Of a stretch of DNA of 64,000 nt, positions 1-64,000 are shown piece after piece. The notes under the pieces were generated by a model. The model ran no database searches. It was not told the origin of the DNA and saw only the letters and a list, made by a program, of their open reading frames with translations. The stretch spans positions 6,908-70,907 of the forward strand of contig CAZFVV010000003.1 of the NCBI GenBank assembly GCA_964522165.1, written 5' to 3'. The position numbers and the translations under genes are program-made. The stretch comes from an uncultured Calditrichaceae bacterium (GTDB taxonomy: Bacteria > Calditrichota > Calditrichia > RBG-13-44-9 > J075). Each line of letters starts with the position of its first letter. Positions within the stretch are counted from its first letter, which is position 1.

Positions 1-372
1 TACGATCCCAAAACCCGTGGGGGGTGGTCCAACGACGGGCGCATCGTCAAGGGAACCCTGCACTGGGTCTCTGCCGCCCATGCCATCCCGGCGGAAGCGC
101 GCCTCTATGACCATTTATTTACCAAACCGGACCCGGAAGCAGTTGAAGAAGGCAAAACCTTTCTGGATAATATCAACCCCAATTCCCTGGAAATCCTCGC
201 CGATTGCATGGTCGAGCCTTCCCTGGCCGATGCCGCGCCGGGCAGCCGCTGCCAGTTTTTGCGCCACGGGTATTTCTGCGTTGACCCGGATTCTTCGAAA
301 GGAAAACGGGTATTCAATCGTACGGTTTCGCTGAAAGACTCCTGGGCGAAAATCGAGAAATCGGATCGGTAA
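1..372 (+). CDS. glnS: glutaminyl-tRNA synthetase, C-terminal fragment (5' end lies outside the window)
   Basis: Frame-1 translation [40 protein letters not shown]...[23 protein letters not shown] matches the GlnRS anticodon-binding C-terminus; TAA at 370-372. Confidence 0.85.
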
Positions 373-540
373 GCTGCGCGTCATTTGGCTTCGCCGTCAT
401 TTGCTTCGTGTCATTCACTGCGTTGTCATTGATAGTCATTGGAGAAGCACTAAATGACGCCGAAGGCAAATGACAATGAATGGCAGCGAAGCGAATGACG
501 GCGAAGCCAATGACGCGCAGCAAATGACGGCGAAGCCATC
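373..540. repeat. large imperfect palindrome made of phased GTCATT (x5) then AATGAC (x6) hexamers at ~10-11 bp spacing
   Basis: cgtcatttggcttcgccgtcatttgcttcgtgtcattcactgcgttgtcattgatagtcatt ... aaatgacgccgaaggcaaatgacaatgaatggcagcgaagcgaatgacggcgaagccaatgacgcgcagcaaatgacggcgaagcc; the arms are reverse complements around ~455. Confidence 0.6.
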
Positions 541-554
541 GGTATTCATACACT

Positions 555-1178
555 ATGTGGAATGAGCTCTTCGACCAGTTTACGCGCATCCCCCAGGAAA
601 ATCCCTTGCTGGCGTATGGATTGCTCTTCCTGAGCGCGATAGGGGAGAACCTGCTGCCCCCGGTTCCCGGCGATACGGTAACGCTGATCGGCGCATATTT
701 TGTGGGGAGAGGCCATCTGAATTATTGGGGAGTTCTTATTAGCACCACCCTGGGAAGCGTGGCCGGGTTCCTGACCCTGTTCCTGATCGCCTACTGGTTA
801 GGGTGGGGCTTTTTTGAGAAACGTAATATTCGCTGGCTGAAAAAATCCCGCCTGGGAAAAGCCGATCGCTGGCTGCAAAAATATGGTTACTCCCTTATTC
901 TGGCTAACCGCTTCCTGAGCGGGGTTCGTTCGGTCATTTCGATTTCAGCGGGATTGGCAAAGCTGAACATCCTCAAGGTGGCGCTGTTGTCAACGCTAAG
1001 CTCGTTGCTATGGAATGCGGCGATTATCTACGCGGGCGCCTTCATCGGAAAGAGCTGGGAGGAGATTTTGAAATATATCAACGCTTATAATAAGTTTGTT
1101 CTTTCCGGGTTGGCGATATTGCTGGTTGGCTATGGGGTGTATTACTTCTTTTTTAGAAGGGACCGGCTGGCGCGGTAA
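555..1178 (+). CDS. DedA/TVP38 family membrane protein
   Basis: 207 aa, multi-pass hydrophobic; LLAYGLLFLSAIGENLLPPVPGDTVTLIGAYFVG is the DedA (SNARE-associated) signature region. Confidence 0.75.
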   Translation: MWNELFDQFTRIPQENPLLAYGLLFLSAIGENLLPPVPGDTVTLIGAYFVGRGHLNYWGVLISTTLGSVAGFLTLFLIAYWLGWGFFEKRNIRWLKKSRLGKADRWLQKYGYSLILANRFLSGVRSVISISAGLAKLNILKVALLSTLSSLLWNAAIIYAGAFIGKSWEEILKYINAYNKFVLSGLAILLVGYGVYYFFFRRDRLAR

Positions 1179-1278
1179 GGATTTGAAAGACCGGGGTGGA
1201 GCTTCGCGCCCGCTCAATTACCGGAATCCGTAGAGTGAGACACAATCTACTTCATCTTCAAACCGGAGCAAAAAAGAG

Positions 1279-2727
1279 ATGTCTGATACCGTGCGCACCC
1301 GCTTCGCGCCCAGTCCCACCGGTTTTTTGCACGTGGGGGGGCTGCGAACCGCCCTGTTCAATTACCTGTTTGCCCGGCGCCAGGGCGGCAAATTCATCTT
1401 GCGGATCGAAGACACCGACCAAACCCGCTACGTGGAAGGCGCGACGGAGCAATTGCTGGCCAGCCTTAAATGGGCGGGATTGCACTATGATGAAGGCCCC
1501 GACGTCGGCGGCGGCCATGGTCCTTACATCCAATCGCAGCGCGTGCAAATTTACCGGGAACACGCGCAAAAACTGCTGCAATCCGGCCACGCCTACTACT
1601 GTTTCTGCACCCCCGAAGAGTTAGAAGCCATGCGGGAACGCCAGGCCGCCCGGGGATTGACCCCCAAATACGACGGAACCTGTCGCCGTTTAAGCCCGGA
1701 AGAGGTGAATCAAAAGTTGTCCGCCAATATCTCCCGGGTGGTGCGGATGAAAATGCCCCCGGACGGGGAAACCGTGGTAGAAGACCTCATCCGCGGAACG
1801 GTCTCCTTCCAAAATGAATTGATTGACGATCAAATCCTGCTCAAATCCGACGGTTTTCCGACCTATCACCTCGCCAACGTGGTGGACGACCACCTGATGG
1901 GAATTACCCACATCATTCGCGGGGAAGAGTGGCTGCTAAGTGTGCCCAAGCATATCCAGCTTTACAAATCCTTTGGATGGGAGCCTCCGAAAATGGCGCA
2001 TTTATCGCTGCTGCTGAACCCGGATCGCAGCAAGCTGAGCAAGCGCCAGGGCGACGTGGCCGTGGAAGATTACCGCGACAAGGGCTATTTGCCGCAGGCG
2101 TTGATCAATTTTGTGGCGCTGTTAGGGTGGAATCCCGGCACGGACCGGGAAATTTTTACCCTTGAGGAACTGGTACAAGAATTTTCCCTGGAGCGGGTGA
2201 ATAAGGCCGGGGCGGTTTTCGACCTTGCCAAACTCAACTGGATGAACGGGCACTATCTCCGCCAGCTTTCCGAAGACGAAGCGGCGGCGTTTTTAACTCC
2301 CTTTCTGCAAAAAGCCGGGGCAGACGTTTCCGACGCCGGGAAAACCCGCAAAATTATCCGGGCGGTGTACCAGAAGATCAATCGCGGCGACGAGGTGTAT
2401 GCCGCCGCCGCGATTTTCTATCAAGACCTCCTGGAAATCAGCGAGCCGGAAGCCCTGGCGCACCTGAAAACCCCCGGCGTTAAAACGGTTTTGGAAGCAT
2501 TTTTGAAGAAAGCGCAGGCGCTGGAGCGGTTAGATATGGATACTTTTCGCCAGGCCATGAAAGAGGTGCAGAAGGAAACCGGCATCAAGGGGCAGGAGCT
2601 TTGGAAACCGGTGCGGGTGGCCCTCACCGGGATGATCTCCGGCCCGGAGTTGCCCGCGGTAATCGAGGTGTTCGGGAAAGACAAAGCATGCAATTTCATC
2701 CGCCAGGCGCTGGAAAAGTATGTTTGA
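1279..2727 (+). CDS. gltX: glutamyl-tRNA synthetase
   Basis: 482 aa; N-terminus RFAPSPTGFLHVGGLRTALFNYLFAR (HIGH-class motif); KLSKR-type region (SKLSKRQGD); full-length class I GluRS. Confidence 0.95.
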   Translation: MSDTVRTRFAPSPTGFLHVGGLRTALFNYLFARRQGGKFILRIEDTDQTRYVEGATEQLLASLKWAGLHYDEGPDVGGGHGPYIQSQRVQIYREHAQKLLQSGHAYYCFCTPEELEAMRERQAARGLTPKYDGTCRRLSPEEVNQKLSANISRVVRMKMPPDGETVVEDLIRGTVSFQNELIDDQILLKSDGFPTYHLANVVDDHLMGITHIIRGEEWLLSVPKHIQLYKSFGWEPPKMAHLSLLLNPDRSKLSKRQGDVAVEDYRDKGYLPQALINFVALLGWNPGTDREIFTLEELVQEFSLERVNKAGAVFDLAKLNWMNGHYLRQLSEDEAAAFLTPFLQKAGADVSDAGKTRKIIRAVYQKINRGDEVYAAAAIFYQDLLEISEPEALAHLKTPGVKTVLEAFLKKAQALERLDMDTFRQAMKEVQKETGIKGQELWKPVRVALTGMISGPELPAVIEVFGKDKACNFIRQALEKYV

Positions 2728-2795
2728 TTTGTTAGTTGATACGTGGTCATAATTCCGATTCTTTAAAAAACAAAGGGTTGGCTTTTAGCGGGAGA

Positions 2796-2850
2796 CTCCT
2801 GCATTCGCAGGAGTGACAAGGTCGGCGACTGTCATTCCGGCGAATGCCGG
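2796..2850. repeat. two adjacent short hairpins downstream of gltX (ctcctgcATTCgcaggag; attccggcGAATgccggaat)
   Basis: Perfect 7-8 bp stems with 4-nt loops; the second shares a GTCATTCC core with repeats at 7512 and 13969. Confidence 0.4.
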
Positions 2851-2942
2851 AATCTCCTTGATTTCGCTACCGGATAATTATGACCACCCCTCAACTAACG
2901 ACATTGATCAACCACTAACCACCAATAACCAAACAAAAATCT

Positions 2943-3950
2943 ATGAATATCGCAGTCCTATTAGGCGGCACCTCCGCGGAGCGCGACGTCTCCCTTTCCA
3001 CAGGGATTGCCATTGCAAAGGCGCTGAAGGAAAATGGCCATGACGTGCAGGCGATTGATTGCGCCTATGGCGCTAAGCCGGTGGATTTCATAGGAGCCGA
3101 TACCGGGCAGATTATCCGGGTAACCCCGTCGGAAATCGAAAAAGAGAAGCCGGCGTTAGATCGCAATATTTTTAGCACCGTGGAGTATCTGGTGCGGGAA
3201 AAAATCGAGGTGGTTTTCAACGCCCTGCACGGGGGCTACGGGGAGAACGGCCAACTCGCCGCCTTGCTCGACCTCGGTGGAATTCCCTACACCGGCAGCG
3301 GAGCCCTGGCCAGCGGCCTGGGAATGAATAAGCATCTCTCCAAAGTGATTTTTCAAGCGAACGGCGTGCCCACCGCCCCCTGGGAGAAATATTCCAGGCG
3401 CGAAGGCGTCGATTCCGCCAGACTTGCCGCAAGGGAAATGCCCCTGGTAGTGAAGCCGAACGAGCAGGGTTCCACGGTGGGCCTTTCCATCGTGCGCCAG
3501 CCGGGAGAATTGAGCGCCGCGCTGGAGCGGGCTTTTCAATTTGGCGACGCCGTTCTGGTCGAAAAATACATTCCCGGCAGGGAATTAACCGTTTCGGTGC
3601 TGGGCGGAGAGGCCCTGCCCATCATCGAAATCATTCCCGAAAGCGGGTTCTACGATTACGAAGCCAAATACCAGGGCGGTAAAACCCGCTACGTGGTTCC
3701 CGCGGAATTGCCGGAAGAGCTGGCGGCGAAAATCCGGGAAGCGGGCGCGGGAGCGTATCACGCCCTGGGCTGCCGCGGCTACGCCCGGGTGGATTTCCGG
3801 CTGCAAGATGACGGGCAGTTCTTCTGCTTGGAAGTGAACACCCTGCCGGGCATGACCCCCACCAGCCTGGTACCCAAGGCCGCCAAAGCGGTGGGAATCG
3901 GATTCAATGAGCTGATGGAGCGGATTATAAGGCTGGCGATGGAGATATAG
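2943..3950 (+). CDS. ddl: D-alanine--D-alanine ligase
   Basis: 335 aa; MNIAVLLGGTSAERDVSLSTG N-terminus, ATP-grasp body (ALHGGYGENGQLAALLDLGGIPYTGSG), C-terminal EVNTLPGMT motif. Confidence 0.9.
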   Translation: MNIAVLLGGTSAERDVSLSTGIAIAKALKENGHDVQAIDCAYGAKPVDFIGADTGQIIRVTPSEIEKEKPALDRNIFSTVEYLVREKIEVVFNALHGGYGENGQLAALLDLGGIPYTGSGALASGLGMNKHLSKVIFQANGVPTAPWEKYSRREGVDSARLAAREMPLVVKPNEQGSTVGLSIVRQPGELSAALERAFQFGDAVLVEKYIPGRELTVSVLGGEALPIIEIIPESGFYDYEAKYQGGKTRYVVPAELPEELAAKIREAGAGAYHALGCRGYARVDFRLQDDGQFFCLEVNTLPGMTPTSLVPKAAKAVGIGFNELMERIIRLAMEI

Positions 3951-3956
3951 TGAGAA

Positions 3957-4823
3957 ATGAATATTTCCATCGGCCTGGATATTGGCGGAACCAAAATTAT
4001 GGCCGCAGCCGCCAACGAGAGCGGTGAGATCCTGCGGCGTTTGCGGGCAGACACCCCCCACGATCTGCAGGAGGGTTTAAGCCTGCTCAAAACATTGGCG
4101 GCGCAGCTCCGGGAAAATAACCGCATCATTGCCATGGGGGCGGCGATTGGCGGGCCGTTGGAGCATAAAAGCGGGGTGGTTTCTCCCCTCCACCAGCCCC
4201 AATGGCGCAGCGTGCCCCTGAAAAACATTATGGAAACCCAATTCCGCTGCCCTTTTTTCGTGGACGTGGATACCAACGTTGCAGCGTTAGGCGAATACAA
4301 ATTCGGCAAGGAAACCGCCTCGCGATTGTTGTATCTCACCCTCAGCACCGGCATGGGCGGGGGATTTTTGATCGACGGGAAAATTTACCGCGGAGCCGGC
4401 GGGGTTCATCAGGAGGCGGGACACCAGACGATCAATTTTCGCTGCGCCCACCCGGAGCGGGTACAGTGCGATTGCGGAGCGCCGGATTGTCTGGAGGCGC
4501 TGGTTTCCGGCAATGGTATCCGGCGCATTTACGGAAAACCGGCGGAGGAATTATCGGAAGGGGAGTGGGAGGAGGTTAGGTACAACCTCGGCCAGGGATT
4601 GCGCAACTTAGCGGCGCTCTATGCCCCGGAGGTGATCGTATTAGGCGGGGGCGTGGCCGTCGGCGCGGGGGAAAAACTGCTCCGCCCGGCCCGGGAAGCC
4701 CTGCACGCGCATTTGAAAATCGTTCCCGCCCCGCAAGTGCGCCTGAGCCGGTTGGGATACGACACCGCGCTGTTAGGAGCGATTGCCCTGGCGATGGAGG
4801 GTGGGAGCGATGGGGGGGGTTAG
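3957..4823 (+). CDS. ROK family sugar kinase/regulator-like protein
   Basis: 288 aa; IGLDIGGTKI N-terminus; ROK zinc motif CDCGAPDCLEALVSGNGI. Confidence 0.75.
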   Translation: MNISIGLDIGGTKIMAAAANESGEILRRLRADTPHDLQEGLSLLKTLAAQLRENNRIIAMGAAIGGPLEHKSGVVSPLHQPQWRSVPLKNIMETQFRCPFFVDVDTNVAALGEYKFGKETASRLLYLTLSTGMGGGFLIDGKIYRGAGGVHQEAGHQTINFRCAHPERVQCDCGAPDCLEALVSGNGIRRIYGKPAEELSEGEWEEVRYNLGQGLRNLAALYAPEVIVLGGGVAVGAGEKLLRPAREALHAHLKIVPAPQVRLSRLGYDTALLGAIALAMEGGSDGGG

Positions 4824-4955
4824 CGTAATAGAGTGATGGAGTATTGCAGGTATTATTCCTCCAACCTCCAAGACCTCTCTACCCTAATACTCCACCACTC
4901 CAATACCCCATCCCTCCAATAATCCATTGTGCCAACGCCCCAATCATCTTCCCGC

Positions 4956-7277
4956 TCACTCCTTCATCCTCATCACTACAAAAGTCATATCGTCGTTCTG
5001 CGGGCGGCCGTTGCGCCAACGCTCCGCTGCCCCGTTCAGGTGCGCGATGATTTCCTGCGGATCTCTATCTCCCGCTTCTCCGAAAACCGTTTTGATCCGC
5101 GATGTGTCAAAAATTTCCCACTTATCGTTAAACAACTCTTCCAACCCGTCGGACATCAACAGCACCGCATCGCCGGGCGATAATTCCAACCCCACTTGCT
5201 GGTAGGGATAGCCTTCCGGCCCGCCCAGGGGCATTCCCTTGATCAACAGCTCCTCAACGGCGCGGGTTTGTTTCCGGAATATCAGAATCGGGGGCATCCC
5301 GGCGGAGGAAGCTACTAATTTATTGCCGCGAATCCGCACCAGCATCATGGCCATGTAGAGGTTGCCTAAGTGCATTTTGCGGATCATTCTGGTGCAGTGG
5401 TGAAAAAAGTCCGGGATGTAAAAGGTATTGCCCATGGTGTTGAACAGGCTTTTCATCAAAGTAACCATAATCCCCGCCCTGGTGCCGTGGCCGGTGGCGT
5501 CGCCGATGGCGGCGGTCAGGATGCCGCTGGAATCGAGCTGGAAATCGTAATAATCGCCGCCCACCTCGCTGGCGGTTTTCATGTACACGGCGATGTCCAG
5601 GTGGGGGAGTTGGGGCACTTTTTCCGGCAGCATGGAAAGCTGAATCCGGCGGGCTTCCTCCAATTCCGCGGTTTTGCGGGCGTTGTCCGCCTCTAAAAGC
5701 CGGCGCTGAATTTCCTGCTCCCGGGCCTGGCGCTCGCTTTCCAATAATTGCTGGTTGGCGCGCGCAAAATCCCGCGCCAGGTTGATCGACATGGCAATAC
5801 TGAGCACCAACACCCCGTACACGTAAACCACTTCTCTTCCTCCCGGCGCGCTGACCAGGTTCGCATCGATCAAAATTTGATAGACCACCGCGGCGGTCAA
5901 TGCTAAAAACCCGATGCCGGAAATCCACTCCCTTTTTTTCATGCGGAAGATGCAGCGAAAAATGACCCGGATTAGCTCTATTAAGGCAATCCCCAAAAAT
6001 ATGTCGAAGATAGTCCCCACTATTTTGCTATGGGAAAATAAACTGCTGACGGCGATGATTGCTGCAACGCCCACAAAAATGAACCCGTGCCGCGGGAGCT
6101 TGGAATATCCCCGGGTGTAAGTGGTCAATAATCCGAATACCAGGGCGGTCAGGGTGGAGAGGAGCAGAATGCGGTTTAGCAAGATGATGCTATGCACGCT
6201 ATTGGTAAAGAAAAATTGGAAATTAACGTAGGAGAGGGCGGCAAAGCCGATCATGGAGACGGCATAGAAAAGATTCTCTTTTGCCGCGGGGTAGAATATG
6301 AACATCAGCAAGTGCACCAGGGCCAGGGTCAGCGGCACCGCGGAAAAGATGATTTGCGAAAGGCTGGCGTTGCGAACTTCTTCGATACGCCCCTGGGTGT
6401 AGGAATTCAAATGTCCCAGGCGAATGAGAAAACCGGCTTCATACCCGATTTGTTTTAAATATTCCGCGGAATGGTTGGAATAACGCACCGCTAAAACCTG
6501 GTCGTGCTGATTGTCGAAGACAATGGCGCGGGGCGTGCGGTCAAAAAAGGGCTGCTCTCCTTCCTTCGCCGCGCTTACTTCCCCAAAACGATAGTGCATC
6601 CTTCCGTTGAGATACACCTCCGAAGCGCCGGCCTGATCGACGAAGATCGCCAGCGGAACCGCCCAGAGCGAGGAGTCGATGGTCAGGTGGGTGCGAAACC
6701 AGCCGATTCCTTCCCAGCCGCTGGCAGGATATTGATCGGGAGGGAGCAGGGGGTTCACGGTTTCCCACTCCCGGTCGTCGAAATCCGGGGCGGCCCAGGC
6801 AGTGTCATCGCCGGGATGGTAACGCCAATTCTCGAACAGTTCCAGATTCCCGACCTTGTTCACCATGCGCTCGTAGGAAAGAACCGTTTTGCCCCGGTAA
6901 GTGTCGCGCCAGTGTGGAATTCTTACCGTTACCGTGGTGTCGCGGGTAACCGTAAGCGTGAAATTGGGAAATTCCAGGCCTTCGGCGCCGAACGCTTCAT
7001 TTCGCCAGGAACCGCGGGTGAATTTATACTCCAGTTGGGCGTCTTTTTCAAACTTAAGAGTTTTGGTCCAACTGCCGTCCGGTTGTGGAGCCAGAGCCGG
7101 TCCATTGGGACGCCAATTGCCTAATTTGAACTGGTTTCCGGTGAGGTGAATGGTAGAACCTGCCGGAAGGGAATCCGGAAACACCATGAAGGTAACTTTG
7201 TACTCCCGGAAGGATGTTTCACAACTCCAGGCTGTCAGCAGCAGGAGTAATACGAATAATCTGTTTTTCCCCGTCAT
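4956..7277 (-). CDS. 7TM-DISM sensor fused to a PP2C/SpoIIE-type serine phosphatase (RsbU-like)
   Basis: 773 aa; N-terminal secreted beta-sandwich region, seven TM helices, C-terminal GGDYYDF...GDATGHGTRAGIMVTLMKS...MSDGL PP2C motifs. Confidence 0.75.
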   Translation of the reverse strand: MTGKNRLFVLLLLLTAWSCETSFREYKVTFMVFPDSLPAGSTIHLTGNQFKLGNWRPNGPALAPQPDGSWTKTLKFEKDAQLEYKFTRGSWRNEAFGAEGLEFPNFTLTVTRDTTVTVRIPHWRDTYRGKTVLSYERMVNKVGNLELFENWRYHPGDDTAWAAPDFDDREWETVNPLLPPDQYPASGWEGIGWFRTHLTIDSSLWAVPLAIFVDQAGASEVYLNGRMHYRFGEVSAAKEGEQPFFDRTPRAIVFDNQHDQVLAVRYSNHSAEYLKQIGYEAGFLIRLGHLNSYTQGRIEEVRNASLSQIIFSAVPLTLALVHLLMFIFYPAAKENLFYAVSMIGFAALSYVNFQFFFTNSVHSIILLNRILLLSTLTALVFGLLTTYTRGYSKLPRHGFIFVGVAAIIAVSSLFSHSKIVGTIFDIFLGIALIELIRVIFRCIFRMKKREWISGIGFLALTAAVVYQILIDANLVSAPGGREVVYVYGVLVLSIAMSINLARDFARANQQLLESERQAREQEIQRRLLEADNARKTAELEEARRIQLSMLPEKVPQLPHLDIAVYMKTASEVGGDYYDFQLDSSGILTAAIGDATGHGTRAGIMVTLMKSLFNTMGNTFYIPDFFHHCTRMIRKMHLGNLYMAMMLVRIRGNKLVASSAGMPPILIFRKQTRAVEELLIKGMPLGGPEGYPYQQVGLELSPGDAVLLMSDGLEELFNDKWEIFDTSRIKTVFGEAGDRDPQEIIAHLNGAAERWRNGRPQNDDMTFVVMRMKE

Positions 7278-7430
7278 TATCAGCAGCAGTACCTTCGTTA
7301 AAACTTATACTCGCTATTCAAAGCTAAAATCAGCGCAGCAATATATTGGATCGCGCCTGGGAAATTATGGGATAGGGTGCGGAATGGGAAGCGGTTTTTT
7401 ATTTTTTGGGAGAAAGAGCGGTTTAAAACA

Positions 7431-7453
7431 AAGCCCTGCCGGAGGTTGGCAGG
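7431..7453 (-). terminator. possible rho-independent terminator downstream of the FG-GAP gene (minus strand)
   Basis: gccctgccggaggttggcagggc hairpin; the minus-strand continuation is T-rich (tttgtttt...). Confidence 0.35.
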
Positions 7454-7560
7454 GCGGAATGTAAAAACAGAATTCGCTGCTGCGCACTTTTTGATTTTGC
7501 TACTCAACAAGTGTCATTCCCGAGCAAAAAACAGAATATCGTTTAACACTGCGGGGAAAA

Positions 7561-9450
7561 TCATTTCACCAGCAGCATTTTGTTCATCGCGCTGTATTCT
7601 CCTGTTCGCAGTCGGTAGAGGTAAATTCCGGCGCTTACCGGGCGCCCGGAATGATCGCTTCCGTCCCACTGCACGGTATAATCGCCCGGAGTTTTGCGCT
7701 CGCTTACCAGGGTGCGTACCCACTGCCCGGTAATATCGTAAATCTTCAATTCCACCCATCCGTAATCGGCGATTCGGAATTCGATGTTCGTGGAAGGGTT
7801 GAAGGGATTGGGATAATTCGCCCGCAACTCGAACGTTCCGGTAAGCCGGGAGGGAGCACTCTCGAGGGAGGTAATCGCCAGGGGAACCAGGCCGGTGCTT
7901 TCCGTGGCCTCGTAATATTGATTCGCGGCAACATTGGTGTAAACGTCCACGATGCCGGACGGCCAGCGAATTCTCAGCGTATCAAGCAGTGCAGCGTCTT
8001 TCAAGCCGAAATGCACCGTCAGGCTGTTGTGCCCGTTGAAGCTGTTCTGCGCGGAGACTTCCCGTAATTGGTACGCCGCGCTTCCGCCGATCATCGCCCG
8101 CGCCTGCACCATCGCCCCGATGCCGGAGCGGTTGGAGCCGGGCGTGGTAGGATCGCCCTTGATCCCCTTACAGCGTATTTTGATCCAGTGGTACCCGTTC
8201 TGGGTCTCATTGTGATAGAGGTACCGGTTCACGCCGTTTCCCATCACGAAAATATCCAACCGCCCGTCATTGTCGTAATCGCCGTTGCTCAGGCCGGTAT
8301 TCACGCCCGCGTCGCTGCCCAGGGTGCCGCCGGTTACCGGGCTGAAGGTTCCGTCGCCGTTGTTGGCGTAAAGACGGTTCACCTGGTTGGCGTCGTTGGA
8401 GACAAAGCAGTCCAGGTCCCCGTCGTTGTCGTAATCTCCCCAGGACGAAGCCAGGGAAATATCCGCGTCGCCGGCAATGGAGCCAACCTCGGCCGCGGTC
8501 ATGCGTTGGAAAGTATTGTCGCCGTTGTTGCGGTAAAGATTGTTTGCCAGGCCCCCCAATCCGCCGCCCCAGTTGGTCAGGTAAGCGTCCAGGTCGCCGT
8601 CGTTGTCATAATCGATCCAGTTCCACACCTGCCCGTCCACCAGGTCGGTGGCAATGGGGCTGTCGGTAATGCGGGCGAAATAGGCGCTGCCGGTCTCCAT
8701 CAGCATGTTTTTGTAAAGATTATCCGGCGCCAGAAAATTGCTGGCCGGTCCGCTGCCAACGAAGAGATCTATATCCCCGTCCTGGTCGTAATCCGACCAG
8801 GCGCCCACGGTGTAAGGAGCTAACCCGGTCACCACCGCGCCTGTGTCAATTTTCGAGAAGGTGAAATTGGGGGGACCGTCGTTCAGGAATAAGTGGCTGG
8901 TGGTATCCGGGTAACCGGCAGGGAGGAATCCGGCCGGCAGGGTGATATACAAATCCAGGTATCCGTCGTTGTTATAATCCCCCCAGGCGCAGGCCCAGCC
9001 GCGATTGGCAAAACTGTTTCCGATAATTCCGCCATCGATCCGGGTAAAAACCTCGCTTCCGTCATTGCGATACAAATAGGACTCCGGGTTAGCGCAGAAA
9101 GCGTCGGGATCGCCGTCGTTGTCATAATCGCCCCAGCTATTCCCGTTTCCGATTGCCGGAACCTGGCCGCTGCCGAGGGCGGTAGTGATCTTGCTGAAAT
9201 TCCCCTCCCCGTTATTGCGATACAGAAAAACGCGGTTGATGTAGAGATCTTCCCACCCGTCGCCGTTGTAATCTACCCAGGTGGCCCCGGCGTATCCTCC
9301 GGACTGGTCGGAAATGATGGGATTGGTGGGATCGGTAATGCGCACCAGGGTGATCTGTGCATACAGCGGCGCTCCTGCGAGGAACGCCGCGAGCAGGGCG
9401 ATGATCGCCACCCGGGCGGATTTATCGAATTTTCCATAGATATTTTTCAT
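7561..9450 (-). CDS. FG-GAP/VCBS repeat (ASPIC/UnbV-like) secreted protein with a T9SS C-terminal sorting domain
   Basis: 629 aa; signal peptide; multiple DYDNDGDLD/DYNGDGWED calcium-binding FG-GAP repeats; C-terminus NYPNPFNPSTNIEF...IYDITGQWV...IYLYRL...KMLLVK. Confidence 0.75.
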   Translation of the reverse strand: MKNIYGKFDKSARVAIIALLAAFLAGAPLYAQITLVRITDPTNPIISDQSGGYAGATWVDYNGDGWEDLYINRVFLYRNNGEGNFSKITTALGSGQVPAIGNGNSWGDYDNDGDPDAFCANPESYLYRNDGSEVFTRIDGGIIGNSFANRGWACAWGDYNNDGYLDLYITLPAGFLPAGYPDTTSHLFLNDGPPNFTFSKIDTGAVVTGLAPYTVGAWSDYDQDGDIDLFVGSGPASNFLAPDNLYKNMLMETGSAYFARITDSPIATDLVDGQVWNWIDYDNDGDLDAYLTNWGGGLGGLANNLYRNNGDNTFQRMTAAEVGSIAGDADISLASSWGDYDNDGDLDCFVSNDANQVNRLYANNGDGTFSPVTGGTLGSDAGVNTGLSNGDYDNDGRLDIFVMGNGVNRYLYHNETQNGYHWIKIRCKGIKGDPTTPGSNRSGIGAMVQARAMIGGSAAYQLREVSAQNSFNGHNSLTVHFGLKDAALLDTLRIRWPSGIVDVYTNVAANQYYEATESTGLVPLAITSLESAPSRLTGTFELRANYPNPFNPSTNIEFRIADYGWVELKIYDITGQWVRTLVSERKTPGDYTVQWDGSDHSGRPVSAGIYLYRLRTGEYSAMNKMLLVK

Positions 9451-9855
9451 GGCATTATCCTTTTGTCAGTGAACTTCGCGGAAAGCGCGGAATTGGGCGC
9501 CCGGGCAATCGGTGTTATTTCCAATGAAAATCAGGCACAGTGTCGGAAGAGTTGCCCGGGCCATAATAATTGGAATTTATGGAGAAGATTGATGCTGGCA
9601 ATATTTAATCCGGTTGGGCGCAGGGGGGCGCCCGCCTCGGTAATTTACCGTCAGCGGGTCATCCGTTACCCGTGGAGGCTCTTAATGGACAGCATGCAGA
9701 TGAAAAACATGATAAAAAGAAGCTTGCCCACCCGGGTACGGCTGAATAGAAACGCGCTGCCTAAAATGTAATAAAATTCGTCCATTGATATCTCCCATCA
9801 CGCAAATCGGAAAAGCATCTCTCTATCCCTGCATGGTTATGTTCTTTGACCACCG

Positions 9856-9899
9856 GGGTTCCTGCCGGAAGAAGCGCCGCACTTTCGGCAGGAACCCCC
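9856..9899 (-). terminator. stem-loop downstream of the P-type ATPase gene (minus strand)
   Basis: gggttcctgccgga-N14-tccggcaggaaccc, a 14-bp perfect stem. Confidence 0.35.
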
Positions 9900-10065
9900 G
9901 CCGGAGACAGAGATACATTCCGTTGATATAATACGAATTCGGAAGGGATGAATCTATAACCCGAACGGGGGATTTTTACGGGTAAATTGGGGCAAATTCC
10001 AACGCCAACGCACCGCCGCATGCCCAACTAGCGGATTGAGCAGGTAGGCCAGCAGGGCGGCATGG

Positions 10066-12804
10066 TCATGCAGCCTCACTGTGGCGCAGCCAGGCCTTTT
10101 CAACTTCAATCAGCAGCAGTATTGCTATGCCCAGCGCCACACATAACAGCAAGTCGCCGGCCCTGAGCGGCGTAATCTGGAAGAACTGATCGAGGAAGGG
10201 CACGTAGAGGACGATGAGCTGGAGTACGGCCGTTATCACCACCAGTCCTAACAGAACCGGATTAGACCATAGTCCCAGCGAAACAAAAGATTCCTGTGTC
10301 GAGCGAGAGGCCAACGCCTGTCCCATCTGCATAAAGGCCAGCGAGGTGAAAATCATCGTCTGCCAGCGATTGTTGGCCGGATTGTCAACATCGTAATACA
10401 GCGCCCCCACACCTAGCCCCAAGAAGCCAATCATCAGCCCAACCCAGATAACGTGCTGCGTCAGCCCGCCACTGAAGAGACTTTCCTGCGGCGCACGGGG
10501 CGGCCGTTTCATCGTTTGGGGTTCAGCCGGTTCTACGCCCAGCCCCAACCCCAGCAGGCCATCGGTGAGGAGGTTTAGCCATAACAACTGCAACGGAAGC
10601 AGGGCTACGTTGATGCCCACCACTGGTGCCAGCAGCATGACCAGCACCTTGCCTACGTTGCCCGCAATCGAAAACTTCACAAAGCGGCGAATGTTGTCGT
10701 AGATGGCTCGCCCTTCCTCCACCGCCGACACAATGGTGGCAAAGTTGTCGTCCAGCAGCACCATTTCTGACGCTTCCTTGGAAACGTCGGTGCCGGTAAT
10801 GCCCATCGCGATGCCGATGTCGGCTTTGCGCAGCGCCGGCGAGTCGTTGACGCCGTCGCCGGTCATGGCCACCACCTGATCCTGCGCCTGCAACGCTTCA
10901 ACGATGCGCAGCTTGTGCTCCGGCGTTACCCGGGCATAAACCGATACCTCGCGCACGATCACGGCCAGCTCTTCCGGCGACATGCGGCTCAAATCCTGCC
11001 CCGTTTTGACACGTATATTGTCGATGATGCCCAGGTCGTGGGCAATAAAGCGGGCTGTCAGAGGATGGTCGCCGGTGATCATGATGGGGCGAATACCTGC
11101 GGCTTTGCAGGTGGCCACGGCCATTTTTACTTCCGGTCGTGGTGGGTCAATCATCCCTGTCAAACCAATAAAGATAAGGTCATCTTCCACTGGCGCAGGG
11201 TCGGATTGCCAGCGCAGGGCCAATCCCAGCACTCGCATCCCGTTTTGTGCCATCCGGTCGTTAGCCAGGTCAATACGTTGTTGCCAGTGATCATCCATGG
11301 GAACGACCATACCATTCAGCCAGATAGCTCGGCAAAGCGGCAGCAGGCTGTCCACTGCTCCCTTGGTGAAGGCAACGAACGGGGTTGAGGCATCCGTTAG
11401 TGCGCGCAGGGCTACGGGCAGTTGAGCAGAGTGATCCGGCAAACGGTGGACCGTGGTCATGCGTTTACGGTCAGCGTCAAACGGCAATTCGGACACCCGC
11501 GGGGTCACAGCTTCCAACTCACTCTTGCGCAGGCCAGCCTCTGAGGCAGCCACCAGCAAGGCCCCTTCGGTGGGGTCGCCCAAGGCCAAATAGCGCCCGG
11601 TATGCGGGTCAGGGCGAAGGGAAGCATCGTTGCAGAGCGTCCCGGCGGCCAGCGCCAGTCCAATTTCCGGCGGCTGGCTGCCCAGAAAATCTGGACCGGC
11701 ATCCGGCAAACGGAGTACTACGGCAGGATGGCGCGCCGTTTCCTGCAGATCCAAGAAATGTCCGGCTACATCGATGACGGTGACCGTCATGCGATTTTCG
11801 GTAAGCGTGCCTGTTTTATCGGAGCAGATGGTGGTGACGGAGCCGAGGGTTTCCACGGCAGGCAGCTTGCGGATAAGCGCACGGCGGCGCAACATGCGCT
11901 GGGCGCCTAACGCGAGGGTAACGGTGACTACGGCAGGTAACCCTTCTGGTACCACTGCCACAGCTACGGAAACAGCCGTTAAAAACATCTCCTGTAGTGA
12001 CTCTCCATGCCAAAGCCCAATGACCATCACCAGTGCAGCTACGATGATACCACCAATAGCCAACAGCTTGCCTACCTGATCCAGTCGCTGTTGCAGGGGG
12101 GTCATGCCAGTTTCGACTGTTTGCAACAGGGTGGCGATTTTGCCCAACTCGGTGTTCATACCGGTGGCGGTTACCACGGCTGTACCGCGCCCGTAGGTAG
12201 CTACTGTGCCCATGTAAGCCATGTTGCGCCGGTCGCCAAGGCTCACATCCTCGCCGGGTAGGGGGTCCACATGCTTCTCTACCGGCTCCGACTCCCCGGT
12301 CAGCGCCGCTTCCTGGATGCGCAGGTTAACGCTCTCCACCAGCCGCATATCGGCGGGGATGGAGTTACCCGCCTCCAGCAGTACCACATCACCGGGCGCC
12401 AATTCCTTAGCCGGAAGTTCACGGAGTACGCCATCTCGGCGGGTACGCACCACCGGCACGGTCAGTCGCTTAAGGGCAGCCATCGCCCGCTCGGCTCGGT
12501 ACTCCTGCACAAAACCCAGCAAGGCAAAAAGCACAACAATAGCCGCAATAGCAGCCGTTTCCGTGACCTTGCCCAGAAACCCGGAAACCACGGCGGCAGC
12601 GATGAGGATCAGCACCATGTTGTTGGTGAACTGTGCCCACAACAGTCGTATAGGGGAGACGCCGCCCCGTTCTTGCAGTTCATTTGGGCCGTACTGGCTC
12701 CGGCGATTTGCTGCCTCGGCATCGCTCAAGCCAGTGTTCAAATCAACATCAAGCGCCTGGACAACATCTACTATGCTTGAAGTGTGCCAAATTATATGCG
12801 TCAT
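10066..12804 (-). CDS. P-type cation-transporting ATPase (type II, Ca2+/Mg2+-like)
   Basis: 912 aa; phosphorylation site [15 protein letters not shown]; [10 protein letters not shown]; hinge [24 protein letters not shown]; 10 TM segments. Confidence 0.9.
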
Positions 12805-13230
12805 ACGAATCCTTATGATAGGTGGTGCTATTCTACGGCGGGTTCACGACTGAGATATTTGATTTTCAAATCGCAGATAGACCTATTGAATTTGTGAATT
12901 TAGGTTTGGTTACCTCAAAGATTTGAGGTAATGAGGGGAGGAAGACGTTGATACAACCAGTTCCTATGAGTTCCGATGCCGCCCAACGCTATCTCTTGTG
13001 GCTGTTTTGATTCTAATTTTCTCTTGATATTCTCATCTGTCTTTATTTTCTCTTTGGTAATCATTATGCTCACCTCTTTTCCTGATTTATATAATTTCTT
13101 CAACCGTCGCGTTGTTTTACCACATTATGGATTTAGAACCAATCAGGCTTTTTCCCATAAATTTATCGTGAAATACCTGCGCCAAAAAGGTTAAAGAAGA
13201 AAATGCAGAACGACAAGGTTTCTCTACGCC

Positions 13231-13854
13231 TTACAGGCTCACCAGTTTCTCTTTGAACGCCTTGGCCACCGCTTCGGACTTGGAGTGAACCTCTAACTTG
13301 CGATAGATATTCTTGATATGCCGCCGCACCGTTTCCTCGCTGATAAATAGCTCATCGGCGATGGTTTTGTAACTCTGACCCTTGCACAAATGGGTCAGCA
13401 CTTCCGTTTCCCGCTGGGTCAGGGAGGTTTCCGGGGTAACCCGGAAAGATTCCACGACCAGCCGGGCGATGCGGGTGCTCATCGGCGCGCCGCCGTCGTA
13501 GCTTTCCCGGATGGCCTCCAGAAGCCGGGCCGGGGGCGTATCTTTCACCAGGTAGCCGCACGCCCCGGCGCAGAGCGCCTGGAACACCACCCGGTCATCG
13601 CTCTGGATGGTCAACACCAGGATGTCCAGCTCCGGCATTTTCTCTTTCAGGATTTTGATACCTTCGATGCCGGACATTCCCGGCAGGCCGATGTCCATCA
13701 ACACCACGTCGGGCGGATCTTTCAAAATACCTTTGATGCCTTTTTCGCAACTGGGATAGGCGCCGATACAGGCATAACCCGGGGTCCCGTTGATCAACAA
13801 GGCCAGGCTTTCCCGGATATCCGGGTCATCTTCAACGATTGAAACGGTGATCAT
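13231..13854 (-). CDS. NarL/FixJ-family response regulator (REC + LuxR HTH)
   Basis: 207 aa; REC domain with acidic pocket (VEDDPD...DIGLPGMSG); C-terminal LTQRETEVLTHLCKGQSYKTIADELFISEETVRRHIKNIYRKL. Confidence 0.85.
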   Translation of the reverse strand: MITVSIVEDDPDIRESLALLINGTPGYACIGAYPSCEKGIKGILKDPPDVVLMDIGLPGMSGIEGIKILKEKMPELDILVLTIQSDDRVVFQALCAGACGYLVKDTPPARLLEAIRESYDGGAPMSTRIARLVVESFRVTPETSLTQRETEVLTHLCKGQSYKTIADELFISEETVRRHIKNIYRKLEVHSKSEAVAKAFKEKLVSL

Positions 13855-13887
13855 ATTGTTTCCTTAATCCACGACATTTTGCATGGC

Positions 13888-14158
13888 TAGATTGTTAAAT
13901 GGTTAAATGGTTAAATGGCTGGTAGTCCTAAACGATAAACGCTCTTCCTCGGGGTAATATGTCATTCCCACGAAAGTCCCAAAGGGGCAAGTTGGGAATC
14001 CATAAGTGGTTTGAAAGCAGTAGATTCCTGCTTTTCCCGAAGGGAGCGCTTCGTGCCGCGGGAATGACCGCTTTAGGCTCGGATTTAATGAAAGCACTAT
14101 CTTTTTAGCACTACCAAATGGTTGCGTGGTGGTACGGCCATTTAACCATTCAACGCAG
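13888..14158. mobile_element. MITE-like element with imperfect terminal inverted repeats built on GGTTAAATGG units
   Basis: Left end ttgttaaatggttaaatggttaaatggctggtag; right end ctaccaaatggttg...ggccatttaaccatt (reverse complement). Nested internal inverted repeat gtcattcccacgaaag/cttcgtgccgcgggaatgac. Sits in the 333-bp gap between cognate HK and RR genes. Confidence 0.35.
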
Positions 14159-14187
14159 ATCATAATATACTGATTATAGAGCGCAAA

Positions 14188-17100
14188 TCAATTCCCTGTT
14201 TGGGGGATTTCTCCGCCAAAGCGGACGATGGTTCCCCCCTCGCGGTTGGGGAGGAGGTCGATGGCTCCGTGGAGCTTTTCGGCGCGAAAACGCATATTGT
14301 TCAGCCCGTTGCCCCGCGAGTACGCTTCCTCGTCCCCCTCGCCGGCGCCTGCGGCGGCCTTGAACAACGGCAGGCCGATGCCGTCGTCGGTCAGGGTAAT
14401 CTCTAAACGCAAGGCGGCGGAGATCGCCAGGGTAACGTTCCGGCAGCGCGAATGTTTGAGGGCGTTGTTCATCGCCTCTTTGAAAATAAGGGTGAGGTGC
14501 CGCCGCCAGTCCATAGAAAGGCGGATGGATTCCATCTCCCTGGTAAGCCCCTCCACCCGGAAGGCGATGCCGGTTTTATCGAATAGCTCGTCCCCGAAAT
14601 CTTTCAGGCGCACCGCCACTTCGTGCAGGGAATCTTTTTCCGGGTCCAGGGTCCAGATGAAATCCCGCATTCCCCCGGAAAGGGTTTTGGCGGTCTCCCC
14701 GATGCGGTTCAAATATTCGGTCAGCTCCGGGGGAGCGCCGTTGAGGCTGCGCTTCACAATTTCGCTGAAAAGGGAAATTTTGGTGAGCTTGTGCCCCAAT
14801 TCGTCGTGAAAATCATGGGCGGCTTTGGCGCGCACCCGCTCGTTCTCCTGCGCTCTCACCTGCTCGATCTCCCTCACGCGACGGAGTTTTTGCCGCAGCC
14901 GGAATTCGTGCAGGAATACAATTAAAAACAGCAGCGCCGCCGCGCAGGCCAGGTAGAACCACCAGGTTTTCCAAAACGGCGGTTCGATGATGAGCGTTAC
15001 CGCGGCTCCCACTTCGTTCCAAATCCCGTCATTATTGGCGCCTTTGACCCGGAAGGTGTATTTCCCGGGGTCCAGGTTGGTAAAACTGGCAAACCGGCGC
15101 GCGCCGCACTGAATCCACTCCTCGTTGAATCCCTCCAGCCGGTAGGCGTACTGGTTTTTACGCGGGTTGGTATAATCCAGCGCCGCAAATTCAAAGGTTA
15201 GATAATTTTCCCGGTAGGAAAGGTGAATGGGCAGGTTTTGAAATATCGCCCGGTTCAGCATCTCTGCGCGCGGCTGGTCGAAGATGGTCATAGAAGTGAG
15301 AATGACCGGGGGAACATAAAAATTATCCTTAATGCTATCCGGGAAGAAGGCGGTCATCCCATTCACCCCGCCGAAAAGCATTTCCCCGTTGCGGCGCAGG
15401 CAATAAGCGCCGGGATTGAACTCATTGCCTTGCAGGCCGTCGTACACGTCATAATTCTTGAAAGTGATTCCCGGGGAGTTGAATTCGCCGCCTCCCAGGA
15501 TCAGTTTAGACAGCCCTTTATTGGTGCTCAGCCATAAATTGCCCTGGCGGTCTTCCAGGATGCCGAAGATCATATTATTGGCCAACCCGTCGCGCTCGGA
15601 GAAGAAGGTAAACTGCTCCGTTGCGCGGTTGAATTGGTTCAGCCCTCCGCCGTAAGTACCGAACCAGAGATTGCCGGCTCTATCCTGGTAAATCGAAAGG
15701 ATCGCCGGGTTGTTCAAGCTGTGCGGATTATCGAATTCCCGCATGTAACGGATGAACTGCTCGTTCTTGCGGTCGAATTTGTTGAGTCCCCCGGCCCGGG
15801 TTCCGATCCACAAGGTTCGGCCCTGGCTGTAAGAATCTTCATAAATGGCCCAAACCTCGTTGTGGCTCAGGCTGTGAGGGTTATTGGCGTCGTGGCGGTA
15901 CTGGGTAAATTTCTCCGTAAAGCGGTCGAATTTATTCAAGCCGGTGTTGGTTCCGATCCATAACTGCCCGTATTGATCCTCGCTAATGGAGTTGATGCGG
16001 TCCCCGCTGATGCTGTTGGAAGAATGGGGATCATAGCGGTAATATTTGAATCGCCCGCTTCGCCGGTTCAGCAGGTTAAGCCCCCCGCCGCTCGTGCCCA
16101 CCCACACGTTGCCGGATTGATCCTGGTACAGGGCGGTAACGGCGTCGTTGCTTAAGCTATAAGGACGAGCCGGATTGTGCCGGAAATGCGAATATTGGTA
16201 CAGGGAGGGGTTGCGCGGGTCGCTTCTCAGTTTGTTCAGCCCTCCCCCGGCGGTTCCCACCCACAAACTCGCGGAATCATCTTCCATGATGGCCGTGACC
16301 ACCTTATCGCTCAGGCTCCGCGGGTTCCCGGGAACATGGGTATAGTGGCGAAAGTTCTGATTCCGCTGGTTGATTTTATTCAACCCTCCCCGCCCGGTGC
16401 CTACCCAGATAATACCGGAGCGGTCCTCGAAAACCGCCGTAACCAGGTTGTCGCTCAAACTTTGCGGATTGAGAGGGTCATTCCGATAGGAAATAAACCC
16501 GTTCGGCGGTTTGGAAGAACCTTGCCGGGCGGCCCCGGTTTCGGCAGGTTCCGGGTGATCGGGTTCGTAATACCGGCAGCTCAGCCCTCCCTCCGCCGTC
16601 CCGATCCAGAGGTTGTGGTTGCGATCCTCCAGCACGGCGTTGATTTTCCCGGAGGCGGGGTCCTTCCCCCCGGCAGGCTTATAATCTTCCGGCCGGTAGC
16701 GGATCACCCGCCCGGTTCGGGAATCCAGGCGATTCAGCCCGTTTGCGTATGTGATAATCCATAACGTCTCGCCCGGCCTGTCGCTGCCGGGGTAGATCGA
16801 CACGATGTAGCTGTGGTTCAAAGTGTTGGGATTCCGGGAATCGTGTTTATAAACCGTAAAATCTCCCGGTTTGGCGGTCGAATCCTGGCGCAGGCGGGCT
16901 AATCCGTCCGCGGTGCCGATCCACAAATTGCCCTCGCCATCCTCGTGAATGGCGGAAATCCAGTTGTGAGGCAGGGAATTCGGATTGCTCTTCTGCCGCA
17001 ATTTGCGGGCAAAACTCCTCGCCTCTTGTTCGGAGAGCAGGAACAATTGAATCCCCCATAAATCCGGGCGCTCCGGCGGCTCGGTAATCCACTGCCGGAA

Positions 17101-18276
17101 GGAGTGCTGCTCGTCGGAGCGGTAGCGCAGCTTGTACTGGCCGGGTTTGAGGTAGAGAACCTGCATTTCGATGCGGTTGCGCGCCGCCCCGCCTGAGTGC
17201 ACGGATTTTTCGTAATTCATTTTCCAGACAACTTCGTTTGGGCGAATTTTTTCGATCCAGCCGTAATCGCTCATTCCGTAAGCGTTGCCCTCTCCCACGG
17301 CTACCGCCAGCAGGTAGGCAGGGCGTTTGATCTCAAAATATTCCGTCTCGTCTTCAAAGTTCTGCAAATGCAGAATCGAGGCCAGGCGGCGATTGCGGTT
17401 GGCCAGGGAGTCCATGGTAGTAAATATTTCCGGGAGATAGGTGGGGTTGCGGGCGTAAAAACGCTCGAAGCGCAATCGCGGGGGTTCGGCGGGAGATTCG
17501 AGGGGGGGTGAAGAAACGTTTTTCTGGCCATCGACAAGCGTCTCCGCCGGTAACGCGGTTTTGTTGAGCCCCCCGCCCTCGGTGCCGATCCACAAATTCC
17601 CCTGCTGGTCCTCGTGCAGCACCCGGATGACGTTGCTGCTGAGGCTGAATGGATCCGCGGGGGAGGGGCGGTAATGGAAAAAACGCTCCTTTGCGTGGTC
17701 GAAAAGGTTCAGCCCCCCGCCGGCCGTTCCGATCCAGAAATTGCCCCGGCTGTCCTCTAACACTGCGGTGACGTTGTCGTCGCTCAGGCAATCGCGGTCC
17801 TGGGGATTGTGGCGGTAATGGCTAAATTTTTCTGTGGCCGGGTCAAAGCGGTTGATGCCCCCGCCGCTGGCGACTACCCACAAATAACCCAGCCGGTCTT
17901 CATAGATAGAGTAAATATAGTTCCCGGAGATGGACGTCGAATCCAGGGGATCGAAACGGTAGGTGCTGAAGCGGTAGCCGTCGTATTTATTCAACCCGTC
18001 GGAAGTTCCGATCCACAGCAGCCCGCGGTGATCCTGGTAAATCGTCGAAATATTGCTCTGGAACAGCCCCTGCTCAAAGGAGATGCGCTCGAATTTGATT
18101 TCCTGCCGGGCGAGCAAACCTGCGGCATATCCCCATAGCAGGCCGGCTAATATGATCGCAACCGTCGGCCTGTGTCCAAAACCATCCCCCTTTGAAAGGT
18201 GAAGAGTAAAAAATGGCTTGTGCAAAGCCCGGCCGACCGGTATTTTTTTGTTTGATAAGCGTTTTTTTAGATACAT
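14188..18276 (-). CDS. hybrid sensor histidine kinase with two-component-regulator beta-propeller (Reg_prop) repeats and Y_Y_Y domain, NarL-type (HisKA_3) kinase core
   Basis: 1362 aa; N-terminal TM; >15 repeats of the NxIxxIxxDxxGxLWIGTxxGLNxF type; TM; AHDFHDELGHKLTKISL (HisKA_3 H-box); HATPase_c at C-terminus; adjacent to the NarL-type RR. Confidence 0.8.
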   Translation of the reverse strand: MYLKKRLSNKKIPVGRALHKPFFTLHLSKGDGFGHRPTVAIILAGLLWGYAAGLLARQEIKFERISFEQGLFQSNISTIYQDHRGLLWIGTSDGLNKYDGYRFSTYRFDPLDSTSISGNYIYSIYEDRLGYLWVVASGGGINRFDPATEKFSHYRHNPQDRDCLSDDNVTAVLEDSRGNFWIGTAGGGLNLFDHAKERFFHYRPSPADPFSLSSNVIRVLHEDQQGNLWIGTEGGGLNKTALPAETLVDGQKNVSSPPLESPAEPPRLRFERFYARNPTYLPEIFTTMDSLANRNRRLASILHLQNFEDETEYFEIKRPAYLLAVAVGEGNAYGMSDYGWIEKIRPNEVVWKMNYEKSVHSGGAARNRIEMQVLYLKPGQYKLRYRSDEQHSFRQWITEPPERPDLWGIQLFLLSEQEARSFARKLRQKSNPNSLPHNWISAIHEDGEGNLWIGTADGLARLRQDSTAKPGDFTVYKHDSRNPNTLNHSYIVSIYPGSDRPGETLWIITYANGLNRLDSRTGRVIRYRPEDYKPAGGKDPASGKINAVLEDRNHNLWIGTAEGGLSCRYYEPDHPEPAETGAARQGSSKPPNGFISYRNDPLNPQSLSDNLVTAVFEDRSGIIWVGTGRGGLNKINQRNQNFRHYTHVPGNPRSLSDKVVTAIMEDDSASLWVGTAGGGLNKLRSDPRNPSLYQYSHFRHNPARPYSLSNDAVTALYQDQSGNVWVGTSGGGLNLLNRRSGRFKYYRYDPHSSNSISGDRINSISEDQYGQLWIGTNTGLNKFDRFTEKFTQYRHDANNPHSLSHNEVWAIYEDSYSQGRTLWIGTRAGGLNKFDRKNEQFIRYMREFDNPHSLNNPAILSIYQDRAGNLWFGTYGGGLNQFNRATEQFTFFSERDGLANNMIFGILEDRQGNLWLSTNKGLSKLILGGGEFNSPGITFKNYDVYDGLQGNEFNPGAYCLRRNGEMLFGGVNGMTAFFPDSIKDNFYVPPVILTSMTIFDQPRAEMLNRAIFQNLPIHLSYRENYLTFEFAALDYTNPRKNQYAYRLEGFNEEWIQCGARRFASFTNLDPGKYTFRVKGANNDGIWNEVGAAVTLIIEPPFWKTWWFYLACAAALLFLIVFLHEFRLRQKLRRVREIEQVRAQENERVRAKAAHDFHDELGHKLTKISLFSEIVKRSLNGAPPELTEYLNRIGETAKTLSGGMRDFIWTLDPEKDSLHEVAVRLKDFGDELFDKTGIAFRVEGLTREMESIRLSMDWRRHLTLIFKEAMNNALKHSRCRNVTLAISAALRLEITLTDDGIGLPLFKAAAGAGEGDEEAYSRGNGLNNMRFRAEKLHGAIDLLPNREGGTIVRFGGEIPQTGN

Positions 18277-18447
18277 ACAAGCGCAACCCGGTATGTTTGA
18301 AGCAACCGCTCATCGCGGTCGCTAAAGAGCATTCTGTGAACGGTGGTAATATAACGGAAAGAAATTCAAATGGGGAGTGAGAAATGGATATGAGTTGTTT
18401 ACCGCGTCGCCTGCCCTGAATATGAAAATCTGTTTGGAGGAAGCATT

Positions 18448-19563
18448 ATGCGGCAATTTTCGAAGTATGGAACCATTGTTGTGCTTGGGGTGGGAATCGC
18501 CTGGCTGAGCGGTTGTTCCCGGGAAAAAGACCCGCTTAGCAGCGACCCTCCCAAGCCCACGCCCCAGGACCTCGAATGGGTCAAAACCGCGGGGCCCAAT
18601 GCCGGGGGGGTGCTCTGCCTGGCGTTCGATTCCGTCGGGAACCTGTTTGCGGGCACGGACAGCGGGGTGTATAAATCCCCCGATAAAGGGCAGAACTGGG
18701 CGCCCTTTACCACCGGTTTGCCGGGGAACGCAGTTTATGCCCTCTCGGTTGACGCCAATGACCGGGTGTACGCCGGCCTCGACGCGAGCGGCCTCTTCCG
18801 TTCTCCCGCGAGCAGCGATAATTGGGTTAACGTCGGCCCGGTAAATCGCAGCGTTTGGGCAATCGCGCTCAACGCCGCGGGGCATATTTTCACCGCCACT
18901 TCCGCGGGGTTATACCGCTCCACCGACCAGGCCGCCACCTGGACCCCGGCCAACAACGGGCTGAGCGACTCCCTGGTGCTCTCCCTGGCTTTTGGAACTT
19001 CCGGGGAAATTTTCGCCGGGGGCAGTTTAAAGGGCGTTTTCCGTTCCAGCGACAACGGAAATAGCTGGTCGCAGACCGGGCTGCCTATCGGAGCCATTCT
19101 GGCGCTGGCGATTGACGGAGAGGGCAGGCTATTTGCGGGAACCCTGGGAGCGGGGTTATACTTTTCCACCAATCACGGAACCAGTTGGAGTTGGGCGCTC
19201 CCGGCAAACGGTTTCCATGCCACTGTGGTGTACGACGTCGCGGTCAACTCCGACGATTTTCTGTTTGCCTGCGGGCACGGGGATGGGGTGTATCGTTCGA
19301 CCGATCACGGGGTAAATTGGGAGGAGAAGAATGCTAACCTGACCTCCAAAATCGTCCGTTGCCTGGCGCTGGACCGCGATGAAAGGTTGTTCGCCGGCAG
19401 CGACAGCGGATTTGTGTATTACACTTCCAATCCCACCACCATCCAGCCGGGGAGTTACCCACCCCTTAATCCCCTCCCGGGAGGGGAAATAGGGGATAGT
19501 TACATTTCGCCTTTTATTAGCCGGCTTTTGTCGATAAATTGGGCGCGGTTTTGCAAAAAATGA
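18448..19563 (+). CDS. lipoprotein with BNR/Ycf48-like beta-propeller repeats
   Basis: 371 aa; lipobox LSGCS; about seven repeats of GLYRSxDxGxxWxP (BNR/Asp-box-like, SxDxGxTW). Confidence 0.6.
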   Translation: MRQFSKYGTIVVLGVGIAWLSGCSREKDPLSSDPPKPTPQDLEWVKTAGPNAGGVLCLAFDSVGNLFAGTDSGVYKSPDKGQNWAPFTTGLPGNAVYALSVDANDRVYAGLDASGLFRSPASSDNWVNVGPVNRSVWAIALNAAGHIFTATSAGLYRSTDQAATWTPANNGLSDSLVLSLAFGTSGEIFAGGSLKGVFRSSDNGNSWSQTGLPIGAILALAIDGEGRLFAGTLGAGLYFSTNHGTSWSWALPANGFHATVVYDVAVNSDDFLFACGHGDGVYRSTDHGVNWEEKNANLTSKIVRCLALDRDERLFAGSDSGFVYYTSNPTTIQPGSYPPLNPLPGGEIGDSYISPFISRLLSINWARFCKK

Positions 19564-19674
19564 TACCGGATGCCTAATGCCTGATACCGGATTCCGGATG
19601 CCAGGGGCCAGGTATCCGGCGTCCGGAATTCTCGGCTGTTAAAACTAAATCAATCGCTATACCCGGCAAAAGAA

Positions 19675-21912
19675 ATGCCTTCTAAACTCTTAGACGATCT
19701 TAATCCCGCTCAGCGCAGCGCGGTGGAACATATCAACGGTCCTCTGCTCATCCTGGCGGGGGCGGGCAGCGGCAAAACCCGGGTGCTAACCTACCGGATC
19801 GGCTACCTGTTAGAGCAGCGCATGGTGCGCCCGTACGAAATTCTGGCGGTAACTTTCACCAACAAGGCCGCCAACGAGATGAAACACCGGGTGGAGAACC
19901 TGCTCCAATTTCCCATCGACGGGATGTGGATCGGCACCTTTCATTCCGTGTGTGCGCGAATTCTGCGCATCGAGGGGATGCACTTAGGCTACGACAGTAA
20001 TTTCACGATTTATGACCAGGACGACCAGCTGCGCCAGATCCAGCAGGTAATGGAGGGGTTGAATATCAACCAGAGCATCCTCAAACCGCGCCAGGCGCAC
20101 TACGCCATCAGCGACTGCAAGAATAAAATGTTAGGGCCGGAACAGTACGAACGCCGCGCCGGCACCCTGGCAGAGCGCCAGATCGCCAAAATTTATTGGG
20201 AATACGAAACCGCCCTGCGCCGCAATAATGCCTTCGATTTCGACGATTTGCTGATCAAACCCCTGGATTTGTTCACCAAAGAACCTGCCATTCTTGAAAA
20301 ATACCAGTCCAAGTTCAAATACATCCTGGTGGATGAGTACCAGGACACCAATAAAGCGCAGTATTACCTGGTGCGGCAGCTCTCCGCGAAACACCGCAAC
20401 ATCTGCGTGGTCGGCGATGAGGACCAGAGCATCTACCGCTGGCGCGGCGCGGATATCGAAAATATTCTCAGCTTTGAAAAGGATTACCCGGATTGCGAGG
20501 TGGTGCGGTTGGAGCAAAACTACCGCTCCACCCAGGTTATTCTGAGCGCGGCCAACTCCGTGGTCAGCAATAACCAGAAGCGGCTGGGCAAAAACCTCTG
20601 GAGCCGCAAAACCGGCGGGGAAAAAATTTGCGTTATCGGCGCCTCCGACGAGGGTGGGGAAGGGTTGGAAGTGGCCAATATCATCCGCAGCGAGATGGCG
20701 AAAAACCAACTTTCTTACAACGATATCGCGCTGCTCTATCGCACCAACGCCCAGTCGCGCGCCTTAGAAGACAAGCTGCGCCGGGCCAATATTCCCTATG
20801 TTATTGTCGGCGGCACTCGCTTTTACGAGCGCAAGGAGATCAAAGACGTGCTGGCCTACCTGCGGGTGATCGTCAACCCCCGCGACGCCGTGGCATTGCG
20901 GCGGATCATCAATTACCCCGCCCGGGGCATCGGGATGACCACCCAGCAAAAGTTAGAACAGCACGCCGCGGAACGGCAAATCACGCTCTACCAGGCGCTG
21001 TTGGAGGTCCTGGAAATCAAAGATTTGTCTGCCGGAGTCAAGGATAAGATTCACTCTTTCGTGAGCACGCTGGAAACGATCCGCAAGGAGTTGAAAACTG
21101 CCAGCGCCTTCGAGGTTACCGCCTGGGTGGTCAAAACCTTCGCTTTGAAAAGCCCCTACGAGCTTAGCGGCCTGCCGGATGATGAAGCGCGGCTGGAAAA
21201 CATCAATGAATTGCTGAACAGCATCGCCAGCTTTACCGAGGCGCGGGGCGCGGCAACCGGGGAATTTCCCGGGGAGGCCACCCTGGAAAAATATTTGGAG
21301 GACGTTTCCCTGCTCACCGACGTGGACCGTTGGGACCCCGGCTTTTCCGCAGTTACCCTGATGACCCTGCACAGCGCCAAGGGGCTGGAATTTCCGGTGG
21401 TGATCATTTGCGGGCTGGAACAGGGGCTGTTTCCGCTCTCCCGCACCTTCGGCAACCCGGATGACTTAGAAGAAGAGCGCCGGCTTTTTTACGTGGGCAT
21501 GACCCGGGCCAAGGACCGCCTCTACCTGGTATGGGCGCGGCAGCGGCGGCGCTTCAGCGGGAACGATTACGGGTCGTCATTCCTCAACACTTCCTCCAAA
21601 TTTTTGGAGGAAATCCCGGATGAGTACAAAAACGAAGATAGCTATGATGATTTCGGCTCCCATCGCCGGGAATCCCGCCAGCAGCGCATCCGTTTCCAGG
21701 AATCGCCCGGGGATGTTTCTGCGTACGCCTCGGAAATGCTGGATCATCCCGATTACAAAATCGGCGACTGGGTGATTCACGAAGAATTTGGCCGCGGGCA
21801 AATCTTAGGAGTGGAGCGCGGCAGCGCCGGCACCAAGCTCTCGGTGTTCTTCAAGAGCAAAGGGTTGAAGAAATTGATCGCCGAGTATGCAAATTTGCGG
21901 GTGGTGGAGTAA
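19675..21912 (+). CDS. pcrA: ATP-dependent DNA helicase PcrA/UvrD family
   Basis: 745 aa; LNPAQRSAVEHINGPLLILAGAGSGKTRVLTYRIGYLL (motifs Q/I); DEYQDTN (motif II); full set of SF1 helicase motifs. Confidence 0.9.
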   Translation: MPSKLLDDLNPAQRSAVEHINGPLLILAGAGSGKTRVLTYRIGYLLEQRMVRPYEILAVTFTNKAANEMKHRVENLLQFPIDGMWIGTFHSVCARILRIEGMHLGYDSNFTIYDQDDQLRQIQQVMEGLNINQSILKPRQAHYAISDCKNKMLGPEQYERRAGTLAERQIAKIYWEYETALRRNNAFDFDDLLIKPLDLFTKEPAILEKYQSKFKYILVDEYQDTNKAQYYLVRQLSAKHRNICVVGDEDQSIYRWRGADIENILSFEKDYPDCEVVRLEQNYRSTQVILSAANSVVSNNQKRLGKNLWSRKTGGEKICVIGASDEGGEGLEVANIIRSEMAKNQLSYNDIALLYRTNAQSRALEDKLRRANIPYVIVGGTRFYERKEIKDVLAYLRVIVNPRDAVALRRIINYPARGIGMTTQQKLEQHAAERQITLYQALLEVLEIKDLSAGVKDKIHSFVSTLETIRKELKTASAFEVTAWVVKTFALKSPYELSGLPDDEARLENINELLNSIASFTEARGAATGEFPGEATLEKYLEDVSLLTDVDRWDPGFSAVTLMTLHSAKGLEFPVVIICGLEQGLFPLSRTFGNPDDLEEERRLFYVGMTRAKDRLYLVWARQRRRFSGNDYGSSFLNTSSKFLEEIPDEYKNEDSYDDFGSHRRESRQQRIRFQESPGDVSAYASEMLDHPDYKIGDWVIHEEFGRGQILGVERGSAGTKLSVFFKSKGLKKLIAEYANLRVVE

Positions 21913-21995
21913 GCGCCAGCCCCATTGTAACATTCGGAGAGAATAAATATCTCACCCGGAGTGATTTACAGAAATGATTTTAAAAGGACAAACCG

Positions 21996-24900
21996 ATGGA
22001 AACAATCCCTAAAAAAAGCCTGATAATTGTTGTTTTTTGCCTGCTCTTCGGCAGCGCCTTTTCCCAGCAATATAACGAAAGCAACGACTTCTCCTACGCC
22101 CTGAAACTCTACAACGAGGGCTTTTTCGACATTGCGGCGCAGCAGTTTTCGCTGTTCCTCAACCGCTATCCCGGCAGCGAGCGGTTGGCGGACGCCCGCT
22201 ACTACTACGGTGACGCGCTTTACAAGCTCAACGACGTCGAGAACGCCCGGATCGAATTCCAGGGACTGGCGGTGAGTTTCCCGGAGCACAGCCGCGCCCC
22301 CCAGGCCTGGCTGATGGTGGGGGATTGCTACCGCAAGCTCAACAAAACCGAGGAAGCCGCCAAAGCTTACGAAACCGTAAAAATTCTCTATCCCGCCAAC
22401 GCCCTGGCCCCCGGCGCGCTTCTGAAGGCGGCGGAATGCTATATGGAGGTCAACCAGCTTAGCCGCGCGGAGCAGATTACCAAAGAATTCCTGGATCGCT
22501 ACGTGGAATCCTCCGAGTATCCCCGGGGGCGGATCGTTTACGGAAAAGTGCTGCTGCAAATGCAGGAGTTGGAACGCGCCGGCCAGCAATTCCAGAAAGT
22601 GTACGAGCTGACCGATAACAAAGCCTTCCGGGCGGAGGCGAAATTAGGCGAGGCCACGGTGTATCGCCAACTGGGATTGAATACCCGCGCGGTTTCCGCT
22701 TTGCAAGAGATTATCAAGACCAACCCCGGCAGCGACCCCGCTTACCAGGCGCTGGCCATGCTCACCCAAATCTACCAGGAAGGCCGGGAGTGGGATAGCG
22801 CCATCGCTTTGCTGCGCAAGGAATCCGCCGCCTACACTGCTACGGAGCCGAAAAACCATCTGAAGCTCCTGCAAGCGCAAACCTTTTTCCTGAAAGGAGA
22901 CTACTTCAACGCCCGCAAAGCGCTTCAGGAAATACCCTCAAGCGCGCCGGGTGATCTGTCCCTTAAAGCGCAATTCTACACCGCCTGCTGCGACCTGGAA
23001 GAAAAACAACTCAACGCGGCGGAAAACGGCTTCAAAACTGTGCTGAAAACTATCGAGGAAACCGGGCGGGGGGGGGAATTCCAAAGCGCGGCGCTGTACA
23101 ACCTCGCCGATTTGCAATTCACGCTGGGCAATTTTCAGCAGGCGCGGAATTATCTCAACCAGTTTGCCGCTCTCAGCCCTAATGATCCGGGCCTGGAGCA
23201 GCTTCACAAACGCCTGGTAGAGCTGGCGCTGCGGCAAAAAACCCTGCTGGCCGCAGTGGATGAACTTCAGCGCTTCCGCGGCGCTTATCCCAACTCTGCC
23301 TATCGCGATGATTTGCTTTACCAGACCGGCAAGGCGTTTTTCCGGGAAGGCCAGTATGATCGCAGCCTGCCGTTTTTCCAGCAAGTCAGCGATGAGTATG
23401 TATGTTCCGCAGCCTGGGATTCCAGCAATGCTTTTATCGAATTTATTGCCACATATTTCCAGGCCGGGCAGCAAACCGGCGTTACCGAACTGGCCAAACT
23501 GCTGGGCAAGATGCTCACCGGGGTAGAACGCCGCTCCTTGATGTTCGAGCTGGGCAAGCTCTACCTCAGCGATTTGAAGGATTATGAAGAGGCGGCGAAA
23601 ATTTTCGAGCACTACGTCAGCGAATCCCGCGACGATTCCGCGGCGATTGGGGAAGGGCTGTACTACTTAGGCGAAAGTTATTTGAAATTGGCGGAGTACC
23701 GGCGCTTTTTGCGGCTCCCGGAGGAAAATTACACCCTCAAAGCGGAGGAAACCCTCAAGCAGGCCATGGGCGCAATTCGATATGCCCCGCGCCCCGATAC
23801 CCTCACTTACCGCTTTCTGAGCCTGACCGCTCCCGCGGAAACCACCCCGCCGGATAAGCTGTTAGCGTTCTGGCAGCGCTTCGAGGAGGCCTATCCCCGT
23901 TCCGCCCTGCTGCCACAAGTGCAGCTTCAACTGGCGGAGGTTTTGGCGTCCTCCGGCAATTCCGATCAGGCGCTCATTTACCTCGACCGGGTGATTACCG
24001 CCCGAAAAGATTATTTCGCCGCCGGAAAAGCGTTTTGGAAGAAAGCGGAGCTTCTCGCTGCCCGGGGAAATGAGAGCGAGGCGATCCAAACCCTGAAGGA
24101 TTTCCTCTTAGAATACACCCGGCATCCCTACCAGGCCCGGGCGTATCAAAAATTAGCCGACTACCAGGCCGTGGCGGGAGATTTCCCCACCGCAGCCAAA
24201 TTTTTAGAACGCCTGGTAGAATTGTTCAATTATTCCGATGAAGCGGAACCGGCGCAGGCGCAAATCACAGATTATCACATTCGCAGCGGGGAGTATGCCA
24301 AAGCGCTGGCCTACGTGGAACCGAAAATCAATGGTTACAAAGCCCCGGGAGACCCGGTAATTCGCCAGTACCTGGCAACGCCCCCGGCCCCGTTTTATTT
24401 TTACGCCGGGAAAGCCTACTATCAGAAGGAAGAGTACCGCCCCGCACGCCACCGGCTGCTGGCCTATCTCAATTCCACCCACGACGGGGCACACCAAAAC
24501 GAATCCTTGCTGCTGTTAGGCAAAATGGCCCAGGAAGACGGCGAGCCGGACGCCGCCCTGGTGCAGTACGCCCTGGTGAAACAGGACGGGGATAGTGTAT
24601 TTTTCTATCAAGCAAATCAAAATGCAGCCGATATTTTATTTAGCCAGGGGAAATTTGCCGAAGCGTACCAAAAATATGAGCTGGCCGGTTCCCTGGCGCC
24701 GGGAGCGGATCAAAAGTTGTACCTGGATACCCAGAAACTGCGCTGCCTGGTTAACCAGGGGAAAAAAAGCACCTATGAATCTCAACTTGGCGCATTCAAG
24801 AAGGCGTACGAAAAGAATCCACAGTTGAAAAATTCCCTGGCCGCGCTGGAATACGAGAACGCGAAAGCGGTATATAACGAAAAGCTCTTTGATAAAGCGA

Positions 24901-25667
24901 TCAACTACTGCAAAACGGTTTTGAGCAAGTACAAAACCAGCGAGTACGCCGATGACGCGCAGTACCTGATCGTTCGCTCTTACGCAACCCTGAACCGGGA
25001 AAAAGAGGCGCTGAAAGAATTCGAGCAATTCCTCAAAGAATTTCCCGGCAGCCCGTTGTTAGCGGAGGTCTATCTGGTGATTGCCCAGGTACACTTCCGG
25101 GCCGAGCGCAGCGACGCCGGATTGGAGGCGGTGCGCAAAGCGGTGGAGACGGCTTCTCAGCCGGAAACGAAAAAGACCGCCTTAACCATGCTTATCAGCA
25201 CCTACAAGGGCCTGGGATTGTGGGACGGGGTGCTGACCGCTTCCCGGGAGTACCTGGCCGCTTACCCCAACGCAAGCGACGTGATGGATAAGAAAATTTC
25301 CATAGGAATCGCCCTCAGCCGCCTGAACCGCTATACCGATGCAATCGATTACTTGCAGTCTCTGAAGTTTGAAGTGAGCAGCGAGCAGGAGCCGGAAATC
25401 CAGTTTTACATCGGGGAAGCGTATTTCAATTCCGGGCAGTATGAGAATGCGATCAACGAATTTGTCAAGATTCCCCTGCTCTCGCAAAAAACCAAATTGC
25501 AGTGGGAAGCCAGCGCCTTCTACTATGCCGGCCAGTGCTACGAGCGCCTGGGCCGCAAGAGCGACGCCATTCGCATGTACCAGGAAATCGTCAATCGTCC
25601 CGGCATTGAATATGACCTGAAGCGCCAGGCGCAGCAGTTGATCGATAAGTTGAACAGTCTGAATTAG
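21996..25667 (+). CDS. large secreted tetratricopeptide-repeat protein
   Basis: 1223 aa; signal peptide; TPR-like helical repeats throughout (A/Y/L-rich 34-aa periodicity). Confidence 0.65.
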   Translation: METIPKKSLIIVVFCLLFGSAFSQQYNESNDFSYALKLYNEGFFDIAAQQFSLFLNRYPGSERLADARYYYGDALYKLNDVENARIEFQGLAVSFPEHSRAPQAWLMVGDCYRKLNKTEEAAKAYETVKILYPANALAPGALLKAAECYMEVNQLSRAEQITKEFLDRYVESSEYPRGRIVYGKVLLQMQELERAGQQFQKVYELTDNKAFRAEAKLGEATVYRQLGLNTRAVSALQEIIKTNPGSDPAYQALAMLTQIYQEGREWDSAIALLRKESAAYTATEPKNHLKLLQAQTFFLKGDYFNARKALQEIPSSAPGDLSLKAQFYTACCDLEEKQLNAAENGFKTVLKTIEETGRGGEFQSAALYNLADLQFTLGNFQQARNYLNQFAALSPNDPGLEQLHKRLVELALRQKTLLAAVDELQRFRGAYPNSAYRDDLLYQTGKAFFREGQYDRSLPFFQQVSDEYVCSAAWDSSNAFIEFIATYFQAGQQTGVTELAKLLGKMLTGVERRSLMFELGKLYLSDLKDYEEAAKIFEHYVSESRDDSAAIGEGLYYLGESYLKLAEYRRFLRLPEENYTLKAEETLKQAMGAIRYAPRPDTLTYRFLSLTAPAETTPPDKLLAFWQRFEEAYPRSALLPQVQLQLAEVLASSGNSDQALIYLDRVITARKDYFAAGKAFWKKAELLAARGNESEAIQTLKDFLLEYTRHPYQARAYQKLADYQAVAGDFPTAAKFLERLVELFNYSDEAEPAQAQITDYHIRSGEYAKALAYVEPKINGYKAPGDPVIRQYLATPPAPFYFYAGKAYYQKEEYRPARHRLLAYLNSTHDGAHQNESLLLLGKMAQEDGEPDAALVQYALVKQDGDSVFFYQANQNAADILFSQGKFAEAYQKYELAGSLAPGADQKLYLDTQKLRCLVNQGKKSTYESQLGAFKKAYEKNPQLKNSLAALEYENAKAVYNEKLFDKAINYCKTVLSKYKTSEYADDAQYLIVRSYATLNREKEALKEFEQFLKEFPGSPLLAEVYLVIAQVHFRAERSDAGLEAVRKAVETASQPETKKTALTMLISTYKGLGLWDGVLTASREYLAAYPNASDVMDKKISIGIALSRLNRYTDAIDYLQSLKFEVSSEQEPEIQFYIGEAYFNSGQYENAINEFVKIPLLSQKTKLQWEASAFYYAGQCYERLGRKSDAIRMYQEIVNRPGIEYDLKRQAQQLIDKLNSLN

Positions 25668-25812
25668 TGTTTGCGTGTTTTGGTGTTCAAGTGTTTAAGT
25701 GTTATAGTGCCACGGCGGGAGAGAGAAGCTTTGCGAAGTTTCCAAAACACTAAAACACCATAATACCTGAACACTCTGAATACCTGAAGACCTTGTAAAC
25801 AGAGGATCGAAT

Positions 25813-27123
25813 ATGAGTAGCACTCTGAAAATTTGTTTCATACTCCTTTCCGCCTATGGGCTGATGAGTTGCGGAAGCTCCAAAAAGATGTCTGCGGATG
25901 ACTACAGCCAGCTTCCCGCGCAGGAACGGATTCAATACCTGAACACCCAGGCGGCAAAAAATCCCAACAACGTGGAGCTAAAAAAACAGCTCTACCGGGA
26001 GTATTTGAACGTGGAAATGCGCCCCCAGGCCGTCCGGGTAATGGAAGACATTCTCCGGTTGGATCCGAACGACGCCGACGTGCTCTTCGAATACGGGGAG
26101 TTGCAGTACGCCCAGGGAAACAGCAAGGAAGCCTACCAGGCGTTTTTATCAGTGATGCAGGGCGCCAGCGCCGCCAGCTATCAATCCCGGATTGCCGATT
26201 ACGTGGCCAGCGGTTACGGAATGCAGCAGGTTACCTTCTCTTCCGAGGACGAGGCGTTTCCGAGCTTTTCGCCGGATGGCCGGAAGCTGCTCTACCAGAA
26301 AAAAGCAGGCGGCAATTGGGATATCGTGGAATACGATCTCTCCGCCCGCAGCGAAAAAACCCTGGTCTCCACCCCCGCGGATGAAGAATCCCCGGTGTAT
26401 TCTCCCGCGGAAGCGAAAATCGTTTATACCACCGACGCCGACGACCGCCGCCCCATCGACGATGCTTACAAAGTACGGGAAATTGTTTCCCGCAGCCTGG
26501 CCGACGGTTTCGTTTCCACCCTCACCCAGACCGTGGCCGACGACTGGCTGCCGCGCTACAGCCGTGACGGCGCTTACATCGTTTTCGTCTCCGACCGCAA
26601 CGACCTGCGCAAAGTCTCCTATGACGCCAAACAGAGCGACATCTTCATCATGGAGAGCGGCGGGGCTTTCCAGCGCCAATTGACCAACTCCCCGGCCAAC
26701 GAAGGGGGAGCCTGCTTCAGCGCGGATGATAAGCGCATTCTCTTCCATTCCGACCGCAACGGGCAGTACGACATTTTTGAAATGCGCGCCGACGGCAAGC
26801 AGGTAATGACCATTATCGACAACCCCAACGGCAACGACGTCAATCCCTTTGCCTCGGCAGACGGGCAATACCTGACTTTCGTATCCGACCGCGACGGCAA
26901 TTTTGAGATCTATCTGGCTCGCAGCGACGGCTCCCAGCAGGAACGGCTGACCTTCGACCCGGGAGTGGACGCCAACCCGGTCTTCTCTCCCGATGGAAAA
27001 TCCATCGCCTTTCATTCCAACCGCAACGGGAATTACAATATCTTCCTGATTAATTTGAGCGCCTCTTCCGGCGTCTTGACCAGCAGCGACCTGATCAGCC
27101 GTTTAAGCGACCTGGCGAAATAA
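25813..27123 (+). CDS. TolB-like periplasmic beta-propeller (PD40/WD40-like) protein with N-terminal TPR segment
   Basis: 436 aa; lipoprotein-like signal (LMSCGSS); repeated SPDGxxIAF/YxSDRNGxxDIF PD40 motifs. Confidence 0.65.
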   Translation: MSSTLKICFILLSAYGLMSCGSSKKMSADDYSQLPAQERIQYLNTQAAKNPNNVELKKQLYREYLNVEMRPQAVRVMEDILRLDPNDADVLFEYGELQYAQGNSKEAYQAFLSVMQGASAASYQSRIADYVASGYGMQQVTFSSEDEAFPSFSPDGRKLLYQKKAGGNWDIVEYDLSARSEKTLVSTPADEESPVYSPAEAKIVYTTDADDRRPIDDAYKVREIVSRSLADGFVSTLTQTVADDWLPRYSRDGAYIVFVSDRNDLRKVSYDAKQSDIFIMESGGAFQRQLTNSPANEGGACFSADDKRILFHSDRNGQYDIFEMRADGKQVMTIIDNPNGNDVNPFASADGQYLTFVSDRDGNFEIYLARSDGSQQERLTFDPGVDANPVFSPDGKSIAFHSNRNGNYNIFLINLSASSGVLTSSDLISRLSDLAK

Positions 27124-27155
27124 AAATACAATTTACGCAACGCCCCCCCAAAAAA

Positions 27156-27182
27156 AGCCGCCTCATCCGGGCGGCTTTTTTA
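27156..27182 (+). terminator. rho-independent terminator after the TolB-like gene
   Basis: aaaaaagccgcc-tcatccg-ggcggctttttt: 7-bp GC stem, 7-nt loop, T6 tail. Confidence 0.7.
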
Positions 27183-27491
27183 CTGCAAAGGCGCTAAGAC
27201 GCATAGTATCTATAGGATGGAGCATTTCTTTCGGGTTTTCTCCGAAGAAGCCGCTTCGCGGGCGGCTTTGCGAGAAAATTTAAGTTTTTGACTGTTCGCA
27301 GTATAAAATCCTCAATTTATGCACGCGTGCAGTATATATTTAAGATTGCCACACTTTAGCGGCGGCGGCTAATAGTTAAGCCCCGCAAACCATTTTTTTA
27401 TTCATTTTGAAACCTCGCTCCTTTTCTGTTAATTTCCGACCCTATATCGAACCAAAACAAGGACATCAACCTTATCCCCAAGGAGAACCCC

Positions 27492-29240
27492 ATGCATCGC
27501 GTTACGGTGTTGTGCGTTGTACTGATTTTGTCAATCCTGACTATCGCAGTTGCCCAAAAAATCGAAGTCACCGGTTCCCAGCACTCGGAAATCCAGTACC
27601 GCCTGGAACAGGATATCGAACCGTTCCCGGGGCTAAAAGAATTGTATGTCAGCTTCGTGGTACCTTCCAGTTTCCAATCGCAAACCTATTCCCAGCAAAT
27701 ATCGGATCTGAATTTTGAACTGCTGCCCTCTCCCGGCGACCAGAAAAATGAAACCGACGCCCGGGGCAACCAGATCCGCACCTATACCTGGACTAATCCT
27801 TCCGGCGCCGTCAGAGCGGCGGTTACCTTCCGCGCCGCCAACCGGGTGCAATTGGGCGCTCTGCAGGACGACGGAACCCCCTTCCCGATGCGCAATCTCT
27901 CTCCAGAGGTCAATATTTTCCTTCAACCGACCGCCCAGGTGCAGTCCGACCATCCCGCCATTCAGGACAAAGCGAAGGAGTTGACCACCTCCGCCCGGAC
28001 CGCCTACCAGGCCTGCCAGAATATCCTCTACTGGGTGGTGGAGCACATGCAGTACGTGCTGATCCCGGAGCAATACGACGCCATGTATTCGTTTGCTTAC
28101 GGCAAGGGGAATTGCCAGAATTACAGCCACCTGGCCGCGGCGCTGATGCGCGCCTCCGGCATTCCCGCTCGGATTGTAAACGGCATTACCCTGGACCGCC
28201 CCTACACCTTGCAGGCGGACGACGGGCAGTATCAATTTGAAATGGCCCGCGGGCGGCACTCCTGGATCGAGGTGTATTTTCCCGGCAGCGGCTGGCTGCC
28301 CTTCGATCCCCAGCAGTCCGAATTTTTTGTCAGCAACCGCTACGTGCGTATCGAAATCGGGGTGGACAACGAGGAGAGCGTCAACGACGGGCTGGTGCGC
28401 TGGCGGCAAACCTCCGGCAGCGCGCGCCAGAATCCCAAATTAGAAGAGGTTATCGAAACCAGCTTCGTTCGCGATGACGTCAGCCTGAATGGAAAACGTA
28501 TGGCCGGGGTCGATAAAATAGTGCTGGGGCCGCCCCTGGCCTCCGTCGCCGTTCCGCCCCTGGCCGCGGCAGAGGAAGAAAAGAAGCAGGAACCTGAACC
28601 GGAACCTCGGCCGGAACCGGAACCTAAAACGACAGAACCGGCGGCAGCGGAAACCGATTACAGCAAACTAATTTATAGCGAACCTTTTGTGTACGGGAAT
28701 CTGGATTTTCCGGAGGGAGTTGATTTTGCCTTCCCGCGCCAGGCCAGCAGCGGCCAGACCCAGGATTCCTACCAGTTGCAGCGCAGCTTTTTGGTGGAGA
28801 CCGCAGAATACGTGACCAGCCAGACCCAGTTTGCCCAGTGCGTGGTGCTAAAGGAACCGATCCGCCTGGAAAAGATCGGCCTGGCGATGCACAATTTTGG
28901 CGGCAGCGGTTACTTGTGGCTGGAGCTTAGCGAAGACGAAAACGGCAAGCCCGGCCCCACCGCCGTTTCCACTCGCAAAATTCCCCTGCAATATATTCTC
29001 ACCCGGGAGGGCTACCAGTGGGTGGATTTTCCTTTCGAGGGCATTGTACTGTCCCCCGGGCGCTACTGGTTCTTCCTGAATTTCTCCGGGGGGCCGATTG
29101 TCAACTGGTTTTACAGCTACGGCAAGCCGGTCGGCCCGGCGGACGGTACCCGCGCCCGGGCGCTGGGGGCGGGCGACTGGCCGACGATTTTGTCCTTTGA
29201 GTTCAACTACCGGGTGAGCGGCAAGGCGGTGAAGAAGTGA
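27492..29240 (+). CDS. transglutaminase-like cysteine protease family protein, secreted
   Basis: 582 aa; signal peptide; core GNCQNYSHLAAALMRASGIPARIVNG ... HSWIEVYFPGSGWLPFDP (Cys-His-Asp triad arrangement); PEPEPRPEPEP linker. Confidence 0.7.
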   Translation: MHRVTVLCVVLILSILTIAVAQKIEVTGSQHSEIQYRLEQDIEPFPGLKELYVSFVVPSSFQSQTYSQQISDLNFELLPSPGDQKNETDARGNQIRTYTWTNPSGAVRAAVTFRAANRVQLGALQDDGTPFPMRNLSPEVNIFLQPTAQVQSDHPAIQDKAKELTTSARTAYQACQNILYWVVEHMQYVLIPEQYDAMYSFAYGKGNCQNYSHLAAALMRASGIPARIVNGITLDRPYTLQADDGQYQFEMARGRHSWIEVYFPGSGWLPFDPQQSEFFVSNRYVRIEIGVDNEESVNDGLVRWRQTSGSARQNPKLEEVIETSFVRDDVSLNGKRMAGVDKIVLGPPLASVAVPPLAAAEEEKKQEPEPEPRPEPEPKTTEPAAAETDYSKLIYSEPFVYGNLDFPEGVDFAFPRQASSGQTQDSYQLQRSFLVETAEYVTSQTQFAQCVVLKEPIRLEKIGLAMHNFGGSGYLWLELSEDENGKPGPTAVSTRKIPLQYILTREGYQWVDFPFEGIVLSPGRYWFFLNFSGGPIVNWFYSYGKPVGPADGTRARALGAGDWPTILSFEFNYRVSGKAVKK

Positions 29241-29290
29241 TCGATGTGTATCCGGATCATTCACAAACCGGGAACCTGGTGAAACGATAA

Positions 29291-29914
29291 ATGGGCGGCA
29301 GCGGCAATAAACCCCTGCTTATTTTTGCCCACCGCGGCGAGGCCCAGGAATTCCTGCAACGACTGCCCTTTCAAGCGGCAGATACCGAATTCAAAGGATT
29401 TTATGAAACGGAAGAGCGGTTGCTGCTCCTCTGCGGGGAAGGATTGCAGGCCGTAGAAGAGCGGCTGTCCGCGTTGCTCGGCGCGTTCGGGAAGAACATT
29501 TCCCTGGTCCTCAACCTCGGCATTGCCGGCAGTCTCTCCGATTCGCTCACCGCGGGGGAGATTTACCCCATCCGCGCGGTTTACCGCGAGCCGGAGGGGG
29601 GGCAGGCGTTCCCTGCTTTCCGCAGCGCAGACCCGAACGCCAAAATAGACTGCATTTCCGCCGTAAAGCGCGTGCTTATCCGCGATTACGTCCGACGCCT
29701 GGCGCCTTTTGCCGCCATCGTTGACCGGGAGCTTTGGGCGATTGCCTCCCTGTGCGCCCGACAGGGGATTCCCTTCCGTTCCTGCAAACTCATCAGCGAC
29801 CGCGCCGGGGTGGATACATCCACGGTAGATTACAAAGCCCGCGCCCGGCAATTCAGCGAGCAGCTTTTTGATTTTTACACCACACACCTCCGCACCATCG
29901 AACCCCAACCGTAA
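29291..29914 (+). CDS. PNP_UDP_1 (phosphorylase family 1) protein, MTA/SAH-nucleosidase- or futalosine-hydrolase-like
   Basis: 207 aa; LLIFAHRGEAQEF ... LVLNLGIAGSL resembles the MtnN/MqnB glycine-rich nucleoside-binding motif; assignment within the family is uncertain. Confidence 0.45.
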   Translation: MGGSGNKPLLIFAHRGEAQEFLQRLPFQAADTEFKGFYETEERLLLLCGEGLQAVEERLSALLGAFGKNISLVLNLGIAGSLSDSLTAGEIYPIRAVYREPEGGQAFPAFRSADPNAKIDCISAVKRVLIRDYVRRLAPFAAIVDRELWAIASLCARQGIPFRSCKLISDRAGVDTSTVDYKARARQFSEQLFDFYTTHLRTIEPQP

Positions 29915-29972
29915 GGAACTCCTTTTACTTTTCCCTTTTTCCTTTTGCCTTTTTCCTTTATGTTGTACGCCC

Positions 29973-31592
29973 ATGGAAAAATCGCAAAGTAAACACGCCG
30001 CTTCGCCCTCCTTCGACACCTCCACTCCCTCGCGCCTGGCGGTGAAGATTGCGGCGCTGCTCGGCCTGTCGATGTTCCTGGCCGTGGCGGTCTCCGGAAT
30101 GTTCGTCTATCGCAAGAACCTGGAACTGATCCTGATGAACCTGCAAAACCAGTTGCAATTGGCCGCCAATACCATCGCCATCTCCATCGACGGGGAAATG
30201 TATCAACAATTAACAGGGAAAGAATCCGTAAACACCCCGGAATACCGCCAGATTCGCAAGGTGCTGGAGGAATTCGTCGCCTCTAACCGCCATTTGGGGT
30301 TCGATCCCGAATGCGCCTACACTTTCCGGCGAATTTCGCCGGATTCCCTGGAATTTACCGCCATGCTGCACGACCAGTACGTGGGCAACCGCTACCCGGT
30401 GCGCCCGGAAATGCTGCCCGCGCTGGAGCGAGGGGAACCCGGCTTCACCGGCATTTATGAAGACGAGAACGGCGTGTGGGTCTCCGCTTACGCCCCGATC
30501 TTCAACCGCAGCCGGGAGATTGTGGGCATCGTGGAAGTAGATTTCAAGGATAACGTGTATTTGATGGCCACGAAGAAGGAGATTTACTGGATCATTTTTT
30601 TCGCCCTGTTAGGAATCGGCATGGCGGTGCTGATTGCGCTTTTATTGAACCGCGCCATCGCCCGCCCGATCGTGAACATTTCCCGCGCCGCGGTCCGCTT
30701 CTCCGAAGGCGATTTAGACGTCTCCGTGCCGGTTAGCACCCGCGACGAGATCGGCATGTTGGCGCGGGCTTTCAACTACATGGTTAAAGAGATCAAAGAG
30801 AAAGAAATCATCCGCCGCCAGAACAGGGAGCTGACCGAAGCTTACGCCCGCCTCGACGCCCTGAACCGCTCGTTGCAGGAAGCCAACCGCCTCAAATCCG
30901 AATTTCTGAGCATCGCCGCCCACGATCTGAAAAGCCCCTTGCAGGTGATCGGCGGTTTTGCGGAGCTGATCTCCAATACACCACACCAGCACGCCGAGGT
31001 GTATCGCAACGCGGAGAAAATCCGCAGCGCCGCCCGGCGAATGTTAACCATCATCAATCAACTGTTGGATACCACCGCCATCGAAAGCGGCCGCTTTACC
31101 CTGAACAAGGAGTGGGCCGATCTGGCAGAGTTGGCCCGGGGAGTGGTGGAGCAGAATCGCGCCCTGGCGGAAAGAAAAGAGCAGCGCCTGGCGTTCTCGG
31201 CGGAGAACGGATGCCGGGCGATAGTGGACCCCCGGCGCATCGCCGAAGCGCTCGACAACCTGGTCAATAACGCCATCAAATTCTCTCCCCCCGGGAAAAC
31301 CATCTCCGTGGGGGTACAAAAAGCCCCGGAAAAGGGCGGCACAAACGGCGCAGTGCGCCTTCGCGTCGAAGACCAGGGACCGGGCTTGAGCAAGGAAGAC
31401 CTTAAAAAACTGTTCGGACAATTCACCCGCCTCTCCGCCCAGCCCACCGGGGGGGAATCCTCCACCGGCCTGGGGCTTTCCATTGTCAAACAGATCGTGG
31501 AGCTGCACGGCGGCAGGGTGTGGGCGGAAAGCCGCGGCCGCGGCAAGGGCGCGGCATTTATCGTGGAATTGGGGGGCGGGCATAGCGCATAG
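29973..31592 (+). CDS. sensor histidine kinase (periplasmic sensor, HAMP, HisKA, HATPase_c)
   Basis: ATG at 29973 is in-frame with the longer 29868 ORF but does not overlap the upstream gene; TM1, ~190-aa periplasmic region, TM2, HAMP (RDEIGMLARAFNYM), H-box SIAAHDLKSPL, G-boxes. Confidence 0.8.
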   Translation: MEKSQSKHAASPSFDTSTPSRLAVKIAALLGLSMFLAVAVSGMFVYRKNLELILMNLQNQLQLAANTIAISIDGEMYQQLTGKESVNTPEYRQIRKVLEEFVASNRHLGFDPECAYTFRRISPDSLEFTAMLHDQYVGNRYPVRPEMLPALERGEPGFTGIYEDENGVWVSAYAPIFNRSREIVGIVEVDFKDNVYLMATKKEIYWIIFFALLGIGMAVLIALLLNRAIARPIVNISRAAVRFSEGDLDVSVPVSTRDEIGMLARAFNYMVKEIKEKEIIRRQNRELTEAYARLDALNRSLQEANRLKSEFLSIAAHDLKSPLQVIGGFAELISNTPHQHAEVYRNAEKIRSAARRMLTIINQLLDTTAIESGRFTLNKEWADLAELARGVVEQNRALAERKEQRLAFSAENGCRAIVDPRRIAEALDNLVNNAIKFSPPGKTISVGVQKAPEKGGTNGAVRLRVEDQGPGLSKEDLKKLFGQFTRLSAQPTGGESSTGLGLSIVKQIVELHGGRVWAESRGRGKGAAFIVELGGGHSA

Positions 31593-31633
31593 GGCATAGG
31601 GCATCACGTTTCACGAATTACGTTTCACTTCCC

Positions 31634-32653
31634 ATGAAACTCTGGATCGACAAAACTGTCTGGGCCTCCCCGCGGGCGCAGCGAATCGTTGCCGGGCTGC
31701 ATCCGCCAGACATCCGGCGCATTGCGGTGATCAAACACGGGGCCTTAGGCGACATGCTGCTCACCCGCCCGTTTTTTATCACCCTGCGGGAGTATTTCCC
31801 GGAAGCGCAGCTCACTCTCAGCGCGGCCAGCCATTATTTGAACGGGATTCCGGAAGACCTGATCGACCGGCTGCACGTGGGTTTCGGGAAAAAAGAGCGC
31901 GGCAAATCCTTGCGGGAAACCCTGCAGAACTATAAATCGCTGGGCGCCCAGGACCTGCTCTTCGACCTCACCTCGAACGCCCGCTCCCTGTGGGTGACCC
32001 GGCTCAACCCCGCCCGGCTGAAAATCGGCTTCATCCCTTCCGGCGGCCATCGCCGCTTCTTCAAGCTGATTTACGACGTGGCGGCGCCGCGCACGGAGTA
32101 TAAATTCGAGGCGGAGACCTTTTTAGATCAACTGAACGTGTTGGGATTGCAGCACCGCTGGCCGCTGCGCTTCGATTTGCCGGCGCAGGAGCGCTCGATC
32201 CCTGAAAAATACCTTCTTTACTTCCCCGGCGCTTCGGACGCCTATAAATGCTGGCCGGCAGGGCATTTTATCGACCTGATCGGCAAAATGCTGGAAAGGT
32301 TCGGCGAGTACCGCCAGGTGGTGCTCGGCGGGGTGCAGGAGTGGGAAAAAAAGCGGGCGCAGGAAGTCGCGGCGCCTTTCCAGAATAACCAAAAAGTGAT
32401 TTTACGGGAAGGAGGCCGGGACGCTTTTGCGCTGGTGTCCCACGCGGAATGTTTCATCGGCAACGACACCGGCATTCGCAATTACGCCATTGCCGCGGGG
32501 ATTCCCACGGTGGGGATTTTTTTCTCTACCCTGCCCTTCCGCTACCTGCCCCGCTTCGGCAAACACCGGGCAGTATTCGAGTTGGAAGGCGGCGCGCCGG
32601 CGGTGGAGAAGGTGTACCGCGCGGCCGTAGAAATTCTCGATAAAACCTCTTGA
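31634..32653 (+). CDS. glycosyltransferase family 9 (LPS heptosyltransferase-like)
   Basis: 339 aa; IAVIKHGALGDMLLTRPFFITLREYFPEAQLTL is the GT9 N-terminal signature. Confidence 0.75.
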   Translation: MKLWIDKTVWASPRAQRIVAGLHPPDIRRIAVIKHGALGDMLLTRPFFITLREYFPEAQLTLSAASHYLNGIPEDLIDRLHVGFGKKERGKSLRETLQNYKSLGAQDLLFDLTSNARSLWVTRLNPARLKIGFIPSGGHRRFFKLIYDVAAPRTEYKFEAETFLDQLNVLGLQHRWPLRFDLPAQERSIPEKYLLYFPGASDAYKCWPAGHFIDLIGKMLERFGEYRQVVLGGVQEWEKKRAQEVAAPFQNNQKVILREGGRDAFALVSHAECFIGNDTGIRNYAIAAGIPTVGIFFSTLPFRYLPRFGKHRAVFELEGGAPAVEKVYRAAVEILDKTS

Positions 32654-32779
32654 TCGCCACGCTCCAGCGTGAATTTTCCCTTCGCAGGATGCGCTTCTTT
32701 CTTCTGAGAAGGTTTTGGGGATTATTTCATACGCTAAAGCGTAGCAATCCATATAATGAAGTAATGAGGTTATTGCCCC

Positions 32780-33493
32780 ATGAACCTCCCCTTCAGCCAG
32801 GACGCCGCTTACCGCTTCGATTCCCTCTACCAGTGGTTGAATCGCAAATACCGTCTGGAACAGGTAGAATTATCCATCGCCGGGGAAAGCTATCGCATTT
32901 TTAAGATTCAAAACATCGATGAAGTTTTAGAGCTGGCGCTAAAAGAGTCTGCCCGGCCGGACGAACACGCGCCCTACTGGGCGGAGATCTGGCCTTCCGC
33001 CCTGGCGCTGGCGCAATTCCTCAGCCGCGAGGTCGATCTGGCAGGCAGAGCCGCGCTGGAGTTAGGCTCCGGCCTGGGATTGGCGGGCATTGTCGCGCAC
33101 CGCTGCGGGGCGGAAGTGCTGCTCAGCGACCTGGAAGACGACGCCCTGCGCCTGGCGGAGCTGAACTGGATCATCAATTTCGGGGAACTGCCCGCCATTA
33201 TGCGTTTAGACTGGCGCAATCCCGCGCTGAACCGGCAGTTCGAAACGCTCCTGGCCGCGGACGTGGCCTACGAAAAGCGCCTCTTCTGGCCGCTCATCGA
33301 CGCCTTCGGAAAATTGCTGGCCCCCGGGGGAGAAATCTGGCTGAGCGAGCCTAACCGCCCGGTGGCCGGGGAGTTTTTCGAAATGTTGCAGAAAGAAGGG
33401 TTCGAGTGGGAAAAATTTACCGAAGCGGTGGAATTCGAGCGGCGAAAAGTCGATATTTCGGTGTACCGGATTGATAAAGACCGTAAAATATAA
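32780..33493 (+). CDS. class I SAM-dependent methyltransferase (Methyltransf_16-like)
   Basis: 237 aa; motif I ALELGSGLGLAGIVAHRCGAEVLLSDLEDDAL. Confidence 0.6.
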   Translation: MNLPFSQDAAYRFDSLYQWLNRKYRLEQVELSIAGESYRIFKIQNIDEVLELALKESARPDEHAPYWAEIWPSALALAQFLSREVDLAGRAALELGSGLGLAGIVAHRCGAEVLLSDLEDDALRLAELNWIINFGELPAIMRLDWRNPALNRQFETLLAADVAYEKRLFWPLIDAFGKLLAPGGEIWLSEPNRPVAGEFFEMLQKEGFEWEKFTEAVEFERRKVDISVYRIDKDRKI

Positions 33494-33526
33494 AGACCTC
33501 AAAGGTTTCTAAAACCTTTGAGGTCT
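33494..33526. repeat. REP-like 33-bp perfect palindrome, copy 1 (AGACCTCAAAGGTTT-ctaa-AAACCTTTGAGGTCT)
   Basis: 15-bp perfect stem; starts one base after the methyltransferase stop. Confidence 0.9.
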
Positions 33527-33542
33527 GGACCCGGCGAAGATA

Positions 33543-33575
33543 AGACCTCAAAGGTTTTCAAAACCTTTGAGGTCT
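33543..33575. repeat. REP-like palindrome, copy 2 (preceded by the ccggcgaagata leader also seen at 39385)
   Basis: agacctcaaaggttttcaaaacctttgaggtct. Confidence 0.9.
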
Positions 33576-33596
33576 GAATACCTGGAGCACCCCAAA

Positions 33597-34231
33597 ATGC
33601 AACAACTCGAAAAATTGAAACCGGGAAATTTCTACCATATTTATAACCGCGGCAATAACCGGGAAGACATCTTCTTCGAAGAGAAAAACTACCCCTACTT
33701 TTTAGAACTATACGCCAAACATATAACGCCAGTAGCGGATACATTCGCCTATTGCCTGATGAGAAACCATTTCCACCTATTGGTGAGGATAAAGGCCTCA
33801 AAGGAGATAAAGACCTCAAAGGTTTTGAAAACCTTTGAGGTCTTACCCCCGGGCGAAGAAAAACTTTTTAACTACTCCCAACCATTCTCAAATTTCTTCA
33901 ACGCTTACCAAAAGCGATCAACCGGCAGTATTTCCGTACCGGCAGTTTATTTCAGGCTCGTTTCGGAAGAAATTGGATAGCTTCTCAGGCCATTCTAAAG
34001 CATGTTATTCACTATATTCACCGCAATCCTCAGAAACATGGTTTTGTCACCGATTTTCGGGAGTATCCGCATTCTTCGTATCATACGCTTTTGGCGGATA
34101 AGAATACCAGGCTGAAACGCCGGGAAGTTCTGGAATGGTTTGGAGGCAGGGCGGCGTTTGAGAGGTTCCATATCGAGAACGGCGTTGGAGACGATGATGA
34201 AATACAGAAAATATTTGGCGACGATGAATGA
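33597..34231 (+). pseudogene. IS200/IS605-like Y1 (HUH) transposase, RAYT-like, disrupted
   Basis: MQQLEKLKPGNFYHIYNRGNNREDIFFEEKNYPYFLELYAKHITPVADTFAYCLMRNHFHLLV (HuH motif). A palindrome copy is translated in-frame at 33811-33843. A -1 frameshift at an A-run near 33920 shifts the remainder (AINRQYFRTGSLFQARF...IHYIHRNPQKHGFVTDFREYPHSSYH...) into another frame ending TGA 34229-34231. Confidence 0.65.
33811..33843. repeat. REP-like palindrome, copy 3, inside the transposase reading frame
   Basis: agacctcaaaggttttgaaaacctttgaggtct, preceded by the partial direct repeat aaggcctcaaaggagata. Confidence 0.9.
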
Positions 34232-34238
34232 ATCGAAA

Positions 34239-34271
34239 AGACCTCAAAGGTTTCCGAAACCTTTGAGGTCT
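34239..34271. repeat. REP-like palindrome, copy 4, 25 bp upstream of the DGR target gene
   Basis: agacctcaaaggtttccgaaacctttgaggtct. Confidence 0.9.
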
Positions 34272-34295
34272 ATAGCCTTAAGGAGAGGATGATTT

Positions 34296-37200
34296 ATGAA
34301 CCGCTGGATTAAACTGCTGATCATTATTACCGCCCTGGTGGTTGCCGGGGCCACCACCTCGTATTGGGCTGGGCCGTTAATTCAATTTATCGGGGTGAAC
34401 AGTTCCCTGATCCAGGGAGTTGCCGACGCCGTTCAAACCGTCATCTGGGCAATTGCCGGTATTGTCGCGATTGTAGGATGGATCCGCCGCCCCCGCCCGG
34501 CGCCCTCAGCCGCCTCGCCCGCGCCGCGCGAAGCTCCCATGGAGCTGGAAGCCGAAAACGGTTCGCTGGTTAATACCGGCGAAATCAAAGACAGCACAAT
34601 CGTAACCGGAAAGGAGGCCCGGGTAGTGCATACCGGAACCTATATCGAGAAAGTGGAAACGCAAATCATCAAGGGCGCGCCCAACGTCGATCCCAAAACC
34701 CTGCGCGTCGCCTACCTCAACCGCTTGTTGTACTTCACCCGCGAGCTGTCCCTGGCCGGAATCGATCCCCAGGCGGCCAGCGAGCCGACCGCCGCGCTCA
34801 AATTAGACGCCGTTTATACCGCCCTCCGCACCATGACCCCGGAGGACCAGGAACGCCTGGAGCAGGGCAAAAAAATGGATCGAGAGACCCGCTATCTCTC
34901 CGCGCTGGAACAGTTGAACCGCCGCCAATACCTGGTATTGTTAGGCGACCCCGGCAGCGGCAAAAGCACCTTTGTCAATTTTGTAGCCCTGTGCTTAACC
35001 GGGGAGGGGCTGGGGATGCCGGATGCCAATCTAACTCTCCTTACCGCCCCGTTGCCGGATGAAGAAAAAAAGGAAAAAGAAGCCCCCCGGCCCCAGCCCT
35101 GGAACCACGGGGCGCTGCTGCCGGTGCGGGTGATTTTGCGCGACTTTGCCGCCCGGGGATTGCCGCGTAGCGGCCAAAAAGCCACCGCCGGGCACCTCTG
35201 GAACTTCATCCGCGCGGAGTTAAAAGCCCTCTCGCTTGAAAATTACGCCGATCATCTGCAACAAGAGTTGCTCGATAAAGGCGGGCTAATCTTGCTCGAC
35301 GGGCTGGATGAGGTGCCGGAAGCGCAGCAGCGCCGCATTCAGATCAAACAGGCGGTGGAAGAATTCAAAGCGGTTTACCGTAAATGCCGCATTCTCATCA
35401 CCAGCCGCACCTACGCCTACCAGAAACAGGATTGGCGGCTGCCGGAGTTCCAGGAAACCATCCTGGCGCCCTTTAGCCACGGGCAAATCGAGGCGTTCGT
35501 GGAACACTGGTACGAACACGTGGGGAGCCTGCGGGGATGGCCGGAAGATAAGTACCGCGGCGGGGCGGCGCTGCTCAAACGCGCCATTTCGGGCAGCCAG
35601 CGGTTAGGGGAGCTGGCCGGGCGTCCGCTGTTGCTGACCTTAATGGCCAGCCTGCACGCCTGGCGGGGCGGAACTCTCCCGGAAAAACGCGAAGAACTCT
35701 ACGCCAACGCGGTGGACCTGCTGTTAGACTGGTGGGAAAAACCCAAAATCGTGCGCGACGCGCAAGGCGCGCCGGTGGTCTTGCAGCCCAGCCTTTCGGA
35801 GTGGCTCAACCTGGGCCGCCAGAAAGTGCGCGACCTGCTCAACGAGCTGGCCTATACCGCCCACGCCGCCCAGCCGGAATTGCAGGGCACCGCGGATATT
35901 CCCGAAAGCAAACTGGTGGAAGGCCTCCTGAAGCTCTCCGGCAATCCGGATCTGAAACCGCAGCGGCTGGTGGAATACCTGAGCCAGCGCGCCGGGCTGC
36001 TGCTGCCCCGCGGGGTGGAAGTCTATACCTTTCCCCACCGCACCTTTCAGGAGTACCTGGCGGCCTGTTATTTGACCGACCACGATTTTCCCGATGCGGT
36101 GGCGGAACTGGCCGGCAACGACCCCAATCGCTGGCGGGAAGTGGCGCTGTTAGCCGCCGCCAAAGCCGCCCGCGGCTCCGCTTCCACCATTTGGGGGTTT
36201 ATCGAGGCGTTATGTTACCGCGACTGCGACAATGCCTCCCCCGCGGCAAAGGCGCTGTGGGGCGCGCACCTGGCCGGGCAGGCCCTGCTGGAAATTGTGG
36301 ATACTTCTAAAATCAGCGAACGGAATCAGCCCAAGGTAGAGCGGGTCAAAACCTGGCTGGTTCACCTGCTCTCCCGGGCGGATTTCCCGGCGCTGGAGCG
36401 CGCCGAGGCCGGGCGCAATCTTGCCCGCTTAGGCGACCCCCGCCGGGAAGCGCTGGAAGTTGACGCCCTGCAATTTTGCTGCGTGCCCGCCGGCCCCTTC
36501 TGGATGGGCAGCGAGGAAGCTGACCGGGAAAAGCCCCTGCATTTAAATGAACAGTTGGATAAACCCTGCTGGATTTCTAAATTTCCCATTACCAACGCCC
36601 AGTACCGCCGGTTCGTGGAAGACGGCGGGTATGGGCAGGAAGGGTACTGGCGGGAAGCAAAGGCGGCAAAGGTGTGGCAGGGGGGAAAGATAAAAGCCTG
36701 GAATGACGATACCCCGCGCGAAGCCCCGTTCGATTTCGGCGCGCCTTTCCACCTTCCCAACCACCCGGTGGTGGGAATTACCTGGTACGAAGCCCTGGCC
36801 TTTACCCGCTGGCTGACCGGGCGCTGGCAAAAAAGGGGCTGGCTGCCCCGGGGCGGGATCGTGCGCCTCCCCTCGGAAGCGGAGTGGGAAAAAGCCGCCC
36901 GCGGGGGAGAGAAAATTCCTTCCGCGCCGGTCGTTCGTTCTGTTCAAGAATGGTCAATTGCCAATTGGCAATTCACAATTGGCAATTGGCAATTAAAAAA
37001 TAATCAACGCCGCTATCCCTGGGGCGACGAACCCGATCCCAACCGCGCCAATTACGCCGATACCGGCATCGGCAGTCCCAGCGCGGTGGGCTGCTTTCCC
37101 GCAGAAGAACGCAGGGGCGATTCGCGAATCGCCCCTGCATACGGATGTGAGGAGATGAGCGGGAACGTATGGGAGTGGTGCCAGACCCAATGGCGGGGAA

Positions 37201-37382
37201 ATTACCAAAAACCGGCGAATGAATCGCTGGAGGGGACGTCAGCCCGTGTTGTTCGCGGCGGCGCGTTCGGCAGCCCCGACGGCAGCGTGCGGTGCGCGTA
37301 TCGCATCTACGTCGTTCCCGATTCTCGTAACTACTACCTCGGGTTTCGTGTGTCGCTGTTCCCATTTACCTCTGGTCTCTGA
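34296..37382 (+). CDS. DGR target protein: N-terminal 2-TM segment, NACHT (STAND) NTPase, helical region, C-terminal FGE-sulfatase/C-type-lectin-fold domain carrying the variable repeat
   Basis: 1028 aa; TM helices in residues ~5-60; Walker A LLGDPGSGKSTF; NACHT Walker B LILLDGLDEV; C-terminal FGE-sulfatase family motifs (HPVVGITWYEALAFTRWL, RLPSEAEWEKAARGG, RRYPWGDE, GNVWEWC, RVVRGGAF); the VR occupies the last ~40 codons. Confidence 0.85.
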   Translation: MNRWIKLLIIITALVVAGATTSYWAGPLIQFIGVNSSLIQGVADAVQTVIWAIAGIVAIVGWIRRPRPAPSAASPAPREAPMELEAENGSLVNTGEIKDSTIVTGKEARVVHTGTYIEKVETQIIKGAPNVDPKTLRVAYLNRLLYFTRELSLAGIDPQAASEPTAALKLDAVYTALRTMTPEDQERLEQGKKMDRETRYLSALEQLNRRQYLVLLGDPGSGKSTFVNFVALCLTGEGLGMPDANLTLLTAPLPDEEKKEKEAPRPQPWNHGALLPVRVILRDFAARGLPRSGQKATAGHLWNFIRAELKALSLENYADHLQQELLDKGGLILLDGLDEVPEAQQRRIQIKQAVEEFKAVYRKCRILITSRTYAYQKQDWRLPEFQETILAPFSHGQIEAFVEHWYEHVGSLRGWPEDKYRGGAALLKRAISGSQRLGELAGRPLLLTLMASLHAWRGGTLPEKREELYANAVDLLLDWWEKPKIVRDAQGAPVVLQPSLSEWLNLGRQKVRDLLNELAYTAHAAQPELQGTADIPESKLVEGLLKLSGNPDLKPQRLVEYLSQRAGLLLPRGVEVYTFPHRTFQEYLAACYLTDHDFPDAVAELAGNDPNRWREVALLAAAKAARGSASTIWGFIEALCYRDCDNASPAAKALWGAHLAGQALLEIVDTSKISERNQPKVERVKTWLVHLLSRADFPALERAEAGRNLARLGDPRREALEVDALQFCCVPAGPFWMGSEEADREKPLHLNEQLDKPCWISKFPITNAQYRRFVEDGGYGQEGYWREAKAAKVWQGGKIKAWNDDTPREAPFDFGAPFHLPNHPVVGITWYEALAFTRWLTGRWQKRGWLPRGGIVRLPSEAEWEKAARGGEKIPSAPVVRSVQEWSIANWQFTIGNWQLKNNQRRYPWGDEPDPNRANYADTGIGSPSAVGCFPAEERRGDSRIAPAYGCEEMSGNVWEWCQTQWRGNYQKPANESLEGTSARVVRGGAFGSPDGSVRCAYRIYVVPDSRNYYLGFRVSLFPFTSGL
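36954..36993. repeat. in-frame AT-rich CAATTG-based repeat inserted within the FGE/CLec domain coding sequence
   Basis: caattgccaattggcaattcacaattggcaattggcaatt encodes ...WSIANWQFTIGNWQLKNN... between the conserved RGG and RRYPWGDE motifs; local GC is far below that of the gene. Confidence 0.6.
37241..37361 (+). repeat. DGR variable repeat (VR) at the 3' end of the target gene
   Basis: 121 bp aligns without gaps to 37886-38006; 18 mismatches, 17 of them at positions where the TR has adenine. Confidence 0.85.
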
Positions 37383-37410
37383 AATCTCTGAACTCTGAAA
37401 CTCTGGAAGA

Positions 37411-37460
37411 TTTCATCCCGATTTGCATCCAGGGATGGATGCGTTTTTGTCGGGATGAAA
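37411..37460. other. nested stem-loop (cruciform-prone) about 30 bp downstream of the target gene stop
   Basis: tttcatcccga-ttt-[gcatcc a ggg a tggatgc]-gtttttg-tcgggatgaaa; flanked by direct repeats gaaactctg (37397 and 37457). Confidence 0.55.
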
Positions 37461-37482
37461 CTCTGAAAAAGGAAAAATTTTT

Positions 37483-37827
37483 ATGGCCCAACCCGAGATG
37501 CCTATTTTTGTTCGTACCTTTGATTTTCTAAGCTGGCTGCTGCCGGCAACCAACCATTTTCCCCGGGCGCACCGGCATTCGTTTACTCAACGCCTGTTGG
37601 ACGCCGGGTTCGATTTACGGGAGCATTTGGAGGAAGCCAATCTGCGCAAAGGAAAAGAGAGGTTAGAGCGATTAACCAGCGCCGATGCAGCGTTAGCCAA
37701 AGTACGATTGTATTTGCGCCTGGCGGTTAAGTGGGGATGGTTTTCCCAGGGACAATACGAACACGTCTCCCGCATGGTGGTGGAGATCGGGCGCCTCCTG
37801 GGCGGTTGGAAGAAAGTAACGGTTTAA
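37483..37827 (+). CDS. avd: Avd-like DGR accessory variability determinant (four-helix-bundle protein, 23S rRNA-IVS protein family)
   Basis: 114 aa, basic, all-helical; FDFLSWLLPATNHFPRAHRHSFTQRLLDAGFDLREHLEEAN resembles the four-helix-bundle (Avd) family; lies between target gene and TR as in canonical DGRs. Confidence 0.65.
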   Translation: MAQPEMPIFVRTFDFLSWLLPATNHFPRAHRHSFTQRLLDAGFDLREHLEEANLRKGKERLERLTSADAALAKVRLYLRLAVKWGWFSQGQYEHVSRMVVEIGRLLGGWKKVTV

Positions 37828-37832
37828 GTTTA

Positions 37833-37865
37833 AGACCTCAAAGGTTTCAAAAACCTTTGAGGTCT
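37833..37865. repeat. REP-like palindrome, copy 5, between avd and TR
   Basis: agacctcaaaggtttcaaaaacctttgaggtct. Confidence 0.9.
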
Positions 37866-37885
37866 TAAGGGGCAGGCTCATACGC

Positions 37886-38006
37886 AGCCCGTGTTGTTCG
37901 CGGCGGCGCGTTCAACAACACCGACAACAACGTGCGGTGCGCGTATCGCAACAACAACGATCCCGATAATCGTAACAACAACATCGGGTTTCGTGTGGCG
38001 CTGTTC
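37886..38006 (+). repeat. DGR template repeat (TR)
   Basis: Non-coding copy of the target 3' end, rich in AAC triplets (aacaacaccgacaacaac...cgcaacaacaacgatcccgataatcgtaacaacaacatc); the adenines are the sites that differ in the VR. Confidence 0.85.
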
Positions 38007-38047
38007 ACGTTTTTCAAAGGGTAAAGGCCTCAAACGACAATGGATAA

Positions 38048-38080
38048 AGACCTCAAAGGTTTCCGAAACCTTTGAGGTCT
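38048..38080. repeat. REP-like palindrome, copy 6, 42 bp downstream of the TR
   Basis: agacctcaaaggtttccgaaacctttgaggtct; preceded by ggcctcaaacga...ataa as at 33791. Confidence 0.9.
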
Positions 38081-38272
38081 AACTTCCGAAGGTTTTTACG
38101 TTGCTGGAAATGCCCGGCGCGCTGGAAATGAGTGGTCGGGGTTCCGGGCCGAAGCGAAAAATGGCCGAGCCTGTTCCGGGCCTTTCCCGGGCTTCCCCGG
38201 GAAAGGGCAAATAACAACCCTCCCGCCTCCTGCCCTATAAGGGGTTGAGGCGGGAGATTTTTATAGCCGAAA

Positions 38273-39307
38273 ATGTTTGACGCATTAATTTCATGGGATA
38301 ATCTTTACCTGGCGTATAAAAAAGCCGGCAAAGGCAAACGCGGGCAGATCGATGTGGCGGATTTTGAGTATGCTCTGGAAGAAAACCTGCTGCGGCTGCA
38401 AGAAGAATTGCGGGATCAGACTTATGCACCGGGTGGTTACCACAGTTTTTACATCCACGAACCCAAACGGCGATTGATCAGCGCTGCGCCGTTCCGTGAC
38501 CGGGTGGTTCACCATGCCCTGTGTAATCTCACTGAACCTGTATTCGAGCAGAGTTTTATTTTTGATTCTTACGCCAATCGGGTGGGAAAAGGAACTCACC
38601 ACGCTTTGGATCGCTGCCAGCAATACGCCCGGCATTACCCCTATGTGCTGCAATGCGACCTGCGGCAGTTTTTTCCCAGTATCGACCATGCGATTTTGCG
38701 CCAAATCTTAATGCGGAAAATCGCTGAACCTGCAGTATTATGGTTGATCGATCAAATTCTCCGCAGCGGCGAGGGCGTATTAAGCGAGGCATACGCAATG
38801 GTCTATTTTCCCGGGGATGATTTGTTCGCCGCCAACCGCCCGCGCGGTTTGCCAATCGGCAATCTGACCAGCCAGTTTTGGGCCAATGTTTATCTCAATC
38901 CCTTTGACCATTTCGTCAAACGAGAGTTACGCTGCAAAGCCTACCTGCGTTACGTGGATGACTTTTTGCTTTTCGGGGAAGACAAAGCCACATTATGGCG
39001 CTGGAAAAAGGCCATTACCAAACGCCTGGAACAGTATCGATTGACAATTCATCCGACGGCTCATCCCCGCCCGGTAGAGGAAGGGATACCGTTTTTAGGA
39101 TTCATCGTCTTCCGGGAAAAGCGACGCTTGAAACGCAGGAAAGGAATTTTTTACCGCAGAAAACTGAAATGCCTGATTTCAGACTACCATTCCGGCGATC
39201 TACCCCTGGAAAAAATTAAGCAGAGCGTGCAGGGATGGATTAACCACACCCGTTACGCTAATACCATCGGGCTGCGCAAAAGCCTGTTAGGAAAAATGAA
39301 AATATAA
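38273..39307 (+). CDS. DGR-type reverse transcriptase
   Basis: 344 aa; RT motifs 1-2 RLISAAPFRDRVVHHAL; motif A LQCDLRQFFPSIDH; DGR-diagnostic motif LPIGNLTSQFWANVYLNPFD (IGxxxSQ); motif C YLRYVDDFLLFG (YVDD); no maturase or endonuclease domains. Confidence 0.9.
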   Translation: MFDALISWDNLYLAYKKAGKGKRGQIDVADFEYALEENLLRLQEELRDQTYAPGGYHSFYIHEPKRRLISAAPFRDRVVHHALCNLTEPVFEQSFIFDSYANRVGKGTHHALDRCQQYARHYPYVLQCDLRQFFPSIDHAILRQILMRKIAEPAVLWLIDQILRSGEGVLSEAYAMVYFPGDDLFAANRPRGLPIGNLTSQFWANVYLNPFDHFVKRELRCKAYLRYVDDFLLFGEDKATLWRWKKAITKRLEQYRLTIHPTAHPRPVEEGIPFLGFIVFREKRRLKRRKGIFYRRKLKCLISDYHSGDLPLEKIKQSVQGWINHTRYANTIGLRKSLLGKMKI

Positions 39308-39323
39308 TAATTCCAAAGGTTGA

Positions 39324-39380
39324 AGACCTCAAAGGTTTCTCCCGTAAGGGATGGCTTACGCCACAAAACCTTTAAGGTCT
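39324..39380. repeat. REP-like palindrome, copy 7 (split; 24-bp insertion in the loop, one stem mismatch)
   Basis: agacctcaaaggttt-ctcccgtaagggatggcttacgccac-aaaacctttaaggtct. Confidence 0.7.
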
Positions 39381-39396
39381 AAATCCGGCGAAGATA

Positions 39397-39429
39397 AGAC
39401 CTCAAAGGTTTCAAAAACCTTTGAGGTCT
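39397..39429. repeat. REP-like palindrome, copy 8, 22 bp upstream of the next gene
   Basis: agacctcaaaggtttcaaaaacctttgaggtct, preceded by ccggcgaagata as in copy 2. Confidence 0.9.
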
Positions 39430-39451
39430 CTTAATAGGAAAGGATCATTCC

Positions 39452-41548
39452 ATGTCCCATAAAAAACCCAACCGCCTCATCAACGAAAAAAGCCCCTACC
39501 TGTTGCAGCACGCGGAAAACCCGGTGGACTGGTATCCCTGGGGCGAGGAAGCGTTTGCCGCCGCGAAGGCGCAGGATAAACCGATTTTTCTCTCCATCGG
39601 CTACTCCACCTGCCACTGGTGCCACGTCATGGCGCATGAATCCTTCGAGGATTCCGCCGTCGCCGCGCTGCTGAATGAGGCCTTCATCAATATCAAGGTG
39701 GACCGGGAGGAGCGCCCGGACGTGGACGACGTGTACATGACCGCCTGCCAGATGCTCACCGGCAGCGGGGGCTGGCCTCTCACCATCATTATGACCCCCG
39801 CGAAAGAGCCGTTTTTCGCCGCCACCTACATTCCAAGGGAGCGCCGTTTCAACCGCTACGGGATGCTGGAGCTGATCCCGCAGATCAAAGATTTGTGGGA
39901 AACCGACCGCGCACGGTTGTTGGAGTCGGCGCAGAAGATTGCCGGGGCGCTTTCGCAGACTGCCGGCGGCCTCGCGGGGGGGCAATTGCACCCGGAAATC
40001 CTGGAGATCGCCTATAGCCAATTGGAAGAGAGCTACGAGCACCGCTACGGGGGATTCAACGCCCGCCCCAAATTTCCCACCCCCCATAATTTGATGTACC
40101 TGCTGCGCTTTTACCGGCGCAGCGGCGACCGCCAGGCCCTGGAAATGGTCGAAACCACCTTGCAGAACATGCGCCGGGGCGGAATTTTCGACCACCTGGG
40201 CTTCGGCTTCCACCGCTACTCCACGGACGAGCGCTGGCTGGCGCCGCATTTCGAGAAAATGCTCTACGACCAGGCCCTCCTGGCCCTGGCTTACACCGAA
40301 GCCTTCCAGGTGACCGGAAAGGAGCAATACCGCGCCGCGGTTCGCGAGATTTTAACCTACGTGCTGCGCGACCTGGCCGATCCCGCGGGAGGATTCTACT
40401 CCGCGGAAGACGCGGACAGCGAGGGCGAAGAAGGCAAATTTTACCTCTGGAGCAATGCAGAAATCCGCGAAACCCTGGGAAAAAGCGCCGGCGATTTCTT
40501 CATCAAGGTATTCAACTGCCGGGAGGATGGAAATTTTTTGGATGAAGCCACCCGCCAGAAAACCGGAACGAGCATCCCCCATTTGCGCAAATCAAGCGCG
40601 GAAATCGCTGCCGAGCTTGCCATCAGCGAGGCGGAGCTGGCGCAGCAGGTCGAGCAGGCGCGCCAAAAGTTGTTCGCGGCGCGGGAGCGGCGGGTTCATC
40701 CCCTCAAGGATGATAAAATCCTCGCCGACTGGAACGGGCTGATGGTTGCGGCGCTGGGCAAGGCGGCGCAGGCGTTTCAGGAACCGGCTTACGCCGCGGC
40801 GGCGGGCCGGGCGGCGGATTTCATCCTGCAAACCCTGCGCACAAAGGAGGGGCGTTTGCTGCACCGCTACCGGCAGGGGGAAACCGCCATCCCGGCTTAC
40901 TTAGACGACTACGCCTTTTTTACCTGGGGATTGTTGGAATTGTATGAAACCACTTTCGAGGCGAAATACCTGCAAGCCGCCGTGGAACTGAACGATATTG
41001 TGCTGCAACACTTCTGGGACGGGCGCGAGGGCGGTTTCTTCTTTACCGCCGATGACGCAGAGGAACTGCTGGTGCGCAAAAAAGAAATCTACGACGGGGC
41101 GGTTCCCTCCGGCAACTCGGTGATGGCGCTCAACCTGCTGCGCCTGGCGCGGATTACCGGGGATATGAAGTTGGAAGCGCGGGCGGCGCAGATCGGCGCG
41201 GCGTTTTCCACAAACGTGAGCCGCTATCCCGCCGGTCATACTTTTTTGATGTCCGCGCTGGATTTCGGGGCAGGCCCGCATTACGAAGTGGTGATCGTGG
41301 GGAAGCCGGGCGCTAAGGATACCCGGGCGATGGCGCAGGCGATCCGGCAGCGCTTTATCCCCAACAAAGTGTTGCTATTCCTGCCCGTGGGACCGGAGAA
41401 TCCCGAAATCAGCCGCATCGCGGAATTTACCCGGGCCATGAAACCGCTGAAAGGCAAAGCCACCGCTTACGTGTGCCGCTCCCACGCCTGCGAGCTGCCC
41501 ACTACGGATGCGGGCAAGATGCTGGACCTGCTCGGCCAGGATCTCTGA
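39452..41548 (+). CDS. thioredoxin-domain protein YyaL/SSP411 family (thioredoxin domain plus six-hairpin glycosidase-like domain)
   Basis: 698 aa; [29 protein letters not shown]...[20 protein letters not shown] is the family N-terminal signature. Confidence 0.8.
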
Positions 41549-41806
41549 TCCGGAGTTCCAAAACTGGGGCGCCAAAATTATGAAGTTTGATGGAATAATC
41601 GGGCCACTCAGACAGGAGATTCTCCGAAGGAGTCTTTGACCGGCATTCAACGGAATGAACCGTTCATCTACCATCCACCCACAGCCCGGGAGCGCCTAAA
41701 GTTTTCCCCCAATTACCCGTTAATTTTATGGATTCAGAAACCGGGGAATGGTATATTCGACTTGCATTTGTTCAGAGTTCTGTAACGTGATACTCTTTCG
41801 GCGACC

Positions 41807-42562
41807 ATGAAAAAAATTTTCTGCCATATATTCGGGGGAATCGTTACCGCCTTTTTGCTGGCAGCCTGCGCTTCTTTCCACACGGTGATGAAACCGCCCC
41901 TCTTTCCCGCGCACGAAACGGCCGCTCCTGCGCTGCACTCTTTCGACCGGAATGCTTTTACGGAGAATGAAGCGACTCGCTATTTTTTGGAAATTGCCCT
42001 GGGTTCGGAATACGGAATGGGGGCCTTCACGGTGAAGAAGTGGAAAAACGATCTGAAATTAGAGATCATCGGCCAGCCCACCCCGGAAGATTTGCAAACC
42101 GTGAGCCGGGTGATCGAGGAATTGAACCAGACTCTCGCGCCGCAAATTCGCATCGGTATTGTGCCCGGGGAGGGCAACGTGCAGGTTTATTTCATTCCCG
42201 ATGCAGAATTTTATAGATATGAGCCGCAAGGGATCGTTTATCACGGGGGATTTTTCTGGAACTGGTGGAATACCGCCGGGGAGCTCTACCAGGCCCGGGT
42301 GGTGATTGCGGCGGACCGGATCTCCCAGCGTTTGCGCTCGCACCTGATCCGGGAAGAATTGACCCAGGCGCTGGGATTGATGAACGATTCCCGCAGGTAC
42401 GAAGAGAGTATCTTTTACCAGGATTACAGCGAAACCACGGAATTTTCGGAATTGGATTGCGCGGTCATCCAACTGCTCTACAGCGAGGATATTTTGCCGG
42501 GCATGTCCGATTTCGAGGTGAAAGAGGTTTTGCAGCGAAAAGCGCCTAAAAACCGGCATTGA
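41807..42562 (+). CDS. hypothetical lipoprotein (possibly DUF2927-like)
   Basis: 251 aa; lipobox LLAACAS; conserved-looking HLIREELTQALGLMNDS segment; function unknown. Confidence 0.4.
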   Translation: MKKIFCHIFGGIVTAFLLAACASFHTVMKPPLFPAHETAAPALHSFDRNAFTENEATRYFLEIALGSEYGMGAFTVKKWKNDLKLEIIGQPTPEDLQTVSRVIEELNQTLAPQIRIGIVPGEGNVQVYFIPDAEFYRYEPQGIVYHGGFFWNWWNTAGELYQARVVIAADRISQRLRSHLIREELTQALGLMNDSRRYEESIFYQDYSETTEFSELDCAVIQLLYSEDILPGMSDFEVKEVLQRKAPKNRH

Positions 42563-42639
42563 TTTCGGATTGCAGATATCGGATTGAATTTGACGTCCCA
42601 CAAACTCCGCAATCCGAAATCCGAAATCCCCAATCCTCT

Positions 42640-43719
42640 TCAGTCCGCTCCCAAATTTACCGCGTCTCCGGAACGAATTTCTCCGCTCATGTTGATTGCG
42701 GGTACCGCCGGATCAATCGCCGGGCCGATGCCGGCGTTCCAAAAGGGTGAATCCGGGCGCAAGCGGAAGTCATGGTTGGCAGGGTCGATGAAAATCAGGC
42801 TGTCAGGCAAGTCGCCGCTGAACCAGGGAATTTGAGAACTGTCGCGCGGCGCTTTGACCAAGGCGTCGCCCGGTACGTTGGAGCTGTTGTAATCGCAGGC
42901 CTCGCTTAAAATCCCGTGGTCGGAGGCCGAAAATCCATCCGCTGCCCCGCGTACAATGTTGTTCACCGCAATTATGCGGGCGTTGTCCTTGCTCCTGAAC
43001 CCGTAGTAAAAGCCGATGATGGTGTTGTTGTAGGCGACCACCTCGGCAGATGCCATGGCGATGATCCCGCTCAGCCGCCCCTCCTCCACTTTGCACTCGA
43101 TGATATTGTTGATCATCAAAGCCGGGGATTTCAGGTCGATGGCGTCGCCGGCGCCGGAGGTCAATTCGATGCGCAGGTAGCAATTCTTGATCACGAAAAA
43201 ATCGCCCTCTTCCGGGTCGATGATGTCGTGGCTTCTGCCGCTGCCTTTCAGCATCATCTGGATTCCGTCGATCTCGATGTTGTCGATCTCGATGTCGATG
43301 CTCTCGGAATTCCCGGTGCTGGTTTCGATGATGCGGTATTTGGTATCGTCCCAGCGCGGGCCGGCGCGGTGGGCGGAATCCGCCACCACGCGCACGTAAC
43401 GTTGCCGGTCGGTTACCCAGTGGTCGAACTGCGCCGGGCGGTCCGGCGAGCCGTTGCTGCTGCGGCAAACCGCCACGGCGATTTCGTTGGCGGCCACCAG
43501 GTCGCGCTTCTCCCGCACCGCAAAACCCTCCAGGGAGGTATAATCCGTACCGGGGCCGTTATCGGGATCGATAATTTTGACCACTTCCGTTGGGGGAGAG
43601 GAGGGCGAGGGGGTTGCGGTGGAATCCGGGTTGGAGTAACTGCACGTGCCCCAAAGCATTCCAATCGTAAAGAGGATTCCCAGTTTGTAAATAGATTGAA
43701 TATTCAGGATTTTTAGCAA
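42640..43719 (-). CDS. right-handed parallel beta-helix repeat protein, secreted, lacking the T9SS C-terminal domain present in its paralogs
   Basis: 359 aa; signal peptide; NNIIxC/NNTIIGF beta-helix rungs; ~45% identical to the 43824 paralog but stops right after the ...NLGAD motif where the paralog continues into a Por C-terminal domain. Confidence 0.55.
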   Translation of the reverse strand: MLKILNIQSIYKLGILFTIGMLWGTCSYSNPDSTATPSPSSPPTEVVKIIDPDNGPGTDYTSLEGFAVREKRDLVAANEIAVAVCRSSNGSPDRPAQFDHWVTDRQRYVRVVADSAHRAGPRWDDTKYRIIETSTGNSESIDIEIDNIEIDGIQMMLKGSGRSHDIIDPEEGDFFVIKNCYLRIELTSGAGDAIDLKSPALMINNIIECKVEEGRLSGIIAMASAEVVAYNNTIIGFYYGFRSKDNARIIAVNNIVRGAADGFSASDHGILSEACDYNSSNVPGDALVKAPRDSSQIPWFSGDLPDSLIFIDPANHDFRLRPDSPFWNAGIGPAIDPAVPAINMSGEIRSGDAVNLGAD

Positions 43720-43823
43720 GACGATAATAGTTACCTGTCAGTTGGCGGATCGAATTCCACTGTTATTGGCACATTTCTATGAGCAGGGGCTTTAAACCTG
43801 CGAAAATGAATTTTCGCACTCCT

Positions 43824-45314
43824 TCACGGCAAAAGTACCATTTTTCGGGCTTGAACGGATTTCGCACTTTCTTCTGAGCGGGATTTAACCTCCAGGCGGT
43901 AGAGATACACCCCGCCGGCCGCCGGTTTCCCGTTCTCATCCCGGCCGTCCCACTGCGCCTGGTGCAAACCGGCCGGGAGCTGGCCGGCTAACAGCATTCT
44001 GACTTTCTGTCCCAGGATATTGAAAACGGCCAACTCCACCTCGCTGGCGCCCGAGATCTGAAAGCTGATTGCCGTAGTCGGGTTGAAGGGATTGGGATAA
44101 TTAGGATACAAAATGGCCGATTGCGGCGGCGCTGCGCCCCAATCTCCCAGGCCGGCCGGCGAACCTTCGAAATCCGCTCCCAGGTCGGTGGTGGGGCCGG
44201 AGCGGGGCTCCTGGTCTATATCCAGCTCCGGCACGCCGGCATTGGCCGCCGGCCCGGCCCCGGCGTGGGTAAAAATAATTCCTGCTTTGAGGTGATAATC
44301 GTTGTTGGGTGCGTTCACAAAAATTGCTTCCACTGGAGTAGCGCCGCTGTACCAGGGGGATTGATTGGAGTTCCGGGGAGCCTGCACCAGCGCATGGCCG
44401 GGTTGGTCGGAGCTGTTGTAGTCGGAATCCGTGGTAAAAATGCCCCCGTCGCTGGCGAGGTAGGGTTCCTCCGAGGCCTCCCGGGAAATATTGTTCACCG
44501 CCCGGATCACGCTGCCGTCGCTCAGGATCGCGTTCTTCCAGCCGATAAAGGTGTTGTTGAATACATTTACCTCTCCGCCGTATTTGACCAGAACCCCTTT
44601 CGAGCCGGTACCTTTGATGATGCAATTGAAAATATCCGCGTCGGATTTCAGGTCGATGCCGTAGCCGGTATCCGAGGTGAGGTCCATCCACATGAAGCAG
44701 TTTTTCACCACCAGGTAGCCGCCTTCCTCCGGATCGATCACGTCGTTGCTGTTCCCGCTGCCCCAGATGCGCATCTGCAGACCGTCGATGACCATGTAAT
44801 CGATCTCCACGTCGATACATTCGGAATTGACCGTGGTGTACTCGATCACCCGGTAGCGGGTTTCGTCCCAGCGGGCGGTGGCGCGATGGCCCTCATCAGC
44901 CATTACCACCACATAGTGCTCCGGGTCGGTTACCCAGTCGTAAAACTGCGCCGGGCCGTCCGGAGAGCCGTTGCTGCTGCGGCACAGCGCCACGGCGATC
45001 TCGTTGGCGCTCACGATGTCGCGTTTTTCATTCTGGGCAAAATCGTCTAAGGAAGTATAATCCGTTCCGGGGCCGTTATCGGGGTCGATGATTTTAATGA
45101 CCACGGTGGGGCCGTCGGGGGACTGCCCCCCGGCCACAGGGGAAATCCGCAATCCCTGGCCGTAAATATCCGGGAAGGTGAAAAATGGGGATTGGCCATG
45201 CAGCAGCGCCGAAAATGCGAATATCCAGAAGCAGGTTAACATCCGCGGGAGCATCCCGCGATTCATCCGGTTGAAATCATTGCGGCAATCCATGCCGTTT
45301 CCTCTCGTTTTCAA
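43824..45314 (-). CDS. right-handed beta-helix repeat protein with T9SS C-terminal sorting domain
   Basis: 496 aa (start may be an internal Met); beta-helix rungs; C-terminus ILYPNYPNPFNPTTAISF...VYLYRLEV...KMVLLP. Confidence 0.6.
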   Translation of the reverse strand: MKTRGNGMDCRNDFNRMNRGMLPRMLTCFWIFAFSALLHGQSPFFTFPDIYGQGLRISPVAGGQSPDGPTVVIKIIDPDNGPGTDYTSLDDFAQNEKRDIVSANEIAVALCRSSNGSPDGPAQFYDWVTDPEHYVVVMADEGHRATARWDETRYRVIEYTTVNSECIDVEIDYMVIDGLQMRIWGSGNSNDVIDPEEGGYLVVKNCFMWMDLTSDTGYGIDLKSDADIFNCIIKGTGSKGVLVKYGGEVNVFNNTFIGWKNAILSDGSVIRAVNNISREASEEPYLASDGGIFTTDSDYNSSDQPGHALVQAPRNSNQSPWYSGATPVEAIFVNAPNNDYHLKAGIIFTHAGAGPAANAGVPELDIDQEPRSGPTTDLGADFEGSPAGLGDWGAAPPQSAILYPNYPNPFNPTTAISFQISGASEVELAVFNILGQKVRMLLAGQLPAGLHQAQWDGRDENGKPAAGGVYLYRLEVKSRSEESAKSVQARKMVLLP

Positions 45315-45355
45315 AAATTGTCGAAAAAATCACGCCAAACTTGAAGGTGCGAATC

Positions 45356-47044
45356 TCAGCGCAGCAGGTGCATCCGGCGGGTCTGGGTAAAATCTCCGAT
45401 TTCTATGCGATAAAAATAGATTCCGCTGGCCGCCGCTCTTCCCGCGGCGTCGCGCCCGTCCCATTCCACCCGGTGCTGCCCGGCGGGAAGATATTCCTCA
45501 ACCAGGGCGCGAAGCTTATTGCCCAGGATGTCGAATATCTCCAATCGAACCGCTCCTGGCCGGGAGGTATCGAAAACAATGGCGGTGGAGGGGTTAAAAG
45601 GGTTGGGGTAGTTGGGATGCAAATAAAACTCCCGGATTTCATTGCCGGCCTGGGGCGCAACCGGGGTAGAGCTTTCATATTCGAAAGCCCCCACGTCGTA
45701 ATTGCCCGCCAAACGGGGGTAGCCGTCGTAATCATGGGTTACTTCCGGAATATCCTCCCCCGCGTTAATTGCCGGGCTATTGGCGCTCAGGTGGTAATTA
45801 AACGCGCCGGCGTTTATGAAAAACGAAGCGTCGGCGGATAAATTGCTGGGATGGGATGCGTCGCCTGGCTTAGTTCCCATGAACAGGCAGTTTCGCAGAT
45901 CGAATCCCGCAGAATTATAACCCCCGGAAACGTTCTGGAAATACTCCCCGCTGCCGCCCTTATCAAAAGTACTGTTATAGACGTGCAGGATTTCTACCCC
46001 GTCTTCATTGCGGAACGCTTTGTCGTTGTTATAAACAATGCTGTTAATAATGGTCACGTAAGCGCCCCCGCGGCTGCCCGGCCCGCGCAGGCGGAAGGCG
46101 ATTTCGTTGTCATAAACTTTCACCGCGATCAGTTGGCATTCCACTTTTTCTTTGATGTTGAACGCCGCCCGGTTGTTGATGTAGCCGGGTACGAAGCCGT
46201 AGGATTCCACGTTGCGAATGGTAATGCGGGCGCGGTAGGCGGTTCCCACCGCCTCTTCGTTGATTTTGGTATCCACCCCGTTCTCCCCGGGGATTTCCCC
46301 GGCGTTCCAGCCCGCGGCGTTGGCCGGCAGCGGCCCGGTCCACAGTTTGCAATTTTCGATCAGCACGTTGTCCCACAACGGGTAGCCCCGGTCCGGGTCG
46401 GTCTGGAAACAGTCCCCGGAAACGTAATAAATGTTGCACCCGCGAACAGTCAGGTTATTCTCTCCCGCGGCCACGATGCCGTGCGCATCCACCTGGTTGC
46501 TGATGGAACCGGCCAGGAAGTGGTGAATTTCGCAATTTTCGATCAACACGTCATCGGCCATGCTGAGGTCGATGCCGTCTTTGGTGCCGTTTTTGATCTC
46601 GCAATTGCGCACAATCGCGTTGTCGCCGCCGGAGCGAATTCGCACCACGTCGGCGTTGCCGAACTGCCCGTCGATAATGAATCCGTCGATGATATGATAA
46701 GCGTGATTCAGGTAGAGCACCTGCCCGGCATTAGTTACCAGCGGGCGGTTGGCCGGATCGTATGCTTTGACGGTGATGGGCTGGGCAACGGTCCCGTCCC
46801 GCTGGCTGGTAATCTGGTCCGCATACACCCCGGGGAGCACCAGCACCACGTCGCCGGGCTGGGCGGCGTCCATGGCCGAGCTGAAATTGTTAAAGGGGCT
46901 GGAAAAGGTTCCGTTCCCGTTGGCGGGCACATCATCGAGGTAATATTCCGCGGCGCTCAAGCACGCCGCACATCCCATAATCAGCAAAACAAAACCGACC
47001 GGTAAAATCTTAGCCATCCTTGCGCTCCTTATTTTCGTCTTCAT
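45356..47044 (-). CDS. right-handed beta-helix (pectate-lyase-fold) protein with T9SS C-terminal sorting domain
   Basis: 562 aa; signal peptide; repeated NCxIxN/GxxxxNNxF rungs; C-terminus HPNYPNPFNPSTAIVF...IYFYRIEI...RMHLLR. Confidence 0.6.
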   Translation of the reverse strand: MKTKIRSARMAKILPVGFVLLIMGCAACLSAAEYYLDDVPANGNGTFSSPFNNFSSAMDAAQPGDVVLVLPGVYADQITSQRDGTVAQPITVKAYDPANRPLVTNAGQVLYLNHAYHIIDGFIIDGQFGNADVVRIRSGGDNAIVRNCEIKNGTKDGIDLSMADDVLIENCEIHHFLAGSISNQVDAHGIVAAGENNLTVRGCNIYYVSGDCFQTDPDRGYPLWDNVLIENCKLWTGPLPANAAGWNAGEIPGENGVDTKINEEAVGTAYRARITIRNVESYGFVPGYINNRAAFNIKEKVECQLIAVKVYDNEIAFRLRGPGSRGGAYVTIINSIVYNNDKAFRNEDGVEILHVYNSTFDKGGSGEYFQNVSGGYNSAGFDLRNCLFMGTKPGDASHPSNLSADASFFINAGAFNYHLSANSPAINAGEDIPEVTHDYDGYPRLAGNYDVGAFEYESSTPVAPQAGNEIREFYLHPNYPNPFNPSTAIVFDTSRPGAVRLEIFDILGNKLRALVEEYLPAGQHRVEWDGRDAAGRAAASGIYFYRIEIGDFTQTRRMHLLR

Positions 47045-47200
47045 GACTGCCGGGAGACAACAAATACCATACCGGAACCGCTTATTCTTATATATTCGCA
47101 GAAAAAAGGGTTTTCTTGAACTCCCGGTTGTGTAACTTTTTTACAGCCGGTTCTGGCATTCCGGATCGGCGTTGGTTTTCTATGCTTCCGGCGCTTACTT

Positions 47201-48352
47201 TCACGCCTCGCGGTATTTTTCCAGGAAATTCTTTTTGTAGGCCACAAAGTTGTCTTTTAGAATCGCCTCCCGTGCCTCGCTCACCAGGGTCTGGTAAAAA
47301 TGTAGGTTGTGAATGGTTGCCAGCCGCAGCCCGTACATCTCGTTGACTTTGAAGGTGTGGTGCAAATAACCCAGGGAGTGGTTGCGGCAGGTGAAGCATT
47401 CGCAGCTTTCATCAATCGGCTGCGGGGCGGTTTTGTGCCCGGTATTGCGCAAATTCAGCCTGCCGCGCCGGGTAAAGACGGTTCCGTTGCGGGCGTTGCG
47501 GGTGGGGATCACGCAGTCGAACATATCCACGCCCAGCTCGATGCCCTCGATAATATCTCCCGGTTTGCCCACCCCCATCAGGTAGCGGGGACAGGGCGCG
47601 GGCAGGCGACCGGTGCAAAAATCGGTAATCCGGCGGCGGGTTTCCGCATCTTCCCCCACCGCCAGCCCGCCGATGGCATATCCTTCAAAGCCGATCTCGA
47701 GCAAGCCGCGCAAGCTTGCCTCCCGCAACTCCGGGTAAATTCCCCCCTGGATAATGCCAAACTGGAATTGCCGGTAGCCGTACAACGGCGCGGTGTTGGT
47801 AAATTGAACCCGGGCGCGTTCCGCCCATTGCAGGGTATGGCGGTGGGCGCTTTCCGCGGTTGAAAAATCGGAAGGATTCCCGGTAAGGTAATCCAGCACC
47901 ATCATTATATCCGATCCGATGGCGCGCTGGATGTCCACCACGTTTTCCGGGGTGAACAGGTGTTTGGAGCCGTCCCAGTGGGATTTGAATTCCACCCCGG
48001 CTTCAGTGATCCGTTTCAATTCCTCCAGACTGTAGATTTGGAAGCCCCCGCTGTCGGTCAAAATCGGCCCGCTCCAGCCGTTGAAGCGGTGCAGCCCCCC
48101 GAATTCCCGTAAAATCTCCAAACCCGGGCGCAGGTATAAATGATAGGTATTGCCCAGGATGATGCGGGTGCGGCATTGGCGCAGCTCCTGCGGGGAGACG
48201 GTTTTGACCGTGCCGATGGTGCCCACGGGCATAAACGCCGGGGTGGGCGCTTCGCCGTGGTCAGTGGATAGTTTTCCCGCCCGGGCTTTGCAGCGGGCGT
48301 CGGTGTGCTGAAGCTCGAAGATCATAACCCTTGCGGCGCCGTTAGGAAGCAA
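47201..48352 (-). CDS. tgt: queuine tRNA-ribosyltransferase (tRNA-guanine transglycosylase)
   Basis: 383 aa; FELQHTDARCKARAGKLSTDHGEAPTPAFMPVGT...; zinc site CxCxxC...H (CECFTCRNHSLGYLHH). Confidence 0.9.
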   Translation of the reverse strand: MLPNGAARVMIFELQHTDARCKARAGKLSTDHGEAPTPAFMPVGTIGTVKTVSPQELRQCRTRIILGNTYHLYLRPGLEILREFGGLHRFNGWSGPILTDSGGFQIYSLEELKRITEAGVEFKSHWDGSKHLFTPENVVDIQRAIGSDIMMVLDYLTGNPSDFSTAESAHRHTLQWAERARVQFTNTAPLYGYRQFQFGIIQGGIYPELREASLRGLLEIGFEGYAIGGLAVGEDAETRRRITDFCTGRLPAPCPRYLMGVGKPGDIIEGIELGVDMFDCVIPTRNARNGTVFTRRGRLNLRNTGHKTAPQPIDESCECFTCRNHSLGYLHHTFKVNEMYGLRLATIHNLHFYQTLVSEAREAILKDNFVAYKKNFLEKYREA

Positions 48353-48775
48353 GAATTTTCAATCGTGATGCGTGAAGCGTGAAACGCGATGCGAGATACC
48401 CGGGCAGCATTGGGAGATCACGGGTGTCACGCTTCCCGCACTACGCCTCACCCCCCTGCTACCCGCGGATCGCGTTTTACACCTGCGGAGGCCAAAAATA
48501 CGGCGCTATTCCGTTCATTCAAAATGGAATTCTACGGCGGTAGAAATACATTTTTCCCTTGATCCTCAACCTTTGCATGATATATTCGATAATGCAAACA
48601 AACGAATGAGGGTTTAAGATTTTCTCCCGCATTCGCCGGAAAAAGGGGAGTAACGGATGGTTAAACGGTTAAACGGTTGGATCGCAATTTAACTATTTAA
48701 CTACGAAATCATCAATCTCACTCACCCTTCCGATCAGCGGCAATTTTTTTGCCGGGGGTGATTCACTAAGGGTCT

Positions 48776-49450
48776 ATGAACGCAAAAAAAATATATTATT
48801 CTGCAAAGTCTGCCTTTCAGCATCACGCGCCTTATTACCGGCGAGGTTTTTTCCACTTTTTTCGCCGCAGGGGAGCCGACGCCGCGCTCCTGCGCCCCGG
48901 GGCGCTTTCTGCGGAGCAGGTGAAGCGGCAGATTCAGGCCATCGGCGCCGGCAAAGTTGTGGAACTCTACCGCATCGGGTATGACGGGGAACTCGACGAT
49001 ATGCCGGTGATCGTGGAAATCACGCGTATCTCCCCGCAGGGATTCTCCGGCAAAATCATCAACGTGGAACGGAAGATCATCGAAGAGACTTCCCGAACCA
49101 TGGTGTACGCCCGGCGGGGAGGGGGAATCATCGACTTCCTCTACGACGATGGCGACGTAAAAGAAATCCGCATCAACCAGGACGCGGAAGAGCTTTCCGA
49201 AGCGCGGGATCTCTCCGGGTTGAAGGATGTTCTGGCCGCCCTGGAACCGAAAGATCGCATTCTGGTCGCTTACTACGATCAAAAACACCGCGGAACCGTG
49301 AACGTGGAGGGAACGCTGATGGCAAAATCCTTTGCCAATACCCGCTTCAAGATGGTTGTCGAGAAGATCAACGGCATCGAGCTGGAGAAAAAGAATGAGA
49401 AGCTGTTCGACATCGAGCAGGACCTGGTCGTTGATATCGCCATCTGTTGA
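48776..49450 (+). CDS. hypothetical protein (true start possibly internal)
   Basis: 224-aa ORF with no recognisable motif; codon usage consistent with the genome; first gene of the nusG-like/epimerase cluster. Confidence 0.35.
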   Translation: MNAKKIYYSAKSAFQHHAPYYRRGFFHFFRRRGADAALLRPGALSAEQVKRQIQAIGAGKVVELYRIGYDGELDDMPVIVEITRISPQGFSGKIINVERKIIEETSRTMVYARRGGGIIDFLYDDGDVKEIRINQDAEELSEARDLSGLKDVLAALEPKDRILVAYYDQKHRGTVNVEGTLMAKSFANTRFKMVVEKINGIELEKKNEKLFDIEQDLVVDIAIC

Positions 49451-49692
49451 ACCCCTTCCGGCAGGCCCCTTCGCCCGGTTTCCCTCTCCGAAATAAAAAT
49501 ATCTCCCCAAACTTGGCAAATATCACGGTTGAGGGGGGCGCGGGCGGTTAAACTTGTGCCGGTTTTTTTTGACAGGATTCACCTGGCGGCAATCGCTACG
49601 GGAGCGCGCCCGGCGGGAAAATGTTTTTTGGGCCAGCCTAAAAAACCGCAATTATCCATTAACGAGAACGTTTCGATTTCGAGGATGACGGA

Positions 49693-50214
49693 ATGTACTG
49701 GTATGCTCTCTATACGCGCCCGCGCCATGAGAAGAAGGTGTTCCAGCAATTGCTTGAAAAAAAGGTCGAATCCTTTCTGCCGCTGCAAAAAGAGTTGCGC
49801 AAATGGAAAGACCGCCGCAAGCTGGTGGAAACCCCCCTGTTTCACGGGTACGTGTTCATTCACCTTGATTTGAAAGACCGGCTGGCCGCGCTGCAAACCC
49901 CCGGCGTGGTGCGCTTGATCGCGTTCGGGGGAGAGCCGGCGCGCATACCGGACTGGCAAATCGAGCAGTTGAAACGAGTTATCGAATCCGCCGAAGCCCT
50001 GCGCCCGGAAGAATACCTGAAAGCCGGCGATTACGTGGAAATTACCGACGGCCCCCTGGCAGGAGTTCGCGGCTACCTGCGGGAAACCCGCGGGGAGTCG
50101 CGGGTAGCTATTTTGCTCGACGGTATTTACCAGTCCACCAGCTTTGTGGTAAAACAGGAGCAGGTGCGCAAGCTGAAACCGGCGGAATATGAGATGGCGC
50201 CGGGTGAGAAGTGA
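49693..50214 (+). CDS. NusG-paralog transcription antiterminator, UpxY-like
   Basis: 173 aa; NGN domain (WYALYTRPRHEKKV...) and KOW motif GDYVEITDGPLAGVRGYL; immediately followed by a sugar epimerase gene, as in Bacteroidota polysaccharide loci. Confidence 0.7.
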   Translation: MYWYALYTRPRHEKKVFQQLLEKKVESFLPLQKELRKWKDRRKLVETPLFHGYVFIHLDLKDRLAALQTPGVVRLIAFGGEPARIPDWQIEQLKRVIESAEALRPEEYLKAGDYVEITDGPLAGVRGYLRETRGESRVAILLDGIYQSTSFVVKQEQVRKLKPAEYEMAPGEK

Positions 50215-50248
50215 AAAGTGAGATGGAAAGAAAAGAAGGGATACGGAT

Positions 50249-51199
50249 ATGCGTTATTTGATCACAGGAGGTGCTGGTTTTATAGGATCGAACCTAACTG
50301 AAGAACTGGTTCGCCGGGGCCGCCAGGTTCGGGTGTTCGACAATTTTTCTACCGGAAGACGCGAAAACCTGGGCGATTTTCTCGATAAAATTGAAATCAT
50401 CGAAGGCGATTTGCGCAATTACCATAACGTGCGGGAAGCGGTCGAAGGAATGGATTTTGTGCTCCACCAGGCCGCGCTGCCTTCGGTGCCACGCTCGGTC
50501 AGCGATCCCATATCTTCAAACGACGTCAACGTTTCCGGCACTTTGAACCTGCTCCACGCCGCCAAAGACGCGAAAGTCAAACGGCTGGTATTTGCCTCAT
50601 CTTCCTCGGTGTACGGCGACAGCCCTACCCTCCCGAAGCATGAGAATATGGTTCCCGACCCGTTGTCTCCGTACGCGGTTTCCAAATTGGCCGGGGAAAA
50701 ATACTGCCAGGTGTTTTCCCGCATTTACGGGCTGCACACCGTTTCACTGCGCTATTTCAACGTGTTCGGGCCGCGCCAGAATCCCGACTCCCAGTACTCC
50801 GCGGTGATTCCCAAATTCATCAAAGCAATTCTCTTCGACCAGCGCCCGGTGATTTTCGGCGACGGGGAACAGAGCCGCGACTTTACTTACATCTCCAACA
50901 CCGTGGAGGCCAACATTTTAGCCGCGGAAGCGGAGTGCCCCCCGGGAATGGTGATGAATTGCGCCGTTCACCAGCGCACCAACCTGAATGAGCTGGTAGC
51001 GATGATCAATAAAATCCTGGGGAAGAATATTCAACCGCTTTATGAAAAACCGCGCCCCGGCGACGTGAAGCACTCCTTTGCGGACATCAGCCTGCTAAAG
51101 AAAACCCTGAATTATGAACCCGGCGTTCTGTTTGAAGAGGGATTGCGGCGCACCATCCGCTGGTACCAACAGTTATATACTTCACGCGGGATTAAATGA
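50249..51199 (+). CDS. NAD-dependent epimerase/dehydratase (UDP-sugar 4-epimerase, WbpP/GalE-like)
   Basis: 316 aa; Rossmann GGAGFIGSNL; catalytic YAVSK (YxxxK). Confidence 0.85.
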   Translation: MRYLITGGAGFIGSNLTEELVRRGRQVRVFDNFSTGRRENLGDFLDKIEIIEGDLRNYHNVREAVEGMDFVLHQAALPSVPRSVSDPISSNDVNVSGTLNLLHAAKDAKVKRLVFASSSSVYGDSPTLPKHENMVPDPLSPYAVSKLAGEKYCQVFSRIYGLHTVSLRYFNVFGPRQNPDSQYSAVIPKFIKAILFDQRPVIFGDGEQSRDFTYISNTVEANILAAEAECPPGMVMNCAVHQRTNLNELVAMINKILGKNIQPLYEKPRPGDVKHSFADISLLKKTLNYEPGVLFEEGLRRTIRWYQQLYTSRGIK

Positions 51200-51430
51200 G
51201 ACTTTTGAGGGGTATATTCCTCACTGAAGTGAGGTAATCTTTGATTGCCACGCTTCAGCGTGTGAAAAACGAATGAGTGCAAGTGTACGTCTTCTCAAAA
51301 AAGTCTCATTTATGACCGCGTAAAGTATATCTCCCGAAGAAGCCGGTATCGCCTCCCTGGCAATCTGAGCGGCGGCGGTTTTCAGCAATCGGGTATCACC
51401 CAAAGCGAAATTTCTGGCCATTTTTCGATT

Positions 51431-52291
51431 ATGATCGATCTCCACACCCACAGCACCTACTCCGACGGCACCTTCACTCCGCAAGAACTGCTCCATGAAG
51501 CCGCCCGCCTGGGTCTTTCCGCCCTCGCCCTCACCGACCACGATACCATCGACGGGGTGGCGGAGTTCATGGAGTGGGGGAAGCGCTGCGGCGTCGTTAC
51601 CGTGCCGGGAGTGGAAATCAGCGTGGACAGCAAACTGCCCAACAACGGCCACATGCACCTGCTGGGTTTGTTCATCGATCCTTTTTCCATCCATCTCAAA
51701 GAAACTCTCCGCTACCTCCTAACTCAGCGCAACCTCCGGGCGGAGAAGATCATCCGCAAGCTGAACGAGCTGAATGTTCCCGTCACCGTGGAAGAATTGC
51801 TCGCCGAGGCAGGGGAGGGGGCCATCGGGCGCCCCCACATCGCCAAAATCCTGCTGCGCCGGGGCGTGGTCGGCTCTATTCAAGAGGCGTTCGATGTGTA
51901 CCTGGCAAAGGGGAAACCCGCTTACATCGACAAACAGACCCTCGGCGAGGAAGCGGCCTTGAAGCTGATTCGCGACGCCGGGGGTTTATCCATCCTGGCC
52001 CATCCCCATTTGATGAACTATGATAGCTTTGCAGAGGCGCGCGGGAAGATCTTGGAGTTAAAAAAACTGGGGCTGGACGGGTTGGAAGCCTATTATTCCG
52101 GCATGCCCCGGGAATACACCGAAAAGCTGCTCGCCCTGGCGGAAGAAGAGGGCTTCGTCATCTCCGGGGGCAGCGATTTTCACGGCCTCAACAAAGATTC
52201 CGTGCGCATGGGCAGCGGAAAAGATAACGATTTGCAGGTACCTGACGAGGTGCTGGCCAGCCTGGAAGAGCGCCGCAAAGCCCGGCATTAG
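51431..52291 (+). CDS. PHP-domain phosphoesterase (TrpH/YciV/RNase AM-like)
   Basis: 286 aa; MIDLHTHSTYSDGTFTPQELLHEAARLGLSALALTDHDTIDG metal-binding motifs. Confidence 0.75.
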   Translation: MIDLHTHSTYSDGTFTPQELLHEAARLGLSALALTDHDTIDGVAEFMEWGKRCGVVTVPGVEISVDSKLPNNGHMHLLGLFIDPFSIHLKETLRYLLTQRNLRAEKIIRKLNELNVPVTVEELLAEAGEGAIGRPHIAKILLRRGVVGSIQEAFDVYLAKGKPAYIDKQTLGEEAALKLIRDAGGLSILAHPHLMNYDSFAEARGKILELKKLGLDGLEAYYSGMPREYTEKLLALAEEEGFVISGGSDFHGLNKDSVRMGSGKDNDLQVPDEVLASLEERRKARH

Positions 52292-52449
52292 GAAAATCGC
52301 TTTGGAGGGATTCTCCCTTCATTTCCCACTATTTTTCAAAATTTACCAGGAATGTAACCGGACTGCAATTTAGTGCAATTATATTCCCAGTTGCCCCGGG
52401 TAAGACGGCAAATTTCCCCGGGGAATCTTCAAAACATGGGAGATGCACA

Positions 52450-52755
52450 ATGCAGTCCGATGAATCCCCGAAACGTAACACCGTTTACCTTTTCTTCTTT
52501 GGCGTGCTCGACGACGATGACGTCGAAACCTTCAACCGGCAGTTCAAATTGCTCCTCAAACCAAACGTTCGGGAAGTGGTCTTTAATTTTTCCAGCGTTA
52601 CCGGTTTCGCCAGGCCGGCCTTGAACGTGTTCGATGAATTTTACCATTCCTTGCTCAACAAGGGCAAAGCGGTGCGCATCGAAGGCGTTAACGATTATGT
52701 CGCCGAGTGTTTCCGGTCTCTGGACCTGGAAATTCCGGCGGCGCTGCCGGTTTGA
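52450..52755 (+). CDS. STAS-domain protein (anti-sigma-factor-antagonist-like)
   Basis: 101 aa; size and hydrophobic pattern of SpoIIAA-like STAS; low sequence-level certainty. Confidence 0.45.
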   Translation: MQSDESPKRNTVYLFFFGVLDDDDVETFNRQFKLLLKPNVREVVFNFSSVTGFARPALNVFDEFYHSLLNKGKAVRIEGVNDYVAECFRSLDLEIPAALPV

Positions 52756-53043
52756 AACGCTTAGAATGCTGCGTGATGCGTGAACCGTGAAACGTGAGAG
52801 TTCATCATCGCCAGTATTTACGGGTCCCGCATCCCGCAACACCTTTCTCGCTGCACGCCCGGATAGGCCTGCTTATCCGCGTCCTCTTACTATTTTCATT
52901 ACATTGCCTTCCCGCAACCCTCCCGTCGCCCAACCTTAGTGATCCTATCACCTTTCTTTAACCGCTTTGTAATATTTCTCCCCTAAACTGTCTTGCCTGA
53001 TTTAATACAGTCAAACAATTTTCACTTATTACGGGAGAAAAAA

Positions 53044-56000
53044 ATGAAACGAACCCTGTACCAGGCGAATGCCAGACTCCGAGAACGGGGACGTTGGCGG
53101 CTTTCCGATGTTAGAATGCCCGTAACGCTCTTCTCGATCCTGTTTACACTCCTTGCCAGCTTTTTACCGAACGCTCTTCCGGCCCAGGACCTTGCTCCCG
53201 GGCGGGTGCTCGGGAAATTAGTGGACGCCGAATCCGGCGATCCCCTGATCGGCGCAAACGTGCTGCTGGAGGGCACTACCCTGGGCGCGTCATCGGACCT
53301 GGACGGGGCTTTTATTATTATGGATGCGCCCCCGGCAGTTTACACCGTGGTGGTCATGTATGTCGGTTACTCGGAAACCCGGGTAGAAAACGTGAAAGTG
53401 CTGCCGGGGCAGGCGGTCAAGCTGGATCTTTCGATCAAACCGGAGGTGATCGAATCCGAAGCGGTGGTGGTGGAAGCCACCTTGATGAAGGATACCGAAG
53501 CTTCCCTGCTGAAAAAGCGCCAGAAATCCGTGGCCATCAGCGACGCCATCAGCGCCGAGGCGATTACCCGCTCCGGCAGCGGCAACGCCGCGGAGGCAAT
53601 GTCCCAGGTGACCGGCGCTTCCGTGGTGGATGGGAAATACGTCTATATCCGGGGACTGGGGGAGCGCTACAGCGCCACCATGCTGAACGGCGCGGAGCTT
53701 CCCAGCGCCGACCCGGAGAAAAAAGCGGTGCAGATGGACCTGTTCCCTTCCAACCTGCTGGATAACATCGTAACCGTCAAAACCTTTACCCCGGATAAAC
53801 CGGGCAACTTTACCGGGGGAATGGTGGACGTGAGCACCAAATCCTACCCGGAAAAACGCACCTTCAAATTGTCCGCCGGTTCGGCTTACAACACCCGGGC
53901 CAGCCTGAATTCCGGGTATCTCACCTATGCCGGCAGCACCTCGGACTGGCGAGGCGTGGATGACGGCCTGCGGGCGCTGCCTGCGGAGCTTCAGCAAAGC
54001 CCTGCCCCGCCCAATGGCGCCAGCAGCACCACCCGGAAAAACCCGGAGCTGGCCAACCAATTAGACCAGGCCAGCAAAGCATTCGCGCCGGTGATGGCGC
54101 CCTCTGCCGGGAAATCCGCCCTCGACGGCTCGCTCTCCCTTTCCCTGGGAGACCAGGCCAGCCTGTTCGGCCGCCCCTTCGGATACCTGGCCAGTTTTTC
54201 TTATAATCACAGCTATTCGTATTATAATGAAGGGCAGACCGGGAGATGGAAGTTAGGAACCAGCGTATCCGATACCGACTCCCTGACCTCGCAAGTGACT
54301 CTGAAAGATGAGAAGGGCAGCGATGAAGTGCTCTGGGGCGGCTTGCTCACCGCGTCTTCCAAAATTCACCCCAACCATGAAATCGGTTTCAACTTTTTAT
54401 ATACCCGCTCCGGGGAATCGACTTCCCGTTACTTATTGGGCAACTGGCCGGAGCAATTCGGGGCGGACGCCACCAATACCTTCTTCGAGACCCGGGCGCT
54501 GGGTTGGGTAGAACGGAACCTGCAATCCTACCAGTTGTCCGGGGAGCACTATTTCAGCGGTTTATTGGGGATGAAGATCGACTGGCGCGGCGCCCTCACC
54601 CAAAACACCCAGGATGAGCCGGACATCCGCTACTTTTCCGATCACTATTCGATTCGCAACGTCGCCGGAACCGATCGCGATACGGTATTGTACTCCATCA
54701 CCCCTTCCAATTATCCCCAGCCGGCCCGTTACTTTCGCAATCTGGAAGAAGACGGCCAAAACGGGGCGGTGAACCTGGAAGTTCCCTTCAAAAACTGGAA
54801 CAGTATCGCCGGCAAATTCAAAATCGGGGGATTTTATAGCGAAAAAAACCGGGATTTTGAAGAAACCCGCTATGAATACCAGCGCCCTCCTAACATCCGC
54901 TATAGCGGGGATTCGGAGGCGTTCTTTGCGGCTGAAAACATGGGCATCATCGGTTACGACAGCACCCGCAACGAATACATTTTTGGGAACTACATCCAGT
55001 TGTCGCCCGATCCCCGGGGCGGCAACTACGCGGGAGCGGAGCGGATTTCCGCCGCCTACGGGATGGTCGAAATCCCCTTGCTGCAACGGCTGCGCTTCAT
55101 CGGCGGGGCGCGCTTCGAGGCTACCCGCATGGAAGTATCCAGCCCCAATACCAGCCTGCCGGACAGCCTGCGAAAAGGTGAGTTAACGGGGAATGACTGG
55201 CTGCCTTCGCTGAATTTTATTTACCTGCTTTCCCGGGACATGAACCTGCGCCTGGCTTACGGCCGCACCCTGGCCCGCCCCACCCTGCGGGAAATGGCCC
55301 CCTATTCCAGCTTTGAATTCGTGAATGATTACCAGTTTACCGGCAATGTGAACTTGGAAAGAAGCCTGATCGATAACTTCGACGTACGCTGGGAATGGTT
55401 CGACCGCGCCGGGGAAATTTACGCCGTCAGCGTTTTTTACAAACAGTTCAAAAACCCCATCGAACGCACCATCATCGCCGAGAGCAGCGCCGATAACCCG
55501 GAAGTTACTTACGCGAACGTGGATAAGGGCGCCGTTATCGGGGTGGAAATCGAAACCCGTAAAAAACTGGATATTGTCCATCCCTGGCTGGCGAATTTCC
55601 GCTTAGGGTTCAACCTGGCGGTGGTGAACTCCCGGGTGGATATACCGGCGGAAAAGTTAGACCAGATCCGCCAGGTTGACCCGGGCAGGAGCGAATTCAC
55701 AGAGAATACCCGCCCACTGCAAGGCCAGTCTCCCTACCTGCTCAACCTGAGCCTGGCTTATGATAATTTCACAACCGGCACCACCGCAGACCTCCACTAT
55801 AACGCTTTTGGGGATCGCCTGGCGGAAGTGACCAGCAACGCGACCCCGGACGTTTACGAAAAATCGCGCAGCAGCCTGAATTTTACCCTGGGCCAGCGGA
55901 TATTAGGCGGTTTGAGCATGAACATCCGGGCGATGAACCTGCTCGACGCCGCGATACGCTTTACCCACGAATACAAAGGTGTCGAATACGTCCGCCGGGA

Positions 56001-56049
56001 ATACAAAACCGGGCGCCGGTTTTCGTTCGGCTTCAGTTATGAATTGTAA
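53044..56049 (+). CDS. TonB-dependent receptor, SusC/RagA-like (carboxypeptidase-regulatory-like N-domain, plug, beta-barrel)
   Basis: ATG at 53044 preferred over the TTG-extended ORF; signal peptide; LGKLVDAESGDPLIGANVLLEGTTLGASSDLDGAFII (CarbopepD_reg); plug; C-terminal barrel ending RFSFGFSYEL. Confidence 0.8.
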   Translation: MKRTLYQANARLRERGRWRLSDVRMPVTLFSILFTLLASFLPNALPAQDLAPGRVLGKLVDAESGDPLIGANVLLEGTTLGASSDLDGAFIIMDAPPAVYTVVVMYVGYSETRVENVKVLPGQAVKLDLSIKPEVIESEAVVVEATLMKDTEASLLKKRQKSVAISDAISAEAITRSGSGNAAEAMSQVTGASVVDGKYVYIRGLGERYSATMLNGAELPSADPEKKAVQMDLFPSNLLDNIVTVKTFTPDKPGNFTGGMVDVSTKSYPEKRTFKLSAGSAYNTRASLNSGYLTYAGSTSDWRGVDDGLRALPAELQQSPAPPNGASSTTRKNPELANQLDQASKAFAPVMAPSAGKSALDGSLSLSLGDQASLFGRPFGYLASFSYNHSYSYYNEGQTGRWKLGTSVSDTDSLTSQVTLKDEKGSDEVLWGGLLTASSKIHPNHEIGFNFLYTRSGESTSRYLLGNWPEQFGADATNTFFETRALGWVERNLQSYQLSGEHYFSGLLGMKIDWRGALTQNTQDEPDIRYFSDHYSIRNVAGTDRDTVLYSITPSNYPQPARYFRNLEEDGQNGAVNLEVPFKNWNSIAGKFKIGGFYSEKNRDFEETRYEYQRPPNIRYSGDSEAFFAAENMGIIGYDSTRNEYIFGNYIQLSPDPRGGNYAGAERISAAYGMVEIPLLQRLRFIGGARFEATRMEVSSPNTSLPDSLRKGELTGNDWLPSLNFIYLLSRDMNLRLAYGRTLARPTLREMAPYSSFEFVNDYQFTGNVNLERSLIDNFDVRWEWFDRAGEIYAVSVFYKQFKNPIERTIIAESSADNPEVTYANVDKGAVIGVEIETRKKLDIVHPWLANFRLGFNLAVVNSRVDIPAEKLDQIRQVDPGRSEFTENTRPLQGQSPYLLNLSLAYDNFTTGTTADLHYNAFGDRLAEVTSNATPDVYEKSRSSLNFTLGQRILGGLSMNIRAMNLLDAAIRFTHEYKGVEYVRREYKTGRRFSFGFSYEL

Positions 56050-56121
56050 TCTCAGGGTTCAAGTGTTCATGTGTTTGCGTGGTTTGGGCGCTGATACTCG
56101 GTGCTTGATGCTTGACAGGTA

Positions 56122-56170
56122 CTCAAAACTCAAAACTCGAAACTCAAAACTCAAAACTCGAAACTCAAAA
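56122..56170. repeat. 7-bp tandem repeat x7 (CTCAAAA/CTCGAAA; 21-bp higher-order period) 32 bp upstream of a T9SS cargo gene
   Basis: ctcaaaactcaaaactcgaaactcaaaactcaaaactcgaaactcaaaa. Confidence 0.8.
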
Positions 56171-56201
56171 CTAAGATCATAAACTAACCATAGGAGGTTC
56201 T

Positions 56202-59186
56202 ATGTTTTTGCGATTAATGAGCGTCTTTTTCGTAGCCGCGTTGCAAGGGCTTCTGCTTGCCCAGCCGGTCATTACGATTAAAGACGGCGATATCAACGCC
56301 GGCCAGAGCGTTACCTGGACGTCCGACAACGCGTACTTGTTGGATGGCCTGGTGTTCGTAGAAGACGGCGCGACCCTTACCATTCAAGCCGGAACCGTGG
56401 TCAAAGGCAAAGAAGTGCCCACCACCGGCGACAACACCAGCGCCCTGATCATCGCCAGGGGCGGGAAAATCTACGCCCTCGGCACCGCCACCCAGCCGGT
56501 AATTTTCACCGCGGAGAGCGACGACGTAAGCGATCCGAACGATTTAACCCTGAACGACCGGGGTTTGTGGGGCGGGTTGATCCTGTTAGGTTACGCGGAG
56601 ATCAATACCACCACCGGGGTGGGGCAAATCGAAGGGATTCCCTCCACGGAACCTCGCGGCTCTTACGGCGGCGGCCACGTTAGCCCCAATGACGACGATA
56701 ACTCCGGGGTGGTGCGCTACGTTTCCATCCGCCACGGGGGCAGCGAGATCGGGGCCGGCAACGAGATCAACGGATTGACGTTAGGCGGGGTCGGTCGCGG
56801 CACCACCATCGAATACGTGGAAGTGTATAGCAACTTAGACGACGGTTTCGAGTGGTTCGGGGGCACGGTGAACTGCAAGTACCTGGTGTCGGCCTTTGTG
56901 GGCGACGATGATTTCGATTACGACGAAGGTTACCGGGGCAAAGGGCAGTTCTGGTTTGGGATCAAAGACGTGTTAGTCGGCGGCGGCCGGGTGGCGGAGC
57001 AAGACGGGGGCACCGAGCCGGAAGACGGCCAGCCCTATGCCATCCCGCTGATTTCCAACGTGACCTACTTGGGCGCGGGGGCGGGCAATACTCCGCAGGG
57101 CGACGGCGCGGAGCTGATGATTTTCCGCGATAACGCCGGGGGCAAGTATTACAACAGCATTTTCACTGATTACAACGGCGCGAACGGGGGGAAGGGAATC
57201 ACCGTGGAAGATTTGGCCAGCGGGGAAGACAGCCGGGCGCGGTTGGAGGCGGGGCAGTTGGTGCTGAACAACAACATCTGGTGGAACTTTGCGGCGGGGA
57301 ACGGATTGAGCCAGTTTGCGCCGCAGCAGTTCGTGGCCGACCATTTGGCGGCGAATAACAACCAGATCGTGGACCCGCAGATCAACAGCGTCAGCCGGGC
57401 GCAGAACGGGCAGTTGGACCCCCGTCCCAACGCTTCCGGCCCTGCCGCCAGCGGCGCGACGCCGGTAAACGATCCCTTCTTCACCCCGGTCAGCTACTAC
57501 GGCGCGTTCAATCCCGGCGCACCCCTGTGGACTTCCGGCTGGACCGCGCTCTACGATGAGGAAATCATCTCCCAGACCATCACCATTCAGGATAATTTTA
57601 TCAATCCCGGCGAGAGCAAAGCCCTCACTGCCAATAACGTGTACCTGTTAGACGGCCTGGTGTTCGTGGAAGACGGCGCCATCCTCACCATCGAAGCCGG
57701 AACGGTGATCAAGGGCAAAGAAGTGCCCACCACCGGCGACAACACCAGCGCCCTGATCATTGCCCGGGGCGGGAAAATCTACGCCGAAGGCACCCAGAAT
57801 TACCCGATTATCTTCACCGCGGAGAGCGACGACGTAAGCGATCCGAACGATTTGACCCTGAACGACCGGGGTCTGTGGGGCGGTTTGATCCTGTTGGGCT
57901 ACGCGGAGATCAATACCACCATCGGGGTGGGGCAGATCGAAGGGATTCCCTCCACGGAACCGCGCGGCGCTTACGGCGGGGGCCACGTTAGCCCCAATGA
58001 CGACGATAACTCCGGGGTGGTGCGCTACGTTTCCATCCGCCACGGGGGCAGCGAGATCGGGGCCGGCAACGAGATCAACGGATTGACGTTAGGCGGGGTC
58101 GGTCGCGGCACCACCATCGAATACGTGGAAGTGTATAGCAACTTAGACGACGGTTTCGAGTGGTTCGGGGGCACGGTGAACTGCAAGTACCTGGTGTCGG
58201 CCTTTGTGGGCGACGATGATTTCGATTACGACGAAGGTTACCGGGGCAAAGGGCAGTTCTGGTTTGGGATCAAAGACGTGTTAGTCGGCGGCGGCCGGGT
58301 GGCGGAGCAAGACGGGGGCACCGAGCCGGAAGACGGCCAGCCCTATGCCATCCCGCTGATTTCCAACGTGACCTACTTGGGCGCGGGGGCGGGCAATACT
58401 CCGCAGGGCGACGGCGCGGAGCTGATGATTTTCCGCGATAACGCCGGGGGCAAGTATTACAACAGCATTTTCACTGATTACAACGGCGCGAACGGGGGGA
58501 AGGGAATCACCGTGGAAGATTTGGCCAGCGGGGAAGACAGCCGGGCGCGGTTGGAGGCGGGGCAGTTGGTGCTGAACAACAACATCTGGTGGAACTTTGC
58601 GGCGGGGAACGGATTGAGCCAGTTTGCGCCGCAGCAGTTCGTGGCCGACCATTTGGCGGCGAATAACAACCAGATCGTGGACCCGCAGATCAACAGCGTC
58701 AGCCGGGCGCAGAACGGGCAGTTGGACCCCCGTCCCAACGCTTCCGGCCCTGCCGCCAGCGGCGCGACGCCGGTAAACGATCCCTTCTTCACCCCGGTCA
58801 GCTACTACGGCGCGTTCGACCCCAACGCCCCGGTGCTCTGGACGAATCGTTGGACCGCTTTGAACGGGGAAAGGGTGACCGGCATTAAAGACCGGCAGTT
58901 GGATGGCAACGGGCTGGCTCCCAATGCCTTCGCCCTCAGCCAGAACTATCCCAATCCCTTCAACCCCAGCACCAACATTCGCTACAGCCTGCCGCGGGCG
59001 ACCAACGTGAAGATTACGGTTTATAACCTGCGCGGGCAGTTAGTAGCGACGCTGGTGGACGGATACCGGGCCGCCGGCGAGTACCTGGTAACCTGGAACG
59101 CCGCCAACCTGGCCAGCGGGGTATATTTCTACCGCCTGGAAGCGCCGGGGACGGTGGAAACCCGCAAAATGATGCTGCTGCGTTGA
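56202..59186 (+). CDS. secreted protein with an internally duplicated ~436-aa module and T9SS C-terminal sorting domain
   Basis: 994 aa; signal peptide; two tandem modules (residues ~23-458 and ~459-894); C-terminus NYPNPFNPSTNIRYSL...VYFYRLEA...KMMLLR. Confidence 0.6.
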   Translation: MFLRLMSVFFVAALQGLLLAQPVITIKDGDINAGQSVTWTSDNAYLLDGLVFVEDGATLTIQAGTVVKGKEVPTTGDNTSALIIARGGKIYALGTATQPVIFTAESDDVSDPNDLTLNDRGLWGGLILLGYAEINTTTGVGQIEGIPSTEPRGSYGGGHVSPNDDDNSGVVRYVSIRHGGSEIGAGNEINGLTLGGVGRGTTIEYVEVYSNLDDGFEWFGGTVNCKYLVSAFVGDDDFDYDEGYRGKGQFWFGIKDVLVGGGRVAEQDGGTEPEDGQPYAIPLISNVTYLGAGAGNTPQGDGAELMIFRDNAGGKYYNSIFTDYNGANGGKGITVEDLASGEDSRARLEAGQLVLNNNIWWNFAAGNGLSQFAPQQFVADHLAANNNQIVDPQINSVSRAQNGQLDPRPNASGPAASGATPVNDPFFTPVSYYGAFNPGAPLWTSGWTALYDEEIISQTITIQDNFINPGESKALTANNVYLLDGLVFVEDGAILTIEAGTVIKGKEVPTTGDNTSALIIARGGKIYAEGTQNYPIIFTAESDDVSDPNDLTLNDRGLWGGLILLGYAEINTTIGVGQIEGIPSTEPRGAYGGGHVSPNDDDNSGVVRYVSIRHGGSEIGAGNEINGLTLGGVGRGTTIEYVEVYSNLDDGFEWFGGTVNCKYLVSAFVGDDDFDYDEGYRGKGQFWFGIKDVLVGGGRVAEQDGGTEPEDGQPYAIPLISNVTYLGAGAGNTPQGDGAELMIFRDNAGGKYYNSIFTDYNGANGGKGITVEDLASGEDSRARLEAGQLVLNNNIWWNFAAGNGLSQFAPQQFVADHLAANNNQIVDPQINSVSRAQNGQLDPRPNASGPAASGATPVNDPFFTPVSYYGAFDPNAPVLWTNRWTALNGERVTGIKDRQLDGNGLAPNAFALSQNYPNPFNPSTNIRYSLPRATNVKITVYNLRGQLVATLVDGYRAAGEYLVTWNAANLASGVYFYRLEAPGTVETRKMMLLR
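56268..58883 (+). repeat. direct tandem duplication, 2 x 1308 bp, with a ~0.9-1.0 kb near-identical core
   Basis: Minus-strand ORFs at 56973-57344 and 58281-58652 (and 57170-57484 / 58478-58792) are identical, giving an offset of exactly 1308 bp; only a few synonymous differences occur near the 5' ends of the units. Confidence 0.85.
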
Positions 59187-59525
59187 AATCCGGAAGATTT
59201 TATCTCCCGATGGGGGTAGAAACCCGGTAAAATTGCTCAATAAATGCGCCAGTTTGAAATTCTCCCGTAACAAACGGAGGCGGCGTTTCCTCAGGAAGCG
59301 CCGCCTCTGGTGTTTTGAGGCCCGCCCATACCGGCGTAAGGCGTACTTCGCGCGGCCATCAAATGCGTATTTCACCGCTGCCGGGCTGCTTCTTCTTCCC
59401 CCGGGTAATTTTTTTTGCGAAAAACCCTCCGATTGGTTAATTTCACGCAAACAATGGTCCCCCTTAATAGAGAGCGGGCGTTGTTGAGAATTTTAGCACC
59501 GGTAGCCATTACGAAGGAGTGAACC

Positions 59526-60152
59526 ATGAAAATGCGCAACGTGTTATGGACCTGGGCGTTCCTGGCCGGGGGTTTCCTGGCCGCGCAGGATAAGTGGGAC
59601 CTGGATAAAGCCCATTCTTCGGTCAGCTTCGAAGCGGAGCATATCGTGATGCTCCAGGAAGCGCAGGAAAATGAGGGAGAATTTCTCCTGGGAGCCACCC
59701 ACGGCGCCTTCAAGGATTTTGATATCACCTTTACCCAGGGGCGCAGCGATTTCTCCGATAGCCGGGTGGAAGCGGTCATCCGGGTGAACAGCATCGACAC
59801 CGGGCATGAATTGCGCGACGGGCATTTGAAATCGGAAAGCTTCTTTTACATGAATAAGTACCCCGTGATCGTTTTCAAAAGCGATTCCTTCGAGAAAACC
59901 GGGGAAAACACCTTCAAAATCAGCGGCGACCTGACCATGCGAGGGGTCACCAAGCCGGTCGAGATGATTGCCACGCTCACCGGGGAGCCGGTAGAGCGGT
60001 CCGGTTACCAGTTCATCTCGATCACCGCAACCGGGAAATTGAACCGTTACGATTACGGCCTGCGCTGGAACGAGGTGATGGAAACCGGGGGATTCCGCAT
60101 CTCCAACTATATTAAATTCTCCATCCAGGGGAATTTTATGAAGAAGAAATAG
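59526..60152 (+). CDS. YceI-family periplasmic polyisoprenoid-binding protein
   Basis: 208 aa; signal peptide; YceI-like beta-barrel signature (WDLDKAHSSVSFEAEH...GATHGAFKDFDI...). Confidence 0.75.
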   Translation: MKMRNVLWTWAFLAGGFLAAQDKWDLDKAHSSVSFEAEHIVMLQEAQENEGEFLLGATHGAFKDFDITFTQGRSDFSDSRVEAVIRVNSIDTGHELRDGHLKSESFFYMNKYPVIVFKSDSFEKTGENTFKISGDLTMRGVTKPVEMIATLTGEPVERSGYQFISITATGKLNRYDYGLRWNEVMETGGFRISNYIKFSIQGNFMKKK

Positions 60153-60218
60153 GAAGGGTCATCCGCATTCCCGGGGTGCAAAACTGAAGCTTTACACCCC
60201 GGCCGGGTCTAAAAACCG

Positions 60219-60251
60219 CAACCCCGGCTGCGTTCATGCAGCCGGGGTTGC
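60219..60251 (-). terminator. stem-loop terminator between convergent genes (serves the minus-strand cargo gene)
   Basis: aaccccggctgc-gttcat-gcagccggggtt; the minus-strand continuation is GCGGTTTTTAG. Confidence 0.5.
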
Positions 60252-60372
60252 TTCAGGCATTCTCCCCGTCCCACCGAAAGATGTTTACGGATGAAGCGTA
60301 AAAGGTAATTTCACGCATCACGTTTTCGCATTACGGAACACGGAATGCGTATTTCGTATTGCGTATTCCGTT

Positions 60373-63300
60373 TCACTTCAGGAGCATCATCTTCTGCACT
60401 TTGCTAAACGATCCCGCTTTGAGCACATAGACGTACATTCCCGAGGCCAGGTGCGAAGCGTCGAAGGAAACCGCGTGCCGCCCGGCTTCCCGGCGCCCGT
60501 TGACCAGTTCCGCCACCTTCTGCCCTAAGATGTTATAGACCGCCAGGCTCACCTCGCTGGCTTCCGGCAGGTCGTAGCGGATGGTCGTGGCCGGGTTGAA
60601 GGGGTTGGGATAATTAGCATGCAGATCGAACCGTTCCGGCAGGTCTTCAAAACTCCACAGGATCGGCTGCTGCCCGTCGCCTTTATAGAGGATATTCCCT
60701 GGGGGCACAATGTTCTTGGCTATTTTCTGTTGCAAGTTAACCTTTTCAGCCAGGTTCTTTGCCAGTTCGTCGTTGGAAGTAGTGTTATCCGTCAACAATA
60801 TAGAGACATAGGTCAGCACGTCCCCGGCGGTGCGATTGTCTTTGGTGACCACGGTGTACTGGCCGATCTTCAAAGAAGCGAAGTTCAGCACCAGCGCGGC
60901 CAACTGCTGCCGGGCGCGTTTCCACATCGGTGTATTGCCTTTAACGCTCAACATATCGTGCCACTCTTCAAAAGTGGTTTTTCCGGCAAAGATGTTGAAA
61001 TGCGGTGTATAGTGTTGATGCACCAGATCAATATAATCGTAGAGATCCTGCTCGCTCTCCTGGGCGTGGCCGCAGCCGCTGAGATGCACGTCAAACTGGT
61101 GTTTCCAGTAGCCCATGCTGCGGGCCTGGTTGCAGATTACTTCTTTCGTCAGGATGAAATTTAGCGCGCCCGGGCAACCGGCGTTCAAATCCACCTCTTT
61201 GGGATTTTCATTTGCCGAATAACCTAACGGCTCCACGATCATCACCTGGTAGCTATCCGCGGGAACATCGCTGAATTCATAATTTCCCTGGGCGTTGGTG
61301 AGTTGGTCCGGGAAGGCGGGTAGCGGCATGCCATCCTTATCTAACAGCTTCACGGTCACGTTCGCCAGGCCGTTTCCGTTTACCTTTACTCTTCCGGAAA
61401 TATCGCAAAAAGTTTGCTGGCTGACGCCATGCCCGCTAACCAATACGGAATCCAACTCGCAGGAAGCGTCATGCTCGAAGAATATCTTCCCGCTGAAGGT
61501 TCCGGCTGCGCCGGGCGCAAACTGAATCGTGAAAGTCGCGTTTCCGCTGGCGGCAATGGTTGTCGGATCGTTTGGCGTTACCGTAAAGTTGGGATCATTG
61601 GAAGTCGCCGCGCTAACAGTTAGAACCGCATTACCCGAATTCGACACTTCCACAACCTGGGTGGCGTTGCCGCCGGGATTCACGCTGCCAAAATTCAGGC
61701 TGGAAGGAGACAGCGCGAATAGTTGGTAGTTGACCGGGTTGCTGAATTTGAACGCTTCGCCCAAATCGCCGACGATGAAGCCTTGCCCGGCAATGATCTC
61801 GATATCTTCCAACAGCAGGCCGATTTCGATATCCACCGGCGTCCAGGTGTCGCCGCAATCTTCGGTCTTCAACACCGTGCCGTCCTCGCCCACGCAGTAA
61901 GCGATTTTGGGGCTGACCACTTTGCAGGCCTTCATATCTACCGTTACCCCGCTGGCGAGCGGTTCCCAGGTCAACCCGCCGTTGCGGGTGCGGCAAATGA
62001 TCCCGCCGGCGCCCACAATGTAACCGAAGTTCTCATTCACAAAAGCGCAGGCATAGAAGGTATTTATGACCGTAGGCCCAGGATTCACCGGAACCCAGCC
62101 GCCGTTCACGTATTTGCACACCGTACCGTTTTCCCCGACCGCATAGGCCGTCGTGCCGATAGCATACACGCCGTAGAAAGTAATGTTTACGCCGGTGGTT
62201 TGGAGCGTCCAGACACTTCCGTTGTAGATGTAGATGGTTCCGACGCTGCCTACCACCCAACCCAGGCTGGCGCTGATGAAGGAGGCGTCATAGAAAGTCA
62301 CCGTAGTGTCGGGGCTGTAAACGGAACAACTCTGCCCGAAATCATCGGTGTGGCAGATATGCCCTTTGCTGCCGAACCCGAACAGGCGATTGCCCGCAAA
62401 CCGCACTGCGTGCAGGTTGACGCCGGGATCGGTGATCTGGAGCGTCCAGTTCGCCCCGCCGTCGGTGGTTAATAGTACCCGGCCGCCGTAGCCGACCACG
62501 CTGCCTTGCATCGCATTGATGAAGGAGACCCCGATCAGGCGGGTGGAAACTCCGGTGTTCAGCGCCGTGTAGGCGGAAGAAACCGCGGTTCCGCTTACCG
62601 CCAGGGCAGAAGCAATACAGTCGCCGTCGTGGGTAAAGCTGATGCTGGCGCTGGCCGTACCGGTAACCGTGGGGCTGAAGGTAATGCTGAAGACCTGGCT
62701 GGTCCCGGCGCTTACCACCGCGCTGGCCGGAGAAATGGTGAATTCGGGATTATCCGAAGCGATGGAAGAAATATCCAGATCGATGGTTCCATCGTTGGTG
62801 ACGGTGATGCTGCCGGCGCTGGTGGAGCCTACGCTGGCGGTTTCCACTGCCAGCGTGTCGCCGGAAAGCGCAAACAATTGGTAATTGGCGATGGTGGAGT
62901 TGCTGAATTTGAACGCCTCGCCTAAGTCGCCGACGATGAAGCCCTGCCCGTTGGCGATGTCAATATCTTCTAAAATGAGATTCAGATCGATATTCACCTG
63001 CGTCCAGGTCTCCCCGCAGTCAACCGTTTGCAGCACCACCCCGTCGTCGCCTAAGCAGTAGGCCACCTTGGGGCTGATGATCTTGCAGGCGCGCAGGTTC
63101 ACGTTTACCCCGCTGTTCAGCGCCACCCAGGTCGCCCCGCCGTCGCGGGTGCGGCAAATAGTCCCATTTTCGCCCACCGCGTAGCCGCACTTCGGGTTCA
63201 CGAACGCCACCCCGTAAAAGGTGACGTTGGTATTGCTGGTCTGCGGAACCCAAACCCCGCCAACATATTTGCAGATGGTTCCCAGTTCGCCCACCGCATA

Positions 63301-64000
63301 GGCCGTGGTTCCGATGGCGTGAACGCCATAGAACGTGACCGTGGTGTTGGTCACCTGCGGCGTCCAGCCGGTTCCGTTGTAGATGCAGATCGTTCCGTTA
63401 CCGCCCACTGCCCAGCCCAGGCTGAGGTTGATGAAGGAGGCGGAGTAAAAAGCCACCGTGGTGTTGGTGGTGTAGGAATAATAGCTCGCGCCAAAATCAT
63501 CGGTATGGTAGATGTGCCCGCCGCTGCCGATAAAGAAAGCGCGATTGCCGACAAATTTTACCCCGTGCAGATGGCAGCCGCAATTAATATGCGCCGGTGT
63601 CCAGGTACTTCCACCGTTGCCGGTAAACAGCACCGTACCGTCGTATCCCGCCGCACATCCCTGCAAGGGGTTGATGAAAGAAACCCCGGTCAGCCGCGCG
63701 TTCACGCCGGTATTCAAAATGGTGTATGCAGAAGAAATTGCGGTTCCGCTCACCGCTAACAGGGCGGGCGCGCAGTCGCCGTCATGGGTGAATGTAATTG
63801 TTGCGCTGGCCGGGCCGGTGGCGGTGGGGTTGAAGGCGATCTCGAACACCTGGCTGCCGCCCCCGCTGATGGTTGCGCTGGCCGGGGAGACCGTGAACAT
63901 GGAGTTATCGGAAGTCGCCGAAGAAATCTCTAACGGCGCGGTGCCATCATTGGTCACGGTTACGCTTCCGAGGGAGTTGGAACCGACGCTGGCCGCTCCT
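60373..64000 (-). CDS. very large secreted protein with repeated Ig-like plus Ycf48/BNR-like beta-propeller modules and T9SS C-terminal domain; N-terminus lies outside the window
   Basis: More than 1194 aa; internally repeated (...SPASATISGGGSQVFEIAFNPTATGPASATITFTHDGDC... vs ...SPASAVVSAGTSQVFSITFSPTVTGTASASISFTHDGDC...); repeated GGxTWT propeller blades; C-terminus HANYPNPFNPATTIRY...MYVYVLKA...KMMLLK. Confidence 0.65.
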   Translation of the reverse strand, partial: GAASVGSNSLGSVTVTNDGTAPLEISSATSDNSMFTVSPASATISGGGSQVFEIAFNPTATGPASATITFTHDGDCAPALLAVSGTAISSAYTILNTGVNARLTGVSFINPLQGCAAGYDGTVLFTGNGGSTWTPAHINCGCHLHGVKFVGNRAFFIGSGGHIYHTDDFGASYYSYTTNTTVAFYSASFINLSLGWAVGGNGTICIYNGTGWTPQVTNTTVTFYGVHAIGTTAYAVGELGTICKYVGGVWVPQTSNTNVTFYGVAFVNPKCGYAVGENGTICRTRDGGATWVALNSGVNVNLRACKIISPKVAYCLGDDGVVLQTVDCGETWTQVNIDLNLILEDIDIANGQGFIVGDLGEAFKFSNSTIANYQLFALSGDTLAVETASVGSTSAGSITVTNDGTIDLDISSIASDNPEFTISPASAVVSAGTSQVFSITFSPTVTGTASASISFTHDGDCIASALAVSGTAVSSAYTALNTGVSTRLIGVSFINAMQGSVVGYGGRVLLTTDGGANWTLQITDPGVNLHAVRFAGNRLFGFGSKGHICHTDDFGQSCSVYSPDTTVTFYDASFISASLGWVVGSVGTIYIYNGSVWTLQTTGVNITFYGVYAIGTTAYAVGENGTVCKYVNGGWVPVNPGPTVINTFYACAFVNENFGYIVGAGGIICRTRNGGLTWEPLASGVTVDMKACKVVSPKIAYCVGEDGTVLKTEDCGDTWTPVDIEIGLLLEDIEIIAGQGFIVGDLGEAFKFSNPVNYQLFALSPSSLNFGSVNPGGNATQVVEVSNSGNAVLTVSAATSNDPNFTVTPNDPTTIAASGNATFTIQFAPGAAGTFSGKIFFEHDASCELDSVLVSGHGVSQQTFCDISGRVKVNGNGLANVTVKLLDKDGMPLPAFPDQLTNAQGNYEFSDVPADSYQVMIVEPLGYSANENPKEVDLNAGCPGALNFILTKEVICNQARSMGYWKHQFDVHLSGCGHAQESEQDLYDYIDLVHQHYTPHFNIFAGKTTFEEWHDMLSVKGNTPMWKRARQQLAALVLNFASLKIGQYTVVTKDNRTAGDVLTYVSILLTDNTTSNDELAKNLAEKVNLQQKIAKNIVPPGNILYKGDGQQPILWSFEDLPERFDLHANYPNPFNPATTIRYDLPEASEVSLAVYNILGQKVAELVNGRREAGRHAVSFDASHLASGMYVYVLKAGSFSKVQKMMLLK

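Follow-up and report, generated by a model that had tools for sequence, protein, structure and literature searches.

The open reading frame (ORF) at positions 38273-39307 of the window (by which is meant the whole stretch of 64,000 nucleotides that was analysed) encodes the reverse transcriptase (RT) of a chromosomal diversity-generating retroelement (DGR), and very probably serves this element in the manner of the mechanism proposed below. The cassette is complete, collinear and carried on a single strand, in the order target gene, variable repeat (VR), avd, template repeat (TR), spacer RNA and RT gene (Table 1), and it lies in a chromosome, where UvrD, Tgt and histidine kinases are encoded nearby. 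With this RT, a further well-formed member joins the widespread cellular DGRs acting on NACHT/STAND sensor proteins, described in 2020-2024, and the locus represents a clean and complete example in which all parts (VR, IMH, avd, TR, three covarying helices and RT) have been mapped.

Table 1 Features of the DGR cassette and of its flanks, in coordinates of the window.
Feature	Position	Strand	Basis and remarks
Probable RAYT pseudogene (33598-34231) with flanking REPs	33494-34271	+	Three-frame translation
DGR target gene, 1028 aa	34296-37382	+	ORF; Pfam NACHT and FGE-sulfatase
Variable repeat (VR)	37240-37367	+	Last ~42 target codons; 84% identical to TR, offset 645 nt
IMH-like 3' constant part of VR	37339-37367	+	G+C-rich, GGGTTTCGTGTGTCGCTGTTCCCATTT
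Tandem array, five 7-9-nt units, core CTCTG(A/G)	37370-37406	+	Confined to the flank of VR
Compound hairpin downstream of VR	37411-37460	+	DNA fold, z = -2.63; followed by GTTTTTG
avd (accessory variability determinant), 114 aa	37483-37827	+	Pfam bAvd, 3.9e-18
REP palindrome AGACCTCAAAGGTTTnnnAAACCTTTGAGGTCT	37833-37865		Between avd and the DGR RNA
5' strand of long-range duplex closing TR	37869-37879	+	Pairs with 38167-38178; RNAalifold, 23 loci
Template repeat (TR), 128 nt	37885-38012	+	30 adenines, rich in AAC codons
TR 3' end CGTTTTTC	38008-38015	+	Pairs with spacer 38156-38163, GAAAAATG
REP-containing insertion, 75 nt	38021-38095	+	Between TR end and spacer RNA; REP core 38048-38080
Spacer (Sp) RNA region	38096-38272	+	Between TR and RT; nhmmer profile and covariation
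DGR reverse transcriptase, 344 aa	38273-39307	+	ATG start; Pfam, PDB, NCBIfam, AF2, Foldseek, tree
Two REPs behind the RT stop	39325-39429		Long-loop copy 39325-39379; perfect copy 39397-39429

The first-pass annotation had described the protein as a 344-residue, brt-like RT on the basis of its length and motifs, all of which were recovered from the translation of the ORF: motif A reads QCDLRQFFPSIDH (QCDLRQ, containing D129), motif 4 reads RGLPIGNLTSQFWANVY (LPIGNLTSQF, in which IGNLTSQ represents residues 195-201) and motif C reads YLRYVDDFLLFG (YVDD, D229 and D230). In a phmmer alignment with the Bordetella bRT (8ub7_A), D129, D229 and D230 are placed opposite D138, D215 and D216, I195 and Q201 opposite I181 and Q187 (of the bRT motif IGSLTSQ, residues 181-187), and R67 (within EPKRRLIS) opposite R74. 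These six residues, and with them the motif 4 signature, are invariant in an RT alignment of 30 relatives, and the catalytic aspartates, previously noted as apparently intact, are indeed so. The motif 4 sequence [I/V/L]GxxxSQ, replacing QGxxxSP, is the signature of DGR RTs, and R74 and I181 of bRT promote adenine mutagenesis (PMC7826257). The sole Pfam domain of the protein is RVT_1 (residues 65-262, E 6.6e-17). The earlier claim that accessory domains are lacking stands for the endonuclease and the retron-type extensions, DNA-binding domains being likewise absent, but not for maturase domain X, the equivalent of which is present as thumb helices at residues ~265-340 in the AF2 model; these align with the bRT thumb and, up to position 326/353, with the group II RT/maturase model as well.

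The assignment of the RT to the DGR class is supported by each test that was able to place it elsewhere, since each placed it inside. bRT is the best solved relative both in sequence, with 158 bits (E 3.5e-45) in a search of PDB sequences in which no group II intron RT exceeded 72.8 bits, and in fold, the best five Foldseek matches in PDB all being bRT structures (E ~5e-20, TM 0.73-0.78), followed by group II, G2L4, DRT9, DRT2 and retron RTs. The phylogenetic placement proposed in the annotation as a check was performed by means of a neighbour-joining (NJ) tree, in which the query and its relatives grouped with the RT of a Fischerella DGR, four phage DGR RTs and bRT against three group II RTs in 200/200 bootstraps; on the DGR side the motif reads [I/L]GxxTSQ throughout, whereas every group II sequence has QGxxxSP. 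Considering that this tree contains few references from two RT classes (DGR and group II), the exclusion of retron, Abi and UG enzymes rests on HMM scores and fold ranks.

Outside the DGRs, the class that comes closest is that of the group II RTs, as seen from matches to TIGR04416 (E 4.3e-39), PDB 6ar1 (E 2.8e-19) and group II structures in Foldseek (E ~1e-13). However, that the protein is a group II intron RT/maturase or a free-standing group II-like RT is extremely improbable, given a TIGR04416 score of 134.6 bits against a cut-off of 300, a bRT score which is twice as high, a motif 4 that departs from QGxxxSP, the absence of DNA-binding and endonuclease domains, the separation from group II RTs in the tree, and the fact that Rfam, at E up to 1, retrieved no intron RNA from positions 33000-40000. 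In this same region neither DGR nor retron RNA families were detected, the Rfam output consisting of spurious miRNA-family matches on REP palindromes and a CAATTG repeat. Weak matches to HMMs such as those of Drt3a, retron St85 and UG17 would be in line with a retron or defence RT (Drt/UG/Abi) that protects against phages with the adjoining NACHT protein as its effector, and so would a match of the target to the NCBIfam EruA antiphage NACHT model, a match limited to the P-loop (33 bits; cut-off 1000). We nevertheless attach almost no probability to such a function: all RT matches fall far under cut-off (46.9 bits against 235 for retron St85, 50.9 against 200 for Drt3a, 41.4 against 390 for Drt2, with the same outcome for the Drt2-5 models in general), retron and DRT structures rank under all bRT and group II structures in Foldseek, and the Avd and the adenine-signature TR/VR pair of this cassette are not known from any retron or DRT system. 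The best PADLOC match was the generic 'RT' model PDLC01136 (160 bits), which was given no weight in the assignment.

The assignment as a DGR RT is also backed by two neighbouring elements, namely the Avd, which scores 89.9 bits with the NCBIfam DivGenRetAVD equivalog (cut-off 80), and the TR/VR pair, the mismatches of which are of the adenine type. In the VR core (37240-37350) 17 out of 17 mismatches represent a TR adenine replaced by G, T or C, all at codon positions 1 or 2, and 18 of the 30 TR adenines are altered in VR. The TR includes 17 adenine-containing codons, corresponding to ~10^16.5 possible peptides. The IMH-like part is distinct from the IMH* at the TR 3' end, with non-adenine differences from TR at positions 37353 and 37364 and an A-to-C change at 37362, with full divergence past 37367; the difference between 'CACG' in TR and 'CCCA' in VR is also seen in relatives, and, because they recur in this way, these differences at the 3' end are fixed rather than the product of mutagenesis. 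A scan of both strands of the 64-kb window with the non-adenine positions of TR as template revealed no second VR, and a search with the last 160 residues of the target retrieved no natural VR variants (the best match being 58% identical); a single VR allele has been recovered from this strain. Contig P0122, from a strain ~95% identical (L005), was considered as a source of a second VR allele and rejected: it exits the target gene at the 5' end of the shared repeat into TR and the TR-flanking REP, and, since it runs on through TR, it represents an assembly path or a chimera.

Relatives of the RT number in the thousands at about 70% identity. A comparison set comprised 80 metagenomic loci, their RTs being 52-76% identical to the query. 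Among loci of at least 8 kb, Avd together with a CLec gene is encoded in 31 of 33 and NACHT in 19 of 33; in 44 of the 68 loci of at least 2.5 kb, a TR/VR pair was identified in which TR adenines account for 80% or more of the mismatches.

Covariation among these relatives was used to delineate the RNA surrounding TR. An iterated nhmmer profile located the spacer element in 55 loci, in each case on the same strand as the RT; where a TR had been mapped (34 relatives), the element begins 0-152 nt beyond the end of TR. In the window the spacer contains a stem-loop (38103-38105/38153-38155 and 38112-38117/38144-38149), in addition to a primer-side strand and a strand of the long-range duplex that closes TR. 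When two helices were assessed jointly across 23 loci, 93.2% of cells were able to pair as compared with 34-49% when the partner was slid, none of 500 shuffles reached the observed values, and compensatory changes were present in 6/6 core pairs. For the pairing of the TR end with the spacer (20 loci) the corresponding values are 93.6% and 42-64%, with compensatory changes in 7 of 8 pairs. This latter helix is a candidate template:primer duplex, which VR is unable to form with the spacer because it reads CCATTTAC at the matching site. An upstream:spacer cPRT-stop duplex, an Avd-binding stem-loop and a TR:Sp template:primer duplex have been described in the Bordetella ribonucleoprotein and predicted for a further 207 DGRs (bioRxiv 10.1101/2023.10.23.563531), and the three covarying helices of the present locus match these elements.

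The mechanism that we propose draws on homology with the Bordetella phage DGR for cis-priming, the part played by Avd and the homing of cDNA, whereas the RT class, the intact residues for catalysis and adenine mutagenesis, the Avd, the adenine signature of TR/VR and the covarying helices are seen directly in the data. The transcript of ~37866-38272, encompassing the upstream strand, TR and spacer, would fold such that the stretch immediately upstream of TR is base-paired with the spacer, and the TR 3' end with the spacer sequence GAAAAATG. RT and a pentameric Avd would then bind this RNA, and cDNA synthesis would be primed in cis at the TR 3' end, with TR being copied faithfully except opposite adenines. 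The adenine-mutagenised cDNA would home to and replace VR, thereby recoding up to 17 codons (~10^16 variants), the residues of which are predicted to lie on the face of the target's C-terminal lectin-fold domain that binds the ligand. By the same homology, the element may be active at present.

A different possibility is that the cassette is a true DGR which has become a relic, its VR having been diversified at an earlier time and the system having since been disabled, e.g. by the REP insertion or by loss of expression. Such an insertion inside the DGR RNA, at a place where most relatives have 0-30 nt, could impair folding or priming, the adjoining RAYT gene is itself decayed, the search with the target C-terminus gave no alternative VR alleles, and mobile-element damage has been documented for DGR loci of this clade (PMC10907252). 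Nevertheless, we regard a relic as unlikely, since none of the three ORFs (RT, Avd and target) is disrupted, every catalytic and signature residue is kept, and all three covarying helices are preserved in the window. The insertion furthermore sits in a linker of varying length: the TR-to-spacer gap is 80 nt here, at most 30 nt in 22 of the 34 relatives for which a TR was mapped, and 59-152 nt in the other 12. The ~95% identical strain mentioned above has also kept both the TR and the REP insertion, and through its change of G38009 to A at the TR end the pair with the spacer becomes A-U instead of G-U.

The target starts with two hydrophobic segments, followed by a NACHT NTPase domain (aa 212-407, Pfam 1.5e-09), a helical middle part and a C-terminal FGE-sulfatase/C-type-lectin-fold domain (aa 729-1019, Pfam 5e-43), an architecture also found in two relatives (L009 and L012). 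It is considered a membrane-anchored NACHT NTPase and a putative sensor in a conflict or immunity system; this NACHT-CLec protein may act as a defence sensor, a role compatible with diversification by a DGR. DGRs that diversify NACHT/STAND-CLec sensors have already been published (PMC10907252).

With respect to known systems, the DGR of Bordetella phage BPP-1 (bRT, Avd, TR and Mtd; PDB 8ub7-8ubf) shares with the present locus an RT consisting of NTE, finger, palm and thumb only, the motif I-G-x-L-T-S-Q, the equivalents of R74 and I181, an Avd partner, adenine-only TR/VR changes, and a VR at the C-terminus of a C-type-lectin-fold domain. The RNAs are alike as well, each containing an upstream:spacer duplex, a stem-loop immediately 3' of TR and a duplex between the TR 3' end and the spacer. 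In contrast, the RTs are only about 32% identical, BPP-1 is a phage whereas the present locus is chromosomal, here TR precedes RT in the order target-avd-TR-RT, the diversified protein is a 1028-residue NACHT NTPase instead of a tail-fibre protein, and VR is flanked by a YCTGR array and an A+T-rich hairpin instead of a G+C-rich inverted repeat. On the basis of target architecture and of the taxa named for the relatives alone, the locus resembles the cellular DGRs of clade 5/5D (Roux 2021; Dore 2024, PMC10907252), with an N-terminal extension or TM, a central STAND NTPase (NACHT or nSTAND1 in that clade, NACHT here) and a single C-terminal CLec containing VR; Avd is present, the location is chromosomal, MITE-like repeats and pseudogenised transposases occur within the DGR locus, and RT relatives are often labelled Chloroflexi/Anaerolineae in source records. 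Unlike clade 5D, in which two targets are common, a single target is present here, and the intruding repeats are RAYT REPs rather than terminal repeats of IS elements. Among annotated records, the closest RT (48.8% identity, E 8e-96) belongs to the DGR of Fischerella sp. NIES-4106 plasmid 3 (AP018301.1), which has identical IGNLTSQ and YVDD motifs, groups with the query clade in the NJ tree, and carries a ~8-nt periodic array behind each of its two VRs. Its TR, however, is located downstream of RT, it has two targets, and its array core is CTTT(A) as opposed to CTCTG(A) here.

Two side observations, which we consider more useful than the RT itself, concern this array and the REPs. In the RT clade studied here an array of 7-8-nt units with core YCTGR is located behind every VR and behind no TR, CTGR occurring on average over 35 loci 4.3 times per 70 nt after VR as compared with 0.37 after TR and 0.87 in the background. 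Arrays of at least five units were not obtained in any of 200 shuffles of the window, and no description of the YCTGR array was found; of three phage DGRs inspected by eye, two display a comparable periodicity. In the cassette analysed here, unit 2 of the array provides the TGA stop of the target gene. Beyond it lies an A+T-rich and only moderately stable hairpin, a point that counts against the proposed reading, with an outer stem (37411-37421/37450-37460) and an inner stem (GCATCCA/TGGATGC, 37425-37431/37436-37442); in many relatives a G+C-rich hairpin is present at this side of the array. Only about one DGR in three has an inverted repeat or hairpin downstream of VR (PMC5758913); the present hairpin occupies the inverted-repeat site of the Bordetella and Legionella DGRs and may serve a corresponding function. 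We offer as a tentative idea, which we would sooner doubt than adopt, that the array is an undescribed recipient-site determinant, being a counterpart of the VR-specific IMH half and cruciform (e.g. a binding platform that directs the cDNA), and that the REP hairpins on either side of the DGR RNA have additionally been co-opted as RNA boundaries. If the array marks the recipient site, it would bear on the targeting of cDNA to VR, the least understood step of DGR function.

The 33-nt REP palindrome is present in seven perfect copies in the window, all in or beside the cassette (33494-39429), against an expected number of 0.00. Three REPs (at 33494, 33543 and 34239) flank the probable pseudogene of a REP-associated tyrosine transposase (RAYT) on both sides; the latter is disrupted by one frameshift near 33910 and carries an in-frame REP insert (33793-33845). 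Its conceptual protein includes the HUH motif (HFH) and a YIHRNP tyrosine region, its sole NCBIfam match is REP_Tyr_transpos (1.5e-15, 57.3 bits, under the cut-off of 80), and it matches TnpA-REP of PDB 4er8 (7.9e-05). As in REP/RAYT (REPIN) systems such as that of E. coli TnpA-REP, a short intergenic palindrome is clustered about a single Y1/HUH transposase-like gene, but this gene is frameshifted here and carries a REP copy in frame, and all seven copies in 64 kb are found at one DGR cassette. The RAYT is the source or a neighbour of the REPs and is outside the DGR mechanism. An intact orthologue (49% identical) in one relative (L012) is likewise flanked by related inverted repeats, and a RAYT-like gene lies beside the cassette in this and two more of the 34 fetched loci of at least 8 kb (L051 and L071), the latter two genes being distant (28-30% identity) and without REP-like repeats. 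This rarity beside related cassettes renders a general association between RAYTs and DGRs weak or anecdotal. REP hairpins were also considered as a general, intrinsic part of DGRs, and this was rejected because no relative has this palindrome at the TR junctions and the covarying helices exclude the REP. The REP insertion within the DGR RNA constitutes a natural test of the tolerance of the linker between TR and spacer.

The reverse transcriptase (RT) gene was recovered by ORF listing with the position and length that the first-pass annotation had proposed (see the table), and its translation contains QCDLRQFFPSIDH, LPIGNLTSQF and YVDD, the motifs cited there in proposing an RT of a diversity-generating retroelement (DGR). 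The DGR signature is [I/V/L]GxxxSQ, whereas group II intron and retroviral RTs carry QGxxxSP (PMC7826257). In a phmmer alignment to the RT of the Bordetella phage DGR (bRT; 8ub7_A), the catalytic aspartates of motifs A and C, taken to be intact from the translation, are indeed present (D129, D229 and D230, opposite D138, D215 and D216 of bRT), the signature residues I195 and Q201 are matched with I181 and Q187, and R67 with R74; all six residues are invariant in an alignment of 30 relatives. Residues R74 and I181 of bRT have been shown experimentally to promote adenine mutagenesis (PMC7826257). RVT_1 is the sole Pfam domain in the protein (residues 65-262, E-value 6.6e-17). The proposed lack of accessory domains holds for DNA-binding, endonuclease and retron-type extensions but does not extend to the thumb/X-equivalent, as the C-terminal ~80 residues constitute a thumb, which can be aligned to that of bRT as well as to most of the group II RT/maturase model.

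A sequence search of the RT against all PDB chains returned bRT at an E-value of 3.5e-45 (158 bits) and the best group II intron RT at 2.8e-19 (72.8 bits), with no retron, Abi or DRT chain at 1e-3. Likewise, all non-DGR NCBIfam families scored far under cut-off (group II RT/maturase 134.6 versus 300; retron St85 46.9 versus 235; Drt3a 50.9 versus 200). A fold search performed with an AlphaFold2 model of the RT (mean pLDDT 73.5) ranked five bRT cryo-EM structures top (E-values 4e-20 to 8e-17, TM 0.66-0.78), followed by group II RTs at ~1e-13 and then by G2L4, DRT9, DRT2 and retron RTs. Finally, in a tree of the query, eight relatives, the DGR RT of a Fischerella plasmid, four phage DGR RTs, bRT and three annotated group II RTs, the query was placed on the DGR side in 200/200 bootstraps, this tree comprising two RT classes only and the others being excluded by the PDB sequence, NCBIfam and fold tests. 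Motif 4 splits the tree members cleanly into [I/L]GxxTSQ and QGxxxSP. Four independent tests (sequence, curated models, fold and tree) agree on the DGR class. Both the initial observation and its interpretation are correct, the RT being an intact DGR enzyme of ordinary kind and its cassette a complete one of published type.

Within the mutagenized core of the template repeat (TR)/variable repeat (VR) pair, all 17 mismatches (17/17) represent a TR adenine replaced by G, T or C in VR, all located at codon positions 1 or 2 and mostly in AAC codons; the 17 adenine-containing codons allow for ~10^16.5 possible peptides. The two non-adenine differences (37353 and 37364) lie in the 3' constant part, which is rich in G+C, a placement expected for IMH versus IMH*. 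A both-strand scan of the 64-kb window did not find a second VR. The genes neighbouring the cassette are chromosomal housekeeping and signalling genes (e.g. UvrD/PcrA, Tgt and histidine kinases), with phage genes absent among them.

Features of the DGR cassette and its surroundings
Feature	Position	Strand	Remarks
RAYT gene, frameshifted	33598-34231		in-frame REP copy 33793-33845; REPs on flanks
DGR target, 1028 aa	34296-37382	+	two N-terminal hydrophobic segments, NACHT NTPase, C-terminal FGE-sulfatase (C-type-lectin-fold) domain
VR	37240-37367	+	final ~42 codons of target; partner of 128-nt direct repeat
VR-flank array	37370-37406	+	CTCTGG TCTCTGA AATCTCTGA ACTCTGA AACTCTGG
avd	37483-37827	+	NCBIfam DivGenRetAVD equivalog, 89.9 vs cut-off 80
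REPs bracketing DGR RNA	37833-37865 and 38048-38080
Long-range duplex	37869-37879 with spacer 38167-38178	+	5' partner just 5' of TR; RNAalifold, 23 loci
TR	37885-38012	+	between avd and RT; partner of 128-nt direct repeat
TR-end:spacer duplex	38008-38015 with 38156-38163	+	CGTTTTTC (TR 3' end) with GAAAAATG; covariation, 20 loci
Stem-loop	38103-38117/38144-38155	+	RNAalifold, 23 loci
DGR RT	38273-39307	+	ATG start, 344 aa
Long-loop REP variant	39325-39379		after RT

At 36955-36996, the lectin-fold domain of the target contains a tandem 21-nt duplication, rich in the CAATTG palindrome and encoding IANWQFTIGNWQL; an Rfam miRNA match at this location was rejected as spurious, being caused by the CAATTG-rich duplication.

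At least 8000 relatives of the RT are present in the protein database, the best at 70-77% identity and many from MAGs source-named Chloroflexi or Anaerolineae; an identical protein was encountered in three SRA assemblies and one JGI metagenome. Phage records gave no match above 40% identity, and among annotated records a cyanobacterial plasmid DGR ranks first (48.8% identity). Eighty metagenomic loci whose RTs show 52-76% identity were surveyed. Of the 33 that span 8 kb or more, 31 have both Avd and a CLec gene and 19 a NACHT domain; of the 68 that span 2.5 kb or more, 44 have a repeat pair in which adenine-derived mismatches make up 80% or more. Since NACHT/STAND-CLec 'putative antigen sensors' diversified by DGRs were described in 2024 for multicellular bacteria, including filamentous Chloroflexi (PMC10907252), the present DGR is of an already known kind.

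Alignment of the avd-RT intergenic region with that of relatives revealed a conserved element directly after TR. Using an iterated nhmmer profile, this spacer element was retrieved from 55 loci, on the RT strand every time, and in the 34 relatives with a mapped TR it starts 0-152 nt past the TR end, regardless of gene order. RNAalifold, run on 23 loci, predicted two structures, the long-range duplex and the stem-loop, with compensatory changes in 15 of their 20 pairs; 93.2% of cells are paired versus 34-49% after a shift of the 3' partner by 1-3 columns, and none of 500 shuffles matched the observed covariation. For the TR-end:spacer duplex the corresponding values are 93.6% versus 42-64%, with seven of eight pairs compensated. 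One position of this duplex (A5 columns 32/88; window 38010/38161) has a non-standard pair in 8/20 loci, often A-A or C-A, and is possibly a conserved mismatch near the priming site.

The long-range duplex, stem-loop and TR-end duplex correspond, respectively, to the 'cPRT Stop' duplex, the Avd-binding stem-loop and the TR:Sp template:primer duplex of Bordetella (Sp, spacer RNA). The cryo-EM structure of the bRT-Avd-RNA complex shows all three, and for 207 other DGRs the duplex and stem-loop have been predicted (bioRxiv 10.1101/2023.10.23.563531). By homology, the DGR RNA at this locus would prime in cis. At the TR CGTTTTTC site VR has CCATTTAC, so that the primer duplex is possible for TR alone, a restriction which would explain the TR-to-VR direction of information flow.

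A perfect 33-nt palindrome, AGACCTCAAAGGTTTnnnAAACCTTTGAGGTCT (REP), occurs in seven copies in the window versus 0.00 expected. These copies, the long-loop variant (see the table) and half-sites are confined to 33494-39429, in or beside the cassette, the rest of the 64 kb lacking them. Of the perfect copies, four precede the target, and single ones occupy the interval from avd to the DGR RNA, that from TR to the spacer, and the region after RT. Their likely origin is the gene of a REP-associated tyrosine transposase (RAYT), which carries a frameshift; its only NCBIfam match is REP_Tyr_transpos (1.5e-15, under cut-off), and it matches TnpA-REP (PDB 4er8) at 7.9e-05. The REP following TR belongs to an insertion of ~75 nt, the linker measuring 0-30 nt in most relatives (22 of the 34 with a mapped TR), and the palindrome is absent at the TR junctions of relatives. 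Insertion of this REP within the DGR RNA is one possible cause by which the cassette could have become a relic, and one VR allele only was recovered for this strain; the three RNA helices are left intact by the insertion, and we consider a relic improbable. The insertion is also present in a ~95% identical strain (L005), in which the G of the primer duplex's G-U pair, at the TR end, is an A.

Because short-read contigs break at REP copies, the DGR is fragmented in public assemblies: those of the same organism (L001-L004) end there, and ~1.3-kb RT-only contigs end in REP halves. The L005 contig (Logan SRR30932925) passes at 3008-3202 from the target gene directly into TR and the TR-flanking REP, its predicted protein (P0122) ending in a TR-encoded peptide; its reading as a naive VR was rejected, the contig being an assembly path through the repeat.

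In another relative (L012, RT 72% identical; positions 5893-5991 and 7033-7900), an intact, 49%-identical RAYT gene directly follows RT, reads in frame through a repeat element at the same position as in the window, and has ~100-nt elements on its flanks whose termini are related (AGACCTnnnAGGTTT); a further, fourth copy is located between spacer and RT. Of the 34 fetched loci that reach 8 kb, only three have a RAYT-like neighbour, two of these being without REP-like repeats, and the RAYT-DGR link may be due to chance or lineage-specific. The REPs are regarded as mobile-element colonization, for which there is precedent in this DGR clade (PMC10907252), rather than as part of the DGR mechanism.

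While the RT itself is of low interest, the one feature that may merit follow-up is the tandem array flanking VR. The TR homology of VR ends at 37367, and the array starts in the target's last codons, its second unit providing the stop codon. Within the RT clade (the window and the VR flanks of L007-L081), arrays of 4-7 units of 7-8 nt with the core YCTG(A/G) follow all mapped VRs and no TR, and in the four multi-target loci with the YCTGR core both VR copies carry one. Across 35 loci, the frequency of CTG(A/G) per 70 nt is 4.3 behind VR (with spacings of 7 or 8 nt), 0.37 behind TR and 0.87 in the background; arrays of at least five units were absent from all 200 dinucleotide shuffles of the window. 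Arrays not beside a mapped VR mostly belong to loci without a mappable TR/VR pair, several lying ~50 nt from the contig start. Based on its position, VR specificity and conservation, the array is a candidate recipient-site signal. Three phage DGRs differ in having 0-1 CTGR and a G+C-rich hairpin in place of the array, two of them displaying a 7-nt TTGR periodicity by eye. Among more distant DGRs, a post-VR array of similar period but with another core is seen in Aeromonas phage phiARM81mr (L093 4321-4350), with TTG(A/G), and in Fischerella plasmid 3 (L097 4443-4500, 5502-5560), with a ~8-nt CTTT(A) periodicity behind both VRs. A periodic post-VR array may thus be general, its sequence differing by lineage; no description of such arrays was found in the searchable DGR literature, the coverage of which is incomplete.

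Elsewhere in the window, three adjoining genes for secreted-looking proteins occupy 42640-47044 (-). The products of 43824-45314 and 45356-47044 have a C-terminal FlgD-Ig-like (T9SS-sorting-like) domain, the latter also a right-handed beta-helix domain, and those of 42640-43719 and 43824-45314 have long conserved stretches in common by eye and look like paralogues.
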